Virus record (IMG/VR): IMGVR_UViG_3300044630_006441
Span: 1 to 64,000 of that record
Reading direction: 5' to 3' (one strand)
From: a virus
DNA length: 64,000 nt
A program made the position numbers and the translations under genes. Under the pieces are notes generated by a model, which was given only the letters and a program-made list of their open reading frames with translations, was not told the origin of the DNA and did not search any database. This document shows, piece by piece, positions 1-64,000 of this stretch. Each line of letters opens with the position of its first letter. Position 1 is the first letter of the stretch.

Positions 1-793
1 TTCTCAGGCCAGTCGCGATAGATTCTGCTGATTCACGAGTGGTTTGACGAACCGAAGTAAAAATACCCAAAAGCTCATTTAAATTGCCGCCAGTCGCAGC
101 AAAAGCACCACCAGCTCGACGCACAACCTCGATCAAGTCGCTTGCTTCGACGGCGAACTCACCAGCCACCGCATTCATTGAGCCAAGAGCAGACTCTAGG
201 TCCTTGCTCTTGATCTTGAACTGGTTCATGACGGCGATAGCGCCTTCCACCGTCTGCTCAATAGAATCAAAGTTTGGGGCCAGCGCTGATCTTGCCAGAG
301 CTTCAAGGGCGTCTTTGGTTTCGCCAATGCTCAAGTTTGCTTGTTTCAATGTCACAGCGGTCTTGATGAGCGATTGACTAGAAACGCCCAGGCTAATAGA
401 AAGCCGAGAAACTTCTTGCCCAATCGCCCCAACTTCGCTACCTGCGCCAGTGGCCACCTGTCGCAAGCGTACCATTTGTTTGTCGAATTCCACAGCTTCG
501 GTAGCGGCATCACGGATGCTAGAAGCTACTTGTATAAATGGAATGGCGGCAATGCTGAAAGCTGTAAATCGCTTAAAGGCGAGACCAGACTGCTGGGCAA
601 ATCGCTCAACGGCAGTGGTGGCGTGCCCGATCTCGTTAACAACGCCACGAATAGCGTTGGTGTCGGCTCGAACCGGTATGTTGATGGCGCCGACGCCCGA
701 AGAGCGTAGTCCGGAGTTGATTTCATTGGCAATTTGGCGAACTGCCCCAGAGGCCAAACGAAGATTTAGCTGTCCAGTGATATCAAATGCCAT
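1..793 (-). CDS. Tail tape measure protein, N-terminal part (runs off the window)
   Basis: Hand translation from ATG 793: MAFDITGQLNLRLASG...EAVEFDKQMVRLRQV...SALGSMNAVAGEFAVEASDLIEVVRRAGG...TRESAESIATGLR. This resembles the TP901-type tape measure core and lies downstream of tail tube/chaperone genes. Confidence 0.85.
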   Translation of the reverse strand, partial: MAFDITGQLNLRLASGAVRQIANEINSGLRSSGVGAINIPVRADTNAIRGVVNEIGHATTAVERFAQQSGLAFKRFTAFSIAAIPFIQVASSIRDAATEAVEFDKQMVRLRQVATGAGSEVGAIGQEVSRLSISLGVSSQSLIKTAVTLKQANLSIGETKDALEALARSALAPNFDSIEQTVEGAIAVMNQFKIKSKDLESALGSMNAVAGEFAVEASDLIEVVRRAGGAFAATGGNLNELLGIFTSVRQTTRESAESIATGLR

Positions 794-804
794 ATTAACC
801 CCGC

Positions 805-855
805 AAAATAAAAGGACGGTGGTCCCTACTCATCGAAGAGCAAAGACCACCGCCC
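805..855 (-). terminator. Hairpin plus U-rich tract just upstream of the tape measure start
   Basis: Stem 814-824 / 845-855, followed by TTTTATTTT on the minus strand. Confidence 0.5.
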
Positions 856-882
856 GCGTAAGCCTGTCCGGTTCAACAGAAA

Positions 883-1707
883 TTACACCGAGGGGACAGC
901 CTCGGGAGCACTAACAATCGGGTTTCCTTCGTCATCCAGGAAGGGTTTTTCGTCGACGACAAAATTGCCTTCTGCGTCGACCAAATTACCTTCGCGATCG
1001 ACAAACTGGCCAGCTTCATTGATGTAGCGACCATTCTCATCGACCAGACGACCGTCGGCATCAACTTTCCGTCCCTGTTTGTCGACAAGGTGCAGGCTTT
1101 CGTCCGCAAACTTGTACTTCACCAGGAACTGGTTCTCAGGAAGCTTCTTCTCGTAGTCGTCTTCCAGGTTGTAGATGATCTTTGCCAGGGCGCTGGCGGC
1201 GGGGCCAACGGCAGGATCATCCTCTTTGGTCATGTATTCTTCGTAGGACTTGAAATACGGTTTGCCGTCGTTGGCATGGACGGTGCAGACCGAAACCCAG
1301 TAATTGAACTGGGCGTTGTCTGCCTGAGCCTCGGCGGAATTGTTGTCCAGGCTCATTCGCTCAGAATTCAGTCCGCGAAGCTCGGCCCGGTCACGGCGAA
1401 GCTGGATAGCCAGATCGCGTGCTTCCGACAGCTTGATACCGCCGGAACGAACCTTGCGCTCCTTCTCGCTGATGGAGGTTTGGAGCTTGCGCAGCTCGGC
1501 CTCCTTCTGATCGTCCCACAGCTTCTGCTCACGCATCACGCTTTCAATCTTGGCCCGGAGAATAGCTCCGGACTCGACTGCTTCACGGAAAGCCCTGTTG
1601 TAGACTTTCTGTGCTTCCTGGCGCTGCTTGGCGTTGGGACGAAGAACAGCCAGTTCTACTTCCTTGCCACCGATCTCAACCTTAACCACCTTCTTGTTGG
1701 CGCTCAC
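883..1707 (-). CDS. Putative tail assembly chaperone-like protein with C-terminal (V/I)DxxG repeats
   Basis: GTG start after GGAGGA, overlapping the upstream stop; coiled-coil middle; lies between tail tube and tape measure. Confidence 0.45.
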   Translation of the reverse strand: MSANKKVVKVEIGGKEVELAVLRPNAKQRQEAQKVYNRAFREAVESGAILRAKIESVMREQKLWDDQKEAELRKLQTSISEKERKVRSGGIKLSEARDLAIQLRRDRAELRGLNSERMSLDNNSAEAQADNAQFNYWVSVCTVHANDGKPYFKSYEEYMTKEDDPAVGPAASALAKIIYNLEDDYEKKLPENQFLVKYKFADESLHLVDKQGRKVDADGRLVDENGRYINEAGQFVDREGNLVDAEGNFVVDEKPFLDDEGNPIVSAPEAVPSV

Positions 1708-2072
1708 GAATCCTCCTCCACGGGTAGGGTCTTCTGACAACGGTTCCAGCTAACCGTATATTGGGCCAGTTCACTTTCGACAGCACGCAGCTGGGCGTTG
1801 CCGTTGTTCAGGATCGAGGAGCGACAGGTTTCCCAGATCTGCTTCCATTTCTCCTTGGCTGCTTCCCGCTGTTCCGGCGTGGCATTGTGGCCCCACAGCT
1901 CGCCGAAACTTTGTTCCACGGCGCTCAAGGCACCAATGAAAGCGGTTCGCATTTTTGTGGCGAGGATTCGTTGCAGGCGAGCGCGAGAATTGCGCTCGTG
2001 ATTCCTGTTCGCCTCCTCCTCCGTCCGACGGGCCGCGTCCGCAGCAGCCTCCATCTGGTTATAAGCATCCAC
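1704..2072 (-). CDS. Hypothetical protein (tail module)
   Basis: 122-aa ORF with AGGAG RBS, coupled to neighbours. Confidence 0.6.
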   Translation of the reverse strand: MDAYNQMEAAADAARRTEEEANRNHERNSRARLQRILATKMRTAFIGALSAVEQSFGELWGHNATPEQREAAKEKWKQIWETCRSSILNNGNAQLRAVESELAQYTVSWNRCQKTLPVEEDS

Positions 2073-2083
2073 AGGGGTCCTCC

Positions 2084-3127
2084 TTACTTGCCTGGCATAG
2101 TCCTCTGAGCCATCATCATGATCTCCCGCTTGGAGTCGGGCATGTGCTGCTCTTCGACCTCGCCTTTTTTGGCGATGTGTGCCAGTCTCTCTCTTTTAAT
2201 CGCGGCAGCCTGGGGGCTGTTCAGGGATTCGATATTTTGCAGGTCTTCGTCGGTCTCTGCGACGAGGAAGATCTCGCCAGAATCCGGCAATTTCAAGCCG
2301 GAAAGAACGGCCTCTGCTGTTGCCTCTTTCCGTTGGCGCTCGCGTTCTTTGCGCTGGATGATCAGCCATCCGTCGAAAGCGTCATCGTCTTTGATGATGT
2401 CGTCATGGGGCGGGTTGGGATGCTCCGCCACATTGTCGTAAAGCTGCGACCATGAAAGCAGGCCCCTCTGCTCCTCGGTCAAGTCAACGGCGCTTTTGCC
2501 GAAAATATCCACGCAGTTGTCTTTGCAGTTCCAGACCGAACGCCAGTAGTCGGAGCGCGCAGCAGCCCGCATGAGCGATTCGGATAGTTGGGCTTCTGAG
2601 TAGGCCGTCACAGCATCGTCGAGCAAAGAATCGTTGCCTTTGTAAAAGTCGTCGTTCTTCCAGACGTGCTTGCCTTTGTCGTCCAAAAGACCGCTCCCGA
2701 CCAAGTAGCGGGTGCGAGCAATTTGCGCGAAACCGCTGGCCCCCATCGAAGAATAAACATTCTTCTGGGAGTACAGAGAAGCCAGTTCAATCCTGGCTGT
2801 TTGAAGTGCTTTGCGGGAAAAATCCCGCTCTCTAGATTTGAAAAAGGCCCTGAACAAAGAGACCTTCAGTTTTTCGATGTCTTTGTTGAGCGTCTCTATT
2901 TGTTTTTGGCGCTCGTCGTCCCAAAGCCCATTGGTACGGAGCATCAATTCAATTTCTTCGTCGCTGTACAAATCTTCAGACAATGCCTCTTGAAAAGCCT
3001 CCTGGTAAACCTGCTGGGCTTTGTAGCGACGCAAACGACCGGGTTGGCGGATCAGATACCGCTTGCCGTCGACGGAGAAGCGCAGACAGCCCGCAATAAT
3101 ACGGGCGATCAGAAGCTCGAAATCCAA
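2084..3127 (-). CDS. Hypothetical protein, possible tail assembly chaperone
   Basis: Long ORF directly after the tail tube gene; TTG start chosen from a GGAGG RBS. Confidence 0.5.
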   Translation of the reverse strand: MDFELLIARIIAGCLRFSVDGKRYLIRQPGRLRRYKAQQVYQEAFQEALSEDLYSDEEIELMLRTNGLWDDERQKQIETLNKDIEKLKVSLFRAFFKSRERDFSRKALQTARIELASLYSQKNVYSSMGASGFAQIARTRYLVGSGLLDDKGKHVWKNDDFYKGNDSLLDDAVTAYSEAQLSESLMRAAARSDYWRSVWNCKDNCVDIFGKSAVDLTEEQRGLLSWSQLYDNVAEHPNPPHDDIIKDDDAFDGWLIIQRKERERQRKEATAEAVLSGLKLPDSGEIFLVAETDEDLQNIESLNSPQAAAIKRERLAHIAKKGEVEEQHMPDSKREIMMMAQRTMPGK

Positions 3128-3145
3128 AGCATCCTCCAAATAGAA

Positions 3146-3169
3146 GAGGGGGCCTTGCGGCCCCCCCTC
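3146..3169 (-). terminator. Intrinsic terminator-like hairpin after tail tube gene
   Basis: G-rich/C-rich stem with GCAA loop followed by TTCTATTT. Confidence 0.6.
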
Positions 3170-3196
3170 CGTCATCCTCTACTAACCGATCAAGGC

Positions 3197-4183
3197 TTAG
3201 ACCTTGTTCACGGTCAGGTCGTTGAAGGTACGGAAGCTGTAGGTCACCGTGCGGTTTGCGCCGTCGGTTCCGCCGCCGTTGTAGTTGGCGGATTGCAGCT
3301 TGCACTTGTCGCCGAGGTCGATGTCGGTGCCGTCCGCAAAGAAGATGTGGATGGACTCATCGTTCAGCTGGTCGGCGTTGCCGTCGTTGGCCTGGGCGAA
3401 GTCGCCGGACTGGGTCAGGACCTCAAATTCCGCGGTCACTTCCACGGGGAACTTGACGTAGCGGAAGAAGGGACCCTTGCGACCGAGTTCCATCAGCTGC
3501 TCGCGACCCAGGTTGCAGTTGATGCTGACAGACTGGATGTGGGCGCTGTAGCCGCTGCCGGGGATGTCGGTCAGCTTGCCGGTGCCGCTGTCCACGCCAG
3601 GGATCACCTTGGGGAAGATGCAGTCGTCCATCAGAACATGCTGACGGCGAACGATGCCGGAAGCGGCGGTGGGGGACTCGGAAGCGGGAGCGTTGGGGGT
3701 CCAGTAGCTGCCGCCGGAAGCCCAGATCTTGTTGTTGCCGACCACAGTCATCGACTCGGTGGCGTTGCCGTCCATGGCGCTCTTGAAGCTGATGGCCGAG
3801 GCGTAAGCGCCGGACACCAAGCACTGGGCGACAGGGGTACCGCTTGCGGAAACGGCGGTGTCAGCGTGAACCGACAGCACCAGGTTGCAGCGGGAGTTGG
3901 CGCGACCGATCAGGGTGTTGTTGACGCGGCCAGAGGTGGCCAGGTCGAACATGAGGGGGGTGCCGTCCAGAACGCGCTCGAGCTGGACTTCGATTTCCGG
4001 CACGCCTTCGATGTTCTGGTACAAGCTGAGCATACCCAGTTCGTAGGCGGCTTCCAGGTTGTAGTTGGTGGTGATGGTTGCGCTCTGGAGGCCACGAACG
4101 CGGGTGTAGGTACCAGCGTTAGCGCCACTGTGTGGGCCGATTCCAACAGCAGTGATGGCGTAGAATACACGATTGTTTGCCAC
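3197..4183 (-). CDS. Major tail (tube) protein
   Basis: 328 aa, beta-rich, with two similar halves (GLQSATITTNYNLEAAYELG / HIQSVSINCNLGREQLMELG); strong codon bias, own upstream motif and downstream terminator; gene order. Confidence 0.7.
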   Translation of the reverse strand: MANNRVFYAITAVGIGPHSGANAGTYTRVRGLQSATITTNYNLEAAYELGMLSLYQNIEGVPEIEVQLERVLDGTPLMFDLATSGRVNNTLIGRANSRCNLVLSVHADTAVSASGTPVAQCLVSGAYASAISFKSAMDGNATESMTVVGNNKIWASGGSYWTPNAPASESPTAASGIVRRQHVLMDDCIFPKVIPGVDSGTGKLTDIPGSGYSAHIQSVSINCNLGREQLMELGRKGPFFRYVKFPVEVTAEFEVLTQSGDFAQANDGNADQLNDESIHIFFADGTDIDLGDKCKLQSANYNGGGTDGANRTVTYSFRTFNDLTVNKV

Positions 4184-4263
4184 GATGTTCTCCTTGATTC
4201 GGGAATTGGCCCAATGGGCTTACCGCAAACAAGTACACCGGCCAGGTATAAGTTGGAGCAATC

Positions 4264-5241
4264 TCAGGGTAGATCCACGGAGATGGTCGCCCTCACCGCA
4301 GCCCGGAAAAGAGGGGGCTTGGACGGCACTTCCATGGACCTGATTTCCTCAAAGGTCATTTTGCGCCAGCGGTAGGTGGAGTTGGTGTCGACCATTTGCT
4401 GGTAGTTGTAGCCGGACGGGTTGATTTGGCCGTCGTAAGTGAGGGGGAAACGACCGTCGGTAGCCAGCCTCTTCTTGTCGGCGCCCTCAATCCTGCGCTG
4501 CCATTGGTTGACCACGATGTCGTGCAACTGTTTCCGGTCGAATTTGGTCTCGGCCAGTATATGGAAAACGACATCTTGGCTATGAACTCTCGACAAATTA
4601 CCCATTTGCAAGCCTTCCATGTCGACCCGGGGTGCGGCCCCGATGACAATGGCTGGAAGCTGGACTCGGTTGGCAGACAGGACATCCCACGCCCCGGAGC
4701 CGTTGGGTGACTGGAATTGTGGGTCGGCTGGGTTGAAGCTGTCAAACTGTACAGCCTTGAACCATTGGGCCTCGTCCATATCTAGACGGACATTCTTAAA
4801 AGAGAATTGGCAGGCGATTCTGGTGCCGGTGGGGACCGGAGTGTTGAAGATCACCCTCCCCTCGGGATAGTTGATTTTGTATCCGGACACTCCAACATTA
4901 GTGTTCGGCCTGAAGGTCCCGCCCACATAGATGCCGCTGATGGGTATCGGCTGGCGGCTGTAATCAACGCCGGATTCGTACACCCAGTTGGAGCGGAAGC
5001 CTTCCCAGACTGTCCCGGCCGTATAGCGCGGGTCGCGTGCTGGCCTCAGGACATATGGCTCGGCCCCATGCGAGCCGACGCCGGAAGGATAAATTCCGGA
5101 CGGAAAGGTGACATTGGTGAAAGCGCCAACGCCCAAAAGGCCCCAGTCGAGGAATTGGTAGCACGACCACTCCAGGAGATCGCTGACGAGGGGATCGCCA
5201 TAGTTGGTGACGCCGGAAAGGCGGGTGGTGTCGCTCATCAC
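4264..5241 (-). CDS. Virion structural protein, probable tail terminator/neck
   Basis: Immediately upstream of tail tube; C-terminal LPAIVI...DVVFHILAE resembles tail-terminator proteins. Confidence 0.45.
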   Translation of the reverse strand: MMSDTTRLSGVTNYGDPLVSDLLEWSCYQFLDWGLLGVGAFTNVTFPSGIYPSGVGSHGAEPYVLRPARDPRYTAGTVWEGFRSNWVYESGVDYSRQPIPISGIYVGGTFRPNTNVGVSGYKINYPEGRVIFNTPVPTGTRIACQFSFKNVRLDMDEAQWFKAVQFDSFNPADPQFQSPNGSGAWDVLSANRVQLPAIVIGAAPRVDMEGLQMGNLSRVHSQDVVFHILAETKFDRKQLHDIVVNQWQRRIEGADKKRLATDGRFPLTYDGQINPSGYNYQQMVDTNSTYRWRKMTFEEIRSMEVPSKPPLFRAAVRATISVDLP

Positions 5242-5873
5242 ATCACTTCCTTAAGGGTCTTTTCGACAATGGCTTTGATTCTGGGGAGGGCATTGTTGGC
5301 CGCTCGGGTGATCCAGTTGTTTTCGGGTTCACCGGCAAACTGGCTGGGTACACGGAAGCTACCACTCTTGATCATGATGGCCTGGCCTGTACGACCGGCA
5401 TCGCCATAAGCCACTTCGTAATCGGCGATTACAATCGCATTCCCGCTAAATAGTAACCAGTAGAGCCAATTGACCAGATGACCCTTCTCGCTGGTAAACG
5501 AGGCAAAGTCCATCGTGACTAGCTCAAACAAAAGATAAGAGGGTAAAATGACGACTTCCAAACCGCCAAAGTCAGTAACCTCACCCTGGCTGGAACGAAC
5601 TGCTTTGGGGCGGATCACAAAGCCACGAACGACTTCGTTGACAATGGCAGTACGATTAGCGTCTGGGTCCACTAAACCAAAATCGGGCACCAACTCATTG
5701 CTGATGCCCCGATACTCACGGCTATTTTCAAGTGATTTCTTTAATGTCTTCTTGCAGGGTCCAGTAGCCTGGTCGATCGCTTTACGAAGACGATAACGAA
5801 CAACCCGAGCACTAGCTTCAATCAGGCGCTTCCCAAACTCTGCGGGATTGATCTGAATCTCAAACCCGATCAC
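5238..5873 (-). CDS. Putative neck/tail-completion protein
   Basis: Gene order; translational coupling. Confidence 0.4.
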   Translation of the reverse strand: MIGFEIQINPAEFGKRLIEASARVVRYRLRKAIDQATGPCKKTLKKSLENSREYRGISNELVPDFGLVDPDANRTAIVNEVVRGFVIRPKAVRSSQGEVTDFGGLEVVILPSYLLFELVTMDFASFTSEKGHLVNWLYWLLFSGNAIVIADYEVAYGDAGRTGQAIMIKSGSFRVPSQFAGEPENNWITRAANNALPRIKAIVEKTLKEVM

Positions 5874-6391
5874 GCCCCGATCCTCGTCCAGGTGGCAGTC
5901 CAGAACTTACCCTGGGCGATATTGTTGGTATCGACTGGTTCGCCGTACATTTCGTAGGTCAGGCGAAGGGCGTTGGAAAGATCACTTTGGACGATGATTT
6001 TGCGGGTCTGAAGAACATCTGCCAGGTCAGCCATCATTCCTTTAGTTGTGATAACTCCATCTGGCACTTGATATCTTGCTGGCATATTCTGCAAGAACTT
6101 TGCCGGGACGGTGCTGACCAGCAGTTTGATACTTCTCGTGATCTCTCTGGAGTGCAACCCTTGTCCGTTGCAGGAGGGGCAGACTGATCCGTTCGGGAAG
6201 GGGAGGGGGCCACCCGTGCGCCAATGGTTGGACGATTTCTGTCCGATCTCGTCGTACAGACAATTGGCGCACGGTTCCCACGTTGGGGGATAAACCAGGA
6301 GACAGGTCTTCCCCAACTGATCGATGAGATCCGTGATAGCTTGTTCGGCCACCGTGCGGATCTCCTGGTCGATCGAAAAGAGGTAAGCCAT
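5870..6391 (-). CDS. Putative head-closure protein with CxxC motifs
   Basis: Gene order; CANC and CPSC motifs. Confidence 0.45.
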   Translation of the reverse strand: MAYLFSIDQEIRTVAEQAITDLIDQLGKTCLLVYPPTWEPCANCLYDEIGQKSSNHWRTGGPLPFPNGSVCPSCNGQGLHSREITRSIKLLVSTVPAKFLQNMPARYQVPDGVITTKGMMADLADVLQTRKIIVQSDLSNALRLTYEMYGEPVDTNNIAQGKFWTATWTRIGA

Positions 6392-6918
6392 TACTCTACC
6401 CGGTGTCCGATGAGGTTGACGTCGCCGGTCACACCAGAGCCACCAGCCGACAGCGTGATGATGGCGGCGGTGTTGGGGGAGCAGATCTTGGGCGGATAGA
6501 AGTTGACCGACTCAAAGCCTGCGTCGGTGACGGGGGCCTTGTAGACCACATTCCCTGCGCCGTCCTCGATCTTGATGGTGCAACCCGAGGCGGGGGTGGC
6601 GTTATAGCCGAAGGACAGGCCGGTGATGAGGTGGTTGCGGCCCGGGCCAGCGGCGGGGAGGGTGATGACTGCGGCGGCATTGAGGCCGGTGGCGTAATCG
6701 CCCGAGGAGACGGGCAGGCTGTCCGGCTTGCCATCGTGCCAGGTCAGGTAACGCTGGTCGAGGGACACGCCCACCTTGCCGGTGTTGACGTTGCCGACCA
6801 AGTTGGCGCGACGGTCAAGGGTGGTGATCAGGCCGGACGGGTTGCTCTGGGGGACGGCGCAAATGACTGCGGAGCCGTCCTTGATCGGATTGCCTCCGGG
6901 CTGGTATGCAATTGCCAT
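6391..6918 (-). CDS. Hypothetical structural protein
   Basis: 175 aa, G/S/T-rich, coupled ORF. Confidence 0.5.
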   Translation of the reverse strand: MAIAYQPGGNPIKDGSAVICAVPQSNPSGLITTLDRRANLVGNVNTGKVGVSLDQRYLTWHDGKPDSLPVSSGDYATGLNAAAVITLPAAGPGRNHLITGLSFGYNATPASGCTIKIEDGAGNVVYKAPVTDAGFESVNFYPPKICSPNTAAIITLSAGGSGVTGDVNLIGHRVE

Positions 6919-6919
6919 G

Positions 6920-7129
6920 TTAGGACTTCTCCTTAATTCTCATTGGCCAGAAAAGGTGCCCAAGAACAACGCCGACGAGCAAAGGCACCACAGGCTCGCG
7001 CTGCGACAAATCGAGAATGACCGTGCTGAAGGTGTAGTCGCTGCCCCACGCCAAGATGGCGAAGAGGTCGTAGCAGGCAATGATCAGGACGATCAAGCCG
7101 ATCATGATGTAGGTGGGGGTACCCTTCAT
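6920..7129 (-). CDS. Small two-TM membrane protein (holin-like)
   Basis: 69 aa, two hydrophobic stretches, basic C-terminus. Confidence 0.45.
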   Translation of the reverse strand: MKGTPTYIMIGLIVLIIACYDLFAILAWGSDYTFSTVILDLSQREPVVPLLVGVVLGHLFWPMRIKEKS

Positions 7130-7140
7130 GCCGACCTCCG

Positions 7141-7680
7141 TTACCTGATGAATGTTTGGCGACCTTCTGGCACCGGATAGTAGTTCTGGTCGCCATAGCC
7201 AGCGAAGATCCGGAAGGGGCTGAGGATGGCTGCCCCGGCCACGACGCCCGCACGACCGGCTTTGTATTCCAGCTTGGCGTCTTCGTAGGCCTTGCAGTAG
7301 CCTTCCTTGAGCAGGGCGATCCGCCCCTGGAGCGGTCCCCTCAGGTCGATGGCTGAGGAGCCGTCACGAATCGAGATGCCCTGTCGTACCGCGTTACGGG
7401 CCTCGCCGCGCTCGGTGATGCAAGCAGCTTTGAGACAGACAAGATTGATGAAGTTGTCATCCCTTGTGGGGCTGGCCTCGTCACGATCGGTAGGGTCGGG
7501 GGTGATGCTGAGAGACTGTACATCGGCTTCGTAAACGAGCGGGAAGTTCAGTTCAGACAGCACAAGCTGGGCAGCGGCACAGATGGTCTGGTACACGCGC
7601 TGGTCCGAGAACTGGTACGGGACCGCAAAATCGTTCAGCAGGACCCGCAGTAGGGTTCCCATTTCTGTTTGCCATGCCAT
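7141..7680 (-). CDS. Putative head-tail adaptor
   Basis: Helical 179-aa ORF (LRVLLND...FSDQR) at the head of the neck cluster. Confidence 0.5.
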   Translation of the reverse strand: MAWQTEMGTLLRVLLNDFAVPYQFSDQRVYQTICAAAQLVLSELNFPLVYEADVQSLSITPDPTDRDEASPTRDDNFINLVCLKAACITERGEARNAVRQGISIRDGSSAIDLRGPLQGRIALLKEGYCKAYEDAKLEYKAGRAGVVAGAAILSPFRIFAGYGDQNYYPVPEGRQTFIR

Positions 7681-7712
7681 CAGCGCACCTCCTACTGGAG
7701 ATACACCGCAGG

Positions 7713-8018
7713 CTATTCGACCAGATAGACTGAAATGTGGCCGACAGCCGGGGTCAGGACATGCCCGTTGGACAGGGTGGTGCGGATTTCAAAGGGATGG
7801 AAGCCGTTGCCCAGGTAGTACATGGTGGCCCGGGCGATCATGACTTGCAGTTTGCCGTCGACGTAGGAAAGGGGCTTGTAGAAGTCGTGGCGAAATAAAA
7901 TGATAGCACTTGATGGCTGGGGAGAGTCAACCGTGAAGACCAGCGGGTCGGTGTACCTGTCGACTTTCAGGTCGAAGTCGAGATGGGGGACGGCAAAATC
8001 GGGAAGCTGGATCAGCAT
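7713..8018 (-). CDS. Hypothetical protein
   Basis: C-terminus (PFEIRTTLSNGHVLT) resembles that of the upstream gene (PFEINTRLANDHLLT). Confidence 0.55.
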   Translation of the reverse strand: MLIQLPDFAVPHLDFDLKVDRYTDPLVFTVDSPQPSSAIILFRHDFYKPLSYVDGKLQVMIARATMYYLGNGFHPFEIRTTLSNGHVLTPAVGHISVYLVE

Positions 8019-8656
8019 CAGTTGAAGGGGGCCACGACGCTGAAGATGCCCTTGAGCAGGGTCAACAGGTGATCATTGGCCAGCCGGGTGTTGATCTCAA
8101 AGGGCCAGCGCCCACTCCCCATCTGGGCCAGTTCAGCACTGGACAGTTCCAAACGGACGGTATTGTCCGGCAGGACGGGGAGGACCTTGGTGAATCCGGG
8201 CTTCTTGGATTTGACCGTCAGGCGAACGACAGCCTCCCCAAGGGGTGGCCAGGCCTCGCTGGTGACATCGATCGACCGCCCCTCGCTGGCAAAGTAGTCG
8301 TCGGTCTGACGGAACACGACTGGCGTTCCTTCGTCGGCGACCACCGGAATGCTGAAGGTGGGGACCTTGATGGCGGAGGTCAGGCGCGAGGAGATGGGGG
8401 CGTCCACATATTCCAGCAACTCTGGGTTGATGGTCATGAACGCCATTAAGTTGTTGCCAGAAAAGAACTTAACGCCACCCCGAAAGCTGGCCGGGAACTG
8501 GTCGTAAGTCCACATGTAGTTGCCCTGGCCAATCTCCACGAATCCGCCAGAGATCAGGCTCCCGACCGGCGTGCCGCTGGGGCTGACAAGTTGAGCGGTA
8601 AGGCTCTGGCCCGTCTTGGATACCCCAAGGACAACGCCGATCGTTGCCTTGTACAT
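8018..8656 (-). CDS. Hypothetical structural protein
   Basis: 212-aa coupled ORF. Confidence 0.55.
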   Translation of the reverse strand: MYKATIGVVLGVSKTGQSLTAQLVSPSGTPVGSLISGGFVEIGQGNYMWTYDQFPASFRGGVKFFSGNNLMAFMTINPELLEYVDAPISSRLTSAIKVPTFSIPVVADEGTPVVFRQTDDYFASEGRSIDVTSEAWPPLGEAVVRLTVKSKKPGFTKVLPVLPDNTVRLELSSAELAQMGSGRWPFEINTRLANDHLLTLLKGIFSVVAPFN

Positions 8657-9006
8657 CAGATAACGCCTTTGGCCTTGGCGATCTTGTCGAGAGCAGCCAC
8701 GACCAGACCGAAAGCCTGGGCGACATCGGCGTCTTCGGCGGCGAGTTCGTACAGGTTGGGGACGAACAGGTTGGTCTTGATGCTGGAGTTGACTTCAACC
8801 TTCTCAACCGAGGTGGTCTCGTTGGTTTCCGGATTGGTCACCGTCTCGTTGTAGACGCGACTTTTCACGAAAATCACATGCAGTTGGACGGGGGAGGTCA
8901 CCCCATCACCAACCGTGCTGAACTGCTCAATCCGCCACTTGTCGAACACCTTCTCGGCGATCGGGGGGACAACGCTGGGTTCGGTAGCTTCAATCCACTG
9001 TGCCAT
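8656..9006 (-). CDS. Hypothetical protein (possible fibre assembly factor)
   Basis: 116-aa ORF with AGGAG RBS after the fibre cluster. Confidence 0.5.
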   Translation of the reverse strand: MAQWIEATEPSVVPPIAEKVFDKWRIEQFSTVGDGVTSPVQLHVIFVKSRVYNETVTNPETNETTSVEKVEVNSSIKTNLFVPNLYELAAEDADVAQAFGLVVAALDKIAKAKGVI

Positions 9007-9053
9007 ATCAAAAACTCCTAAAAAGGAAAGGTCACCATATAATACACTTCAAA

Positions 9054-10076
9054 CTACAAGCCAAATCGGCTTTTTATTCTGCTGAACATATAAGCGACTT
9101 GGTTGTCTGTGAACACGCTGTTGTAAAACCCTAGATGGGTTATGTAAGCGTTCGTCAACGGGTAAGAGGCTAACTGGCTCGATCCCGTGGCCCCACCCCT
9201 GGCGATCTGGAGCGTGGAGTGGGTTACGCCTGTCCCGTAAGATTCTGTCCCCTTCTTGACCCCGTCGATGTAGACCGTCTGGGTCTTGGTCGAAAATTTG
9301 TAGGTCAGAGTGAACATATGCCAGCCATTGCGGATGCTGGCCGTCGTGGCCCAGTCCAAGCCGCCTCCAGCCCCGTTGTTCGTCCAAGACCGGATGTTCG
9401 ACCCCGATCCGCCTGTGCCAATAGCAAATCCATTCCAGCTAGTATCCCAGGTTGAAAGAATGCCCTGATTACCGGCATTATTGCTGATGTAATACATCCA
9501 GAAGTTCACGCTGAAGTCAGCGTTGTTGGTCAGACCGCAGTTGCCGTAGGCATAGGAGGCGGTGCCGTCAAAGATGAAATAGCCATCGTTGGAGTCGGAA
9601 TAGGTGGGGTTGCTGACGAAAGTGGCGTCATTCCCGCTGTAGCTCAGGTCATTCCAGGTTCCGCTGTTGGGGCCAAAGTTGGTGGCGTACTGATCCAGAA
9701 AAAGAGTCGCCCCCACGCAGTTGAACACATCGGTATTCTGGAAAGTCTGCCCCGTCACATAGGTGCCGTCGATTGCAGACTGTATGGTGTTGTCAGCGAT
9801 GGTGACCGTGATGATATCGCCGGGAGAAATGGTCACCCCACTCAGGGTGAAGACCACGGCCTCATCGTTGTAGACGGGGTCGGCTGTAGCTAGTGTTAGG
9901 GACGCATTGACCGGGGCTGCCGTCGTCGATGTGGTCGTGGTCGGGGTTAGGGTCGTGGTGGTGGTTGTGGTCGGCGTTGTGGTGGTAGTCGTAGTCGAAG
10001 TAGTAGTCGTAGTAGTAAAACCACCAGTCGTAGTCGACGTAGTCGTTGTGGTCGTTGGAAACGGCGTACCGGACAT
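9054..10076 (-). CDS. LamG/concanavalin-A-like domain protein with Thr-rich N-terminus
   Basis: Poly-Thr stretch followed by FIFDG...FSVNFW...WHMFTLTY...VYIDG. Confidence 0.75.
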   Translation of the reverse strand: MSGTPFPTTTTTTSTTTGGFTTTTTTSTTTTTTTPTTTTTTTLTPTTTTSTTAAPVNASLTLATADPVYNDEAVVFTLSGVTISPGDIITVTIADNTIQSAIDGTYVTGQTFQNTDVFNCVGATLFLDQYATNFGPNSGTWNDLSYSGNDATFVSNPTYSDSNDGYFIFDGTASYAYGNCGLTNNADFSVNFWMYYISNNAGNQGILSTWDTSWNGFAIGTGGSGSNIRSWTNNGAGGGLDWATTASIRNGWHMFTLTYKFSTKTQTVYIDGVKKGTESYGTGVTHSTLQIARGGATGSSQLASYPLTNAYITHLGFYNSVFTDNQVAYMFSRIKSRFGL

Positions 10077-10085
10077 GGTGACCTC

Positions 10086-10352
10086 TTAAACTTTCGTCAC
10101 CGTCACCGTTATGCCTGAAGTTGTGGGCACAATGGGTGAAGTGAAGGGAATCACCACAGTCGTGGCAGACTTGACAACAGGTTTGGGTGGGGTCCTGGGG
10201 GGCGGGGCTGGCGGATTTGTCGTGCTTCTCTTGATCACGCCACTTGAGGTTCCACCAGGATAGACCGTCGGCGGTGTTCCCGACCCCTGGCCAGGACAAC
10301 CACCGACACCACCCCTCGGCCTTCTCTTACATCGACGAGAAATACCAGCCAT
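10086..10352 (-). CDS. Small basic Pro/Thr-rich hypothetical protein
   Basis: ATG overlaps the stop of the upstream fibre gene. Confidence 0.45.
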   Translation of the reverse strand: MAGISRRCKRRPRGGVGGCPGQGSGTPPTVYPGGTSSGVIKRSTTNPPAPPPRTPPKPVVKSATTVVIPFTSPIVPTTSGITVTVTKV

Positions 10353-13300
10353 TATGCGACCCTCCAGCATGGGTTATTCTGACCAGCAACAAGACCACCG
10401 TCGGTCCCGTCGTAAATCAACTCTGCGTAGTCTCGCGGAGCGAGTATGATATCGACAGCTTGCACACAGCAGAACCGATTAGCGACTGCGGAGCTGGTGC
10501 TGTTGTGCTTCAGAGTGAGGTTGGCCGTTCCGACATTGTAAATACGCATCATTCGGCCATCGATATGGCTACCGCTCGGGGGTGCAACCCCAGTCAGGTT
10601 GCAGGCTGTCGTACAGTTCAACCTTTGGAAAGCCGAACCGTTTAGAACTAGGTCGTTGGTTGCCGTAGAAATGTTGGTGGTGTTGCTCTTATAGGCGAGC
10701 GAACCACCTCCAGTAGACCCGTTGGTTACCGTGAGAATTCCGACATTGTCGCGTCGTAAGCCAACATCGCCGTACCAAGCAATATGGCCGTCTTGGCGCA
10801 TCCAAATGTAATTGATGTTGTCTGTGGAAGTGCCGTTGCTGGAACCTAAATAGGTTGAGGTTCCGTTGGTGGCCCTCATCATTGCGCCAGAGATCAAGAA
10901 ATTTCCAATAGTTGCAGCACCACACCACAATGCCTTGCTTGGCAGATAGACATTGTGGTTAATTTGAATGTTGGTCGAAGAATCGGCTATGCCCGTTAAA
11001 GAAAAGACTACTTGAGTAGAAGATACAGCCACGGACATGTACTGGCCGGTGTTGGAGGGATTAACGAATCGAATCGACCCGTCTCCTCCGGAGGTCGCCT
11101 GTGCGCCAGGCTGCAAAATGATGGAGCCACCAGCGCCGGAAGTGACACCGCTGCCAGCAGTAATTGAAATAGAGTTTCCGGCACCAGTGCCGCCGACAGG
11201 TGGAAGGGCAGTTAGGCTGTTGGGAACATACGACTGAATACCAGATAAGCCTGTGAGTCCTGTTGAAGTACCCGTACCTGAATAAAGCGTAGGCTTGGTT
11301 GGCCCGTGGTAGCGAATAATAAGAGAAACTTGATGAGTTGATGTGCCTTTTGTGCGACGAAGCCTGAAACGTCCATCGTAAGCGCCAGGAGAGCGAATAA
11401 CTTCAAGCTCAAAATCAGAAGCCGAAGGACTATAAGGACTTTGGAAAAAGGGCTGAATAGTCCCCTGCATTGTCGAGAAAGTAGCAGCAAATTTGTAAAC
11501 CTTAATCAGATGTTGATAAGCAGGCTGGCGACCAACCGCAACAATTTCAAAGTAGTCACAATCTTCTGGGGCCTGACAAATTTCAACAAAATCTCCGACA
11601 ACATTTGGCAAAGTCCTAAGGGCATAGATTTGCCGGAAGCCAGTCTGATCAAATTGATTTGAAGAAATGAAACCGTTTGTGGTAAAATCACCGTCAGGAT
11701 CGATATTCGCAAGGACGCTTCCAGCTGAATTCTGCCACTCCTGCAAATTTGCCGACTGCGAGGCTGCGCCTTTTACAATGAGACCCTTGGTGGCAGCCGC
11801 AGCCGTATCGACCTGTAGTTTCGCTCCGGCAGAAGTACTGCCGATTGCAACCCATCCGCTGTTGGGCTGAAGAGCTAGGTTTAGGCCACCAATAGAATTT
11901 TCATATGCCTGGATAAAGGCGTAATTGCCGGTATGAACGCCAGCGGTCAGGCGGAATCGGTCGTTGGTGCTGGCCCGCTTGATCATCAGCTGGCCGGTCA
12001 GTTGACTGGAGGCGTCGGAGGTGATGTCAAGACCCGGCGACGTAGAGACGGGGGAGGTGCCGCCAATGCAGACGGCTCCGCCGTTGGCTTGCAGGATGAC
12101 ATTGCCGAAGTTGGAGCCGTAGGCTCCGGCGAAGCCGGTCCCACCTTGAATGAACACCCGTCCGCCGGTCTTCCCGGCGGTGTTATCTGACTTCCCGCCC
12201 AGCAACATAATGTCGCGACCAGCACCGGCATTCTGATCAGCCGGAGTCTGACCACCCGCTCCCGTAGGCATCAAGACAACACGACCCGTGTAATACTCGC
12301 CAAACTGGACAATGTTCGTGGTGCCTGTGGCGTAAGTGGCCGTTCCACCGTTGCCGCCATCGGTAAATATCGCAGTAATGCGAGCGTGGGTTTGAGTATC
12401 TGGCTCGTAGGTTGGCCAAGCCGCAATTGCTGTAGACACAGCTGTTGTAGCTCTAGTCACATGAAGAGGTGCGGCCGGACCCGAAGGGTAATAAGTAACA
12501 TTGGGCACACCGATAGCGAGATCGCCGGTCGGGTCAACATAAACCAGGTTGGTGCCCGAATTATTCTGGACTTCAAGGATGTTTGCCGTCGGCGAAGCCG
12601 CCGCCTTTACGACAAGCCCTTTTGTGCTTGCCGATGTCGGCGCAATTACAACTTGGCCTGCGGCTGCGCTGGTCTGGCCAAATGACATGCCATCAAGCAC
12701 ATAGTTATTTGATCCGCCACCGCCCGAGTAGGCGTAAAGCCTACAACGAACAGTACCACTATGAGAAAGATCAAGAATACCGAATTCATTGCCGCCTGTT
12801 GTCCCAGTATTAGACTGGCTGCTGCCAGTTCCTAAGACTGCAACAAGCTGAGAAGAATTGATAGTGCCATCTGGAGACTTGTAAATATTTATTGTTGAAT
12901 CTGCGCCGTTAGCAGCAACCGTAAGCTTTTTGTTGGGAGCAGTTGTACCAATTCCAAAATACCCACCGCTGCTAAGGTAAAGAGAGTTGTCGGGGGCGTT
13001 AAGATTGTAACGGAATTTGTAACCAGTAGTTCCTTGATTTGAAGCTAAAATACCATCTGTCGCATCATTTATAAAATAAGCGTATGCTGCACCAACTTGA
13101 ATAGTTAAGGCGATTGAACCTGTGGCGTTGTATAGGTGAAGTTTGCTATTGGGGCTGGCAGTACCAATACCAACATTTGTACCATTGTCGTAGATAATGC
13201 TGTTGCCAGCCGTAGTGCTACCCGTGAACTTCACGATGTAGTTGGTAGTTCCCGACCCGGCCAGTCCGGTGGCGGTTGACCAGGAAAGGGTTCCACTCCC

Positions 13301-14536
13301 GTTAGTCGTCAGCACCTGACCGTTGGTCCCATCGGCTGTAGGCATGTTATACGGGTACATTTCCCCGTGAACCCGCCACTTCGTCGATGTACCGTCGTAG
13401 GTGCATTGGACGATGCGGTTGGGGCCGAGAACGATGTCGCCGCCGTTTTCGTTGATAAACTGATTGCCAGCTACGCTGGATTGACTGTGTTTGAGCGTGA
13501 TATTAAAGGAACCGACATTGTGGAGCCAGATTACGCGCCCGTCAACGTGAGAAGCCGTGGCTGGTGGAGCAATACCAGTCAGGGTGTAAGCAGCAGAAGC
13601 CGACAAGCGTTGAATAGCAGAACTATTTAAAACAAGGTCATTCGTGTTAGCAGCGAGAGTTGTCGGGGTAGCAGCTGGATAAGCTATTGAGCCGCCAGAT
13701 GAATCCGCATTGTCATAAAGCTGCAAAATACCGGCTGGATTGTTGCCGGGAATTCTAAGGATTGCTCCGCTTTGACCATTAAGATTGATCATCCGAGTAG
13801 CAAACCAACTATTCACATAATTGGAAGCAGATCCTGGCCTAATCCAAACATCTCCAGTTCCAGACCTCAACTGTACCGCAGTTCCTTCGGAATACACAGA
13901 AGCCAAATTATCAATATCGCCAGCGGTTAATTTAAGTCTTTGACTGGTAAAATCACTGCGTCGAAGAAACAAACCTGGATTTGTTCCTACAGGAACATCA
14001 AAATAAATATTTCCAGATGTATCCTTATTCGCAAAATAAGTATGGGTGCCGTCATGATAAATTTGTAGTTCGTCAGTACCAGCGGTGCCGCCAGGTTGCC
14101 TAACAACAACCACCCCATTTCCACCTGTCGTCGCCTGTTGGCCAGGCTGCAAAATAATGCTGCCGCCCGCCCCGCTCGTCAAGCCGTCAGCGGCACGAAT
14201 AGTGACGCTGTTGCCTGACCCGGCCACCGTCCTTGGCACACCATATAGGGTATTGCTGTATGTGGTCCCCCCCAAAGGTGCCAGCCTCACCAATCCCGAC
14301 GCATCAACATCAATCATCGGCACGCCCGAGACATCGTTGACGGAGAAGATCGTGCCGGAGGTGAGGTTGGGGGTGATGCTGAACAACTGCCCCGCCGTCC
14401 CCTCAAAGGACAGGGTGGAGTCGTCTAGGACTTTCAGGGTGATCGTCGACGCAGAAGCGCCCTTGCCTGTGAAGTCAATCTTGCCCTGGGTAGTCGAGCT
14501 ATTCTTGTTGGGCGTAATCAGGATATCTTGTGGCAT
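10352..14536 (-). CDS. Large fibre/adhesin protein (1394 aa)
   Basis: G/S/T-rich; GNVGIGT-type repeats; modules shared with 17274-21614. Confidence 0.75.
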   Translation of the reverse strand: MPQDILITPNKNSSTTQGKIDFTGKGASASTITLKVLDDSTLSFEGTAGQLFSITPNLTSGTIFSVNDVSGVPMIDVDASGLVRLAPLGGTTYSNTLYGVPRTVAGSGNSVTIRAADGLTSGAGGSIILQPGQQATTGGNGVVVVRQPGGTAGTDELQIYHDGTHTYFANKDTSGNIYFDVPVGTNPGLFLRRSDFTSQRLKLTAGDIDNLASVYSEGTAVQLRSGTGDVWIRPGSASNYVNSWFATRMINLNGQSGAILRIPGNNPAGILQLYDNADSSGGSIAYPAATPTTLAANTNDLVLNSSAIQRLSASAAYTLTGIAPPATASHVDGRVIWLHNVGSFNITLKHSQSSVAGNQFINENGGDIVLGPNRIVQCTYDGTSTKWRVHGEMYPYNMPTADGTNGQVLTTNGSGTLSWSTATGLAGSGTTNYIVKFTGSTTAGNSIIYDNGTNVGIGTASPNSKLHLYNATGSIALTIQVGAAYAYFINDATDGILASNQGTTGYKFRYNLNAPDNSLYLSSGGYFGIGTTAPNKKLTVAANGADSTINIYKSPDGTINSSQLVAVLGTGSSQSNTGTTGGNEFGILDLSHSGTVRCRLYAYSGGGGSNNYVLDGMSFGQTSAAAGQVVIAPTSASTKGLVVKAAASPTANILEVQNNSGTNLVYVDPTGDLAIGVPNVTYYPSGPAAPLHVTRATTAVSTAIAAWPTYEPDTQTHARITAIFTDGGNGGTATYATGTTNIVQFGEYYTGRVVLMPTGAGGQTPADQNAGAGRDIMLLGGKSDNTAGKTGGRVFIQGGTGFAGAYGSNFGNVILQANGGAVCIGGTSPVSTSPGLDITSDASSQLTGQLMIKRASTNDRFRLTAGVHTGNYAFIQAYENSIGGLNLALQPNSGWVAIGSTSAGAKLQVDTAAAATKGLIVKGAASQSANLQEWQNSAGSVLANIDPDGDFTTNGFISSNQFDQTGFRQIYALRTLPNVVGDFVEICQAPEDCDYFEIVAVGRQPAYQHLIKVYKFAATFSTMQGTIQPFFQSPYSPSASDFELEVIRSPGAYDGRFRLRRTKGTSTHQVSLIIRYHGPTKPTLYSGTGTSTGLTGLSGIQSYVPNSLTALPPVGGTGAGNSISITAGSGVTSGAGGSIILQPGAQATSGGDGSIRFVNPSNTGQYMSVAVSSTQVVFSLTGIADSSTNIQINHNVYLPSKALWCGAATIGNFLISGAMMRATNGTSTYLGSSNGTSTDNINYIWMRQDGHIAWYGDVGLRRDNVGILTVTNGSTGGGSLAYKSNTTNISTATNDLVLNGSAFQRLNCTTACNLTGVAPPSGSHIDGRMMRIYNVGTANLTLKHNSTSSAVANRFCCVQAVDIILAPRDYAELIYDGTDGGLVAGQNNPCWRVA

Positions 14537-14556
14537 GGCTTTATCTCCTACCTATC

Positions 14557-15222
14557 TTACAGGCTATAGCGGTTCCTATGGGCGTGTAAATGCTTGCGAA
14601 TCGTGTCGGGAGTCAGGGCGAAGTTATATACCTTGATTTGGTAAATGTGGCCGTTGAAAGGTTCAGCCCCACCGTTGACGTCTGCGCCAACTCGCCAGTT
14701 AATGTTGGAAACGACGGAGGCCGTGTTGGGGCCGCCGTTGGTGACATACTGGACACCATCAAAATAGGAATTAAAATAGCCACTGCTATCTCTTGTTACC
14801 AAAATATGGTGAGTCCCGTTGATTATTGAGTAGTTGGACGTTGTGATGTAGCCCGTCGAGGCGTTGAGCCAGATGCCCCCGCCAAACAACCAAATACTGT
14901 TACTGTTATAGCCAGGCCCGTAATTGTTGATGATGGTTCCCGTGCCCGCAGCGTTGTAATAGAAGGCTTCAAAGGTGAAAGGGCCGGAGCCAGCAAATAC
15001 ATTGTTGACGGCGAAATCGCCGTAGGCGTTGGAGCCGTTAAAGACAATCCCACCGCCCTTAGTCGAAGTAAACGAGCAGTTGGCATTGAGGGTGACGTTC
15101 CGACCGTTGCCGCTCAGGTCGTACCAGATCGAACCGCTGCCGGGGTAAGAGCGTTTATTGCCCGCATCCAACGACAACAGCAGACCCGTTCCCGTGTTGT
15201 TCGGCCCACCATGAACACTCAT
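14557..15222 (-). CDS. LamG-like domain protein
   Basis: LDAGNKRSYPGSGSIWYDLSGNG...FNGHIYQIKVYNFALT. Confidence 0.8.
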   Translation of the reverse strand: MSVHGGPNNTGTGLLLSLDAGNKRSYPGSGSIWYDLSGNGRNVTLNANCSFTSTKGGGIVFNGSNAYGDFAVNNVFAGSGPFTFEAFYYNAAGTGTIINNYGPGYNSNSIWLFGGGIWLNASTGYITTSNYSIINGTHHILVTRDSSGYFNSYFDGVQYVTNGGPNTASVVSNINWRVGADVNGGAEPFNGHIYQIKVYNFALTPDTIRKHLHAHRNRYSL

Positions 15223-16592
15223 AGGCCGAACCTCCCGCGTAGGGCATTGAAGTTTTGCAGCAACTCCGCTTGCGTCAAAACCCGGTTGTAAATAAGCCCC
15301 TGGGCAATATTCCCATTAAGGATTTGAGACGCCCCGTTAGTCCCGGCCCCCAAAGTCACCGGAATAGCATGAGAAGAATGTGCTACTGAGGCGGTCTTAA
15401 CCAAGACACCATCTAAATACACATTGGCATTGTTTGTGGCGCCTACATTTGTGGTCGTAAAGGTCATAGCCACATTATGCCAAGCATTATCGCCAATAGT
15501 TTTACCTGTTCCTTGCGCGCCATAAGTTGTCCAGCTATATGTAATCAGCTGGTTGTCCAACACAAACAAAGCCCAAGCATTTTGTTTTAAAATTATTCCC
15601 CTATAGCTGGTATTTCCAGAAGAAGACGCTTTAACCCAGGCAGAAATTGTTCCTTGGTAAATTTGTAAATTTGCAGCATTTCCACAATCGACATATGTGT
15701 TGCTGCCATTAAAGGTCAAGCTACCGCCATTAGCCGAAGAAAAACTGGGGCTGTTAACCAAAGTTCCGTTGTTGGAATTGCCACTCAAGTCAGTAAAAGT
15801 AGATCCACTACCGGCATAGCTTGCTGGATTGCCTGCGTCCAAACTAAGAACCAGTCCGCTAGTGACTAGTGGCGAGGAATAAAAGGCATCAAACCTACCT
15901 CTGCCTGCTGCGTAATTCTTTGCGATGGTTTCAGCAGTAACAGCAGAGTGCTGAATAATCAGATTGGAAAGATAACCATTAAACAACAAAGAAGAATAAT
16001 CATATGAATATTTAGCTATCATCAAATTTTGAGTTGAAACACCTATAGTTGCAGTATATGTGTTTTGGCCAATTAATACATTATTTAAATAAACTTTAAG
16101 ATTGTTTGTGCCAGATCCGCTTCTAGTTATACATACATGATGCCAAGTGTTTATGGCCAGAGACTGAACATTAACGACATTATCGTCTAAAGCCAGTACG
16201 CCTGGACTTCCAGAAATCCCACTAAAAAGTTGAAATCCTCTAGTTGTACCAAATTCCACCCAAAAACCAAGATTTGCTCCAGTATTATTGGCTGAGCTTA
16301 TCACATTTTGATAAGTATTGTAGGTTTTAAAATTAACCCAAAAAGAAATAGTGAAGTCGCCAGTAAAGACTGGGGCGTAACTGCTAGTTGCGTGGTCGTC
16401 CACGCCGTCAAAATACATACTGCCAAGGTAGCCGTAACTTTCATAAGGACCGTTTACCAATGTAAAGTTTCTACCGTTGTCACTTAGATCAGACCAAGTG
16501 GTGCCAGAACCTGCGTAGCTTCTGGGATTAGCTGCATCCAAGTAAAGCTGGAGGTTGCTTAAATCAATGCTGGGCGAATGTCCAAGTCCCAT
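15219..16592 (-). CDS. Tandem two-LamG-domain protein
   Basis: Two LDAxNPxSYxGSG...DLS units, each followed by a LamG-like body. Confidence 0.8.
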   Translation of the reverse strand: MGLGHSPSIDLSNLQLYLDAANPRSYAGSGTTWSDLSDNGRNFTLVNGPYESYGYLGSMYFDGVDDHATSSYAPVFTGDFTISFWVNFKTYNTYQNVISSANNTGANLGFWVEFGTTRGFQLFSGISGSPGVLALDDNVVNVQSLAINTWHHVCITRSGSGTNNLKVYLNNVLIGQNTYTATIGVSTQNLMIAKYSYDYSSLLFNGYLSNLIIQHSAVTAETIAKNYAAGRGRFDAFYSSPLVTSGLVLSLDAGNPASYAGSGSTFTDLSGNSNNGTLVNSPSFSSANGGSLTFNGSNTYVDCGNAANLQIYQGTISAWVKASSSGNTSYRGIILKQNAWALFVLDNQLITYSWTTYGAQGTGKTIGDNAWHNVAMTFTTTNVGATNNANVYLDGVLVKTASVAHSSHAIPVTLGAGTNGASQILNGNIAQGLIYNRVLTQAELLQNFNALRGRFGL

Positions 16593-17290
16593 TAGAGTCC
16601 AAACCTCCCACGCACAGCATTGTAATTTTTCAATATTTCATCGTCACTCAAGGCGCGGTTATACATACGCACGATGGCGATTCGCCCTGAAAAATACCGA
16701 GGTATCCAACTGGCACCACCAAGGATGATGGGATTGGCCGTGTTGGGAATAGTGGCTGGCATGTTGCCGCCGATGGAGCTGGCGCCCTTGTAAACACCGT
16801 TGGTATAAAGCTTCATGGTTGTGCTGGGGAGGGTCTGAAGAACGACCTGATTCCAAGCGTTCATGGTCGCCGCCCCGGCAATATCACCGTAGCGATCTGC
16901 GGCAGGAGATGACCAATCAAAATAAACGCTTCCGGTTGCGCTAACATAAAGCCTTGGGTTGTCTGGCGTTGCCCCGGAATCCGAGGTGCCACGACTGAAA
17001 AACTCCCCGACCCCAGTCGGATAAAACCAGATTTCGTGCGTGCATCCAGTCGGGGTATCCAGCGAGGCCGAATACGGTATGGAAACATAAGTCGAGGACG
17101 CACTCGTAAAAGTCAGATAGCCGCCGTTCCCAGCGTTGTAGGATGGGCTGTTGGTGAGCGTGCCATTGTTGCCCTGTCCGCTGATGTCGTTGATGGTGGT
17201 GCCCGACCCAGGGTAAGAACGGGGATTGCCTGCGTCAACGCACAGAATCAGCCCAGAGTTTGTTATCGAGGGATTATAAGCTGTTCCCAT
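16592..17290 (-). CDS. LamG-like domain protein
   Basis: VDAGNPRSYPGSG...IAIVRMYNRALS; start at MGTAYNP. Confidence 0.8.
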   Translation of the reverse strand: MGTAYNPSITNSGLILCVDAGNPRSYPGSGTTINDISGQGNNGTLTNSPSYNAGNGGYLTFTSASSTYVSIPYSASLDTPTGCTHEIWFYPTGVGEFFSRGTSDSGATPDNPRLYVSATGSVYFDWSSPAADRYGDIAGAATMNAWNQVVLQTLPSTTMKLYTNGVYKGASSIGGNMPATIPNTANPIILGGASWIPRYFSGRIAIVRMYNRALSDDEILKNYNAVRGRFGL

Positions 17291-20200
17291 CGATTTCCAC
17301 CTCCAGCTTAGCGATGTCCTTGCGTGTGCCGTACACGATGAAATCACAACAAATCTCACGGTCGGACTCGACGGTCACCTTCTCTGCGTTGGCGTCGACA
17401 ACAAACAGGTTGGGCTGGGGGCGCTTGCGCGGGGTCAAGTTAACTGTGATGCTCTCGGGATCGACCAGGTCTTTCCAATAGTCCGGTAGGACTATCTCGT
17501 TGTCACCCGTCAGGGTGCCTCTAAAGTAGACGCCATTCTCTGGACCTTCCAATGAGGCATAGCGCAGCTTCTTGCCTTCGGCGGCCTTGGCAGGGGTGGG
17601 GTGATCGATCAAGAAGCTCTTGCTGACAGCGAAGAAGTTGCCGTTGGCATCCATGTAAGCAAGTGCTGTTCCAGAATTATTGCGCCATTCTTGTAAATTT
17701 CCAGTTTGAGTTGAGGCCCCAGCAACGACCAAACCAATTTTATTAGCTGCTGGAACATTAACTTGAAGGGTGGAGTCCGCTGTGACGAGAGTCCCAGCTC
17801 CAACAGATATCGCTGGCCCAGAACCATTAAAAGAAATAATGCCAGCCGTGGATCTTTGAATATTCCAAGCTCTCAAATACATGTCTTGAACAGCGATAGT
17901 ATTTGCAGCTTCAACTGTACCATTATCGTAAATTTTCATTACGACGCTGGAACCACTCGCAAACCAAAAACCTGGATTTCCTGCAATAGGGTTCCACTTT
18001 ATTACTGGACTCGTAGAAGAACCGTTATTGAAATAAAGATCGGGGGTAGAGACTGTGCCACCACCAGAGCTGGTGACAATCCTGCCGTTGTTGTCGATAT
18101 AAGTAAGAACCGCACTACTGCTGTTTTGCCATTCTTGAAGATTAGCCGTCTGAGAAGCAGACCCTCTGACGATGAGACCTTTGCGGGCAGCACCCGTGCC
18201 ACCAGTTGTATCAGGTCCAGTTGTAACTAGGAGCTTAGGGCCATTTGTTTGATCGCCACCAGCATTGCCCAGCACAACATTGCCGCCAGGCGTAATCATT
18301 AGTCTGGTCGTTCCATCCCAGACATAATCGACGATTCGGAAATATCCGTTGCTTGAATCGTGGCCAGTAGCCCAGCGCGTGGTGGTGTTGGTTGAATAAT
18401 AAGTGTATGCGCTGGTCGTTGTTGCAACCGTTAGGTTGCCACCGGAATCAATATTTGTCAGTACTGTGCCAGCACTGTTTTGAACTTCTAGCAGATTAGC
18501 TGTCTGCGAAGCAGCGGCTTTGAGTAGCAGGCCCTTGGTGCCGGTAGCACCAGTATCGACCTGGAGTCTCGCCCCTGGCGAGACATTACCAATACCCACA
18601 TTGCCCGCAGACGAAAAATAAGCCGTAGTAACCGAGTTGCCAGAACCTGTGTTGATATGGAAGTTCGTGTTGTTGGTTTTAAGAACAACATCACCAGCAA
18701 TTGTCTGACTGCCATAATTAGCGTTTGCGCCAGCGTAACCTAAAACTACCTTGTTGGTTCCAGCCGCATAGACCCCGATGCCGCCGTATCCAGAAGTGAC
18801 ATTGGCGACGATGTTTGCGTCAACACTAGCAGCATCAACTTGAAGTTTGAAGCTGGGCGAAGTCGTACCGATTCCCACATTACCAGATGAATCAATCCTC
18901 ATCCTTTCGGTGTTGTTGGTATAGAAGGTCATACCAATGGGGGTGGAAGTTCCCCCTTGATTTAGTCTAAGCTCACCTGTTCCAGAGGTATTGTTTATTT
19001 CAAATACATAACGATCATTACCGCTCGTGGACTTAAAGCCCATCGTGCAGTATTCACCGTCACCGGAACCGCGCTGGAACCCTATTTTGCCAGCGGCTGC
19101 ACCGATTGAAAGGTTGTTGGACGGCGAAGCCGTCCCGATACCAACATAACCCGTTGTATCAATCGTCAATTTTTGGGTTAAGCCGCCACCCGAATCTCTA
19201 GTGATAATTTGGAACTTACCCTGTGGCACACCAAGAGTAGTGTGGGTGAGATTGTTAAAACCAATAGCCCCGACGCCATAAAGGGTTGAGTTGGTAGTAG
19301 CTGTCGCAAAACTAACAGCAATTCCATTTCCAGCCGTTGTGTTGCTATTGTTTACCGACAGACCAATCGTTGCGTTGGCTCCCGACTCCAAATTTGAAGC
19401 CGAATTGGTAATAGCACGAATAGGCTCGTAAGTATTTGCGCCAACAACATCAAGGCGGCCAAGCGGGTTTGTGGTGCCGATGCCAACATCTACGCCATCG
19501 TCATAGACGATGCTGTTACCGAGCGTCTGCTGGCTCGTGAACTTCGGCAGGTAGCCGGAGGTGCCGGAGATGCCGAAGGGTTGGCCGATGGGGCCGAACT
19601 GAACCGAGTTCAAAGAACTCGACAAAGTATGGAAAGAAGAATCAAGATAAAGTGGATTGCCAACTGATCTTGCTACTGTTCGCTGTAGTACGCCATCTTT
19701 CCAATAACGAACATTTGTACCATCATAAGTAATCGACAACACGGTAGAGGTCGTGTAACTACCATAAGTTGCAATCTGGGCATTGTTTTCCCAAATCGCC
19801 AAAACTCCACCTTGCTGAACATACCACGCATAATCTAAAGAGCTATAAACAGCATCTGTTGTCGGGTCACTATTAAGCCCGAACATAATATAACCAGTCG
19901 TTTGCGAGGCTTGCGCCGAGCAATAAACATTTTTAATATAGCCTTCTGATGAATATACTTGAGCATTCCAATCGGTAGTACCACTACTTTTAGTGTAAGT
20001 TCCGGCGCTCGGGGAAGTAACACCCCCAGTCATATTCGGCGTCCAGTAATTATTGCCAAATATTTGAGTAGCCGAATCAACCGTTCCGTAAGAAGTGTAT
20101 GAGGAACCAAAAAAAGCCCCAGTCGGGCTGACGGAGGCCACGACGGCACCCGTGCTGTCTTGCCACTCGGTGAGGTTTGCGCTTTGCGAGGCTGCGCCCT

Positions 20201-21614
20201 TAACAATCAGACCTTTGGTCGCCGCCACCGTAGTGATTTGAAGCAGACCGCCAGGGCTAGCTTCGTTGATGCCGATCAAGCCATCATGCTTGATGCGCAT
20301 CCGTTCAAAACTTGCGTCATTAGATGTGTTAGCCGTATAGAAAATTATCGGCTGATTTGCTGTAGCGCATTGAATTTGCATTCCGTTATTGGCCCAAAAG
20401 CCAATGCGTGCGCCGTACTGATTACCCGATGTCTGAAACCTAATGATTGGTGCGCTGGTTTCGTAGATATTTACTTTATCAGAAAGATTTGTAGCCGTAC
20501 CGATACCGACATTCGTCCCGTTGTCGAATATGAGACTGTTGCCAAGCGTGGAAGCCCCCGTGAACTTGGCGATGTAATTGGTCGTGCCGCTTGCGGTAGC
20601 ACCAGCACTTACAGTTGCCCACGAAAGACTTCCGCTGCCGTTGGTGGTCAGAACCTGGCCGTTGGTGCCATCGGCGGTGGGGAAAACATACGGATAATTT
20701 TCGCCTGTTGCACGCCAACGAGAAGAGGTGCCGTCATAGACCAACTGGGCATACCTACCCGGCCCAATAATTAAGTCCCCACCCGTTTCTGTTAATAAAC
20801 GATTGCCAGCCGTGCTTGAGGCGTTATCATGCTTCAGGGTAATATTAAAAGTGCCGACATTGTACAGCCAAAAAACACGCCCGTCAGTGTGAATCCAGGT
20901 AGGAGTACCACTACCACCAGCCGTTGACGCCGGAGCAATGCCGGTGATGATGGTGGCCGCTGTGGCATTCAACCTTTGAAAAGCGGAATGTCCAGAAAGG
21001 TTAAGGTCGTTGTAAGATGTGTTGACTGTCGTGGTTGACGAACGGTAGGCCCATGCACCGCCGCCGGTACTACCATCGGTCAATTGCAGGGTAGCACGGC
21101 GTCCGTTGGTGTTGTCGCCACCATAAATAAGACCGAAGTTGGCGGCACCTTTAATGTGCGACCAACCAACCCTCATGTTAAAGCCCTGACCCCAGTTCAT
21201 GCCAGAATAGTCAATTGCCCAGCTATAACTATCATTGGTTTGACCGTCAGCATTAATTTGATCGGATGAGGCAATATCTGTGGCATAAATGACTCCAGCG
21301 GTCATGTTGCCCCGTGCGTTGTTGGCGGTGGGCCTTAAAGCAATATGCGAGCCGCCTACTTGAAGAACGCCATCCTTGTTGATGATGCTGCCTTTGCCAC
21401 CATCGTGCGACAACTGGATTTCGTCAGTCCCAGCAACGCCGCTAGGCTGGCGAACGATCACTAAACCATTTCCGCCCGTCGTTACCTGAGCGCCAGGCTG
21501 GATAATGATGTGGCCACCAGCCCCGCTGGTGTTGGCATTACCGGCTTTAATCTGGACATCATCGCCCGCCCCCGAAATGGCCTTGTCCTGGGCGGCTATT
21601 ACTCTAGTTGCCAT
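17274..21614 (-). CDS. Large fibre protein (1446 aa) with probable C-terminal intramolecular chaperone domain
   Basis: ERMRI / GNVGIGT repeats; C-terminal KSFLIDHP...LRYASLEGPENGVYFRG. Confidence 0.75.
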   Translation of the reverse strand: MATRVIAAQDKAISGAGDDVQIKAGNANTSGAGGHIIIQPGAQVTTGGNGLVIVRQPSGVAGTDEIQLSHDGGKGSIINKDGVLQVGGSHIALRPTANNARGNMTAGVIYATDIASSDQINADGQTNDSYSWAIDYSGMNWGQGFNMRVGWSHIKGAANFGLIYGGDNTNGRRATLQLTDGSTGGGAWAYRSSTTTVNTSYNDLNLSGHSAFQRLNATAATIITGIAPASTAGGSGTPTWIHTDGRVFWLYNVGTFNITLKHDNASSTAGNRLLTETGGDLIIGPGRYAQLVYDGTSSRWRATGENYPYVFPTADGTNGQVLTTNGSGSLSWATVSAGATASGTTNYIAKFTGASTLGNSLIFDNGTNVGIGTATNLSDKVNIYETSAPIIRFQTSGNQYGARIGFWANNGMQIQCATANQPIIFYTANTSNDASFERMRIKHDGLIGINEASPGGLLQITTVAATKGLIVKGAASQSANLTEWQDSTGAVVASVSPTGAFFGSSYTSYGTVDSATQIFGNNYWTPNMTGGVTSPSAGTYTKSSGTTDWNAQVYSSEGYIKNVYCSAQASQTTGYIMFGLNSDPTTDAVYSSLDYAWYVQQGGVLAIWENNAQIATYGSYTTSTVLSITYDGTNVRYWKDGVLQRTVARSVGNPLYLDSSFHTLSSSLNSVQFGPIGQPFGISGTSGYLPKFTSQQTLGNSIVYDDGVDVGIGTTNPLGRLDVVGANTYEPIRAITNSASNLESGANATIGLSVNNSNTTAGNGIAVSFATATTNSTLYGVGAIGFNNLTHTTLGVPQGKFQIITRDSGGGLTQKLTIDTTGYVGIGTASPSNNLSIGAAAGKIGFQRGSGDGEYCTMGFKSTSGNDRYVFEINNTSGTGELRLNQGGTSTPIGMTFYTNNTERMRIDSSGNVGIGTTSPSFKLQVDAASVDANIVANVTSGYGGIGVYAAGTNKVVLGYAGANANYGSQTIAGDVVLKTNNTNFHINTGSGNSVTTAYFSSAGNVGIGNVSPGARLQVDTGATGTKGLLLKAAASQTANLLEVQNSAGTVLTNIDSGGNLTVATTTSAYTYYSTNTTTRWATGHDSSNGYFRIVDYVWDGTTRLMITPGGNVVLGNAGGDQTNGPKLLVTTGPDTTGGTGAARKGLIVRGSASQTANLQEWQNSSSAVLTYIDNNGRIVTSSGGGTVSTPDLYFNNGSSTSPVIKWNPIAGNPGFWFASGSSVVMKIYDNGTVEAANTIAVQDMYLRAWNIQRSTAGIISFNGSGPAISVGAGTLVTADSTLQVNVPAANKIGLVVAGASTQTGNLQEWRNNSGTALAYMDANGNFFAVSKSFLIDHPTPAKAAEGKKLRYASLEGPENGVYFRGTLTGDNEIVLPDYWKDLVDPESITVNLTPRKRPQPNLFVVDANAEKVTVESDREICCDFIVYGTRKDIAKLEVEIDGNSL

Positions 21615-21629
21615 TTGTCAAACTCCAGA

Positions 21630-23591
21630 TTAAACCATGCCGCTTGAGGGGCCACCGCTGCCGCCACCGCCACCACCGCTAGCTCCAGGGGTGCCGATGC
21701 GAACCAGCGAGACTTTGGACTGCCAGTAAATGGTCTTGTTGGCTTCGCCAGTACAGGCGATTTTCAAAGCGTTATTGCTGGTGTCTGCTGTGACTGTCGT
21801 CGCCCAGTTCGCCGCCCCCGTGTCGCGAGCATCAATATCCTGCGATGTCGATCCGACCATGGAGGTTGTGCCGCCGGAAGAACGCTTGATCACCCCAGTA
21901 AATCGGGTAGCAAAGCTATCACCTACCGTACCCGAAGTACCCCCCGTTTGAGTCCCGAGAACTTTAGCTTCGTAGTACCAGGCTTCGCCATTAGAAAGAC
22001 CCATGCGGGTGGTGGACCCATCCAGGAAAAGATCAACAGGCGTGGCCGATGTCGAGGTGTTGTAGGGGAAGACATCCGTATGCTTGTTATTGTTGCTGCC
22101 AATCCAGGTGTCAATCTGCCGAACAGGCGTACCCGAGGCTCCCAAGCCGATGTAGTTGTTCGCCGAAGGCGTGATCTGGCTGACATTGATCCCGCTCGCA
22201 AAAGTCTTGACGCCATTGACCGTCTGCGCTGTGTTCAGCGTGACATAGGTCGAGGACAGGTCGGGGATATCGGAAGCCGAAAGCGTGCCCGCCGACAGCG
22301 TGGTGCCATCGCTCTTCAGGATACCCGAGGCGAAGCTGGTCTGACCCGTACCACCGTTGGAGATGGGCAGCGTGCCGGTGACAGCCGAGGTGCTGGCTAG
22401 GTTGATGGCCCCGAAGGCGGGCGCACCACCAGCGGAGGGGACGCGCAAAACTTGGTTGGCCGTGCCTGCCGAAGTAGCCTGAATGGCCGAGGTGCCATTG
22501 CCCAACAGGACACCGTTGCTGGTGAGAGTGGTAGCACCAGTACCACCATTGCTAACACCAAGTGTACCAGAGATATCTCCTGCTGGCACAGTCGAAGAAG
22601 CCGTCAGGGCGCTGGCCCCGTTGGCTTTCACATAGCCGGTCAGCGTGGAAAAGATCGGCGACGAGGAAAAGGTCTTCGTGCCCGAAATCGTCTGGCTACC
22701 CGCCAGGGTCACATAGGTGGCCGACAGATCGGGAATATCGCCGGAGGAAAGGGTGGCGTAGCTGAGGGTTGAGCCGTTCCCCTTCAGGAAGCCGGTGCCG
22801 ACCGTCGTGAGGCCCGTGCCACCGTTGGCCGTGGTGACCGGGGTAATCAGGGCGATGGTGTTGCCCGATTTGGTCAGGCCCGTCCCGGCGGTGATCTGGC
22901 CTGCGCCGGAGAACTGGGACCAAGTCAGGGCGGTGGTGCCAAGAACATATGTGCCAGCAGGCTGCTGCAATACCCAGCCCGTGGTGGCGTAGGTGTTGCC
23001 TTCCTCAACGAACACAAACGCCCCGCCGTTCAGCTTGGTGACGCTGTCGGCGTCGGTGGCTCTCGTCATGGCCGAGGCGGCACCGTTCCACACATAGATG
23101 CCGTTCTGGCTGGCGGTGGACTGATCCTTGACCAGCACCCGGTCGCCCGAGACCATGGTCACACCGTCAATGGTGCTGCCAGGCGAGGACAGGTTCAGGT
23201 TGGTCGTGGTGGCGACATGGACAGAGTTCTTCGGGTCCAGTCCCTGGCTGACGCTGTCGACATAGTCCTTGTTGGCTGCGTCGGTGGCGTTGGTGGGAGT
23301 CGCAAGATTGATGATCTTCTGGCTGTTGAGATTGACCGAGGCGGTGGGAACCGCCATCTGATCCAGCCTGCTCGTCCTGACCTGCGTGTCAAAATCGCTG
23401 ATCTTGGACGCAGTCAAAGTGGGGATGTCGGAAGCCTGGAGCGACACAAAGCTCAGGACACCCAGACCGTTGGTGATGATCAGCTGGCGATTGCTGCCGT
23501 CCGAAGCTGGCAGCGTGAAAGTCGTCGACCCAGAAGAGGGAGCCTTGAGTGTGACTGACCCGGCTGGACTCTTGTCAAAATTAATTGGCAC
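21630..23591 (-). CDS. Fibre protein
   Basis: NGGTG repeats; DAANKDYVD; IDGVTMVSGDRVLVKDQ...NGIY. Confidence 0.75.
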   Translation of the reverse strand: MPINFDKSPAGSVTLKAPSSGSTTFTLPASDGSNRQLIITNGLGVLSFVSLQASDIPTLTASKISDFDTQVRTSRLDQMAVPTASVNLNSQKIINLATPTNATDAANKDYVDSVSQGLDPKNSVHVATTTNLNLSSPGSTIDGVTMVSGDRVLVKDQSTASQNGIYVWNGAASAMTRATDADSVTKLNGGAFVFVEEGNTYATTGWVLQQPAGTYVLGTTALTWSQFSGAGQITAGTGLTKSGNTIALITPVTTANGGTGLTTVGTGFLKGNGSTLSYATLSSGDIPDLSATYVTLAGSQTISGTKTFSSSPIFSTLTGYVKANGASALTASSTVPAGDISGTLGVSNGGTGATTLTSNGVLLGNGTSAIQATSAGTANQVLRVPSAGGAPAFGAINLASTSAVTGTLPISNGGTGQTSFASGILKSDGTTLSAGTLSASDIPDLSSTYVTLNTAQTVNGVKTFASGINVSQITPSANNYIGLGASGTPVRQIDTWIGSNNNKHTDVFPYNTSTSATPVDLFLDGSTTRMGLSNGEAWYYEAKVLGTQTGGTSGTVGDSFATRFTGVIKRSSGGTTSMVGSTSQDIDARDTGAANWATTVTADTSNNALKIACTGEANKTIYWQSKVSLVRIGTPGASGGGGGGSGGPSSGMV

Positions 23592-25131
23592 GGCGCACCT
23601 CGACTGTCTTGACGGCTGCCACCCAACGAATGGACTTGGATGACTCGCCGGTTACCTGAATGCTGATCGCCCCATTGGTTGCGTCCGTGACGACGGAAAC
23701 ATCCCAAGGAACCTCGGACTTGGATATGCTGGTCTTGCTGACGCCGCCGATGAGGATGTCCACCGTAGCCGCCCCGGTATTCCGGAAGGCCACGCCCTCA
23801 AAGCGAAACGCGGCCCTCTCCCCGATAGCATCTTCGCGCTGTGCGCTAACAAGAATATCAAAGAGATAGGTTGCGTTATCAGGTAATACAACCTGATTGC
23901 TGCCAGTCACCGCCTGCCCGTCCGTAGTCAACTTTTCCAGGGCGGCTGATTGGGTCAGCTTGTGGACGACATAGAGGCCGCACCGCGTGTTGGTTGATCC
24001 GGTCAGGAGAGGGCCTTGCACTCGCAGGTCCGATCCATTGGTAAATACACCTGTGGCTCCCGCAAGGAAGCCCGCGGAGGCATATTGGACGGCCCCGTCT
24101 GCTCCCTGCGCCCCGGAAGAACCCGCACTGCCGCCCGAAACGACCCAGCGGGATGCCGTTGAGTCATAAGTCAAGTCCAGGCTTGTACTTGCGGGGACTA
24201 TCGTGGCGGATGTGTTCAGCTTCAGGCGATTTTCGGTGACGCTGCCGGTATCGTTGTTGACCAGCACGAGATTGGCGGTGCCGACATTGAACAGGCTGAC
24301 CTTCCTGCCGTCGGCGTGGGAGCCGCTGGTGGGGGCGGCGATGCCGGTCAGAGTCGTGGCCGAGGTGACATTCAGCCGGACGAACGAAGCGGCTTCAATC
24401 GCAAGATTGTTGGCGTTCCCGCCTGCCAGAGTGAGCGTGGTGGACGGCGACGAGAAAGAGCCACCCCCTGTCGAGCCATTGGTGACCTTCAGGATGCCCT
24501 TGACCGCCCGCTCAATGCCGACATCGGGGGCACCGGAGCCGGAGGTCGCCAGCGTGGAAACCTTGCGGGGCCAGAGCAGCTTCGGGTTGACGACATCGAA
24601 CGAGGAGAAATCTTCCTGGAAGACCCCCTGTGAGCCGTTGACGAACAGGCCGTTGGAGATGAGGGGGCCGACAATGACGGTGGCGGGGCCGGACGAGAGA
24701 CTCTGGCCGATGTGGACCGAGCAGAGGGTGGAGGTGCCGCTCTGGAGGAGGATCGATTTGCCCGAACCTGTCTGGCCAGACACCAGCAGAACCTTGTCGG
24801 TGTCGAAGGCGAAGTAGAAGTCGGCATTGGTGGGGGAGGTGCCACCGGAGGCGACGAAGTAAACCCGCCCGTAGTAGTCGGACGGGGCGTTGCCGGGTCC
24901 ACCGGCCTTCTTGCCGGGAACCAGCAGGATGTGTCCGCCCGATCCCGTGACCGTCCTTTCGGGGCCGATGATGGGCAGGGAATTGCCGCCCGTGTCCACC
25001 GACTGGTCGAGGCCGTTGCGGATCAACTGGTAGAGTCTGGAGCGGGTCGCTGGTCCGCTGGTGATCGTCGAGACCACCCAGTCGTTGTTGACTGGTGTGC
25101 GGTCGCCCAGCTGGTCGATTCTTTTAGCCAT
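23581..25131 (-). CDS. Fibre-associated structural protein
   Basis: Start MAKRIDQL; shares the HxDGR...NVG module with the large fibres and its C-terminal domain with its neighbours. Confidence 0.65.
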   Translation of the reverse strand: MAKRIDQLGDRTPVNNDWVVSTITSGPATRSRLYQLIRNGLDQSVDTGGNSLPIIGPERTVTGSGGHILLVPGKKAGGPGNAPSDYYGRVYFVASGGTSPTNADFYFAFDTDKVLLVSGQTGSGKSILLQSGTSTLCSVHIGQSLSSGPATVIVGPLISNGLFVNGSQGVFQEDFSSFDVVNPKLLWPRKVSTLATSGSGAPDVGIERAVKGILKVTNGSTGGGSFSSPSTTLTLAGGNANNLAIEAASFVRLNVTSATTLTGIAAPTSGSHADGRKVSLFNVGTANLVLVNNDTGSVTENRLKLNTSATIVPASTSLDLTYDSTASRWVVSGGSAGSSGAQGADGAVQYASAGFLAGATGVFTNGSDLRVQGPLLTGSTNTRCGLYVVHKLTQSAALEKLTTDGQAVTGSNQVVLPDNATYLFDILVSAQREDAIGERAAFRFEGVAFRNTGAATVDILIGGVSKTSISKSEVPWDVSVVTDATNGAISIQVTGESSKSIRWVAAVKTVEVRRAN

Positions 25132-25778
25132 TAGGCCGTGACCTCCGTGATTTTGGCGGTAGCGACCCACCGGATGGTCTTGGCAGCCTGGCCCGTGACG
25201 GTGACAGCCAGTCGTCCGTTCGTGGAGTCGGCGGTCACATTGCAATCCCAGGCATCGGTCGTCTTCGCCACCGTGGTCTTGCCGACGGTCCCGACAATGG
25301 CGGTCGTGCCTGCGGTGGCATCGCGGGAAACACAGCCCGAAAAATGCCACGCCCCATGCTCGCCGGTCGTGTCCGTCCTGCGGGCCACCACCTGGATGTC
25401 GAAATGGAAGGTGGCGTTGTTGGGGAGGACGAAGGTGTTGGAGTTGGAGGCGGTCGTGCCATCCAGCGACAACTCGGCGGGTGTGGCCGTCGTGGTGGAG
25501 GAACGCAGGATGCCAACTCGATACTGGGCGTCTCCCGTCGCCGCAAAATTGCCGTTCGCATAGGCATTGCAGGTGACGGAGCGGGCTGTCGCCCCGGTGC
25601 CGACGACCAGAAGGCCGTACTGGTTGAACGGAACGAGTCTGAGGACGGTGCCCGATTCATTCTTCGTGAACAGGACGCCGTCTGCTGTGTTGATCGCCAA
25701 CTCGCCGGTCGACAGAGAACCCGCAGCGGGGGACACCCCCGCCGAGGTGTTTCTCTTCAGCCGGATCAGGTTGGGCAT
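25131..25778 (-). CDS. Short fibre-like protein
   Basis: N-terminal IRLKR...GELAINTADG motif typical of phage fibre N-termini. Confidence 0.65.
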   Translation of the reverse strand: MPNLIRLKRNTSAGVSPAAGSLSTGELAINTADGVLFTKNESGTVLRLVPFNQYGLLVVGTGATARSVTCNAYANGNFAATGDAQYRVGILRSSTTTATPAELSLDGTTASNSNTFVLPNNATFHFDIQVVARRTDTTGEHGAWHFSGCVSRDATAGTTAIVGTVGKTTVAKTTDAWDCNVTADSTNGRLAVTVTGQAAKTIRWVATAKITEVTA

Positions 25779-27271
25779 TAGAACGAGCCGCCGTCAAGGG
25801 TGCTGTTAGGGTCGAGATAGTCTGTGCCAGCGACAGCCGCCGAAATGGCGGATGTGCCGTTCCCCTTGAGAATACCCGTCAGGGTGGTGGCTCCCGTACC
25901 GCCGTTGGCCACGGCGACCGTGCCGGTCACATTGGCTGCGTTGCCGCTGATGTTGCCGGAGATATCCGAGCCGGGGATGGTGGAGACACCCGTGAAGGCC
26001 GATGTGCCATTGCCCTTGAGGTAGCCGGTCAGGGTCGTCGCGCCCGTGCCACCGTAGGACACGGAAATGGTCGTGCCGTTCCAGGTGCCCGTGGCGACGG
26101 TGCCCAGCGTGGTGATCGTGTTCTGGCCAGCGTAGGTGCTGGCGATATCGATGGAGTCGGCGTTGACGGTGATGCGGTTGGCGGTCCCGACGACATCGAC
26201 GGTGTTGCCGGTCTTCGTCAAGCCTGCGCCCGCCGTGATCTGGCCGGTGCCGCTGAACTGCACGAAGGTCAGGCTGCTGGTGCCGAGGACATACGACCCG
26301 GTCGGCTTCTGCAAGACATAGCCGTTGTTGGCGTCCGAGCCTTCCTCGACGAACACGAACGCGCCAGCGGTCAGGTTGCTGGTTGAGTTGGCGTCGGTGG
26401 CCCGGGTCATGGCGGCTGCCGACCCGTTGAAGACATAGATGCCGTTCTGGGCGGGGGCGGTCTGGGTTTTCACCAGCACACGGTCGCCGGACACCATCGT
26501 GATGCCGTCGATGGTCGAACCGGGCGACGACAGGTTGAGGTTGGTCTGCGTGGCGACCCGGACGGAACCCTTGGGGTCCAGCCCCTGGGCGGTCGAGTCG
26601 ACATAGTTCTTGGTGGCGGCGTCCTGGGCGTTGGTGGGGTCGGCCAGGCTGGTGATCTTCTGGCTGTTCAGACTGAGCGCCGAAGAGGGCGCAGACATCT
26701 GATCCAGGCGGGAGGTGCGGACCTGGGTGTCGAAGTCGGAGATCTTGGAGGCCGTCAGCGTGGGGATGTCGGAGGCGGCGAGCGTGGTGGCCGAGGTGAT
26801 CAGGCCCTTGCTGTTGACGGTGACCTTCGTGTAGGTGCCAGCCGTCACGCCGGAGTTGGCCAGCGTCAGGGTGATGGAAGTCGTGCCCGAGCCGGTCGCA
26901 TCGCCGAAGACATTGATCGTCTGGTTGTCGGTGATGTAGCCCTGGTTGCGAACCCAGGCGGTCGTGGCGACCTTCGTGCTGTTGTCGTTGGCGGTGACCG
27001 TCAGGGCGGTGGTGGTACCCTGGAAGTCCAGCGTCCCGGTGAAGTTGATGGCCCGCCCGAGGTTGACCGTCCCGGCCCCGGACAACGCCAGGAAGGCCCC
27101 TTCGCCCGCAATGGCGATGACGGAACCGGAAGTGCCGCCCGCCCCGCCTGTCCCGTAGCCGTAGTAGAGTGTCTTGTCGACTTCGTTGAAGGCCAACTCG
27201 GCGTTGTACAGGGATGACGGGGCACCGGTCGCCCCCGAAGTCCTACGCTTGATCCTGATCGTGTTCGCCAT
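25778..27271 (-). CDS. Fibre protein, paralogue of 21630-23591
   Basis: IRIKR...AELAFN N-terminus; identical SDIPTLTASKISDFDTQVRTSRLDQM segment; C-terminal LDGGSF. Confidence 0.75.
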   Translation of the reverse strand: MANTIRIKRRTSGATGAPSSLYNAELAFNEVDKTLYYGYGTGGAGGTSGSVIAIAGEGAFLALSGAGTVNLGRAINFTGTLDFQGTTTALTVTANDNSTKVATTAWVRNQGYITDNQTINVFGDATGSGTTSITLTLANSGVTAGTYTKVTVNSKGLITSATTLAASDIPTLTASKISDFDTQVRTSRLDQMSAPSSALSLNSQKITSLADPTNAQDAATKNYVDSTAQGLDPKGSVRVATQTNLNLSSPGSTIDGITMVSGDRVLVKTQTAPAQNGIYVFNGSAAAMTRATDANSTSNLTAGAFVFVEEGSDANNGYVLQKPTGSYVLGTSSLTFVQFSGTGQITAGAGLTKTGNTVDVVGTANRITVNADSIDIASTYAGQNTITTLGTVATGTWNGTTISVSYGGTGATTLTGYLKGNGTSAFTGVSTIPGSDISGNISGNAANVTGTVAVANGGTGATTLTGILKGNGTSAISAAVAGTDYLDPNSTLDGGSF

Positions 27272-27537
27272 TACCAGTTGCCTCCGTCAAGAATGTGTTC
27301 GTTCGTCCACTTCTGGTCGCCAGAGCGGTACATGAGGACGTCATTGCCAGACGGGGCCACCACCTGAACGTCCGTTAAGCCAGAAAGGGTCCTGCCAACC
27401 GGGGGGATGAGCGGCAGGAGATCGGCAGGGGTAAACTTGCCGGAGGAGGCGTCAAAGTAAACGACTTGTCCGGACTGCGGGACGCCAGTAAAGTCGTCCT
27501 GGTCCTGGATTCGGGTGACGATCCGGTAGGCGTTCAT
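27271..27537 (-). CDS. Small fibre-like structural protein
   Basis: LSGLTDV...NDVLMY...KWTN...LDGGNW; GGAGG RBS. Confidence 0.6.
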   Translation of the reverse strand: MNAYRIVTRIQDQDDFTGVPQSGQVVYFDASSGKFTPADLLPLIPPVGRTLSGLTDVQVVAPSGNDVLMYRSGDQKWTNEHILDGGNW

Positions 27538-27575
27538 CTGTATCCTCCACCGGAATTTACACCTTATAAAGCACA

Positions 27576-27597
27576 AGGGCAGCCTTGCGGCTGCCCT
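27576..27597 (-). terminator. Terminator-like hairpin after major capsid gene
   Basis: AGGGCAGCC-GCAA-GGCTGCCCT. Confidence 0.6.
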
Positions 27598-27625
27598 CGC
27601 GTGAGTTGCTTTGTCGGGCTTCCTA

Positions 27626-28645
27626 TTACAGGGCGCCCAGCAGAACCCGGCGGTTGTCGAGGATCGAGAAACCGTACTCACCGAAGCCATAGAAGCCAGC
27701 GCGACGCTGACGATGGAAGGTGGGGTCCTCGAACACTTCGATTTCCTGGCGCCACGGCATCACGAAGGAGTCGTCCTTGGTGAGGTCGAGGCCGACGACC
27801 AGCTCGAGCTTCTCGTCGTTGCCGGTGCCGAAGTCCAGGGTGCCGCCGAGGGTGTCGATGAAGTAGGACTGGTAGTCCTGACCCACGCCCAGCTCGTCGA
27901 TGTCGTGCAGGTTCACGCCGAAGATCTTGGTGAGACCGTACTCACCGTTGCCTTCGCCGGACAGCATGATCTCGCGACGGGTGAAGTCGTCGACCTGGCT
28001 CAGGTCCCAGGAGCGCATGTCTTCCAGGGCCTCGGGGCTGAGGTACAGGTCGGACAGCTGACCACGGTTCACCGAGGTGCTGTTACCGCCAGCGTTGCGG
28101 CGCATGATGGTCTTCATCAGGGCCACGAGACGCTTGGTGAACAGGCCGGGGGTCGCGGCGCTGTCGTACACCGTCAGGCTGCGGCTGTTGCCAGCCGACA
28201 GGATGGTGCGCCAGCCGTCGTCGTTCATCTTGCGGACGAAGGAAGCCTCGAGGACCTGCATGCAGCGGCCCACGATGTCCCAACGGGCGTCACGAGCGTA
28301 CTTCAGGGCGAAGTCGATCGAGTCGGCCACTTCGTAGGTCGGAACCATCACGAAGTCACCGCTGACGTGCTTCTCGGGGATGCGACCCTGAGCAGGCACG
28401 GTGTAGGCCACGAAGTCCTTCTCGGTTCCTGGAGCCAGGAAGTCGAGGGGGAACTCAACAGCGGTACCGGGCGCGAAGTAAATCGGCTGGTAGATGCCGC
28501 TGACGATGTCACCCTTCAGGATGCCCTGACGGAGGGGCATGGTGAGGGCCTTGGCCAGTTCAGCCTGGGCTGCGCTGGCAGTCTCGAAACCGTGGTCGCC
28601 AGCACGCCGAAGCAGGGCAACCATCTCATCACTGGGCTTCTTCAT
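27626..28645 (-). CDS. Major capsid protein
   Basis: 339 aa, very strong codon bias, follows scaffold and decoration genes, followed by a terminator. Confidence 0.8.
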   Translation of the reverse strand: MKKPSDEMVALLRRAGDHGFETASAAQAELAKALTMPLRQGILKGDIVSGIYQPIYFAPGTAVEFPLDFLAPGTEKDFVAYTVPAQGRIPEKHVSGDFVMVPTYEVADSIDFALKYARDARWDIVGRCMQVLEASFVRKMNDDGWRTILSAGNSRSLTVYDSAATPGLFTKRLVALMKTIMRRNAGGNSTSVNRGQLSDLYLSPEALEDMRSWDLSQVDDFTRREIMLSGEGNGEYGLTKIFGVNLHDIDELGVGQDYQSYFIDTLGGTLDFGTGNDEKLELVVGLDLTKDDSFVMPWRQEIEVFEDPTFHRQRRAGFYGFGEYGFSILDNRRVLLGAL

Positions 28646-28674
28646 CTTACTGATCTCCTTGAGAGGTTACCGGA

Positions 28675-29139
28675 TTAGACAGCGGGAAGGTCGATGTAGA
28701 CCTTCACGAAGCCTTCGGCGTCCACCTTGTTGGCGAACTGGCCGACTTTGGGGTTGGTGCTGGCCACGGTGGTCAGCTTGCCGCTTGCGCCGAGGTAGGC
28801 GGTCACACCAGCGTCGATCGAGGCGGCCTGGCCGGACACGATCATGTCGGTGACGACCCAGCCCTTCTTCAGCAGGGGAGCCTTCTCGCCGATGACTTGC
28901 TCATCGCGCTGGAAGTTCCTCTTCTGACGGGTCTGGTCGATGTTGACAAAGGCTGCGAGGCTGACGCCTGCGGGGACCTTGCCAGAGGGGTTAGCAGCCA
29001 GGGTGGCCACACCGGGGGTATACAGCGCGGTGCCGCTACCAGCGGTGCTGTAGACCAGAACTGCTCCCTTCTCGTGGACATCATTGCACACGAGGGAGAT
29101 GTCGGTCTCCAGAATGTGACGATCAGGTTTAAGTGCCAT
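28675..29139 (-). CDS. Putative capsid decoration/cement protein
   Basis: About 154 aa between scaffold and capsid; AYLGASGKLT motif. Confidence 0.6.
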   Translation of the reverse strand: MALKPDRHILETDISLVCNDVHEKGAVLVYSTAGSGTALYTPGVATLAANPSGKVPAGVSLAAFVNIDQTRQKRNFQRDEQVIGEKAPLLKKGWVVTDMIVSGQAASIDAGVTAYLGASGKLTTVASTNPKVGQFANKVDAEGFVKVYIDLPAV

Positions 29140-29167
29140 CTCTCTCGTCTCCTTGTGGGTGAGAAAA

Positions 29168-30583
29168 TTACTCGGCGTCAGTCTTACTCTCAGCTTCGTC
29201 TGCGCCAAAGAACGCAGCGATCTGAGCGGCCACCTTGTTCACACTTTGGTTGGCCACGGTCCCCGCGAGGGCCGGTTCCTCACTCGGGATCACGTTTTCA
29301 AGAACGGTGGCAACCACGGGGGCTGCTTCCGGGGGCACAGCGCCCTTTTCCATGGGGATGGTCGCCACAGGGGTCGGCTTGGGAGGAGTCGCCTCGCCAA
29401 GGCCCTTGGGGGCGGGGGTGATTTCGGCTGCGACCTTCTTCAACTCTTCCACCTGAGCCTTCAGGGTCTCGACGGTGGCGGTCAGGTCCTCGGAAGCCTT
29501 GGCCTTGCTGGCCGCTTCCTTGTAGGCGGCGAGCTTGGCCGCGAGATAGTCGTTGGTGGCAGCGACGGCGGCGTCGAACTGCTCGTCGGACAACGCCGAC
29601 AGCACAGAGGCGATGGCCGCTGCGTGGGCCTGCTCGGCTTCCAGCTTCTCGACCACCGAGGCGGTCAGGCGGGCCAGGCGTTGCTCGGCTTCGATCTTCG
29701 CCAGCTTCTCGGCGGCGGCAGCCAGTTCGGCTTCCAGTTTCTCGTTCTTGGCTTTGGCCTCAGCGGCTTCCGCCTCGATCTTTTGGACTTCTTCAGCATT
29801 CATGGTGTGAGTCTCCTCTCTGGGAAGTTCATACCCCGAAGCCTTACTGGCCCCGAGGATTACGCTTTCCGGGTTGGCGGGCTTACTAACCAGTCCCTTC
29901 CCGGAGAACACGATCCGCCGCAGGACGCGGCCAAGCTTTGATCCCTCAAACTCCCCCTTGCCTCCGTAGGCCCGAAGGTGCTTGGTCAGGAAAGCCGTCT
30001 TCTCGTTACGTTCGATGATACGCATGCCCTTGGCGGTCTTGACCGCGTAGTCGAAACCGTAGAACAGGGCTTCCATCGAAACAAACCACTTGCCCTCATC
30101 GATTTCGGCGATCAGTTTGTCCATGCGGCCCTGGAGTTCTTTCGACTCCCAGAACTTGTACAGGACGGCGTTGGTGGCAATGTGGTAGTGGTCGGGCAGC
30201 TGCTCGACGGGCGTCTCGTCGGGGATCGGCTGCATGGAGTCGTCGACAGCGACAGCCTTCGTGATATGGCCGATGATGTCGTGCTGCTCGTGCATGTAGT
30301 TGAACGGCTTGTCTTCGGGGCTGGACTTGGCGAGCCACATGTCCTGCGGGGTGAAGATGTCGTCGTTGAGGTTCCAACCGGCGGTCACCATGATGGTGCG
30401 CAGGTAGTGGAGGTCGACCTGGTCGCGGTTCTCGGCTTTGGCGAGAAGATGCGCCTGGGTGGTGCCATTCAGCTCAAACGCCGCACAGGTGTGCGCATCG
30501 GCGAGCCAAGCGACGGAAGCATTGGCCCGGATCTGCTCCTCAAGGCCATCTTCAAGTTCAGCTTTATAAACGGCGATGTTCAT
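29168..30583 (-). CDS. Prohead protease/scaffold fusion
   Basis: Protease-like N-terminus (NLNDD, KPFNYMH, VSME); Ala/Glu coiled-coil C-terminus; lies between portal and capsid. Confidence 0.65.
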   Translation of the reverse strand: MNIAVYKAELEDGLEEQIRANASVAWLADAHTCAAFELNGTTQAHLLAKAENRDQVDLHYLRTIMVTAGWNLNDDIFTPQDMWLAKSSPEDKPFNYMHEQHDIIGHITKAVAVDDSMQPIPDETPVEQLPDHYHIATNAVLYKFWESKELQGRMDKLIAEIDEGKWFVSMEALFYGFDYAVKTAKGMRIIERNEKTAFLTKHLRAYGGKGEFEGSKLGRVLRRIVFSGKGLVSKPANPESVILGASKASGYELPREETHTMNAEEVQKIEAEAAEAKAKNEKLEAELAAAAEKLAKIEAEQRLARLTASVVEKLEAEQAHAAAIASVLSALSDEQFDAAVAATNDYLAAKLAAYKEAASKAKASEDLTATVETLKAQVEELKKVAAEITPAPKGLGEATPPKPTPVATIPMEKGAVPPEAAPVVATVLENVIPSEEPALAGTVANQSVNKVAAQIAAFFGADEAESKTDAE

Positions 30584-30638
30584 GGTGAAATAAGCCTCCC
30601 TCGGTTTTTACACCGGGGAGGGCGGGGCATTGGACAAA

Positions 30639-32708
30639 TCAAAGAACTGAATAGACGGCGTAAACAGAAGCTTCTATCCGTCGACGCTCCTCAGCCGAAG
30701 GCGTGGTTCCCTTGGCCGCAATGAACTTGGCGAGGGTCTCTTTGTGGAGCGCCTGGATCGGTGCTGGCACCACCATCGGCTTGGAAAGGACTTCCTTCAA
30801 CTTCTCCTTGGTGATCTCATCGCCGACGGAGAACTGGCAGAGGGCGGCGAAGCGGAACTCTTCGAGGGCGGCGATCTCCTCGGAGGAAGCCTCCCGCAGG
30901 TTCTTCTTGCCGATCGACTTCAGGTAGGCGGGCTGGGTCAGTTCGGAGACCTGCTTGTGCGCCGAGTCTGCCCAGACAAAAGCTGCGGCGTACTCCGCCT
31001 GTGCGGGCTTCTCCGGCTTGACTTCCCGGCGCTGGCGGGGCTGGGTGTCGTTCGATCCCGGGGGGCGACCCTGTCCTGGCTGGCCCTTTGGCTCGTCGCC
31101 GCCAAATGGCTGACCCTTCGGTGCGGGTGGTGCTCCGGTCGCCTCGATGCCAAAGTCCTCGGGGGTCATCTGGCCGTTCTGGGCGAAGATCTTCTTGACC
31201 GCCTCCTTGGTGTCCGTCGTGAACGGGCCGACCTTGGGGGTGAGATTGCCGTTGTCGCGCATGCGGGCCTCACGGCGGGTGCGGACGCGCTCGATCTCGG
31301 GGATCAGGCCGAAGCGTTCCTGGAGTGCCTCGTCGGAGATCAGCCCGCGGTCTGCCAGATCGATCAACAGGCGCTGCTGCGCAGCCTCGTCGGTCAGGGT
31401 CTGCTGGTCGAAGACGACCTGGGCGGGGAGCCGGAAGCCCATCGCCTGCTGCACGAGGCGAATCTCGTTCGACCAGAATTTGATCAGGATGTCCCGACCG
31501 TATTGCAGCCGCTCGACCAGCGTTTGCAGGCTGATGAAGTTGTTGCCGAAGCCGCCGGGGGAAGGCAGACCAGTCAGCCCGGGCGGGATGCCCAGACCGG
31601 CGTAGATGTTGTTCAGGATCGGGCGGTATTTTTCCTCACCCAGGAACTTGGAGATGTCCGTCGAGGTCTCCTGGAGTTCCAGCTCGGGACCCCAGATCAG
31701 GTCGATCGAACCGCCGCCGACATTGTTCATCAGCATGTCGGCCAGACGGGCGATGGCCGCTTCGGTGGGCAGGATGCGGTGTTCCAGGCTGCCCAGCTTC
31801 CAGAGCCGGATGTAGCTGACGGCACCGTCCAGAGCGGCAAGATCAGCCAGCTTCATCTTGCGCAGCATGATCAGGTCTTCAAGGATGGCGTAGGTCATGG
31901 GGCGTGCCCAGACCTGCCAGTCATCACGCTTGTAGTAGATGGCGACGGTTTTTTCCGGGGGGAGGGGGATCATCTTCCCGCCCTGCCTGGCCAGGTTCAG
32001 CACCTCGCGGGGCAGCTTCGTCATCATCTGCTTTTCGATGGTGGCTTCGGGCTTCTTGATCTTCTTGCTGACAATTTCGGAAACGCGCACGCCGTACCGG
32101 AAATACTTCGTGCCCAAGAACGGAGCCAGTTCCTGCCCGAACACGTCGACGGAAAGTGGGTTGAAGATCGTGTATTCCCACGGGATTTCCATGGGGTCGG
32201 GTGCTTTGGCGATGTCGGGCCGGACATCCGCAGCCTTGCCACGCTGGAGGGCGGCGGCATCCTCGTCAGCGAGGCGGGCGGTCGAACGCTTGACCACGAC
32301 ATTCCCGGCGCGGTAGAGCATGTTCAACAGCCGTTCGGTGCGCTCCTTGCCGTTGACTTTCGAGAACCATTCCTTGAAGAACTTCTCAATGCGGGGGTTT
32401 GGGTGGACTAGGTCGATGCCCTGGCAGGCAAATTCGGCCATCATGTCGATGATGTTGCGCACAATGCCGATGCGGTCGTAGGCCTGCATGCAGGCGCCGA
32501 TGATGTCGACATCCTTGGTGGGAATCTGTTCGCCGGGGCGGAAGAAGTCGTAATCGCGCCGATCAAAGCCTTCCCGCACCGACACATTGGGCTGGCTGAT
32601 ATTGCGGAACGTGTTGCCAGCAGTGGTCTTATGCTGGATCACCTCGCCGTCACGGTAGGCCTGATCGGCCTGGTCAGCGGTGACGAAAAGGGGCTTCTTG
32701 TCGCTCAT
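30639..32708 (-). CDS. Portal protein
   Basis: 689 aa directly after terminase; mostly helical with a Pro/Gly-rich C-terminal segment. Confidence 0.75.
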   Translation of the reverse strand: MSDKKPLFVTADQADQAYRDGEVIQHKTTAGNTFRNISQPNVSVREGFDRRDYDFFRPGEQIPTKDVDIIGACMQAYDRIGIVRNIIDMMAEFACQGIDLVHPNPRIEKFFKEWFSKVNGKERTERLLNMLYRAGNVVVKRSTARLADEDAAALQRGKAADVRPDIAKAPDPMEIPWEYTIFNPLSVDVFGQELAPFLGTKYFRYGVRVSEIVSKKIKKPEATIEKQMMTKLPREVLNLARQGGKMIPLPPEKTVAIYYKRDDWQVWARPMTYAILEDLIMLRKMKLADLAALDGAVSYIRLWKLGSLEHRILPTEAAIARLADMLMNNVGGGSIDLIWGPELELQETSTDISKFLGEEKYRPILNNIYAGLGIPPGLTGLPSPGGFGNNFISLQTLVERLQYGRDILIKFWSNEIRLVQQAMGFRLPAQVVFDQQTLTDEAAQQRLLIDLADRGLISDEALQERFGLIPEIERVRTRREARMRDNGNLTPKVGPFTTDTKEAVKKIFAQNGQMTPEDFGIEATGAPPAPKGQPFGGDEPKGQPGQGRPPGSNDTQPRQRREVKPEKPAQAEYAAAFVWADSAHKQVSELTQPAYLKSIGKKNLREASSEEIAALEEFRFAALCQFSVGDEITKEKLKEVLSKPMVVPAPIQALHKETLAKFIAAKGTTPSAEERRRIEASVYAVYSVL

Positions 32709-32722
32709 TTGGATTGTATTCC

Positions 32723-34879
32723 CTATGCAGTTGGGTCTGCTAGTTCTACACCGTCCCTACCCACCGCTGCGCCGTACTCTCCCCGTGTCGCCTCGACAAA
32801 CCAGGAGGGTCCGATGTAGAGATCGCCGTCGGCATCCTTGATCTCCGAAGCGAAACCGCCCACCGGGTGGTACTCCTGGGGGGCATCGGTGCGCTGGATG
32901 GTGCGAGCGATGGAGTTGGCCATCAGTAGGGCCGAGTAACGGTCCTTGCGCTGCTTGCCCACCTTGGAGCCTGGCAGTTTGGCACCGGGCACATCCCACC
33001 GGTCCCTGCCGCCCGAAGTGGCGGTGTGGACGATGCTCGCCAGTTCGTCCTTCAGTTCCTCGATGTCCACGACCGCATCTTCCAGCGTGTCGTATAGCGA
33101 GATCTCATCCCCGTCCTCCAGCACGATACGGCCCGCCGCCTTGTCTTCCTCGTAGGCGAGGCCCAGCGCAGCGGTGTCGAAGGCGGGGAGCAGCAAGACC
33201 TTGTCTTCCAGGTCCTTGCGGAGACCGTGGTTGGCATCGACGATCCATTTGCCGTCGGCGAAATTGATCATGCGGATGATGTGCAGGCCCGGTTTGTTGT
33301 CGCTGTCCTTGTGCTTTTTGGGGTCGGGATCGATTTCCCGCCAGAGGGGCATCTCCCCCTCCTTCAGCTTCTCCAGATCGTGCAGCGATTCCTCGACCGT
33401 CACGCCACCACCCTGCGAGTCAATCCCCAAAACTTCCACGTTCGGGAAGGCAAGCATCAGCTCGCGCAGTTTCCGGGCGCAGAAGGCGTAGAAGTTCTGT
33501 TCTTTCACCACCCCGCGCTTGAGGCGCTCCTTGTGACTCTTCCGGTTGGTCGTCCAACAATGGACAAGGCGTCGGTGATCGGGATAGAGTGCAAGGACGA
33601 CGACGGAGAAATGGTCTCTTTCTGAGGCCGGGTCGACTGCGATCACATGGGGGACATCATCACCCATCAAGGAAGCGGAGAACTCGATGGTCTCCTCGTT
33701 GAGGACGATCGGGCTGTCCGGACGCCCCACCACACACGACTCGATCAGGCTGCGCTTGAAGAATCCCTCGGAGTCGGTGGCGAATGAGGCCCCGAACTCG
33801 ATCATGTAGTTGCTCTTGGAGAGGGTGGCCCGGGCGGAAGAGATCTGCTTCTCGTCCATGAAGCCCCTGGGCAGCATGTCCACGGGGATGCGGATGATCG
33901 AGAAGTCCCTCCAGTCGAAGCCTTCGGGCACGGGGCCGTCGAAGATCTCCTCCAGCTTCTTCTTGTCGCCGCAGCTTTCGATGAACGCCTTGTAGGTCTT
34001 CCAGGTCTTGTAGAAGTGGTTGAACGAGTAGTAGGCGGTCCCGGAGATGATGTTCTGGTTGGAACGCATCACCCGGGCCTCGGCCCGATTGTCCTCGTCG
34101 GTCCACTGTCCCAGTTTCTTCAACAGTTGAACCCTGGCCTGATGCCGCACACCGGAGGCCGGATCGGCACTCACCGACGCAAAACCACGGACCACATTCT
34201 GGTAAATGTCCTCGGGGACTGACGCAAACTCGTCCACCACAATGTAATTCGCACGCTGACCGCGAATTTTCTCGCCGTTGCCCAACGGGATAGCGATACC
34301 AACCGAATCGCCGATGATCATCTCGCAGCGGTCGACATCCCGTCTCGGCCCCTGCTCACGACCCGCCCGCCCCTTGCCGGTACCGCACAGGTCCCTCAGG
34401 ATTGCCCCGTCCGCCCAGACTTTCTCCATGTACTCGAAGATCACCTTCGACTGCCGGAACGATGCGCCGATGACGGCCACCTTCGATCCCTGCGTGAAGA
34501 CCAGGCGCAGCATCGAGTACAAAGCCAGGATGAAGGACTTTCCAAGTCCACGCGAGCCAATAAGCATGGGAAACGGTCGCGTCCAAAGCTCCCGCAGAAT
34601 CACATGCTGGAAGGGCATGATGTCGATGCCCATCAGCAACTTGCAGGTGAACGGGAAATAGTTCGGGTCCCGCATGATCCGGATCAGGTCTTCCGGCTGG
34701 ATCTCCCGGTGCCCGATACTGCGCAGCGGGTGCGCAGCGTCGACAGGAAGAGAGATCAGGCCCTCCAACTGGTCCACCGGGGTAGTGGGGGTGACATGCG
34801 CGATGTCACTCTCGGACAGGAGCCAGGCGTGCTCAATCAGCCTCTTGATCCGGTCCTGTTCCTTGGGGTGACTTGGCAT
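32723..34879 (-). CDS. terL: Terminase large subunit
   Basis: Walker A GSRGLGKS, Walker B YIVVDE, nuclease motifs IAVDPA and KDRYSA. Confidence 0.9.
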   Translation of the reverse strand: MPSHPKEQDRIKRLIEHAWLLSESDIAHVTPTTPVDQLEGLISLPVDAAHPLRSIGHREIQPEDLIRIMRDPNYFPFTCKLLMGIDIMPFQHVILRELWTRPFPMLIGSRGLGKSFILALYSMLRLVFTQGSKVAVIGASFRQSKVIFEYMEKVWADGAILRDLCGTGKGRAGREQGPRRDVDRCEMIIGDSVGIAIPLGNGEKIRGQRANYIVVDEFASVPEDIYQNVVRGFASVSADPASGVRHQARVQLLKKLGQWTDEDNRAEARVMRSNQNIISGTAYYSFNHFYKTWKTYKAFIESCGDKKKLEEIFDGPVPEGFDWRDFSIIRIPVDMLPRGFMDEKQISSARATLSKSNYMIEFGASFATDSEGFFKRSLIESCVVGRPDSPIVLNEETIEFSASLMGDDVPHVIAVDPASERDHFSVVVLALYPDHRRLVHCWTTNRKSHKERLKRGVVKEQNFYAFCARKLRELMLAFPNVEVLGIDSQGGGVTVEESLHDLEKLKEGEMPLWREIDPDPKKHKDSDNKPGLHIIRMINFADGKWIVDANHGLRKDLEDKVLLLPAFDTAALGLAYEEDKAAGRIVLEDGDEISLYDTLEDAVVDIEELKDELASIVHTATSGGRDRWDVPGAKLPGSKVGKQRKDRYSALLMANSIARTIQRTDAPQEYHPVGGFASEIKDADGDLYIGPSWFVEATRGEYGAAVGRDGVELADPTA

Positions 34880-35333
34880 CGAGTACTCTCCGGAAGATAT
34901 GGTGGGCGACATCCATCCCGTGGCGTCCGGCGAGGATGATCTTCACGGGGTAGTTGATTTGGAATTCCATGAGGCGGCGCAGGATGAAGGGGCCGCGGAC
35001 GCGGACGAAGGGGATCTTCGACTTGGGCAGGCCGGAGCCGTAGGGGAACCGCATGATGTCGTCGAGCGTGAACTCCAGCACGATGAAGGCGAACTCATAC
35101 TCCCGCATCCGCTCCAGTTCCCGCACGAACCGGTCCTGCGTGATGTTGGCGGCGAACTCGGCGACCGATCCCTTGCGCTCAATCGTGAGGATATTCTCAT
35201 ACCCCCTCAGCGTGTAGTCGCCCGTCTTCAGCGTGCCGATGTCCATCCCGGCGCACGACTTGCCAGCCCCGAAGGTCCAGCCGTCCTGCTCCCGCGTGTC
35301 CTTGATAACTGTAAAACGCTCGTCTTTTTTCAT
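34833..35333 (-). CDS. ERCC4/XPF-family nuclease domain protein
   Basis: DTREQ...LKTGDY...IERK motifs. Confidence 0.8.
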   Translation of the reverse strand: MKKDERFTVIKDTREQDGWTFGAGKSCAGMDIGTLKTGDYTLRGYENILTIERKGSVAEFAANITQDRFVRELERMREYEFAFIVLEFTLDDIMRFPYGSGLPKSKIPFVRVRGPFILRRLMEFQINYPVKIILAGRHGMDVAHHIFRRVLDAKSPQGTGPDQEAD

Positions 35334-35366
35334 AGTTCCACCAGCCTTCTATGGGTAATACACCCG

Positions 35367-36206
35367 TTAGTCGTCGCTCAGAATCGTCTCGGCGTTGAGT
35401 ACCGGAAGATCCTCTGCCCCATCCTCGAAGGTGTGTGCGGAACCCAGTCGCTTGTTCTCCCTGTCTGCTGCGTTGCGCAGCAGCTCCATGTGCCGTCCAG
35501 CGAACTCCCTTTCGTCTTCATTTTGGAGCCGTTTAATCGTTCCCAAGAACGTCTCCCGTGAGGACTCCACGCGTGACACACGCTGATCCCTGGTCGCTTT
35601 GAGATCCTTGAGCAGCGCCTGGTGCTTCTCTTCGAGCTTGATGAACTCGGTCGAGCGGGCGGCTTCGGCGGACTTGCAGGCCTGGATCTGCGTCTCGATG
35701 CCCATGACATAGTCGCGGTCGGACTCGTCCATCATGGCGGGGTCATCGTAGCGGCGCAGGAAGTTGTCGCGCAGCTTGGACAGTCTCGCGATATCCTGGT
35801 TGGCATTCTTCTTCGCCTTGCTGTTGCGGTGCATCATGATCTCCAGCTTGATGACCAGGAAGATCTGGGTCTCCTCGGTCACGAGGACGTCCTCGCGGAA
35901 CTGGGTCATGTACTGGGCGTACTTCTCCTCGAAGTAGAGCAGTTCATCCTCGTCGAGTTCGTCCTTGAGCTGCTTCCAGGCCATGGTCTGGCGCAGCTTG
36001 TGGCGGGCCTCCAGCAGGCTTTGCTGGGTTTCCGTCTCGGGGCGGATGGCGGCGTCGACAGGTAGAAGGCTATGTTCGGTCAGGTAGTTCAGGACCTGCT
36101 TCTCGGAACGGTTCAGGCGTTCGGCGATCTGGATGGCGTTCATCTTGGTGGAGTTGGCGCGGATGAAGCCCTTCTCGGCGTTGGATAGCTGGCCTTTCTT
36201 GATCAC
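35367..36206 (-). CDS. Probable terminase small subunit / HTH plus coiled-coil protein
   Basis: N-terminal HTH-like IAERLNRSEKQV; coiled coil; upstream of terL. Confidence 0.5.
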   Translation of the reverse strand: MIKKGQLSNAEKGFIRANSTKMNAIQIAERLNRSEKQVLNYLTEHSLLPVDAAIRPETETQQSLLEARHKLRQTMAWKQLKDELDEDELLYFEEKYAQYMTQFREDVLVTEETQIFLVIKLEIMMHRNSKAKKNANQDIARLSKLRDNFLRRYDDPAMMDESDRDYVMGIETQIQACKSAEAARSTEFIKLEEKHQALLKDLKATRDQRVSRVESSRETFLGTIKRLQNEDEREFAGRHMELLRNAADRENKRLGSAHTFEDGAEDLPVLNAETILSDD

Positions 36207-36763
36207 GACAGGATCTCCCGGATGCACTTCAGAACCATTTCCCTCTTGGCTTTGGGGACGGATTCGCCGCACTTCATGCGGAGGTAGGCCGACCGGATCT
36301 CGGCGGGGAGGAACATGTCGATCTTGGCGATGATCTCGTCCTTGTTCAGCGACTCGGTGAGGTCCTCGCAGATGGCATCGACATCGTCGCGGTCACCGAG
36401 ATCGACGGGGCGCATCAAACTCTGCTTCGCGGAGTTGCGCTTCTTCCAGGCGATGAACTTGGCGCAGTGGTTACCGTCCTCATGACGGCCACCGGCCGAG
36501 CACAGCTGGCACGGCGGGTCGTTCCGGTGGAATCGGTCCCGCTTGAAATTGATCAGCCGGTTTTTGATGTGTGTGTAGAGGAAGTTGGCGAGCGGGCGAG
36601 AGCTGTCGTAGCGGACCACGGCTTCCATGGCGAAGATGAAAGCCTCTTGGCGGATGTCGTCGGAGTCGAAATATCCGAAGGAGAAGGATTTGGCTAAGAC
36701 GTCGCAGGCTTTGTTGACAGCTTCAAGGAACTCTTCTTCGTTAATACCTTCAGGCAGGGCCAC
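36203..36763 (-). CDS. Sigma-70-family factor-like protein (candidate late sigma)
   Basis: Region-2-like DDIRQEAFIFAMEAVVRYDSSRPLANFLYTHIKNRLINFKR; Cys/His insert. Confidence 0.7.
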   Translation of the reverse strand: MALPEGINEEEFLEAVNKACDVLAKSFSFGYFDSDDIRQEAFIFAMEAVVRYDSSRPLANFLYTHIKNRLINFKRDRFHRNDPPCQLCSAGGRHEDGNHCAKFIAWKKRNSAKQSLMRPVDLGDRDDVDAICEDLTESLNKDEIIAKIDMFLPAEIRSAYLRMKCGESVPKAKREMVLKCIREILS

Positions 36764-36941
36764 GAGGCGACTCCTCGGTGGACTCATCATCTTCCTGCAA
36801 AAGCTTGGCGACGACGTGAGAAGGTGGGTCAGGCAACTTCAGTTCAGCCTTGACGGTCTCGGCTAGCTCTTCGCCTGGCCTGCTCTTGACTGTCGACGCT
36901 ATATCCTGCGGAGCAGGTTCTTTAAAGTGATCGTTGTTCAT
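36750..36941 (-). CDS. Hypothetical protein
   Basis: First ORF of the leftward arm; overlaps the sigma gene start. Confidence 0.4.
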   Translation of the reverse strand: MNNDHFKEPAPQDIASTVKSRPGEELAETVKAELKLPDPPSHVVAKLLQEDDESTEESPRGPA

Positions 36942-37006
36942 TGCAAAACTCGTAAAATGTTATGAACAGTCGTCTACAAAGTAGTAACCAATAAGGACAT
37001 ACCCCC

Positions 37007-37246
37007 ATGATCCAATGGACCGAGCGCATGTACCAGTTCCTTCGGAACAACTTTCAGAGGATGGAAGACAAAGATATCGCGGCGTTCTTGACGAAGGTAT
37101 ACGGAGTCAAGTTCAACGTGCGGATGATTGAGCACGCCAGGGCGAGGCTGGGTCTGATCAAGTACCGCTTGCGCGAGGAGCAGGTGAAGCCTGTGCCGAG
37201 TGAGATAGTTGAGGCGTGGGAGAAAGCAAAGGAAGAGGGCGACTAG
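37007..37246 (+). CDS. Small helical, possibly DNA-binding protein
   Basis: WTERMYQFLR...IAAFL...RARLGL; AAGGA RBS. Confidence 0.5.
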   Translation: MIQWTERMYQFLRNNFQRMEDKDIAAFLTKVYGVKFNVRMIEHARARLGLIKYRLREEQVKPVPSEIVEAWEKAKEEGD

Positions 37247-37444
37247 GGTGGCGCGGGTGAGACATTAGGGGTTTGGGGGCTTGTCGCGTATAGACCCCCC
37301 GCGCCCGGGCACCCCTCGGATATATCGATATATCAAAAGATAAAAACCCTATCTCGAGATAGCAGGATTTTCGCCCCCACCGCTCCACCACCGGGAAGGA
37401 GCGAACCACCCCCAAACAGGGGGGGCACCTGAGATATTTTCAGA

Positions 37445-37474
37445 TTGACATTTCCAACCGGAAAGCCGATAAAT
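37445..37474 (+). promoter_or_regulatory. Host sigma-70-type promoter candidate
   Basis: TTGACA, 17-18 bp, GATAAAT; the 13-mer TTGACATTTCCAA recurs at 57220. Confidence 0.5.
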
Positions 37475-37514
37475 ACATCACCGGCCCCGAGGTGGGCGCC
37501 GGAGATTGTAGCCC

Positions 37515-38921
37515 TTGGAGTTTCGACCGATGCGACAGACCGAGCTTTTTACCAGCTTCCGCACCACTTCCGCCCCCATGCCCCAAATAGCGGCGAGGGT
37601 AGCCCAAGGCGAGCTGTTCCCGGAGTTTGCCGGATCCTATGCCCGGAGCATTCCCCGCACCGAGGCCGCAACCGTGGCCGCCGCCATCGTGACCGCCGCC
37701 CAACTGCCCCCACCAGCTGACCCCACCCCCAAGGTGAGAGCGGAGCGGAGGGGGAAGACAGAGAAGATGGCCCGCAAGGTGGCCCGCATGGCCAAGCAGG
37801 CCGCACGCCGGGAGAATCTGCGCCGCAAGGCGATCAACCGGCGAGAAGAGGCGGAGGTGAGGCGAGCGGCTGACCCGTGGGCACACCTGCCCGCCCACCC
37901 CATCGACCGGAACAAGGACCCGGAGAGGGTAGCCGTCAACGCCTACCGAGAAGCCTATCGGCTTGCCAAGGAGGCCAGCACCGCCCCCACCCCGGAGCAT
38001 GCCGCCCGACTGATCGAGCAGGCCCGAGCACACTTCGCCATCGTGGTGGAGGTCACCATACCCGAGACCCGGTTTTCCGCCCGTACTGGTTCACTTGTCC
38101 GGCGTGCCTTGGGCATCTCAAATCCTAGCGCAAACTTGCTCAAATATAGCACCGGCAAGACAGCGGCCGAGCATTTTAGCGCACCCCGGGAGGAAAGGGA
38201 CCTAGGCCGAGGGGTTTACATCGCCGCCCACGCCCGTGGGAATCGTCAGGATGGCGACGCCTACGCCGCAGCGGAGGCCGCATCCGGCCGGGCATGGGTC
38301 AAGATGTTGGAGTACATCAACAACGGCGAGGAGCTGCCCCACTGTCGGCAGGTGGTGGAGAATCCGGAATGCCGGGATCGTAACATGGCCGCATTTATGG
38401 CCGGACTCGCCGCCCGCATCTACCGGGAGGAAGTGTACGGCCGACACCGCGCAAACTGCCGCCGATACAAGAGCGGCAAACCCGTGGCCTTGGGCGAACA
38501 CGACCCCGTCGATTACAGGCAGGATATCGGCAAATACACGGCCGAAAGCGACACCCGCCTTAAGCTTGTCCGGGAACTGGCCCACGCCATGAGTCTGGAA
38601 GAGATGGAGCCTCAGGCCGACCTTGACCCCCTGCGCCGGGTTTACGGATTCGCTGCCCGGTTTGGCGGTAGCCGCGCAGGCCGACCCCGTAAAGGTGAAA
38701 CGGTGACCGAGACCCCATTTCACGAGATCATGGGCAGCAGCAGGGCGAACGGCTCCCGCATCACCGATGCCATGTTGTGGCGGATCATGGGCCACATCCG
38801 GGCCAACCTTGCCGACGACATGGATCTAGACATTATCGGCGAACGGCTCGAGCTGGTCCGGATCATGTACCGGTTCTGCACCTTGCTGAACCTGACCTAC
38901 CGCATCAAGAACAGGGCATGA
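37515..38921 (+). CDS. 468-aa protein, possible highly divergent sigma-70-like factor with N-terminal extension
   Basis: Weak region-2-like (AAEAASGRAWVKMLEY...AAFMAGLAARIYREE) and region-4-like (RFG...TPFHEIMGSSRANGSRITDAMLWRI) segments; start uncertain. Confidence 0.4.
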   Translation: MEFRPMRQTELFTSFRTTSAPMPQIAARVAQGELFPEFAGSYARSIPRTEAATVAAAIVTAAQLPPPADPTPKVRAERRGKTEKMARKVARMAKQAARRENLRRKAINRREEAEVRRAADPWAHLPAHPIDRNKDPERVAVNAYREAYRLAKEASTAPTPEHAARLIEQARAHFAIVVEVTIPETRFSARTGSLVRRALGISNPSANLLKYSTGKTAAEHFSAPREERDLGRGVYIAAHARGNRQDGDAYAAAEAASGRAWVKMLEYINNGEELPHCRQVVENPECRDRNMAAFMAGLAARIYREEVYGRHRANCRRYKSGKPVALGEHDPVDYRQDIGKYTAESDTRLKLVRELAHAMSLEEMEPQADLDPLRRVYGFAARFGGSRAGRPRKGETVTETPFHEIMGSSRANGSRITDAMLWRIMGHIRANLADDMDLDIIGERLELVRIMYRFCTLLNLTYRIKNRA

Positions 38922-38973
38922 CCCCGGAGGGGAAGGGGGGGGACCGCCCCCCCGACAACCTAACCACCACCCA

Positions 38974-39010
38974 GCCCGGGAGGCCGAAAGGCACCCCGGG
39001 CTTTTTCGTT
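38974..39010 (+). terminator. Intrinsic terminator
   Basis: GCCCGGG...GAAA loop...CCCGGGC then TTTTTCGTT. Confidence 0.7.
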
Positions 39011-39335
39011 GCCCAGGCATCCGCCCGCCCCTGGCATGGCACCGACCGCCACCCACCACCAGGGCGACCCCGCCCCCTGGCATCTGGCCCGCCCCCATCG
39101 CCCGCCCCCAACCGTACCGGGCCAACTGGCCCGGTTGACATAATGTGATAGCAAGTGATCGTGAGACAATTTGCCCCGGACATGCACCTAGGAAAGCAAG
39201 AGGAACACGGCCAAGCCAAGCAAACAATTGATAGCAAAAGATATTGAGACAATATTGGCCTAACAGGCACTCTGGACGGAGGGGGAAAGCAAGGTGCCAA
39301 CCCCCACCACAACCAACCCCCAAGGGGACAGACCG

Positions 39336-39989
39336 ATGTTCAAGACCGAAGAGATCAACGCCACCGCCACCAAGAGCCTCGCCAAGGCTGCGGAGATGAT
39401 CAAGGCCAACATACAGACCGGGCCATGGGTGTGGCCAGTACGGGCCATGATGGCGATCTATGACCGGCAAACCGTGCTGGAACAGAACGCCGAAACCACC
39501 AGTGAGGACAACGGGGTGGGGTTCAACGGTCTGGACGCTGGCATCCTGTCCAGTTTCGCCAAGCAGGTGGCAAGGTGGGATGGCACGCCGGAAAGCCAAC
39601 GCCGGTTCCCGGTTCCCCTGTCTGAAAAGCAGCTGGCCATCGCCCGGAAGAAGATGGCCAAGTATGCGGGCCAACTGGCCCGGATCGCCCGGGCCAAGGC
39701 GGAGGCCAAGGCCGCGGAGACCCCTCCCAAGATGGTGGAGGCCCTGCCCGCCCCCAAGGCCACGGAGGGCGGCTACGGGAAAGAGCTGGCCGAGCCGACC
39801 GACAATGACCGGGCATTGAACTGTGTCACCACCATGGACAAGAAGGGCGGTTTCATGTGGTGCCCGGGGTGCAAGGAGTTCAAGGACCTGTCCGAGAGGT
39901 CCAGCATGTTCAACCAGCATGAGAAGGGCAGGGCTTACCTGTGCTACCCATGCCGGGACCAGATCGTCAAGGAGTCTGGTCTGAGCTGA
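39336..39989 (+). CDS. Phage hypothetical protein with C-terminal Cys cluster
   Basis: AIYDRQT..EQ...NGVGFN..DA..LSSFA...LSEKQ; CPGC and CYPC. Confidence 0.7.
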   Translation: MFKTEEINATATKSLAKAAEMIKANIQTGPWVWPVRAMMAIYDRQTVLEQNAETTSEDNGVGFNGLDAGILSSFAKQVARWDGTPESQRRFPVPLSEKQLAIARKKMAKYAGQLARIARAKAEAKAAETPPKMVEALPAPKATEGGYGKELAEPTDNDRALNCVTTMDKKGGFMWCPGCKEFKDLSERSSMFNQHEKGRAYLCYPCRDQIVKESGLS

Positions 39990-40053
39990 CCGGCCCGGTT
40001 CGCCCGGGGGATCTGTCCCCCGGGTTTTGTTGTTCACTCAAAGGAGGTTTGTC

Positions 40054-40290
40054 ATGTTTGAGGTCAAGATCGTAGAGGGTTACATGGATCCGGGTTATTG
40101 CAACCCCAGGCATTCGGGGACCTTCCGAGGGGTGGGGCGGTCCAGATCCCCCAAGACGGCCATGCGTCTGGCCCGGGAGGCCCTCGCGCTGGACTACCGC
40201 AAGGATTTGGACCTAGCTTCGAGCTGTCCGATCTACGATTTCATGGAGATCCGGAAGAATGGCAAAGTGATCTGGCAGAAATACGACTAA
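40054..40290 (+). CDS. Hypothetical protein
   Basis: AAGGAGG RBS. Confidence 0.7.
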   Translation: MFEVKIVEGYMDPGYCNPRHSGTFRGVGRSRSPKTAMRLAREALALDYRKDLDLASSCPIYDFMEIRKNGKVIWQKYD

Positions 40291-40294
40291 CCAA

Positions 40295-40347
40295 AGGGGG
40301 GAGGGGCGAAAGCCCCTCCCCCCTTTTTTTTATTTATTTTTTTATTT
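40295..40347 (+). terminator. Intrinsic terminator (repeated family)
   Basis: GGGGGGAGGGGC-GAAA-GCCCCTCCCCCC plus long T tract; relatives near 43675, 47840 and 50347. Confidence 0.85.
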
Positions 40348-40686
40348 TGAGACAATATTGCTCCAATCTGCACTAAGGGGACCGCCCACTTCCAACCGTC
40401 GCCGCCACGCCCTCCGGGCCATCCCTCCGGGCCATCCCTGGAATCCCCACCCATTCCTGAGATTCTGTCTTGTGTTTTGTACCGGGCCATTTGGCCCGGT
40501 CGAGATCAAATGATAGCAAGCGATATTGAGACAATTTCGCCCTGACCTGCACCTAGGAACCAATCGCCAAACCACGCCACGCCACGCTAACAATTGATAG
40601 CAAACTATGGTGAGACAATATTGCTCTGACAGGCACTCTGATTGAGGGGGGGGAAATGGCCCATCTCTCAAATTGGAGATTCTACC

Positions 40687-40896
40687 GTGCAAACTGAAGA
40701 GTTCCGCATTGCTTGCGAGCGCAAGCTTGACGCATGGGTGCCAGCCTGTGGGGGAACCGAAACCCCATTCAAGGCGCGGAGTGGTGCCATCCTGCTGTAC
40801 TGCTTCAATCCGGCAACCGGGCAACACGCCTACATCGATCAGGGTACCGATTGGGTACTGACCTATGAAGAGGCTGAGGCCCACCTTCAACGGTGA
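40687..40896 (+). CDS. Hypothetical protein
   Basis: GGAG RBS; its stop is the TGA of the repeat at 40894. Confidence 0.65.
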   Translation: MQTEEFRIACERKLDAWVPACGGTETPFKARSGAILLYCFNPATGQHAYIDQGTDWVLTYEEAEAHLQR

Positions 40897-40978
40897 GACA
40901 ATTTTGACCTGACAGGCACTCTGATTGAGGGGGCGGCAAGGGGCCAAACCTCTCAACCGAGTTAACGGGAGTTCTTCC

Positions 40979-41161
40979 ATGCGTATCGGTTTCGACCACA
41001 TTTTTCAGGTCTGGCGTGTGCTGTTCCACGACCAGCTGATTTCTATCGACGGGGTTTTTTCTTGGGACTCCAAGAAACAACTCCATAGGGACCTGGCCCG
41101 CAAGGGTCTGGCCCTGAAAGGTAACAAGGTGGTTGTCATCCGTGAGACAATTTCGGGCTGA
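40979..41161 (+). CDS. Hypothetical protein
   Basis: Ends inside the repeat at 41143. Confidence 0.6.
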   Translation: MRIGFDHIFQVWRVLFHDQLISIDGVFSWDSKKQLHRDLARKGLALKGNKVVVIRETISG

Positions 41162-41225
41162 CAGGCACTCTGAGTGAGGGGGGAAAGGCTCCCCCCTCCG
41201 ATCTTCTCTTGAAAGGAACACGACA

Positions 41226-41522
41226 ATGGCCGAAGTGATTGCGAAGAAGTTTTTCCCCGAAAGCATCATCAACACGGTAAGCGCCAACGGGTTGAACCTG
41301 ACCAAACCCAAGCGCGGGGTCTGGGTGGAAATCTGGAAAAATGAATCCCGGGGCATCTGCTCTGCGGAAATCTACGACGATAACCAGGATGAGTATGCGG
41401 AAATCGGTCTCTGGATCGAAGACGGCGAGCTGGTGGATTATGACGGGGTTTTTGCGATGCCTCGAGAAGTCTGCGCCCTGCTGAAAGAGCAAGGCGTGAA
41501 AATGGGTCCCTTCATCGAATGA
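41226..41522 (+). CDS. Hypothetical protein
   Basis: AAAGGA RBS; flanked by repeats. Confidence 0.7.
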   Translation: MAEVIAKKFFPESIINTVSANGLNLTKPKRGVWVEIWKNESRGICSAEIYDDNQDEYAEIGLWIEDGELVDYDGVFAMPREVCALLKEQGVKMGPFIE

Positions 41523-41606
41523 TGAATGAGACAATATCGGTCTGACAGGCACTCTGGGTGAGGGGGCGGTTTGCTCCCTCACCCTTGTTCAAAGGAGATT
41601 CGTGCG

Positions 41607-41894
41607 ATGAAACAAGAGAATTTCTACAGGCGTGAATTCTGGTTCGACAACGGCTTCGGCTTGTCGGTTGTCTCACACTCTGACAGCTACGGTGGCTACA
41701 AGGGTTTGTTTGAGATTGCCCTGCTTCACCGTTCCGATAGGGATCGGTTGTTTTACGGGCCAAGCTGGGAAGATGTTCGGGGTTACCTTGATTTCGCCGA
41801 TGTGGCCAAGGTGATCCAAGAGGTGAAGGACTATCCGGAAGACCGACCAGTCGGTGATCTGGGCGGACCTTATGCGTCGGTTTTGGTTAGCTAA
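41607..41894 (+). CDS. Phage hypothetical protein
   Basis: FDNGFGLSVV...SYGG..GLFEIA motif. Confidence 0.7.
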   Translation: MKQENFYRREFWFDNGFGLSVVSHSDSYGGYKGLFEIALLHRSDRDRLFYGPSWEDVRGYLDFADVAKVIQEVKDYPEDRPVGDLGGPYASVLVS

Positions 41895-41909
41895 CAAGGG
41901 GGATTTGCA

Positions 41910-42269
41910 ATGAACAAGCTTTTTGTTGATCTGTTCGTCGCCGCCTATATCAAGTGCGGCTTGTGGGCCTGCTGTGATGAGAACGGCGAGCCGCTGGATG
42001 GTCTGTACACCACGGACGATCTGAGCAAGGCAGCCAAACAAAACATCCGAGAGGAATGTCGGTGCTTCATCGACGAAAACGCCGAGCTGCTGGCCGGAAC
42101 GGACGCGGAGGCTGCTGGGCAGGATTTTTACCTGACCAGGAATCGGCATGGTGCCGGATTCTGGGATGGTGATTGGGGTGAGGCTGGTCAACCGCTGACC
42201 GACTCCGCCCATGTGTGGGGGTCGTCTTACTTTTACCCGGATGACAACGGTGAGATTTCGGTGATGTGA
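41910..42269 (+). CDS. Phage hypothetical protein
   Basis: GQDFYLTRNRHGAGFWD motif; stop lies in repeat. Confidence 0.7.
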   Translation: MNKLFVDLFVAAYIKCGLWACCDENGEPLDGLYTTDDLSKAAKQNIREECRCFIDENAELLAGTDAEAAGQDFYLTRNRHGAGFWDGDWGEAGQPLTDSAHVWGSSYFYPDDNGEISVM

Positions 42270-42346
42270 GACAATTTGGGCCTGACAGGCACTCTGGCTG
42301 AGGGGGGCAAGGCGCCCCCCAAAGCCTACGCCAACGGAGGAAAGCA

Positions 42347-42436
42347 ATGCTGCTACCTGTGATCACTCTGGCGGTTGGTTTGGTTTTGATTGAGGCGGCT
42401 GTTCTTTCTATGGGAACCTTGGAGGACTACCAATGA
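42347..42436 (+). CDS. 29-aa hydrophobic peptide
   Basis: GGAGG RBS; MLLPVITLAVGLVLIEAAVLSMGTLEDYQ; ATGA overlap with next gene. Confidence 0.5.
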   Translation: MLLPVITLAVGLVLIEAAVLSMGTLEDYQ

Positions 42437-42750
42437 GCAAGGGCTACAACGGCTGGACGAATTACGAAACCTGGTGTGTCAACCTGTGGATGGACAACGA
42501 AGAAGGGTCCTACGACTACTGGCGGGAAGTTGCTGAAGATGTCTGGGATGCGGAGGACCCCGAAGAGTCCCAGCGCCTGCTGGCCGACCGGATCAGGCAA
42601 CAAATCGAGGAAGGACAGCCTTTGACCAAGGGGCTGTATGCCGACCTGATCGAGGCGGCGCTGTCCGAAGTAGACTGGGATGAAATCGCCAGCCACTTCA
42701 TCTATGACCTGAAGGCGGAAGCCAAGAAGGAGGAAGTCGAGACCGAGTAA
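42433..42750 (+). CDS. Acidic phage protein
   Basis: YNGWTNYETWCVNLW motif. Confidence 0.7.
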   Translation: MSKGYNGWTNYETWCVNLWMDNEEGSYDYWREVAEDVWDAEDPEESQRLLADRIRQQIEEGQPLTKGLYADLIEAALSEVDWDEIASHFIYDLKAEAKKEEVETE

Positions 42751-42804
42751 AGTCAGCGCTTGGGGGTGGGCAAGGTGCCCGCCCCCTTCTTTGTGGAGGA
42801 CGCG

Positions 42805-43669
42805 ATGAAACACGCCAAGCAAGAAGACGGGATTTTCTACGGAACGACCGAACAGGGATACGATCTCTACCTGTGCGAGTCGATGGGTGGGCAGAGTCTG
42901 GTGGCCCGGTTCGGGGATCGTCCGGCCGACTACGAAAGCTGCCCGCTGCTGGTGTTCAGGAGCTGGCTCAAACCCGGCGCATCAATCAAGGTGGGGGCCA
43001 AGTCGTTCCCCATGATCGAGTGGATGGACCACCCGACCACACCGGACTATGTCCGGGGCTGGAAAAAGATCTTTGAGTTGAAAGGGGGTGCATGATGGGT
43101 TGGACGCATTGCCAGAGTTGGAAGAGCAAGGAGCAGGTGGTCGAGATGATCATGGAGGGGCGGAAAGGCCCCTCGGCCATGGCATGGGAGGGGGGAACCT
43201 GGGTCCACTGGTCCGTCGCCACGCTACGGGACGGCAATGAAATCATCTGCTGCTACCTGATCGAGCCATCGGCTCAGGGGTGGGGCTACAAGGGTATGGA
43301 CGAGTGCATGGGACCCTACTATTACAGCTGCCCGCTGGAGTTTCTCGAGCGGACAGACAACAGCCTGTACAAGAACGAGAAATGGCGTCTCGAAGTTCTG
43401 AAAAGGAGGACCGCGGCATGAGAATCAAGAGTCTGGGGCGCCCCCACCTGATCTCGGTGGGGGCTTTTGATTACGCATGGGATTTTGAATGGGAGGACGA
43501 CAACTGGGCAATAGTTCGGGGCTACCGCCACTATTTCAGCGTGAGCGAATCCTTTACGGATTTTGCAGTGGCGAGAGCATCCAAACAGAAATTGTCCAAA
43601 GGACTGAATGGGCCTGACCGACAACCGCTGGTGGACCTGTTCAACGGATTGTGGACCAGGCTGGACTGA
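42805..43669 (+). CDS. Three coupled hypothetical genes (42805-43095, 43092-43421, 43418-43669)
   Basis: ATGA overlaps and RBSs; second gene has WGYKGMDECMGPYYYSCP. Confidence 0.65.
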
Positions 43670-43674
43670 CACAA

Positions 43675-43712
43675 GGGGGGAGGGGCGAAAGCCCCTCCCC
43701 CTTTTTTTTATT
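43675..43712 (+). terminator. Intrinsic terminator (repeated family)
   Basis: Near-identical to the 40295 hairpin. Confidence 0.85.
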
Positions 43713-44217
43713 TGTATTTGGTTTTGAGACAATTACGCCCCAACCTGCACTAATAGATACGCCCACATTTTCCCGTCGCCGCGGCCCGCCAACCTGGCCC
43801 CCCACCCCATCCCGGCCCACCTGGCCAACCCCATCCCCTCTTTTTTCTTCTTGTTTTTGTACCGGCCCCTTCGGGCCGGTTGGCAATAATGGATAGCAAG
43901 CAAGTGAGACAATATCGACCTGACCTGCACTAAGGGATTGCGCACTCCTACCCGCGCACATCAACAACTGCTATCAAATGATAGTGAGACAATTTGCCTC
44001 CGACAGGCACTCTCAATGCCGAGGGCAAAACGCCCAAAGCAAACGAGAAGCTTGTGCGATGAGACAATTTGCTCACGACAGGCACTCTGGTTGAGGGGGG
44101 CAAAACAACAAATTGCCCGCCTTCAATAAAGGGTGCCCAACACGGTGAGACAATATCGCCGCAACAGGCACTCTCAGTGAGCGGTGGTTTCGCTCAATAA
44201 CTTGTAGCGAGGATGAC

Positions 44218-45117
44218 ATGGCTGTTTCCAAGAAACGCAAGAAGGCGGCTTCTTTCAAGCGGGATCAGGCGATGCGGTTGGCCTATATGGTCTCGCACGC
44301 CAAAACCGAATGGGAGGCCATCGAGGCCATCCAGAACACGCTGGACGGTTTACCCGCCGACAGCGGATGGGTGGACTGGGGCAACCGTCTGCTGGCCTAC
44401 CTCAAGGGCGAGGTCAGCACCCCACCCTTGCAGGTGATCAAGGCGGATGGCAACAAAAAGTTGCCCTTCTACGCATGGTCTGTCCTGCCGCTGTTCAGCT
44501 GCCCGGGGAAGGGGGCGTGCGCTAAATTCTGCTATTCGCTGAAAGCGTGGCGGTATCCGCAAGCCTATTTTCGTCAGGTCATGAACACGATTCTCTACCG
44601 GTTCCGCAAGGATCTGGTGGCGGACCTGTTCTTGTCCCTGCCGGAAGGTGTCACCCTGCGGTTGTTCGTCGATGGGGATTTTGATTCCGCCGAGACGGTG
44701 GACTTCTGGTTCAAGCTGCTGCGCCTGCGGCCCGATATTGTGTCCTACGGCTACAGCAAGAGCTGGGATGAGTTGTACGATTACGCCGGTTTGTGGCCGG
44801 ACAACTATGTCCTGAACCTGTCCAGCGGTGGGCGGGTTCGCAAGGTCACCCTCGAGATGATGCAGCAACTGCTGATCACCCGGGGCCGGTTTGTGGCGGT
44901 GCCCGTTGATGCCAAGTTCATCAAGATGGGCAACAAGCGGTTCAAATCCGCTGAATACCACGCCGCGGTGCGGGAATCCGCCCGCCGTCTGGGCCTTGGC
45001 AAGGCCATGAGCTGCCCCGGCAAGTGCGGCAGCTGCATCAAGCGTCCGAGCGGTAACGAGCACGCCTGCGGGTCTCGTCGCCTGATCGGTTTAACCATCG
45101 CCATCGGCATCCACTGA
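44218..45117 (+). CDS. GP88-like Cys-rich phage protein (radical-SAM-like)
   Basis: NKKL...SCPGKGACAKFCY...RLFVDGDF...YGYSKS...NYVLNLS...CPGKCGSC. Confidence 0.65.
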   Translation: MAVSKKRKKAASFKRDQAMRLAYMVSHAKTEWEAIEAIQNTLDGLPADSGWVDWGNRLLAYLKGEVSTPPLQVIKADGNKKLPFYAWSVLPLFSCPGKGACAKFCYSLKAWRYPQAYFRQVMNTILYRFRKDLVADLFLSLPEGVTLRLFVDGDFDSAETVDFWFKLLRLRPDIVSYGYSKSWDELYDYAGLWPDNYVLNLSSGGRVRKVTLEMMQQLLITRGRFVAVPVDAKFIKMGNKRFKSAEYHAAVRESARRLGLGKAMSCPGKCGSCIKRPSGNEHACGSRRLIGLTIAIGIH

Positions 45118-45187
45118 GACAATATCGTCTCGACAGGCACTCTGGTTGAGGGGGGTTTTCGCCCCCCTCTTTGAAAGGAACAAGCAA

Positions 45188-46061
45188 ATGAAGAAGATCA
45201 CTCTGACAAGTCATCCGCTGGTTCACACGCCGGGTATGCTACGGTATGCCGAGGCTGGCTACCAAACCAGCAAGGGACGGGGGCGGACCCCATTCATTAA
45301 CATCTTCGCCGAAGGCTACGGTCTGGACCGCAAGCTGACGGTGGCGTTGCTGTCCGGGAAGATCCCCTACCGGGTGGAAGGGGACACGGTGGTTCTGGAA
45401 GTCAAGGAGGGTCAGGTATGAAACACACGGTGTGGGCAAGGCTTGGAATCAGTATCGAGTTGGACAAGCCGCTTGAGGCATTCGCCAACGAGGATGAGCT
45501 GGTCGAGGCGGCAATCAAGTCAATTCAGGCAAAGCGGTTCGAGGTGGAGGGGGATGCTTATATCCCCGGCCCCTGTCTGGATGACCACGATGAAGATTTG
45601 CAGTTCGACTACCGTGACGATCTGGAACTGGGCAGTTTTTACCAAAACGAGCAGGGGGAAATCCTATGAGCTACATGCGTGAAGCGTTCGAGCAAGTGGT
45701 CCAGGACCGCAAGGCGGTGGTCCGGGAAAGCTGGTATGTCATCCTCTGGGAGGACACCCAGTACTACGGTGGCCCCGAGGAGGGGGGCTGGTACGGCTGG
45801 GATCACGAGCCGGTGGAGTACGCCGTCTACCCCAACGAGGAGACGGCCCATGCGGTGGCCGAGAAGGTGCGGGAACGGGCCGATGAGCTGACCCGCCTTT
45901 CCCGTCGCCGCCACGGGGAGCGGTGTCTGGCCGAGCTGGAATGGTTGGATGCCCGCGGTCTGGATGCGGATTACCTGCCCGAGCCTGACCAAACCAGCTA
46001 CAGCGTGACCGTGGGGAATATGATGCCGGAAGCTGTCTACGGTGGACGACACTACGATTGA
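45188..46061 (+). CDS. Three coupled hypothetical genes (45188-45421, 45418-45669, 45666-46061)
   Basis: ATGA overlaps; last has YYGGPEEGGW; block bounded by repeats. Confidence 0.65.
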
Positions 46062-46137
46062 GACAATATTGTCCGGACAGGCACTCTGATCGAGGGGGGT
46101 GGCAAGGTGCTGCCCCCCTGTTTTTGGAACAGAAAGG

Positions 46138-46728
46138 ATGAACACAATGGACGAACTCATCAACGCTCTGAAGGCTCTGGTCAAGGAAACCATCGAGGAA
46201 GGGATCAGCGAGGCCGACATCTCCCAGAAGGTGGAAGAGGCGGCGGAGGAGCTGGACTTTGAATCGCTGGTCACGGACCATGTGGATCTGGGGGACTTGG
46301 TCAAGGAACATGTGGACTTCGAGGATCTGGCCAACGATGCCATCGCCTGTTCGGTGGAGGAGGTCGTCGAGCGACAGGTCCGGAAGCTGGACTGGGGCAC
46401 GATCATCGGCAGGGAGGTCAACCTGACCGAGACCATCACGGAGAATGTAGACCTGACCGAGATCGCCAACCAGAAGATGAGCGAGATGCTGGCGAAACGC
46501 TGGGAGAACAGTCAGAAAATCCTCGACACCTACATCGAGGATCGGCTGGACATCGAGCTGCGCAGCAAGGTCGAGGTGGTGGTCGAGGAGAAGCTGACCG
46601 GTTCCTTCCATGACATCGACCGGGAACTGCGCGATCAGGTCAACCGGGCGGTGGGGCCGCTGATCGACGAGATCAACGCCCTCAAGGCCCAGCTGGCGAA
46701 GCCCTGGTGGAGGAAGATCTTCGGTTAG
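46138..46728 (+). CDS. Acidic helical protein with ~10-aa repeats
   Basis: LDFESLVTDH/VDLGDLVKEH/VDFEDLANDA; C-terminal KPWWRKIFG. Confidence 0.7.
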   Translation: MNTMDELINALKALVKETIEEGISEADISQKVEEAAEELDFESLVTDHVDLGDLVKEHVDFEDLANDAIACSVEEVVERQVRKLDWGTIIGREVNLTETITENVDLTEIANQKMSEMLAKRWENSQKILDTYIEDRLDIELRSKVEVVVEEKLTGSFHDIDRELRDQVNRAVGPLIDEINALKAQLAKPWWRKIFG

Positions 46729-46790
46729 TCTTCGGTAAGCAGGGGGTGGGTATGGTGCCCGCCCCCTTTTCGTCAACGAAAGGAAGTGCC

Positions 46791-47777
46791 ATGAGTTTTT
46801 ACGCAACGATGGTCGGCGAGATTTTTTACCCTGACCAAGAGGATTTCAACGCTGTCCTGTCCGTTCTGGAGGAAGGGGGCTGGATCGAGAAGGATTTTTT
46901 CCTGGACGGAGGCGGGGACCGGATCAGCAAGACCCCCAACATCGACCGGGAGCAAAGGGTGATCTCGATCCCCCATGCCTGCCACCGCAACTTGTCCGAG
47001 GTGGAGTTCTTCCCGCCGGGGGCGAAGGGCCGGATCGTCGCGACATCGACCGATGGGTGCTTCGAGGGGTGGGAGATCGAGGACGGGGAGAGAGCCAGCT
47101 ACGATCTTGACGAGTGGGCGGCTGAGAACATCGGGGAGAAGTGTCCGGACTGCGATACGGACTTCGACGGGTTCTGTGACTGGAGAAGCATGGTCGAGGA
47201 TGAGTTCCACAACTGCCACAACTAGGAGGACAATCATGAAAGACAGACATCCCGAGGCGATCCAATTCGCCAGACTGAGCATCGGTAGCCGGTTCCGGTT
47301 CGAGAGCGAATGGTCTTTCCCGGGTCTGAAGACCGGGGTGGCCGTCAAGACGGGTGCCCGAGGGTATCGGTACGATGACGGCATGGTGTGTGTGGTGGGG
47401 AGCCAGAAGGTTCTGGTCGTCGAGGAAAAGGAGGCCGCGCAATGATGATTCCCGTGACGGGTTCGGAAGAGTTCAGCCATATCCAGATCAAGGTCACCTA
47501 CTCCAAGGGGGGCCTGAACTACTGGAACTACAAGGAGGAACCGCGGGCGATCTGGCTCAGCGTCACGCCTGTCAAGCTGAACAAGCATGACGGGTACGAG
47601 ACCATCAGCCAGATTGCCGGGACGGGGCTGCGCCATCTGGTCGAGGAGGTGAGCCGCAAATCGATGTCCAAGATCCAGAAGCTGGAGAAGCAGGTCGAGA
47701 AGGAGGTGCTCTACCGTTCCGGAATCACCTGGGATATAGTGAAGAAGGTCGCCGAGCAGAAGCGGTTGACCGTCTGA
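46791..47777 (+). CDS. Three hypothetical genes (46791-47225, 47236-47445, 47442-47777)
   Basis: RBSs and coupling. Confidence 0.65.
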
Positions 47778-48103
47778 GCAACCGAAGCGGGGGTGAGCTA
47801 CAACACCCCCGCCTAGGGCGGGACTAACCAACCCGCATGGCCGGGGGGCGAAAGCCCCCTGGCTTTTTTTATTTGTTTTTTGTCCAGGAAAACCCGCTGC
47901 ACTTATTGAATGTCTTGGTTTTGTCCCAGCCCGATAGGGCTGGTCGGCTTATTTGGCTGAGCAAGCATGAGACAATTACCCGGGAACCTGCACTTATAGA
48001 CCACGCGCCTACAGCAAGCAGGCCGCGGTGGGTGGTTGAGACAATATCGCCCTGACAGGCACTCTCAGTGCGGAAGGAAAAACGCAAACGAAAGGAGCGA
48101 ACG

Positions 48104-50341
48104 ATGAAGAAGTTCAAAGCGACAGTGATTCGCACCGTGATCGAGAGCATCGAGTTTGAGATCGAGGCCAACACGCAGGAGGAGGCGGAGGAGCAAGCCT
48201 ACAACGAGGCTGTCGATGCCAGCGCGGAAAGGTGGGACGGGGAAACCACCGGGATGGAAGTCGATCTGGAGGAGATTTGAGACAATATTGCCCCGACAGG
48301 CACTCTCAGTGAAAGGAGAAAACGATGAAAGTACGCTACGACTTCGACCGGGACCACCAACCCGGCGAATACATCGGGTTCGAGATCCGGGTCTGTTTCA
48401 ATGACGGGGATGACTGCATCTCCAACATCGAGGACGAAGACCACTTCGAGTTCCACAAGGAGGAGGGGACGCATCTGTTCTGGGGCGTGTACGGGGTCAA
48501 CCCGGACGGGATGTCCGAGAGTCTGGGAGACTTCTCCAGCGAGGAGGCGGCTCTGGACACCGTCAGGAAACTGGGGGGCAGACTATGTTCGTCGTGGTGA
48601 TGGAGATCGGTGGGGGCTTCTTCAACACTTGGTCGGAGAATGATGACAGTCCGGTGGTCTTCGAGACCTTCGAGGACGCGGTCATGGAGCTGGCCGAGTT
48701 CTACACGGACTACCGGAAAGAGATCGGTGAGGAACCGGACAGTTTCCGGATCGTCGAGGTGACGGATCGATACCAACACTGGCATGAGGGGGGCGAAGCC
48801 TATGCAGCTTGATCGCAGGGGTGGCGAGGGGGTCCTGTTCCTGACCGACGAGGACCTCGAGCTGGTCGGGATCGACCCGGCCAAGGTCGGGGACGGCGAG
48901 TGGCGGGACATTCTGGATTACCTGAAGGACTACTACAACGACAATTTCTCAATGGTTCTGGCGGAGGCAGCCGAGTATGTCTTGGCCCACGCCAACAAAA
49001 AGGAGGTGGGTGATGATCAAGGTGTGTGATGCCCAGACGATTGCGGCGATTGCCAGCGAGTTCATGACGGACGCACGGTACGGGGACTGGTACAAGCGGG
49101 AGTGCGATTCCCGGTCGGGCACCCCGGGCATCTGGTCCGACATCGGGTCGGTGGGGGTCAAGATCATCGAGGCCGAGAAGGCGTTGAAGCTTGACTGGCA
49201 TCAGTACGAGTTCATGGAGGCGATCTTCGCCATCGTGGACCATATGTACGAGGAGGGTCTGGAGCAGGACTGGACCGCGGTTCTGGAGAGAATCCTGAAG
49301 GAACAGCAAGGAGACTGAGCATGGAATGGGATGTGTGGGTCAAGCAATACCAGGGTGAACTGCTGTCACGGACGGGGCTGTCCCTCGAGGACGGGCCGAT
49401 GGAGTCCACCCTGCGGAGCTTTTTCGACAACGAGGAAACGCCTAGCGAGGCGGTCTCATGGGTGATCGACAAACACGATCTGGATGACCTGCGGGTCGAG
49501 GCTTACGAGCGGGACACCTACAACCGGTTCCGCGAGGAGGCACTCGCCCGGTTCGGGTATGCGCCACCAGCGAGGAGGTTCTAATGGCGGAGTACTGGTG
49601 CGGGGTCTGTCTGGAGCAGATCGACCCCGCCGAGGGGGACATTCACAGTCTGCCCAATGGTGAGGACTGTCATGCGGAGTGCTGCCCGGAGTGTGAGACA
49701 ATTTGCCGGTGACAGGCACTCTGGGTGGGAAGAGGAAACCAAACAGAAAGCGAGGAACGATGAGCGAGAATAGCGTGATCGTGGAGACGGAAGTGGAAAA
49801 CCGCGATGGCAAGAAGCGGTGGTGCGCGGTTGAGGTGCGCTACCGGGGACTGAAGGAGCGGATCGAGTTCGCCATGCCAGCGATCATCAGCCTGCCGCTG
49901 GGGCCGGAACGCAACGACCTGGAGTTGCTGCTGTGCGCCCTGCTGGCGGGCAAGGGGGAGTTCTTCACCCAAGTGACCCGGGCGGTGGTGCTGGACGAGA
50001 AGCGGCAGCTTAAGAAAAAGAAAGGCAAGTGAACGCAACATAACGCAGATTATCGGACACTGTTTGAGAAAGGAGCGACGATGTACCAAGAAGAGTGGGG
50101 GCAGAGGGCAACCCCGATGGATGCCTGCCGGGAATACGCGCTGAACGCGGGGAGGGAGCGGACGGAATCGGCCTGGATCTTGACAGACTTCGATGCGTGG
50201 ATGCCGAACCCCTTCTACCAGGGTCCGCCGGTGCCACACCCGGAAGATTGGTATGACGACGATGTGGGGAGTGAGCAACCGCCACCGCGGCCAGTCGTCG
50301 AGAAACAGGCGCCGCCGGTCGATGAAGACATCCCGTTCTAG
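48104..50341 (+). CDS. Nine small, mostly acidic genes (48104-48280, 48325-48600, 48585-48812, 48802-49029, 49013-49318, 49321-49584, 49584-49712, 49760-50032, 50081-50341)
   Basis: RBSs, overlaps and consistent codon usage. Confidence 0.6.
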
Positions 50342-50631
50342 GACAAGGCTGGGGGGCGAAAGCCCCCCGGCCTTTTTTTATTTATTTACCTGGAGGACCC
50401 CCATGCACTTATCTGTCGCCGCAAATGTACCGGCCCGACAGGGCCGGTTGGGCTGGGGGCTGAGACAATATCGTCCCGAGCTGCACTGAGGGGGTACCCG
50501 GTGGAAATCCGCGAACCCGCGGTGAGATAATTTCCCTGCGACAGGCACTCTCAGTGCGGGGGGCTTTTCAATGAACCACGCGGGGTGCCTGAGACAATAT
50601 CGCTCCGACAGGCACTCCAGACTGAAGGGAG

Positions 50632-53600
50632 GTGCGTGTGAAAAAACGCATTACGGTGACTTTGGAAATTGACTTCAGCCTTCTGCGTGTGGCGAAGGCG
50701 GACATTGTGGAGCGGATCGGAAGCGAGGAGGGGGGCACCTCACTCGCCTACTTGGCCAGCCTCTTGTGCGACATACAGGATCAGGCAGCCAAGCGGGTGG
50801 GGGATGTCGCCGTCTTCGGGACGATGTTCGACCCGTGAGACAATATTGCTGCGACAGGCACTCTCATCGAGGAGGGAAAACGATGCGCGGATGGAAAGAA
50901 TGGTACGACGATGACGAGGAGGAGGTGTGGCGGGTGCTGGCTGGCCTGTCGCCGGAAGAGGAGGAGGTGGTCAGGGAATTCAACTGCGGTGCGCCCCTGC
51001 CGGACGACGACAAGCAAGAGCGGAAGGGGTGGGCCAAGGACGAGCTACCTTTCTAAATCTTAAGGAAGTGTCTTTTTTCACCTATGTGGATACAAAGGAG
51101 ATTGATATGCCGATCTATCTGATCAAGCAACGGGTTGATGATAGCGATATTATGGTGACAAGTGAGTCAGTTGGCTACTTCGAGGGGGAACCCCAGGACG
51201 CGGACGCGGTGGTCAACGCCCTGAACGAGCGGGATCCGGAGGTGGGAAAGACCGAACTTTTCGGGTATAGACGGAACTGCTACTTCCGTGTAGAACTCGA
51301 CAAAGTGACCTTGACAAAGGTAAATGATTGGTTCCCACAATAAGCGACTTGACGCATCTCTAGTCGCAGATTGAACTTATATCGATATATCAACAATATA
51401 AACGCTGATAAAAGGTAGTATCAGTTGTTTTTGAGGGTCTGCGCTTGTTTTGTGAAAATCCGAGGTTCAGAGAAAAGGAGGCTTTTATGCTCAAGGACCA
51501 AACAGTCAAGGAACTCCGCGATAGTGGCTACAGCGTTGTGATCTTCTCCCCTGAGGAACTCCAAGGTATTAACCTCTACTACTTTGAGGATGAATTGGTT
51601 GGTAGGGGGTGGGAGATTATTGACGGCATGAGGCAAGAGCAGGGCAAGAAGGAATAGGGGTGGGGAATAGCCCACCGGGCAAGCAAAGGAGACACAGAGA
51701 TGGCAAAGTTCAAGTATTCGGTTACCCAGCAGATCATGGCATCCATCGAGGTGGAGGTCGAAGCCGACAACGAACAGGAGGCTCGCGAGCTGGGCAGGGA
51801 TCTGGCGTTTTCCATCCCCTTGTCGGACGGGTGGGAGACCGACGATGAAATCGTGGACGAGGAAGTCGAGAAGGAGGACTAGACATGACGGTCGATGAGC
51901 TGGTCAGGGATCTGTGCGCGGCCATCCTGGAAGGCGACGACAGGGAAACGCTGGAGGGCAAGGCTGCGTTCTTGCAGGCGGTGATCGATGAGGACTGGGG
52001 TTCCATAGACTCTTATTCCCCTGTCTACGAGGAGGGCAGATACCTGGCGGGGATAACCAAAAGAATCCATGCCAGATGAGATATTTTCGCTGGTTCAGGC
52101 ACTCTGATCAGAAAGGAGATTTGAGATGAATCGCGACATGATCGAGCAAAAGGTGGGCAAGACTTGGGACACCAACGAGCTTCAAAAGGTCTTCGAGGTT
52201 CTTGGTTTCAGTATGGGTTGCTGCGTGGTCCGCAACAGAGAAACGGGCAAGCGCGGCAGTCTTGAGTTCGACCGATTTGACCTGGAGGGGGCCGGGGCAA
52301 CCCGCCTCTATCACAGTTTCGTAGAAGGTTAATTTACAGAAAGGATAGAAAATGGACGAGCTGATAGACGAAGTCTTTAGGGTGAAGCGAATCTACAAAC
52401 TGAGCAACGAAGACATGATTCGGTACCTTGCCGAGTTCATTGTTGACGCAGGTTTGGAGATCGAATGCCAGGGTTATTTGGGCGGGATCGAACCACAAGA
52501 GGGGTGAGACAATATTCGCCTAAACGACACTCTAAGTGCGGCGAAAACCAGATTATAAACCGGGGTTAACGGGGGGTCTGGTTTAAGCCGCATATATAAG
52601 CTGTGCAGTCTTAATCAAGGAGATCATATGAAAAGATTGACTTATAAGGATATTCAAGACCTACCTCAAGACCATCCAGACTATATCAGGTTCATGGAGG
52701 AGGCTGAGGCGGAGTGCAATATCCCGGTCATCAGGCCGGACGACGACGAGGAAGGCGTGGGTTACTTCAACCGCTATATCGCAGGAGACAGATGATGAAA
52801 CTGAAAGCTGATCTGAGCTACGACGATCGTTTCGATGGTTTGTCGGCAAAGTTGTTCATTGAAAACAACATCGTGACGGTTTTGTTCAACTTAATAAGCA
52901 AAGAATGGGCGGCGATCTCGTTCGAGATGGGTGAGAAGGAAGGGGACCTCAACTTCTACAGGGTCGCGGACAAGATTGGCACCCAACCAAAAATCAGTCT
53001 GGACGAAGCAATCGCAGTCGTCCGGGCAACCATAGCAAAGGAGGCGGTGTGAGCCAGGACAAACTAATTGAGACGGTCAAGGGATGGATAGGGCGATGGA
53101 AGATCGGTGGCGACAACCACTTCTTCACGCCCAAGGAATGGCAGAAGCGGGGCGAGGAGATCGGTTCTTACGCCGATCTCACCCTGACCTGCGAGGGGCA
53201 GCTAAACCACATCCTCAACGGATATGTCTCCGACTCCAGGCATCTGATCGATGACTTCAGTCGGGTCGTGAACGGGACGGGATACTACTGGGAATGGGGC
53301 TACGCTTGGTCAGTTCACTTTTACAAGATGGAGGAAAAGAAATCATGAATTACTCTCGAAGGTTTGAGTTTCGCGGCCTGCCTTTCATCTATGAGTTCAG
53401 CAACGACGACAGCATGGATTGCGCTGAGTCAGCGATCTCAGGTCTGTCTGAGCAAGCCACCAAGGCTATCCAAGACGATGAGTTTGAAACTGCCGTTTGC
53501 GAATATGCAGAAGAACAGGCGGCATCGGGATGGATCAACGCAAAGGAGGGGCAGAGATGAAACCAATGACCATGAGGCAGCTTGACCGGGTTCGCGAGGA

Positions 53601-56600
53601 GGGTGGGGAATACCTGACCGATCTGGAGGTCACCTACCAGGGTGAACCAATGACCGTGCTGGTCGCCGGGGAACTGGAGATAGTCCACCCCAGCAACTGG
53701 ATCAGCCGGGGCGACAGTCCGCCGGACGACCCCGAGACCAACGGTTCGTGGGAGATCGTCGGGTTCATCGTTGGCGACGACCGCGAGGTCCAGCCGGGAA
53801 CGGACGAGTTCGACCAGATCGAAAAACAAGTCTGGGCTACGGTGGCCCGACAGATCGGTGAGATGGGACTCTAAGGAGGGGATGCAAAGTGAGCAAGAGA
53901 CATCAGGCTTTTGTAATCTGGAGCGACGACATAGAGGAGGGCGACAAGCCGACTCCTTACGAGTTCAACACGGAGGAGGAACTGAATGCCTTTCTGCTGG
54001 GCGTTAGCGAGGCCAGCGGCTGCATGAGTTCAGCTGTCTTCCTCGACGAGCAAGAGGCTGAGGACTACATCAGGGAACAACTGGAGGAGGGCGATGGGGT
54101 GTTTGGACTTTACTAGGGATTCATGCGCGGTTAATGGAGAGTGGGAATGATACCCTTTCTGGACATGAACGAACGCCCCATTGAGGTGGGGAACAGGGTG
54201 GAGGTCAAGTTTCTCAGCGGGCGATACGGTGAAACGCGGACCCTGCGTGGGAAAATCGTGGCCTTGGACACCCTGGGCGGAATGACCATCACGCTGGAAG
54301 GACCTGGTTCCTTCACCGTGTACAGCAAGTTTGACTGCAAGCAGTATGGGCAGGGTGATGATTACTACATCTGCAATGGCTTTGATTTCTGCTCCAGGCT
54401 GAACGCCAGGGTCGGGAAGACAGGCAACAATGACTTTGAGCATGGCTATCAAGGCTACTGTGTTTTATTGGAGGGAGAATGAGCAATGGGCGTGTGGCTG
54501 AAGTTAAGCGACGAGGAACTGGAGACCATCGGCAATACACCGGCGCTGGCCAAGCTGGCGACCAGGGCGAAGGAGGCAATCACCGAGCAGGCGGGGGCAA
54601 GCGACAAGATCCAGCTGGCCCAGGCGATCTACGCGGACGACTCCGAGAACAGCGTCGAGGTCGATCCCGATGCGGCGGTCTCGATCAACAATGACGGGAC
54701 TTGGGTTCAGGCATGGGTGTGGGTGGAAAACTAAGGAGGGCTTGACATGAGCATTGATTTTGACGAGATCACAGTCGAGAACAAAAAATTCAGTCTGACT
54801 CTGGACTGGATCGGGGAAGGAATTTTCGGAGACTACGACAACGAGGACGCAAATGATGCGCCCCTGTTGAGGTACTGGGTTTCCCAGAAAATCGACGGAG
54901 TGTGGGATGATGTTCACAACGGTTCAGCCTGTTGTTTGCTCAAGGCAAGCGACAAGCGAAAGGACCTGAAGAAGGCAGCAAAGATCATGCTGGATCTGGT
55001 CACGAATGCTGGCGAAGACAAACTGAACAGCATCGTGCAGATGATCTCCCATGTGGAAATTATCGACGACAGAATCAAGCTGCCAAGACTCATCTAGGTG
55101 GGTGAAAAATGATCGAAGTTAGCGTATCGCCGGAAGCGGCGCGGCAACTGGTGAAGGTGGTTGAACTGTTCGGTTCGGCCATTCTCCCAAACCACGATCT
55201 GATCAAACTGGTTGGTCAGATGAAAGAATCATTAGCCAAGGAGGCAAACAATGCGCGAGAGAAGAACGCTGAGAGGATTTGTGTTCAGGAACCTACACCA
55301 CAAAGGCGTAGTCTGGTCCGTGCAGTCAAGCGAGGGCAAGACTATATCGCATAACGACCACATCCTGGTCAAGAACGCGAAGTTCGTGGTTCAGCCAGGG
55401 GGACGGGAGCGGGTCCGGGCAACCAAGTGCAAGACGGTCCATGCCGGGATACGGGGCGAGGTGGTGACCGACCCGTTCGAGGCCAGCGCCCTGCTGGCGA
55501 CCATCGACAGAACCAAAACCGCTTACTACAACCCCTACACGACCGATCACTTCGTCGGCGTCGACGGGGAAAAGCTGGACACCGCGGGGGTGGTCCTGCT
55601 GACCAGCGAGAATGGCAAACCCAGGGTTTTCTTCAACTGACAAGGAGTCAAGAATGACTAAGCACACACCGGGTCCATGGCAGATCACGACCGACTTCAT
55701 CAATGTCTTCAACGAGGACGCCATCCAGATAGCCAGCCTGGACAGTCAAGGCAGTCCTGACATTGGGGTGGAGGAATCGCTAGCCAATGCCTACCTGATT
55801 TCGGCCGCGCCGGAAATGCTGGCGGTTCTGAAGAAGGTTCTGCCGGAGATAGACGATCCCAATCTGATGTGGGAAGTGTCAGACGCGATCTACAAAGCAG
55901 AAGGGAGGGAGTGATGCGAACCAATCCAGACCTGGACGATTTCATGACGGACACCCAACCGACCCGCAAGAGAAGGCGAAAGTCGCCCGTCATAAAGACT
56001 GATGCTGTTCGTCGTCGCGCATTCAAGGTTTTGGCCATCCTGGCCGATCTTGATGCTAAGACGCGGGACCGGGTTTTGAGGAAAGCAATTAGCCTATCGA
56101 AGGCGTAAGGAGGGATTGTGAGCAATACGAATCATGGATTGCCCGACCTAGGCAAGGTCAGCTTGACGGTGATGCGAAGACTGAGGAAGGGGCAGACAGT
56201 CGGGTTCGACCGACCCGATGTCCGAACCGACCGGTACATCAGCAGCAATGTCAGAAAGCTGAAGGACCAGCGCGGCAAGGAGTTCATCACCAAGACCGCG
56301 ATCCTGGTCGATCCGAAGACGGCAGATTCCAAAAGAGTTATCTATGTGACGAGGGTGTCATGACACAAGAACAAGTAAGACTGGCCCTGTACGCTCTTGG
56401 TCACTTGAGGACCAACCTGGATCACGACAACCTGGACGACTTGGGTCTTGGGAACTTTGAAGAAGTCGAACAGAAAATCGAGGACGCAATGAACTGTCTT
56501 GCCGTCCTTGCGGAATGTGGACAACTTAAGTAGGAGATTAGCGAAATGATTATCACCAGCATGAGAAGTTTGCGCGACCATGTTTCTGCCCTGCTGGGCG

Positions 56601-57219
56601 AACACGGGACAGATACTGCGGCTGAATTGATCGCGGAAGTGATTGAAAGCGACATCAACTGTCCCGAATATGGAGAAGATTGGAGGGAATTCATTGACAA
56701 GCTGGACTTTGTCAAGATCCACAAGCGTTTGTTTGAGTGTACTGCGGCAAAGTTTTATCCAAAGGGTGGGCCGGTTGAACGCTGGACTATCGTGGATGAT
56801 TTATGCCCAATCATGGATGAGCTGGCTGAAAGAGGTTACGGCACGCGAGGATACTGGAAGCGGACGGGTGACCGTTTTACTCTGGACCTGTATCTCGACC
56901 CGAATGAACCAGACGCCGAAGGTCGCCTGGAACTGTTTGGGCTAAACCAGGATGTCCTTGTGGCCCTAATCGAAAACGCAAACATGGAGGCGTGAGCATG
57001 GAACTGGTTCCAAACGATGATTCCTACAACTACCGGTACCTGGAAGTAGCCCATCAAACAGGATACTGCCAGCTGTATGAATTGAACGATCGGGTTTCAG
57101 TAGAGTTGGTTCAAAACGCAGCCAAACAATTAAAATTGCGCTGGGCGGAAGCCTGGGCGACTTTGATGCGGGGCGAAGAAATAACCTTGGGCAACAGCAT
57201 TTTTCGTCTCCAAAAGTAA
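50632..57219 (+). CDS. Run of more than 20 small hypothetical genes (e.g. 50632-50838, 51107-51343, 51700-51882, 51885-52079, 52126-52332, 52352-52507, 53049-53348, 53557-53874, 54747-55097, 55251-55640, 55654-55914, 56546-56995)
   Basis: Tightly packed ORFs with AGGA/GGAG RBSs; 55654-55914 begins with the common phage motif KHTPGPW. Confidence 0.6.
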
Positions 57220-57247
57220 TTGACATTTCCAAGTAGGTATATAAAAT
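57220..57247 (+). promoter_or_regulatory. Host sigma-70-type promoter
   Basis: TTGACA-16 bp-TAAAAT in an intergenic gap. Confidence 0.65.
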
Positions 57248-57298
57248 GGTTTTGTGCCTAGACGCTTTTGATGGCAAGGAATTCAGAAAGGAGAATCG

Positions 57299-57574
57299 GT
57301 GATGAAAGACTCAATCGTGACGATGACGGTGAACGATAAGGATTTTCGGTACACCGTAAGTGAGTTCAGTACTGACTGGGAAGGTCGCGGTTTCCACTAC
57401 CGTAAGCTCGACAACAACGAAGAGCAGTACGATGTGTTCATCTGCGATCACGACCCCAGCAACGACATCTGCGACTGCGCGGATGCCACATTCCGAGAAC
57501 GCCGCTGCAAACATATGGACGCCATCAGGGCGATATTGGTTGCCGCGCAACTCAATGGAGGTAAAGACAAATGA
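57299..57574 (+). CDS. SWIM-type zinc finger protein
   Basis: CDC...CKH motif. Confidence 0.65.
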   Translation: MMKDSIVTMTVNDKDFRYTVSEFSTDWEGRGFHYRKLDNNEEQYDVFICDHDPSNDICDCADATFRERRCKHMDAIRAILVAAQLNGGKDK

Positions 57575-58338
57575 GAATGTCGAAGTCGCAAAAAGAAATC
57601 TTCAATGTCCTGAAGAATTCTTTGGCTAAGAACGGCGCGTGGACACGGGGCCAGCTCTTGGTCGAAGGAGAACTGGTACCCTGTCGACTGTCGACGCTGG
57701 CAGGGCTGGAGAGGCGGGGCCTGGTGAAGATGAATAGCATCTGGTTTCAGGAAGGCGTGGGGCCTTCTCGCCAGTGCTGCTCGGTGACCGTGAAGGAGGA
57801 TGTGCGATGAGAAATTTTGGAAGGAACCAAGCGACCAACAACTGGATTGAGGAAGCAAGTACCAAAGCCGACGATGTCGCTGGTCGTGTTGATGAGGCGC
57901 TGGATGATACGCTCGAGCCGAAGAACGCCATCCGCGTCATCAATCACGCCTGGGCTATGACCATCTCAAACGAGCTGGGAAATTGCGGTGAGGATGTTTA
58001 CCTCCAGGATATTCAGAATTGGCTCGAGGTTAAACACAAAGAATCGTCCGACCCCAAGTACAAAATGGCGTTGGAATTTGCGCGGGTTTGGCTTTATTCT
58101 TGATGGTTTTACGATAAGTTTTTGAACCTTTTTATGGTTGTGTGTTTATTCATTCAAGGAGGAAATAGATGAGCGGCATGGAATTGAAGCTGATGACTAA
58201 GTTGGCAGCAATCGACAAGGTTATGTATGAGGTCCTCAGCGACGAGCAACGCCAGGAAATTGCCACGCGAGTCGGTTGGTTAATGTTGGAATGTGAAGAT
58301 TTTGACCCCACGGAAGGAACCATCTGGGAGAAAGCTTA

Positions 58339-58485
58339 ATGATAAGGATTTTCTTGATATTTGGCGCGAGCTTTATAGTTGGGTGCTGCTGTCAGCGACA
58401 ACTCACTGTGAAAAGCAAGTTCGACCCATACAACCAGGCGCGGCCTGTTGATTCGGTCGAGGTTCAATGGACTCTGACTTACTAG
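58339..58485 (+). CDS. Small putative lipoprotein
   Basis: MIRIFLIFGASFIVGC: hydrophobic signal with lipobox-like Cys. Confidence 0.4.
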   Translation: MIRIFLIFGASFIVGCCCQRQLTVKSKFDPYNQARPVDSVEVQWTLTY

Positions 58486-58579
58486 GAGGGGCAAAGATGA
58501 CCCAGCTAATGACGATTGCGGCCCTGGTGGGAATTCACTGGCTGATTCTTTTTGGACACTGGAATAAGGAGAACCAAGA

Positions 58580-58762
58580 ATGAAAAAAGGATTGTTGCTC
58601 AAGAGACGAGAAGGCGAGTCTTGTCTGTGCTTTGTCGGACAAGACGACAGAGAGATTCTGCGAGTGATCGTAGAATCTATCCAGGGTAACTCTGTGCGAC
58701 TGCGGTTTGTTGCCGACGATTCGGTTGACATCCTGCGTTCCGAATTAGTGGAGAGCAAATGA
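58580..58762 (+). CDS. csrA: CsrA/RsmA-like RNA-binding regulator
   Basis: LLLKRREGES...VIVESIQGNSVRLRFVADDSVDILRSEL fits the CsrA pattern. Confidence 0.75.
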   Translation: MKKGLLLKRREGESCLCFVGQDDREILRVIVESIQGNSVRLRFVADDSVDILRSELVESK

Positions 58763-59082
58763 ACAGAAAACCAAACAGGTTGCTTCGTATTCTTTTTAAA
58801 TGCGAGCAGGAAATACACAATCAATACGGGAACGACCCTGATGATTTGGCCAAGGGAGCGCCGCCACCCTGGTCGCAGAAACAGTGGGAATGGTTTCAAC
58901 AACGCGTCGAATTGTTCAAAACCGAGGCGGACTGGGCCACCGAAGAAGAAATGCGCACACTCCACAACTGGCTCGGGAAGAGCGCGCTAGAATTAAACGC
59001 CAAGGATGTTATTGTGCGGTCTTGCGTTGAAGGTCTTGTTCACACAGTCAATAAGTTTTTACACAGCAAAGGTCACCACTAA
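58759..59082 (+). CDS. Hypothetical protein
   Basis: Coupled to the csrA-like gene. Confidence 0.55.
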   Translation: MNRKPNRLLRILFKCEQEIHNQYGNDPDDLAKGAPPPWSQKQWEWFQQRVELFKTEADWATEEEMRTLHNWLGKSALELNAKDVIVRSCVEGLVHTVNKFLHSKGHH

Positions 59083-59178
59083 TGAAGTTCATGATTGCGC
59101 TTTTCATCGTCGCCGCTTTCTTCAAGTCTTTTATGGATTCCTCCATGATGTACGCCGACAGCAAGGGCGGGAAATAGC

Positions 59179-59496
59179 ATGGGTCGTCATCCCATAGAAG
59201 AGATCACCGAGAAACAACGGGAAGTTCTCAGGCTGATCATCCTTGAAACTGAAAAGAATGGTTGCCAGCCCAGCCGCGATGAACTTGCGGCGAAGCTTGG
59301 AACCACCAAGCATGCGGTCAACCAGAAGGTTTGGCAGTTGTGCAAAAAAGGTTATCTGGTGCCGTCGACCAAGAAAGGGGAACGCTGCCTGGTCATCCCA
59401 GGCGTGCGGTTCCGGGCTGAGTTGGTCGACAGATCTGCGGCATCGGGCAATTTGCGGGTCATCGAAGAGATTCTCGAGGCCGCGAAAGCAAACTGA
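59179..59496 (+). CDS. LexA-like N-terminal winged-helix DNA-binding protein (no peptidase domain)
   Basis: TEKQREVL..I.....NGCQPSRDELAAKLG......V..L.KKGYL. Confidence 0.75.
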   Translation: MGRHPIEEITEKQREVLRLIILETEKNGCQPSRDELAAKLGTTKHAVNQKVWQLCKKGYLVPSTKKGERCLVIPGVRFRAELVDRSAASGNLRVIEEILEAAKAN

Positions 59497-59500
59497 GGCA

Positions 59501-59959
59501 TCAGCCCACGCTGACCCGCTGCTTCCATAGTTCAAGCTGCGGGCCAGCGCCCCTGAACATTTGCGTTCCATATATCCTGACAACCGTCAACATCTTCTTT
59601 GAGAGATTCTGGAACAACTCCTGACCGGCTGGGGAGTCCAGGGCGCCAGCCCAAACTTCCTGACCGGCCAGGTGCGCCAGGCCCGCGGGCGTTTGATGCG
59701 CCGCCACGGGATACAGCATCACGCCACTCTTGTCCGGCCTCAAATGGTCGGGAATCCAGCCGTATAAGAACGCGCAATTCCAGGAGCCGCAGACATCGGG
59801 GCGGGAGGGATCGGTCCAGATACCGCACCCACCGCCCTTCTTTCTGTGTTTGCAGTCTGTGTATTCTGGCTTGCCCAGCTCTCTCACTTCTAGCACTCGA
59901 CAGCAAACATCGCATTCCCCGCAGCTTTTTGTCAGCACATTCAACGGTATCTTTTTCAT
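59501..59959 (-). CDS. YkgJ-like cysteine-cluster protein
   Basis: CGECDVCC...CKH...CGIW...RPDVC. Confidence 0.65.
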   Translation of the reverse strand: MKKIPLNVLTKSCGECDVCCRVLEVRELGKPEYTDCKHRKKGGGCGIWTDPSRPDVCGSWNCAFLYGWIPDHLRPDKSGVMLYPVAAHQTPAGLAHLAGQEVWAGALDSPAGQELFQNLSKKMLTVVRIYGTQMFRGAGPQLELWKQRVSVG

Positions 59960-60649
59960 GACGTTCCTTGATGGTTCGGTCCTGTCATCCTACTGGTTAT
60001 AAGTAGTTTGACATAGCCCCCGGTTGGGCAAGCCGTCGCATCAGCGGGACTGAGGTCAATGGTGCTGGTCGTAGACCCCGACCGTCGTGTAGTGGTCCTT
60101 CAGATAATATCTAAATATATCTGTCGTAAGCTTGGTGCCCGGTATGGTAATGAGGAGTTCACGGCCGGGAGAGGGGAAGGTCCCTCGCTGCCAGAGAACA
60201 GCGTTGTCCGACAGGACGACTCTGGCGGTCAAAGTGGTTTTAACCATCCCAGGCTATTCTTAACCTTTTCGCCGGGCCTCCTCATACCCTGAACCCTAAG
60301 AAAACCTTAAACCCCTGGCATTCAACTCTGAACCCACACCACCCTGAAGCAGCGTCGACAGGAAGAAGGGTAAGCAGACCCCCAAGCCGGTGCGCGAAGC
60401 GTTGACGGTAGACGCCAAAGGTTGTGCTGCCCTCAACTCCAATGTCAGGTTTAAAGGTAAACCTGTCAGAAAAAGTAGCAAAAGTAACGATTGTTACAGA
60501 TTAATGAAGAATTCTTATTGACAGCAAAAAAACAAAAGAATAAGTATGGGTAAGTTGAGGTGATTGACGCCCGCAATAATCTCAATTTTGTTATGGAGAA
60601 TCATGGTCAAGAATGACCCTTGGTCCTGTCCCCAGATCGAGGCTTTTAA

Positions 60650-61216
60650 ATGGATATTGATCACGATGATCCCGTGGCCGCTCTTTACCTGAATGGTTAT
60701 TTGGATGCCATTTTCAGGAAGAGGCCCCTGCTCAGGCGGGAATGGGATGTGGAAGACCTGTGCCAAGAACTCTCGATGAGTTACATTCGCAAGGTCCCCG
60801 AAGAAAAGAGAAAGGCCTTGTCGGAAAAACACAAGGAATATCTCGTCAAGCGCATGGCCGTCCAACTGTCCAAGGACAAGCTGCGCCAGATGCAGCGGGC
60901 CAAGCGCGACTGCCGCCGCTCAGTTCAGTCTGAATCCGATTTTGTGATGGCGGAAGGCAGTGTGCTGCAAGGCCTGTGTGACCAGGAGTCCTGGGAGTCT
61001 GTGCGTCGACGCATCGACGATGAGACCTGGTTGGTCTTCTGCATGAGGAACAACGGCTTCAAGTGGGACAGGATTGCCCGCCAGATGGGCCGGGACAATC
61101 ACAACGCCGTGCGGATGCGTTATTGTCGGAACATCAAGAGACTGGCTATCCTTTTTCAGGGTGGCAACGGAGTCTCTGATGATCGAACGGCGCGGGGACT
61201 TGTTCGCCCAGCATGA
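60650..61216 (+). CDS. ECF-like sigma factor
   Basis: DVEDLCQE region 2; region 4 VFCMRNNGFKWDRIARQMG...AVRMRYCR. Confidence 0.7.
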   Translation: MDIDHDDPVAALYLNGYLDAIFRKRPLLRREWDVEDLCQELSMSYIRKVPEEKRKALSEKHKEYLVKRMAVQLSKDKLRQMQRAKRDCRRSVQSESDFVMAEGSVLQGLCDQESWESVRRRIDDETWLVFCMRNNGFKWDRIARQMGRDNHNAVRMRYCRNIKRLAILFQGGNGVSDDRTARGLVRPA

Positions 61217-61598
61217 CTGGATAGGCATCCCGACCAATGGAACCGTCACGCACTCCAAGGCAGGCCCGAAGCTTGTCATGGGTTCAGGTCTCGCCAAAGA
61301 GGCGCGTGACAAATGGCCGGGGCTGGATCAGTTCTGGGGCCAGCATGTGCGGGATCATGGCAATGTCCCGTGCGAGGCACCCTGGTTGCGGCTGATCTCG
61401 GTCCCAACACAACATCATTTTTCTGAAAGATCTGATCTAGGATTGATTCAACGCTCGGCGCTGTTCCTGGCGCACTGGGCGTGGGAGCAGAAAATCGAAC
61501 TGGTTTACCTGCCCAGGCTTGGGTGTGGCCTGCGGTGGTCCGAGGTGAAGCCTTTGCTCGAAGGCATACTCGATGACCGTTTTATTATCTTGAATTAG
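61179..61598 (+). CDS. Macrodomain (ADP-ribose binding/processing) protein
   Basis: GDLF...IPTN...VMGSGLAKE...LPRLGCGL.W. Confidence 0.8.
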   Translation: MIERRGDLFAQHDWIGIPTNGTVTHSKAGPKLVMGSGLAKEARDKWPGLDQFWGQHVRDHGNVPCEAPWLRLISVPTQHHFSERSDLGLIQRSALFLAHWAWEQKIELVYLPRLGCGLRWSEVKPLLEGILDDRFIILN

Positions 61599-61630
61599 AA
61601 GGGGTGCTGCGGCGCCCCTTTTTTATTTAT
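61599..61630 (+). terminator. Intrinsic terminator
   Basis: AAGGGGTGC...GCGCCCCTT plus T tract. Confidence 0.7.
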
Positions 61631-61685
61631 CTCCACTGCACTAATCCGCCCACATTTCCATGCTTGGCAGGGTAGTATCTGTCGA

Positions 61686-62210
61686 GTGATCCTTCTAATC
61701 AAACCGGGGTATAGTCCTATGATAAATCCAGGAGCGCCTGCTATGGACATCTCGGTTGAATATATGGTTAAGCGTCATCTGCCAGATGTTCTTGAAGTAG
61801 AACGTGCAGCATGGACTTATAACGACAAAGACTTCGGTGAGATACTCCATCCTTTCCATTGGGATGAAGGAAAGTTTATTGCCGAAGTGCGTCGAAAATC
61901 TACCGTGTTTTACGTTGCCGCCGAAGGGCCGGTAGTGGGTGGGTTTGCGGTGGTCTCCCGCAACAAGGACCGTTCCAGCACCACGGTGGAACGCCTGGCT
62001 GTCCACCCTCTTTTCCGTCGACGCGGTCTTGGCTCTGCCATGCTCGAAGAGATCCTCACCCGAAGCGTGAGCAATAAATTCACGGCGCATGTTCGCGAGC
62101 ACGACGAAGACTCGATCTACTTTTTCCGGGCCAAGGGGTGGCAGGGCAAGCTGGCCCCCAACCTGTATGGTCGTGACCAGGACGGAATCATTTTCTCTCG
62201 TCCAGACTAA
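61686..62210 (+). CDS. GNAT acetyltransferase (RimI-like)
   Basis: LAVHPLFRRRGLGS acetyl-CoA motif; start possibly 61743. Confidence 0.85.
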   Translation: MILLIKPGYSPMINPGAPAMDISVEYMVKRHLPDVLEVERAAWTYNDKDFGEILHPFHWDEGKFIAEVRRKSTVFYVAAEGPVVGGFAVVSRNKDRSSTTVERLAVHPLFRRRGLGSAMLEEILTRSVSNKFTAHVREHDEDSIYFFRAKGWQGKLAPNLYGRDQDGIIFSRPD

Positions 62211-62279
62211 TTACTTAACAATCATCCTAGTCAAGAATATGCTGACATTGTCAGCCTCTATTCTTTTCTAGGAACGACC

Positions 62280-62983
62280 ATGCCAAACCAGCTGCTTGAA
62301 GACGCACGGGACATTCTCGATTCCCTGTTGCAGGTCAGCCAGAACTCACCCTTCCATCAACGCGTCACGGACGCCTATGTCAATGTCTCCCGGGGCATTG
62401 AGGAACTAAAGAAGGCCATCTCCGACCGGGAAACCGCCTTCCAGCAGCAGCTCATCCACGAGGCCATGAAGCCCACCTGGGCCTCTACCGCTGACGTGGA
62501 AAAGGCTATCTCCAGCGAAAACCCTGCTTCCCATCTGATCTCGATCCGCCCCACCGACAAGTTCGAGGGGTTCGAGCTGACCAACGCCCTGTTCCAGACC
62601 AAGGTCATCCCGATCGCCGTGGTCACAACACCGGCAAACGCCGCCGAGAAGCAGATCACCCTCAACGCCATCACCATCATCGATGGCGGACTCAAGATCG
62701 CCTTCGGCCCCGATGACCGCTTCTATTCGGTTGAGACGGCCACCCTGCTTGCCGAGGAGGTTTCATGATCCGCACCTTGGTTGAAGGTGATTTGATGACG
62801 ATCGCGGATTACCGGCTGTACCGCTGGTTTGACGCGATCGAGAAGGCGAAGACGACCGGTTACCGTGTCGTTTCGGTGCGGTGTGTGCGTGGTTGGTTTT
62901 TCAATTCTTATGTCGCGGCATTGACTCTCAGTTCGGGTTTCAATGTCGATTTTACGATTGGTCCTGTGCGGACACGTTCTTAG
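62280..62983 (+). CDS. Two hypothetical genes (62280-62768, 62765-62983)
   Basis: Coupled ORFs. Confidence 0.55.
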
Positions 62984-62992
62984 GAGATTGCC

Positions 62993-63316
62993 ATGTCCTT
63001 GATTTTGACAGACAGCCAGGAAGTCACCCTTTCAGTCACGCCGGTCAGCAGGGCGGGGAATGTCGTTGGGGTTGAGACCCCGACATGGGCCTCGTCTGAC
63101 CCGTCGGTCCTTGAAGTCCAGGTCGACGAGAAAGACCCACTCAAAGTCCTGGTCAAGACGACCGGCAAGGTTGGTTCGGCCCAGGTCCAGTTCTCCTGCG
63201 ACGCCAAGCTTGGCGAGGGTGTCAGCCCTCTCCTGTCCACCCTGGATGTCGAAGTGGTTGCCGGTGAGGCCGTCAACCTGAAGATCGACGCCGCCACCCC
63301 CACCGAGAAGGCGTAA
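62993..63316 (+). CDS. Stand-alone Ig-like domain protein
   Basis: PTWASSDPSV motif; all-beta pattern. Confidence 0.55.
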   Translation: MSLILTDSQEVTLSVTPVSRAGNVVGVETPTWASSDPSVLEVQVDEKDPLKVLVKTTGKVGSAQVQFSCDAKLGEGVSPLLSTLDVEVVAGEAVNLKIDAATPTEKA

Positions 63317-63324
63317 GAAGCCCT

Positions 63325-63895
63325 ATGGTAAAGCGCGCAAAATACGTCGAAGCCCTTCAAAAGATGAATGATGATTCCTTTTGGGACGGCATCTACGACG
63401 ATGTCGAGCGGCTTTACCTCATGGAGCCACTCATCAATGCCATGGAGGCGTTCGCTGTCGCTGACCAGGCCCTTGCTCTCGCCAAGGAGGTGATCATCTC
63501 TTTGGTGGAGGGCAAGCCTGGGGCGAAGGCGATGGCGGAATTATTCCTGAAGGAGATTGCCGATGAACCCGATGGCCCTTGAGGAGGCTGGGTTCAAGGA
63601 GTTGCCTGTCCCGGCCATGTGGAACTGCACAAGGCTGTGGGGCTACTGCCGGAAAGATAAGCGCGGACGCCAATTCACCGTCAATGTCCGCTACTACGAC
63701 CTCAGAAAATACCACTACAACGGAGAATCCTGGGACGCCATCTCTCAGTTCTGGTTCCGGATCAACGACAGGGAATGCACCACCAATGTGGAACTGATGG
63801 ACATCGAGGGCATGTCACCTGAGGACATCATCGATTGGTTCCATAGCGTCTGGCAGGATATGGGCGCGCATCACGACAAAATGTGGGGAGAGTAG
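63325..63895 (+). CDS. Two hypothetical genes (63325-63582, 63563-63895)
   Basis: ORFs with RBS and overlap. Confidence 0.55.
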
Positions 63896-64000
63896 GATGC
63901 CGAAGCATTGGCATGATTCCATCAGGATTCAGCAACCCGCCGACATGAAAGCGGGCAAGGACGAGATTCAGACATTGGACATCAAGGTCGAACCCGCAGA

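Follow-up and report, generated by a model that had tools for sequence, protein, structure and literature searches.

Promoter-like bipartite repeats overlap gene ends in a hyperplastic region of an uncultured 145-kb phage

Repeated intergenic elements in phages

Promoter-early stem-loops (PeSLs) of T4-type phages consist of a promoter and a poly-G/poly-C stem-loop, are found in hyperplastic regions, and begin at the stop codon of the upstream gene; their recombination has been attributed to the general recombination system of the phage (Arbiol et al. 2010, PMC2839356; Comeau et al. 2014, PMC4122927). The stoperators of cluster A mycobacteriophages, which are temperate, are asymmetric 13-bp sites bound by the immunity repressor, distributed genome-wide in short intergenic spaces and co-oriented with transcription (PMC9283540).

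The phage studied here (G000) is uncultured, and its genome of 145,196 bp is 97% complete; the window is the whole stretch of 64,000 nucleotides analysed at first, positions 1 to 64,000 of IMG/VR record IMGVR_UViG_3300044630_006441. Among other features the genome encodes a 4149-aa tape measure protein, a remote terminase, a PolIII-alpha replicase, and sigma-like genes. Of the known systems, the closest is the modular shuffling mediated by PeSLs in T4-like phages. In both cases a reiterated intergenic promoter motif (predicted in G000) with a G/C stem-loop abuts the upstream stop, the elements are concentrated in hyperplastic regions rich in small orphan genes, and the consensus is lineage-specific. 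In T4-type phages the elements border the indels and replacements that distinguish related phages; among G000 and its relatives this association is only partial. However, the PeSL promoter is a sigma-70 early promoter, whereas the G000 element is a 29-bp phage-specific motif of two classes, with the stop codon sitting within the conserved promoter-like block, and the phage is unrelated to T4-type phages. PeSLs are also characterised by mini-circles arising from exchange between neighbouring elements.

Middle and late promoters of phages are read by phage-encoded sigma factors or appropriators, such as SPO1 gp28 or T4 MotA/AsiA. Like these promoters, the G000 motif is high-information, phage-specific, bipartite, reiterated, and co-oriented, and small sigma-like proteins are encoded in the genome; however, the predicted G000 promoters lie in the region that looks earliest, where they overlap the ends of genes, and their factor is a candidate only.

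The repeat array and its overlap with stop codons

The repeat is a 29-bp bipartite sequence, TGAGACAAT-N9-ACAGGCACTC (type A), with a variant designated type B. All 26 copies, including 19 of type A (two of them degenerate) and seven of type B, are on the + strand (Table 1). A pattern scan for TGAGACAAT-N9-ACAGGCACTC with up to 3 mismatches gave 23 matches, all on the + strand between positions 39162 and 52532, against 0.00 expected by chance (100 shuffles), and a looser scan added type B copies at 40348, 40527, and 50461. No copies were found outside the array, which takes up about 13 kb, anywhere in the 145,196-bp genome. A megablast search of the array against a phage collection returned no match, a pattern scan of metagenomes for the motif returned three short contigs only, and in about 70 further viral contigs the homologues of GP88 do not end in the G000 motif. 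The L113 repeats are of a different kind.

The 5' block, TGAGACAAT(A/T)T, is -35-like, and the 3' block, GCACTCT in type A and TGCACTAAGG in type B, is -10-like, the spacing of the two being about 16–17 bp. Two conserved blocks about 16–18 bp apart, co-oriented and upstream of genes, are the layout of sigma-70-family promoters, but the blocks are unlike TTGACA/TATAAT and the motif is not the sigma-70 consensus. Sigma-70-like sites matching this consensus numbered 6 versus 6.0 expected from shuffles. A sigma-54 promoter was considered, as AGGCAC-N5-TTG recalls the -24/-12 elements, and was rejected, since the -12 GC is absent in most copies and type B lacks the GG.

In the early region a copy of the repeat precedes almost every set of one to six genes, and each unit opens with its own promoter-shaped element and an RBS. 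The distance from the start of a type A copy to the next start codon with an RBS is 47–88 nt, and in about 9 of the 19 type A copies a strong G/C hairpin begins near +33. The unit anatomy described in the first-pass annotation, that of a repeat followed by an optional hairpin, an RBS, and one or more genes, was borne out. Four strong intrinsic terminators were detected, and only a module of hairpin, type B, and type A elements stands between each of them and the next gene; therefore, some element there must restart transcription.

As had been stated from the window, 11 type A copies abut a gene: in eight the ORF ends exactly on the first TGA of the repeat, in two the gene runs into the repeat and stops at an internal TGA at +16, and one copy lies 4 nt downstream of the stop (Table 1). 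Frame 0 was used by 8 of the 10 ORFs entering the repeat, versus 1/3 expected (binomial p = 0.003, or p = 0.009 with 8/11). Each of the three reading frames meets a stop codon in the type A consensus (+0, +16/+28, and +32).

For comparison, three related metagenomic phages (G001, R3, and R4) were used; gene calls and the orthology of very small proteins are our own and approximate. The repeat architecture is kept in all three. TGA is a genuine stop in G000: at the +16 position where the gene 40979–41161 has its TGA, the R3 and R4 orthologues have TAA or TAG. Stops flush with the repeat were found at 8/11 copies in G000, 6/10 in R3, 6/7 in R4, and 2/6 in G001, where at the remaining four copies the gene stops at a TAA inside the motif. 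The junction of the GP88-family gene is flush in 4/4 phages. The overlap of stop and repeat is itself vertically inherited, which genome compaction and cassette mechanics explain equally well. Many gene pairs of the same region without a repeat overlap by 4 nt, i.e., compaction is general.

Table 1. Coordinates of the repeats abutting genes, the leader modules, and related features (positions in the window)
Feature	Position	Strand	Observation
Repeat array	39162..52537	+	26 co-oriented bipartite repeats among ~41 small genes
463-aa protein	37530..38921	+	AT-hook-like RAGRPRKG; fast-evolving; directly upstream of array
Small sigma-70 region-2 protein	36203..36790	-	head of virion-gene block
Leader module 1	39114..39281	+	conserved hairpin, type B (39162), type A (39245)
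Module 2	40285..40650	+	intrinsic terminator, type B (40348), hairpin, type B (40527), type A (40611)
Module 3	43664..44182	+	terminator, type B (43725), hairpin, type B (43905), three type A (43985, 44060, 44146)
Module 4	47827..48073	+	terminator, hairpin, type B (47968), type A (48037)
Module 5	50335..50626	+	terminator, hairpin, type B (50461), type A (50523, 50590)
Type A	40894..40922	+	TGA is stop of gene 40687-40896; also flush in R3 and R4 orthologues
Type A	41143..41171	+	gene 40979-41161 enters, ends ...RETISG*, stop at +16; TAA/TAG there in R3/R4
Type A	41527..41555	+	4 nt past TGATGA ending gene 41226-41522; only a remnant in R3
Type A	42267..42295	+	TGA is stop of gene 41910-42269
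Type A	45115..45143	+	TGA is stop of GP88-family gene 44218-45117; flush in G000, R3, R4, G001
Type A	46059..46087	+	TGA is stop of gene 45666-46061; right border of 944-bp block missing from G001
Type A	48278..48306	+	TGA is stop of gene 48104-48280; 44-nt promoter (predicted) + RBS unit missing from conserved R3 junction
Type A	49694..49722	+	gene 49584-49712 enters, ends ...CETICR*, stop at +16; missing at orthologous R3 junction, present in G001
Type A	50836..50864	+	TGA is stop of gene 50638-50838; with 50590 copy flanks one-gene unit missing from G001
Degenerate type A-like (3 mismatches)	52077..52105	+	TGA is stop of gene 51885-52079
Degenerate type A-like (3 mismatches)	52505..52533	+	TGA is stop of gene 52352-52507; G001 orthologue also flush with motif

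Gene turnover among related phages

Outside the 39–52.5 kb segment G000 and G001 are collinear, with amino-acid identities of 60–95%, whereas within it only about 10 of 41 genes are in common; this is the sole non-syntenic segment, and the array is the only hyperplastic region of otherwise collinear genomes. Five gains, losses, or moves of units between relatives are bounded by a repeat or leader. They comprise two units of G000 missing from G001 (45115–46059 and 50590–50836), indels in R3 relative to G000 (R3 positions 21350–21622) and to R4 (14929–15216), and the move of gene X, a homologue of 41226–41522, which in R4 lies between duplicated hairpin-leaders. In these events one genome has a copy of the repeat or leader on both borders and the other genome has just one copy, which is the trace that unequal exchange between direct repeats leaves.

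In the closest informative pair, R3 and R4, breakpoints affected 8 of 9 repeat junctions versus 5 of 12 junctions elsewhere (p = 0.067), or p = 0.024 when the test was limited to junctions with orthologues of both genes, a weak enrichment at repeat junctions (p ~0.02–0.07). No enrichment was found between G000 and R3, in which 9/14 repeat junctions and 23/26 repeat-free junctions were broken, and G001 was too divergent for such a test to be informative, because nearly all of its junctions are broken. Many breakpoints fall at gene junctions without a repeat, many replacements lie within operons devoid of any repeat, and three R3/R4 indels begin in a leader on the left but end on the right at an ordinary RBS junction. 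Ten population variants with 98–99% identity keep the gene order and contain no unit polymorphism or informative indels, and the single mosaic patch among them is inside a gene.

The first-pass annotation had proposed that units are gained, lost, or shuffled by recombination at the repeats. The five repeat-bounded events, the R3/R4 enrichment, and the hyperplasticity of the segment agree with this proposal, while the G000/R3 comparison, the many repeat-free breaks, and the close variants do not. The absence of a recognisable integrase, noted for the window, extends to the whole 145-kb genome: the tyrosine and serine recombinase families (PF00589 and PF00239) had no match there, while the controls matched in 14/14 and 12/14 genomes, respectively, and no other sign of a temperate lifestyle was found. 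Of the recombination proteins that had been suggested as search targets, a RecA, carrying an intein, is encoded.

A proposed promoter and recombination site, and candidate readers

On balance we favour the view that the repeat serves as a bipartite promoter specific to the phage, with a G/C hairpin and an RBS leader behind it, that gene ends have been compacted into this promoter, and that the composite is occasionally used by general recombination. Host RNA polymerase would read the repeat, probably with a phage-encoded specificity factor, and a G-run/C-run hairpin and an RBS would usually trail the promoter. Extreme compactness of the genome would have pressed upstream genes with their 3' ends against or into the promoter; its TGA at position 1 would serve as the upstream stop, and the stops at +16 and +32 would close the other two frames. 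The promoter-hairpin-leader composite would constitute reiterated homology, at which general recombination, with RecA encoded by the phage, may now and then delete, insert, or relocate promoter-led units; this step is the mechanism put forward for the PeSLs of T4-type phages. If this is true, modular shuffling of the PeSL type is not restricted to T4-like myoviruses and their sigma-70 early promoters, but would arise convergently where promoters are reiterated in the hyperplastic regions of phages; G000 represents an uncultured 145-kb lineage that is unrelated to them and has a promoter specificity of its own. The overlap of promoter and stop codon would clearly exemplify a sequence put to two uses in an extremely compact genome, and the motif offers a practical handle for annotating transcription units in these phages.

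Pure compaction is a less likely explanation that nevertheless deserves weight. It takes the repeats as promoters without any role in recombination, with turnover occurring at any gene boundary through illegitimate or microhomology recombination and selection retaining insertions behind a promoter. Selection for expression, and not recombination at the repeat, could indeed account for breakpoints next to promoters. The lack of enrichment at repeat junctions between G000 and both R3 and G001, the replacements within repeat-free operons, the three R3/R4 indels ending at an RBS junction, the stability of the population variants with their intragenic mosaic patch, and the frequent 4-nt overlaps elsewhere in the region all fit such turnover, while the five events with a repeat or leader on both borders and a single copy in the other genome, and the enrichment in R3/R4, argue against it.

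It is improbable that the element is a stoperator-like site, i.e., no promoter but an asymmetric target at which a phage regulator would block the elongating RNA polymerase, or modulate its passage, between genes. Both kinds of element are asymmetric and strictly co-oriented with transcription in short intergenic spaces, here at gene ends, and some genes of the array fall into families that take their names from mycobacteriophage L5 proteins (GP88 and, in R3, Phage_L5_gp82). However, the G000 element is bipartite with promoter-like spacing and measures 29 rather than 13 bp, is restricted to 13 kb of the early region instead of being genome-wide, and forms tandem clusters right after terminators, where a restart and not a block is needed; the genome, moreover, lacks an integrase or other temperate sign.

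An RNA-level role is more doubtful still: the transcribed repeat would be a processing or translation-insulation signal, ending translation in all frames and setting mRNA 5' ends by cleavage. The stops in three frames and the constant distance from the element to the next RBS are consistent with this, but RNA folding gave no consensus pairs across 17 type A copies, no Rfam family matched the repeat, tandem copies occur in untranslated modules behind terminators, and the block spacing is typical of promoters. The integron-like array originally suggested, with the repeat as an attC-type site served by a dedicated recombinase, is largely refuted and hardly credible, since the resemblance is limited to co-oriented small genes separated by a repeated element, whereas neither IntI nor any other site-specific recombinase was matched in the 97% complete genome with positive controls, attC sites are imperfect inverted repeats folding single-stranded and the G000 repeat is asymmetric and has no self-complementary fold, integron cassettes are promoterless and share a common Pc while every G000 unit brings a promoter-like element with it, many breakpoints fall outside repeats, and the ten close variants show no unit polymorphism.

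Returning to the promoter reading, the motifs have diverged among the four phages in a lineage-specific and concerted manner. The 3' half is altered jointly in all copies of a genome, orthologous junctions included, being ACAGGCACTCT in G000, CCTGCACTYT in R3, CTGCACAAGGG in R4, and TGAGCCAAAC...CTGCAAT in G001. Such concerted change points to a phage-encoded reader of the motif, and would make the ~25–33 predicted promoter copies a natural experiment on the co-evolution of promoter and reader. An N4-like virion RNA polymerase reading the conserved hairpins was rejected, as the 4149-aa ORF is the tape measure protein. A T7-like RNA polymerase was set aside as well: no RNA polymerase gene was found in G000, PF00940 being silent there and equally in the control genomes (a weak negative), and the large + strand proteins are otherwise assigned (RNR, RecA with intein, DnaB, split PolIII-alpha, and glycosyltransferases).

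Three sigma-70 region-2 genes are present in the genome, and the product of the one at the head of the virion-gene block is 86–96% conserved among relatives, with no covariation with the motif. The 463-aa protein encoded directly upstream of the array may be the specificity factor. It had no match in Pfam, PHROG, PDB sequences, PDB profiles, or a protein atlas, and no sigma fold was detectable in it by sequence, profile, AF2/Foldseek, or hhalign searches: the AF2 model has a pLDDT of 55, the best Foldseek match has E = 0.24, with sigma chains among the noise rows only, and hhalign against phage sigma gave a probability of 2.4%. The relative without an AATWT tract in its motif is exactly the one in which this protein has no AT-hook.

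More speculatively, and with rather low confidence, the array could comprise the targets of a phage transcription system that is self-contained and co-evolves fast, with the 463-aa protein or another phage factor as the reader, in which ~25–33 promoters switch their -10-like half in concert in each lineage and promoter, hairpin, and leader form a small mobile regulatory cassette inserting at stop codons. The example for such insertion is the 44-nt unit at 48278, missing from the R3 junction.

Repeat copies and stop codons

The 29-base bipartite repeat TGAGACAAT-N9-ACAGGCACTC was matched 23 times with up to three mismatches, always on the + strand between 39162 and 52532, while shuffled sequences are expected to contain none. 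Inclusion of the type B variant, …C.TGCAC(T/C)(A/T)AGG, brings the total to 26 copies, and no further copies were found in the rest of the record (G000). The first-pass annotation held that the repeat supplies the stop codon of the upstream gene, which was borne out by the ORF ends: a called gene lies directly 5' of 11 copies, and the first TGA of the repeat is its stop in eight, two genes read into the repeat as ...ETI.. and end at the internal TGA (+16), and one copy sits 4 nt past a TGATGA stop. ORFs entering the repeat are in frame 0 in 8 of 10 cases (p = 0.003), and the type A consensus closes all three frames (stops at +0, +16/+28, and +32).

Flush stops recur in the related metagenomic phages R3 (6/10), R4 (6/7), and G001 (2/6), compared with 8/11 in G000; the other four genes of G001 stop at a TAA within the motif. 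The GP88-family gene (44218-45117) is flush with the repeat in all four phages, and orthologues of 40979-41161 keep the +16 stop as TGA, TAA, or TAG. Such conservation shows that the overlap is inherited and under constraint. The overlap also fits general compaction of the region, where 4-nt overlaps are common among repeat-free gene pairs. Another GP88-bearing phage, L113 (IMGVR_UViG_3300037631_003745), has intergenic repeats at 7200-18200 that are co-oriented as well but belong to another type (CCTGAACCC-type runs and a ACCCCTAAAGGGGT hairpin), one run beginning at the GP88 stop codon.

Predicted promoter and its candidate reader

Five leader modules share the order (intrinsic terminator) - conserved hairpin - GATAGCAAGC - type B - about 50 nt - type A, the last in one or more copies. 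The unit anatomy proposed earlier, namely repeat, usually a hairpin, RBS, and gene, was seen: a start codon with an RBS lies 47-88 nt 3' of the type A start, and in about half of the copies a strong G-run/C-run hairpin follows at about +33. The spacing of the two conserved blocks resembles that of -35 and -10 elements, the modules are the sole conserved candidates for restarting transcription past each terminator, and three sigma-70 region-2 genes but no RNA polymerase gene were detected in the phage. Together, these features suggest that the repeat is a phage-specific promoter of two classes. A stoperator model (PMC9283540) is less likely. The motif gave neither a consensus RNA fold nor an Rfam match. 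The conserved hairpin, GTACCGGGCC-N4-GGCCCGGT, holds a fixed position 5' of type B in all modules, recurs with unchanged flanks in G001, R3, and R4, and lacks terminator likeness on both strands.

R3 and R4, obtained via homologues of the 463-aa protein encoded directly upstream of the array (37530-38921), retain TGAGACAAT; the 3' half of type A reads CCTGCACT(C/T)T in R3 and CTGCACAAGGG in R4. The G001 motif is TGAG(C/T)CAAAC-N8-AACTGCA(C/A)T, with two classes and 28 copies. At orthologous junctions, the 3' half tracks the phage genome that carries it, not the junction; its change is concerted across copies within each genome, which suggests a phage-encoded reader. On the 4.2-kb metagenome contig L045 (Ga0315899_10053753), which has no nucleotide similarity to G000, 4-5 copies of TGAGACAAT-N9-..C(C/A)(T/G)GCACTCT cluster within an ORF-poor stretch of about 900 nt (2300-3200); the motif family thus extends beyond the phages compared.

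Among candidate readers, the 463-aa protein is 45% identical between G000 and R3, while neighbouring DNA is 88% identical, and it evolves much faster than its neighbours. Its basic, Ala/Arg-rich N-terminus contains an AT-hook, RAGRPRKG, deleted in the G001 homologue; the G001 motif has no AATWT tract. Pfam, PHROG, PDB, Foldseek, and the protein atlas gave no fold or family assignment, and a set of 5.8 billion proteins yielded only 7 clusters of it, all from this phage group. The small sigma-70 region-2 protein encoded at 36203-36790 (-) is well conserved and does not covary with the motif.

Turnover of the array

The hyperplastic part of the genome coincides with the array. The claim that its units are gained, lost, or moved at the repeats stood only in part. 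In its favour, three genes (45115-46059) and one gene (50590-50836) lie between two type A copies in G000 where G001 has a single motif; R3 has an additional gene and motif at its positions 21350-21622 relative to G000, and an extra unit of this kind at its positions 14929-15216 relative to R4; a homologue of 41226-41522 lies elsewhere in R4, flanked by duplicated hairpin-leaders; and a 44-nt promoter and RBS unit at 48278 is missing from the conserved R3 junction. Between R3 and R4, 8 of 9 repeat junctions and 5 of 12 others are broken (p = 0.067; p = 0.024 for junctions with orthologues of both genes only). However, breaks between G000 and R3 are not enriched at repeats (9/14, versus 23/26 at repeat-free junctions), several indels have a leader at one border only, and many replacements fall inside operons. 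All relatives were assembled from metagenomes, the R3 assembly contains an N-gap with the same repeat-bearing sequence on both flanks, and gene calls and orthology of very small proteins come from our own script.

Ten population variants (98-99% identity) keep gene order, differing only by 1-4-nt intergenic indels and one mosaic patch (46439-46725), which falls within a gene. The complete 149-kb G001 genome is collinear with G000 outside the array (protein identity 60-95%), but only about 10 of about 41 array genes are in common, in a different order. Two small array genes, 48104-48280 and 51700-51882, are paralogues (47% identity), and G001 has three tandem or nearby members of this family; gene duplication therefore also feeds array turnover.

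The integron-like reading failed: no tyrosine or serine recombinase is encoded in the G000 genome, although RecA is, and the array is not an integron. The system would rather work like the PeSLs of T4-type phages, which combine a promoter with a poly-G/poly-C stem-loop, start at the upstream stop codon, concentrate where genomes are hyperplastic, and show an association with indels (PMC2839356, PMC4122927). Unlike in PeSLs, the predicted promoter here is non-sigma-70, two-class, and high-information, the stop lies inside a conserved block, and the phage lineage differs.

Genome layout

The viral G000 record (145,196 bp, estimated 97% complete) includes the window as its first 64 kb, and its terminase is only 25-29% identical to those of the nearest cultured phages.

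Coordinates of gene blocks and features in G000
Feature	Position	Strand	Content
Virion genes	1-37 kb and 123-145 kb	-	terminase, portal, 4149-aa tape measure
Second gene block	37.5-123 kb	+	small-gene array first, then RNR, intein-containing RecA, DnaB, split PolIII-alpha, glycosyltransferases
Conserved hairpin	39114-39135, 40479-40500, 43859-43880, 47923-47944, 50427-50448		in the window, one per module
RecA homologue	96095-98233		beyond the window; split by a LAGLIDADG/Hom_end intein
PolIII-alpha	105250-107175 and 108072-109730		two ORFs
4149-aa ORF	131777-144226	-	beyond the window; tape-measure PHROG matches N-terminal only (residues 58-464)

The 4149-aa ORF is only 41% identical to its G001 homologue and, should it be a genuine tape measure, would imply an exceptionally long tail. 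The record ends are alike over 1.8 kb (3-1799 versus 143400-145196) at only 87% identity, and both copies match one G001 gene. Rather than a clean terminal repeat, they are either paralogues that have diverged or the product of an assembly in which two strains were joined.
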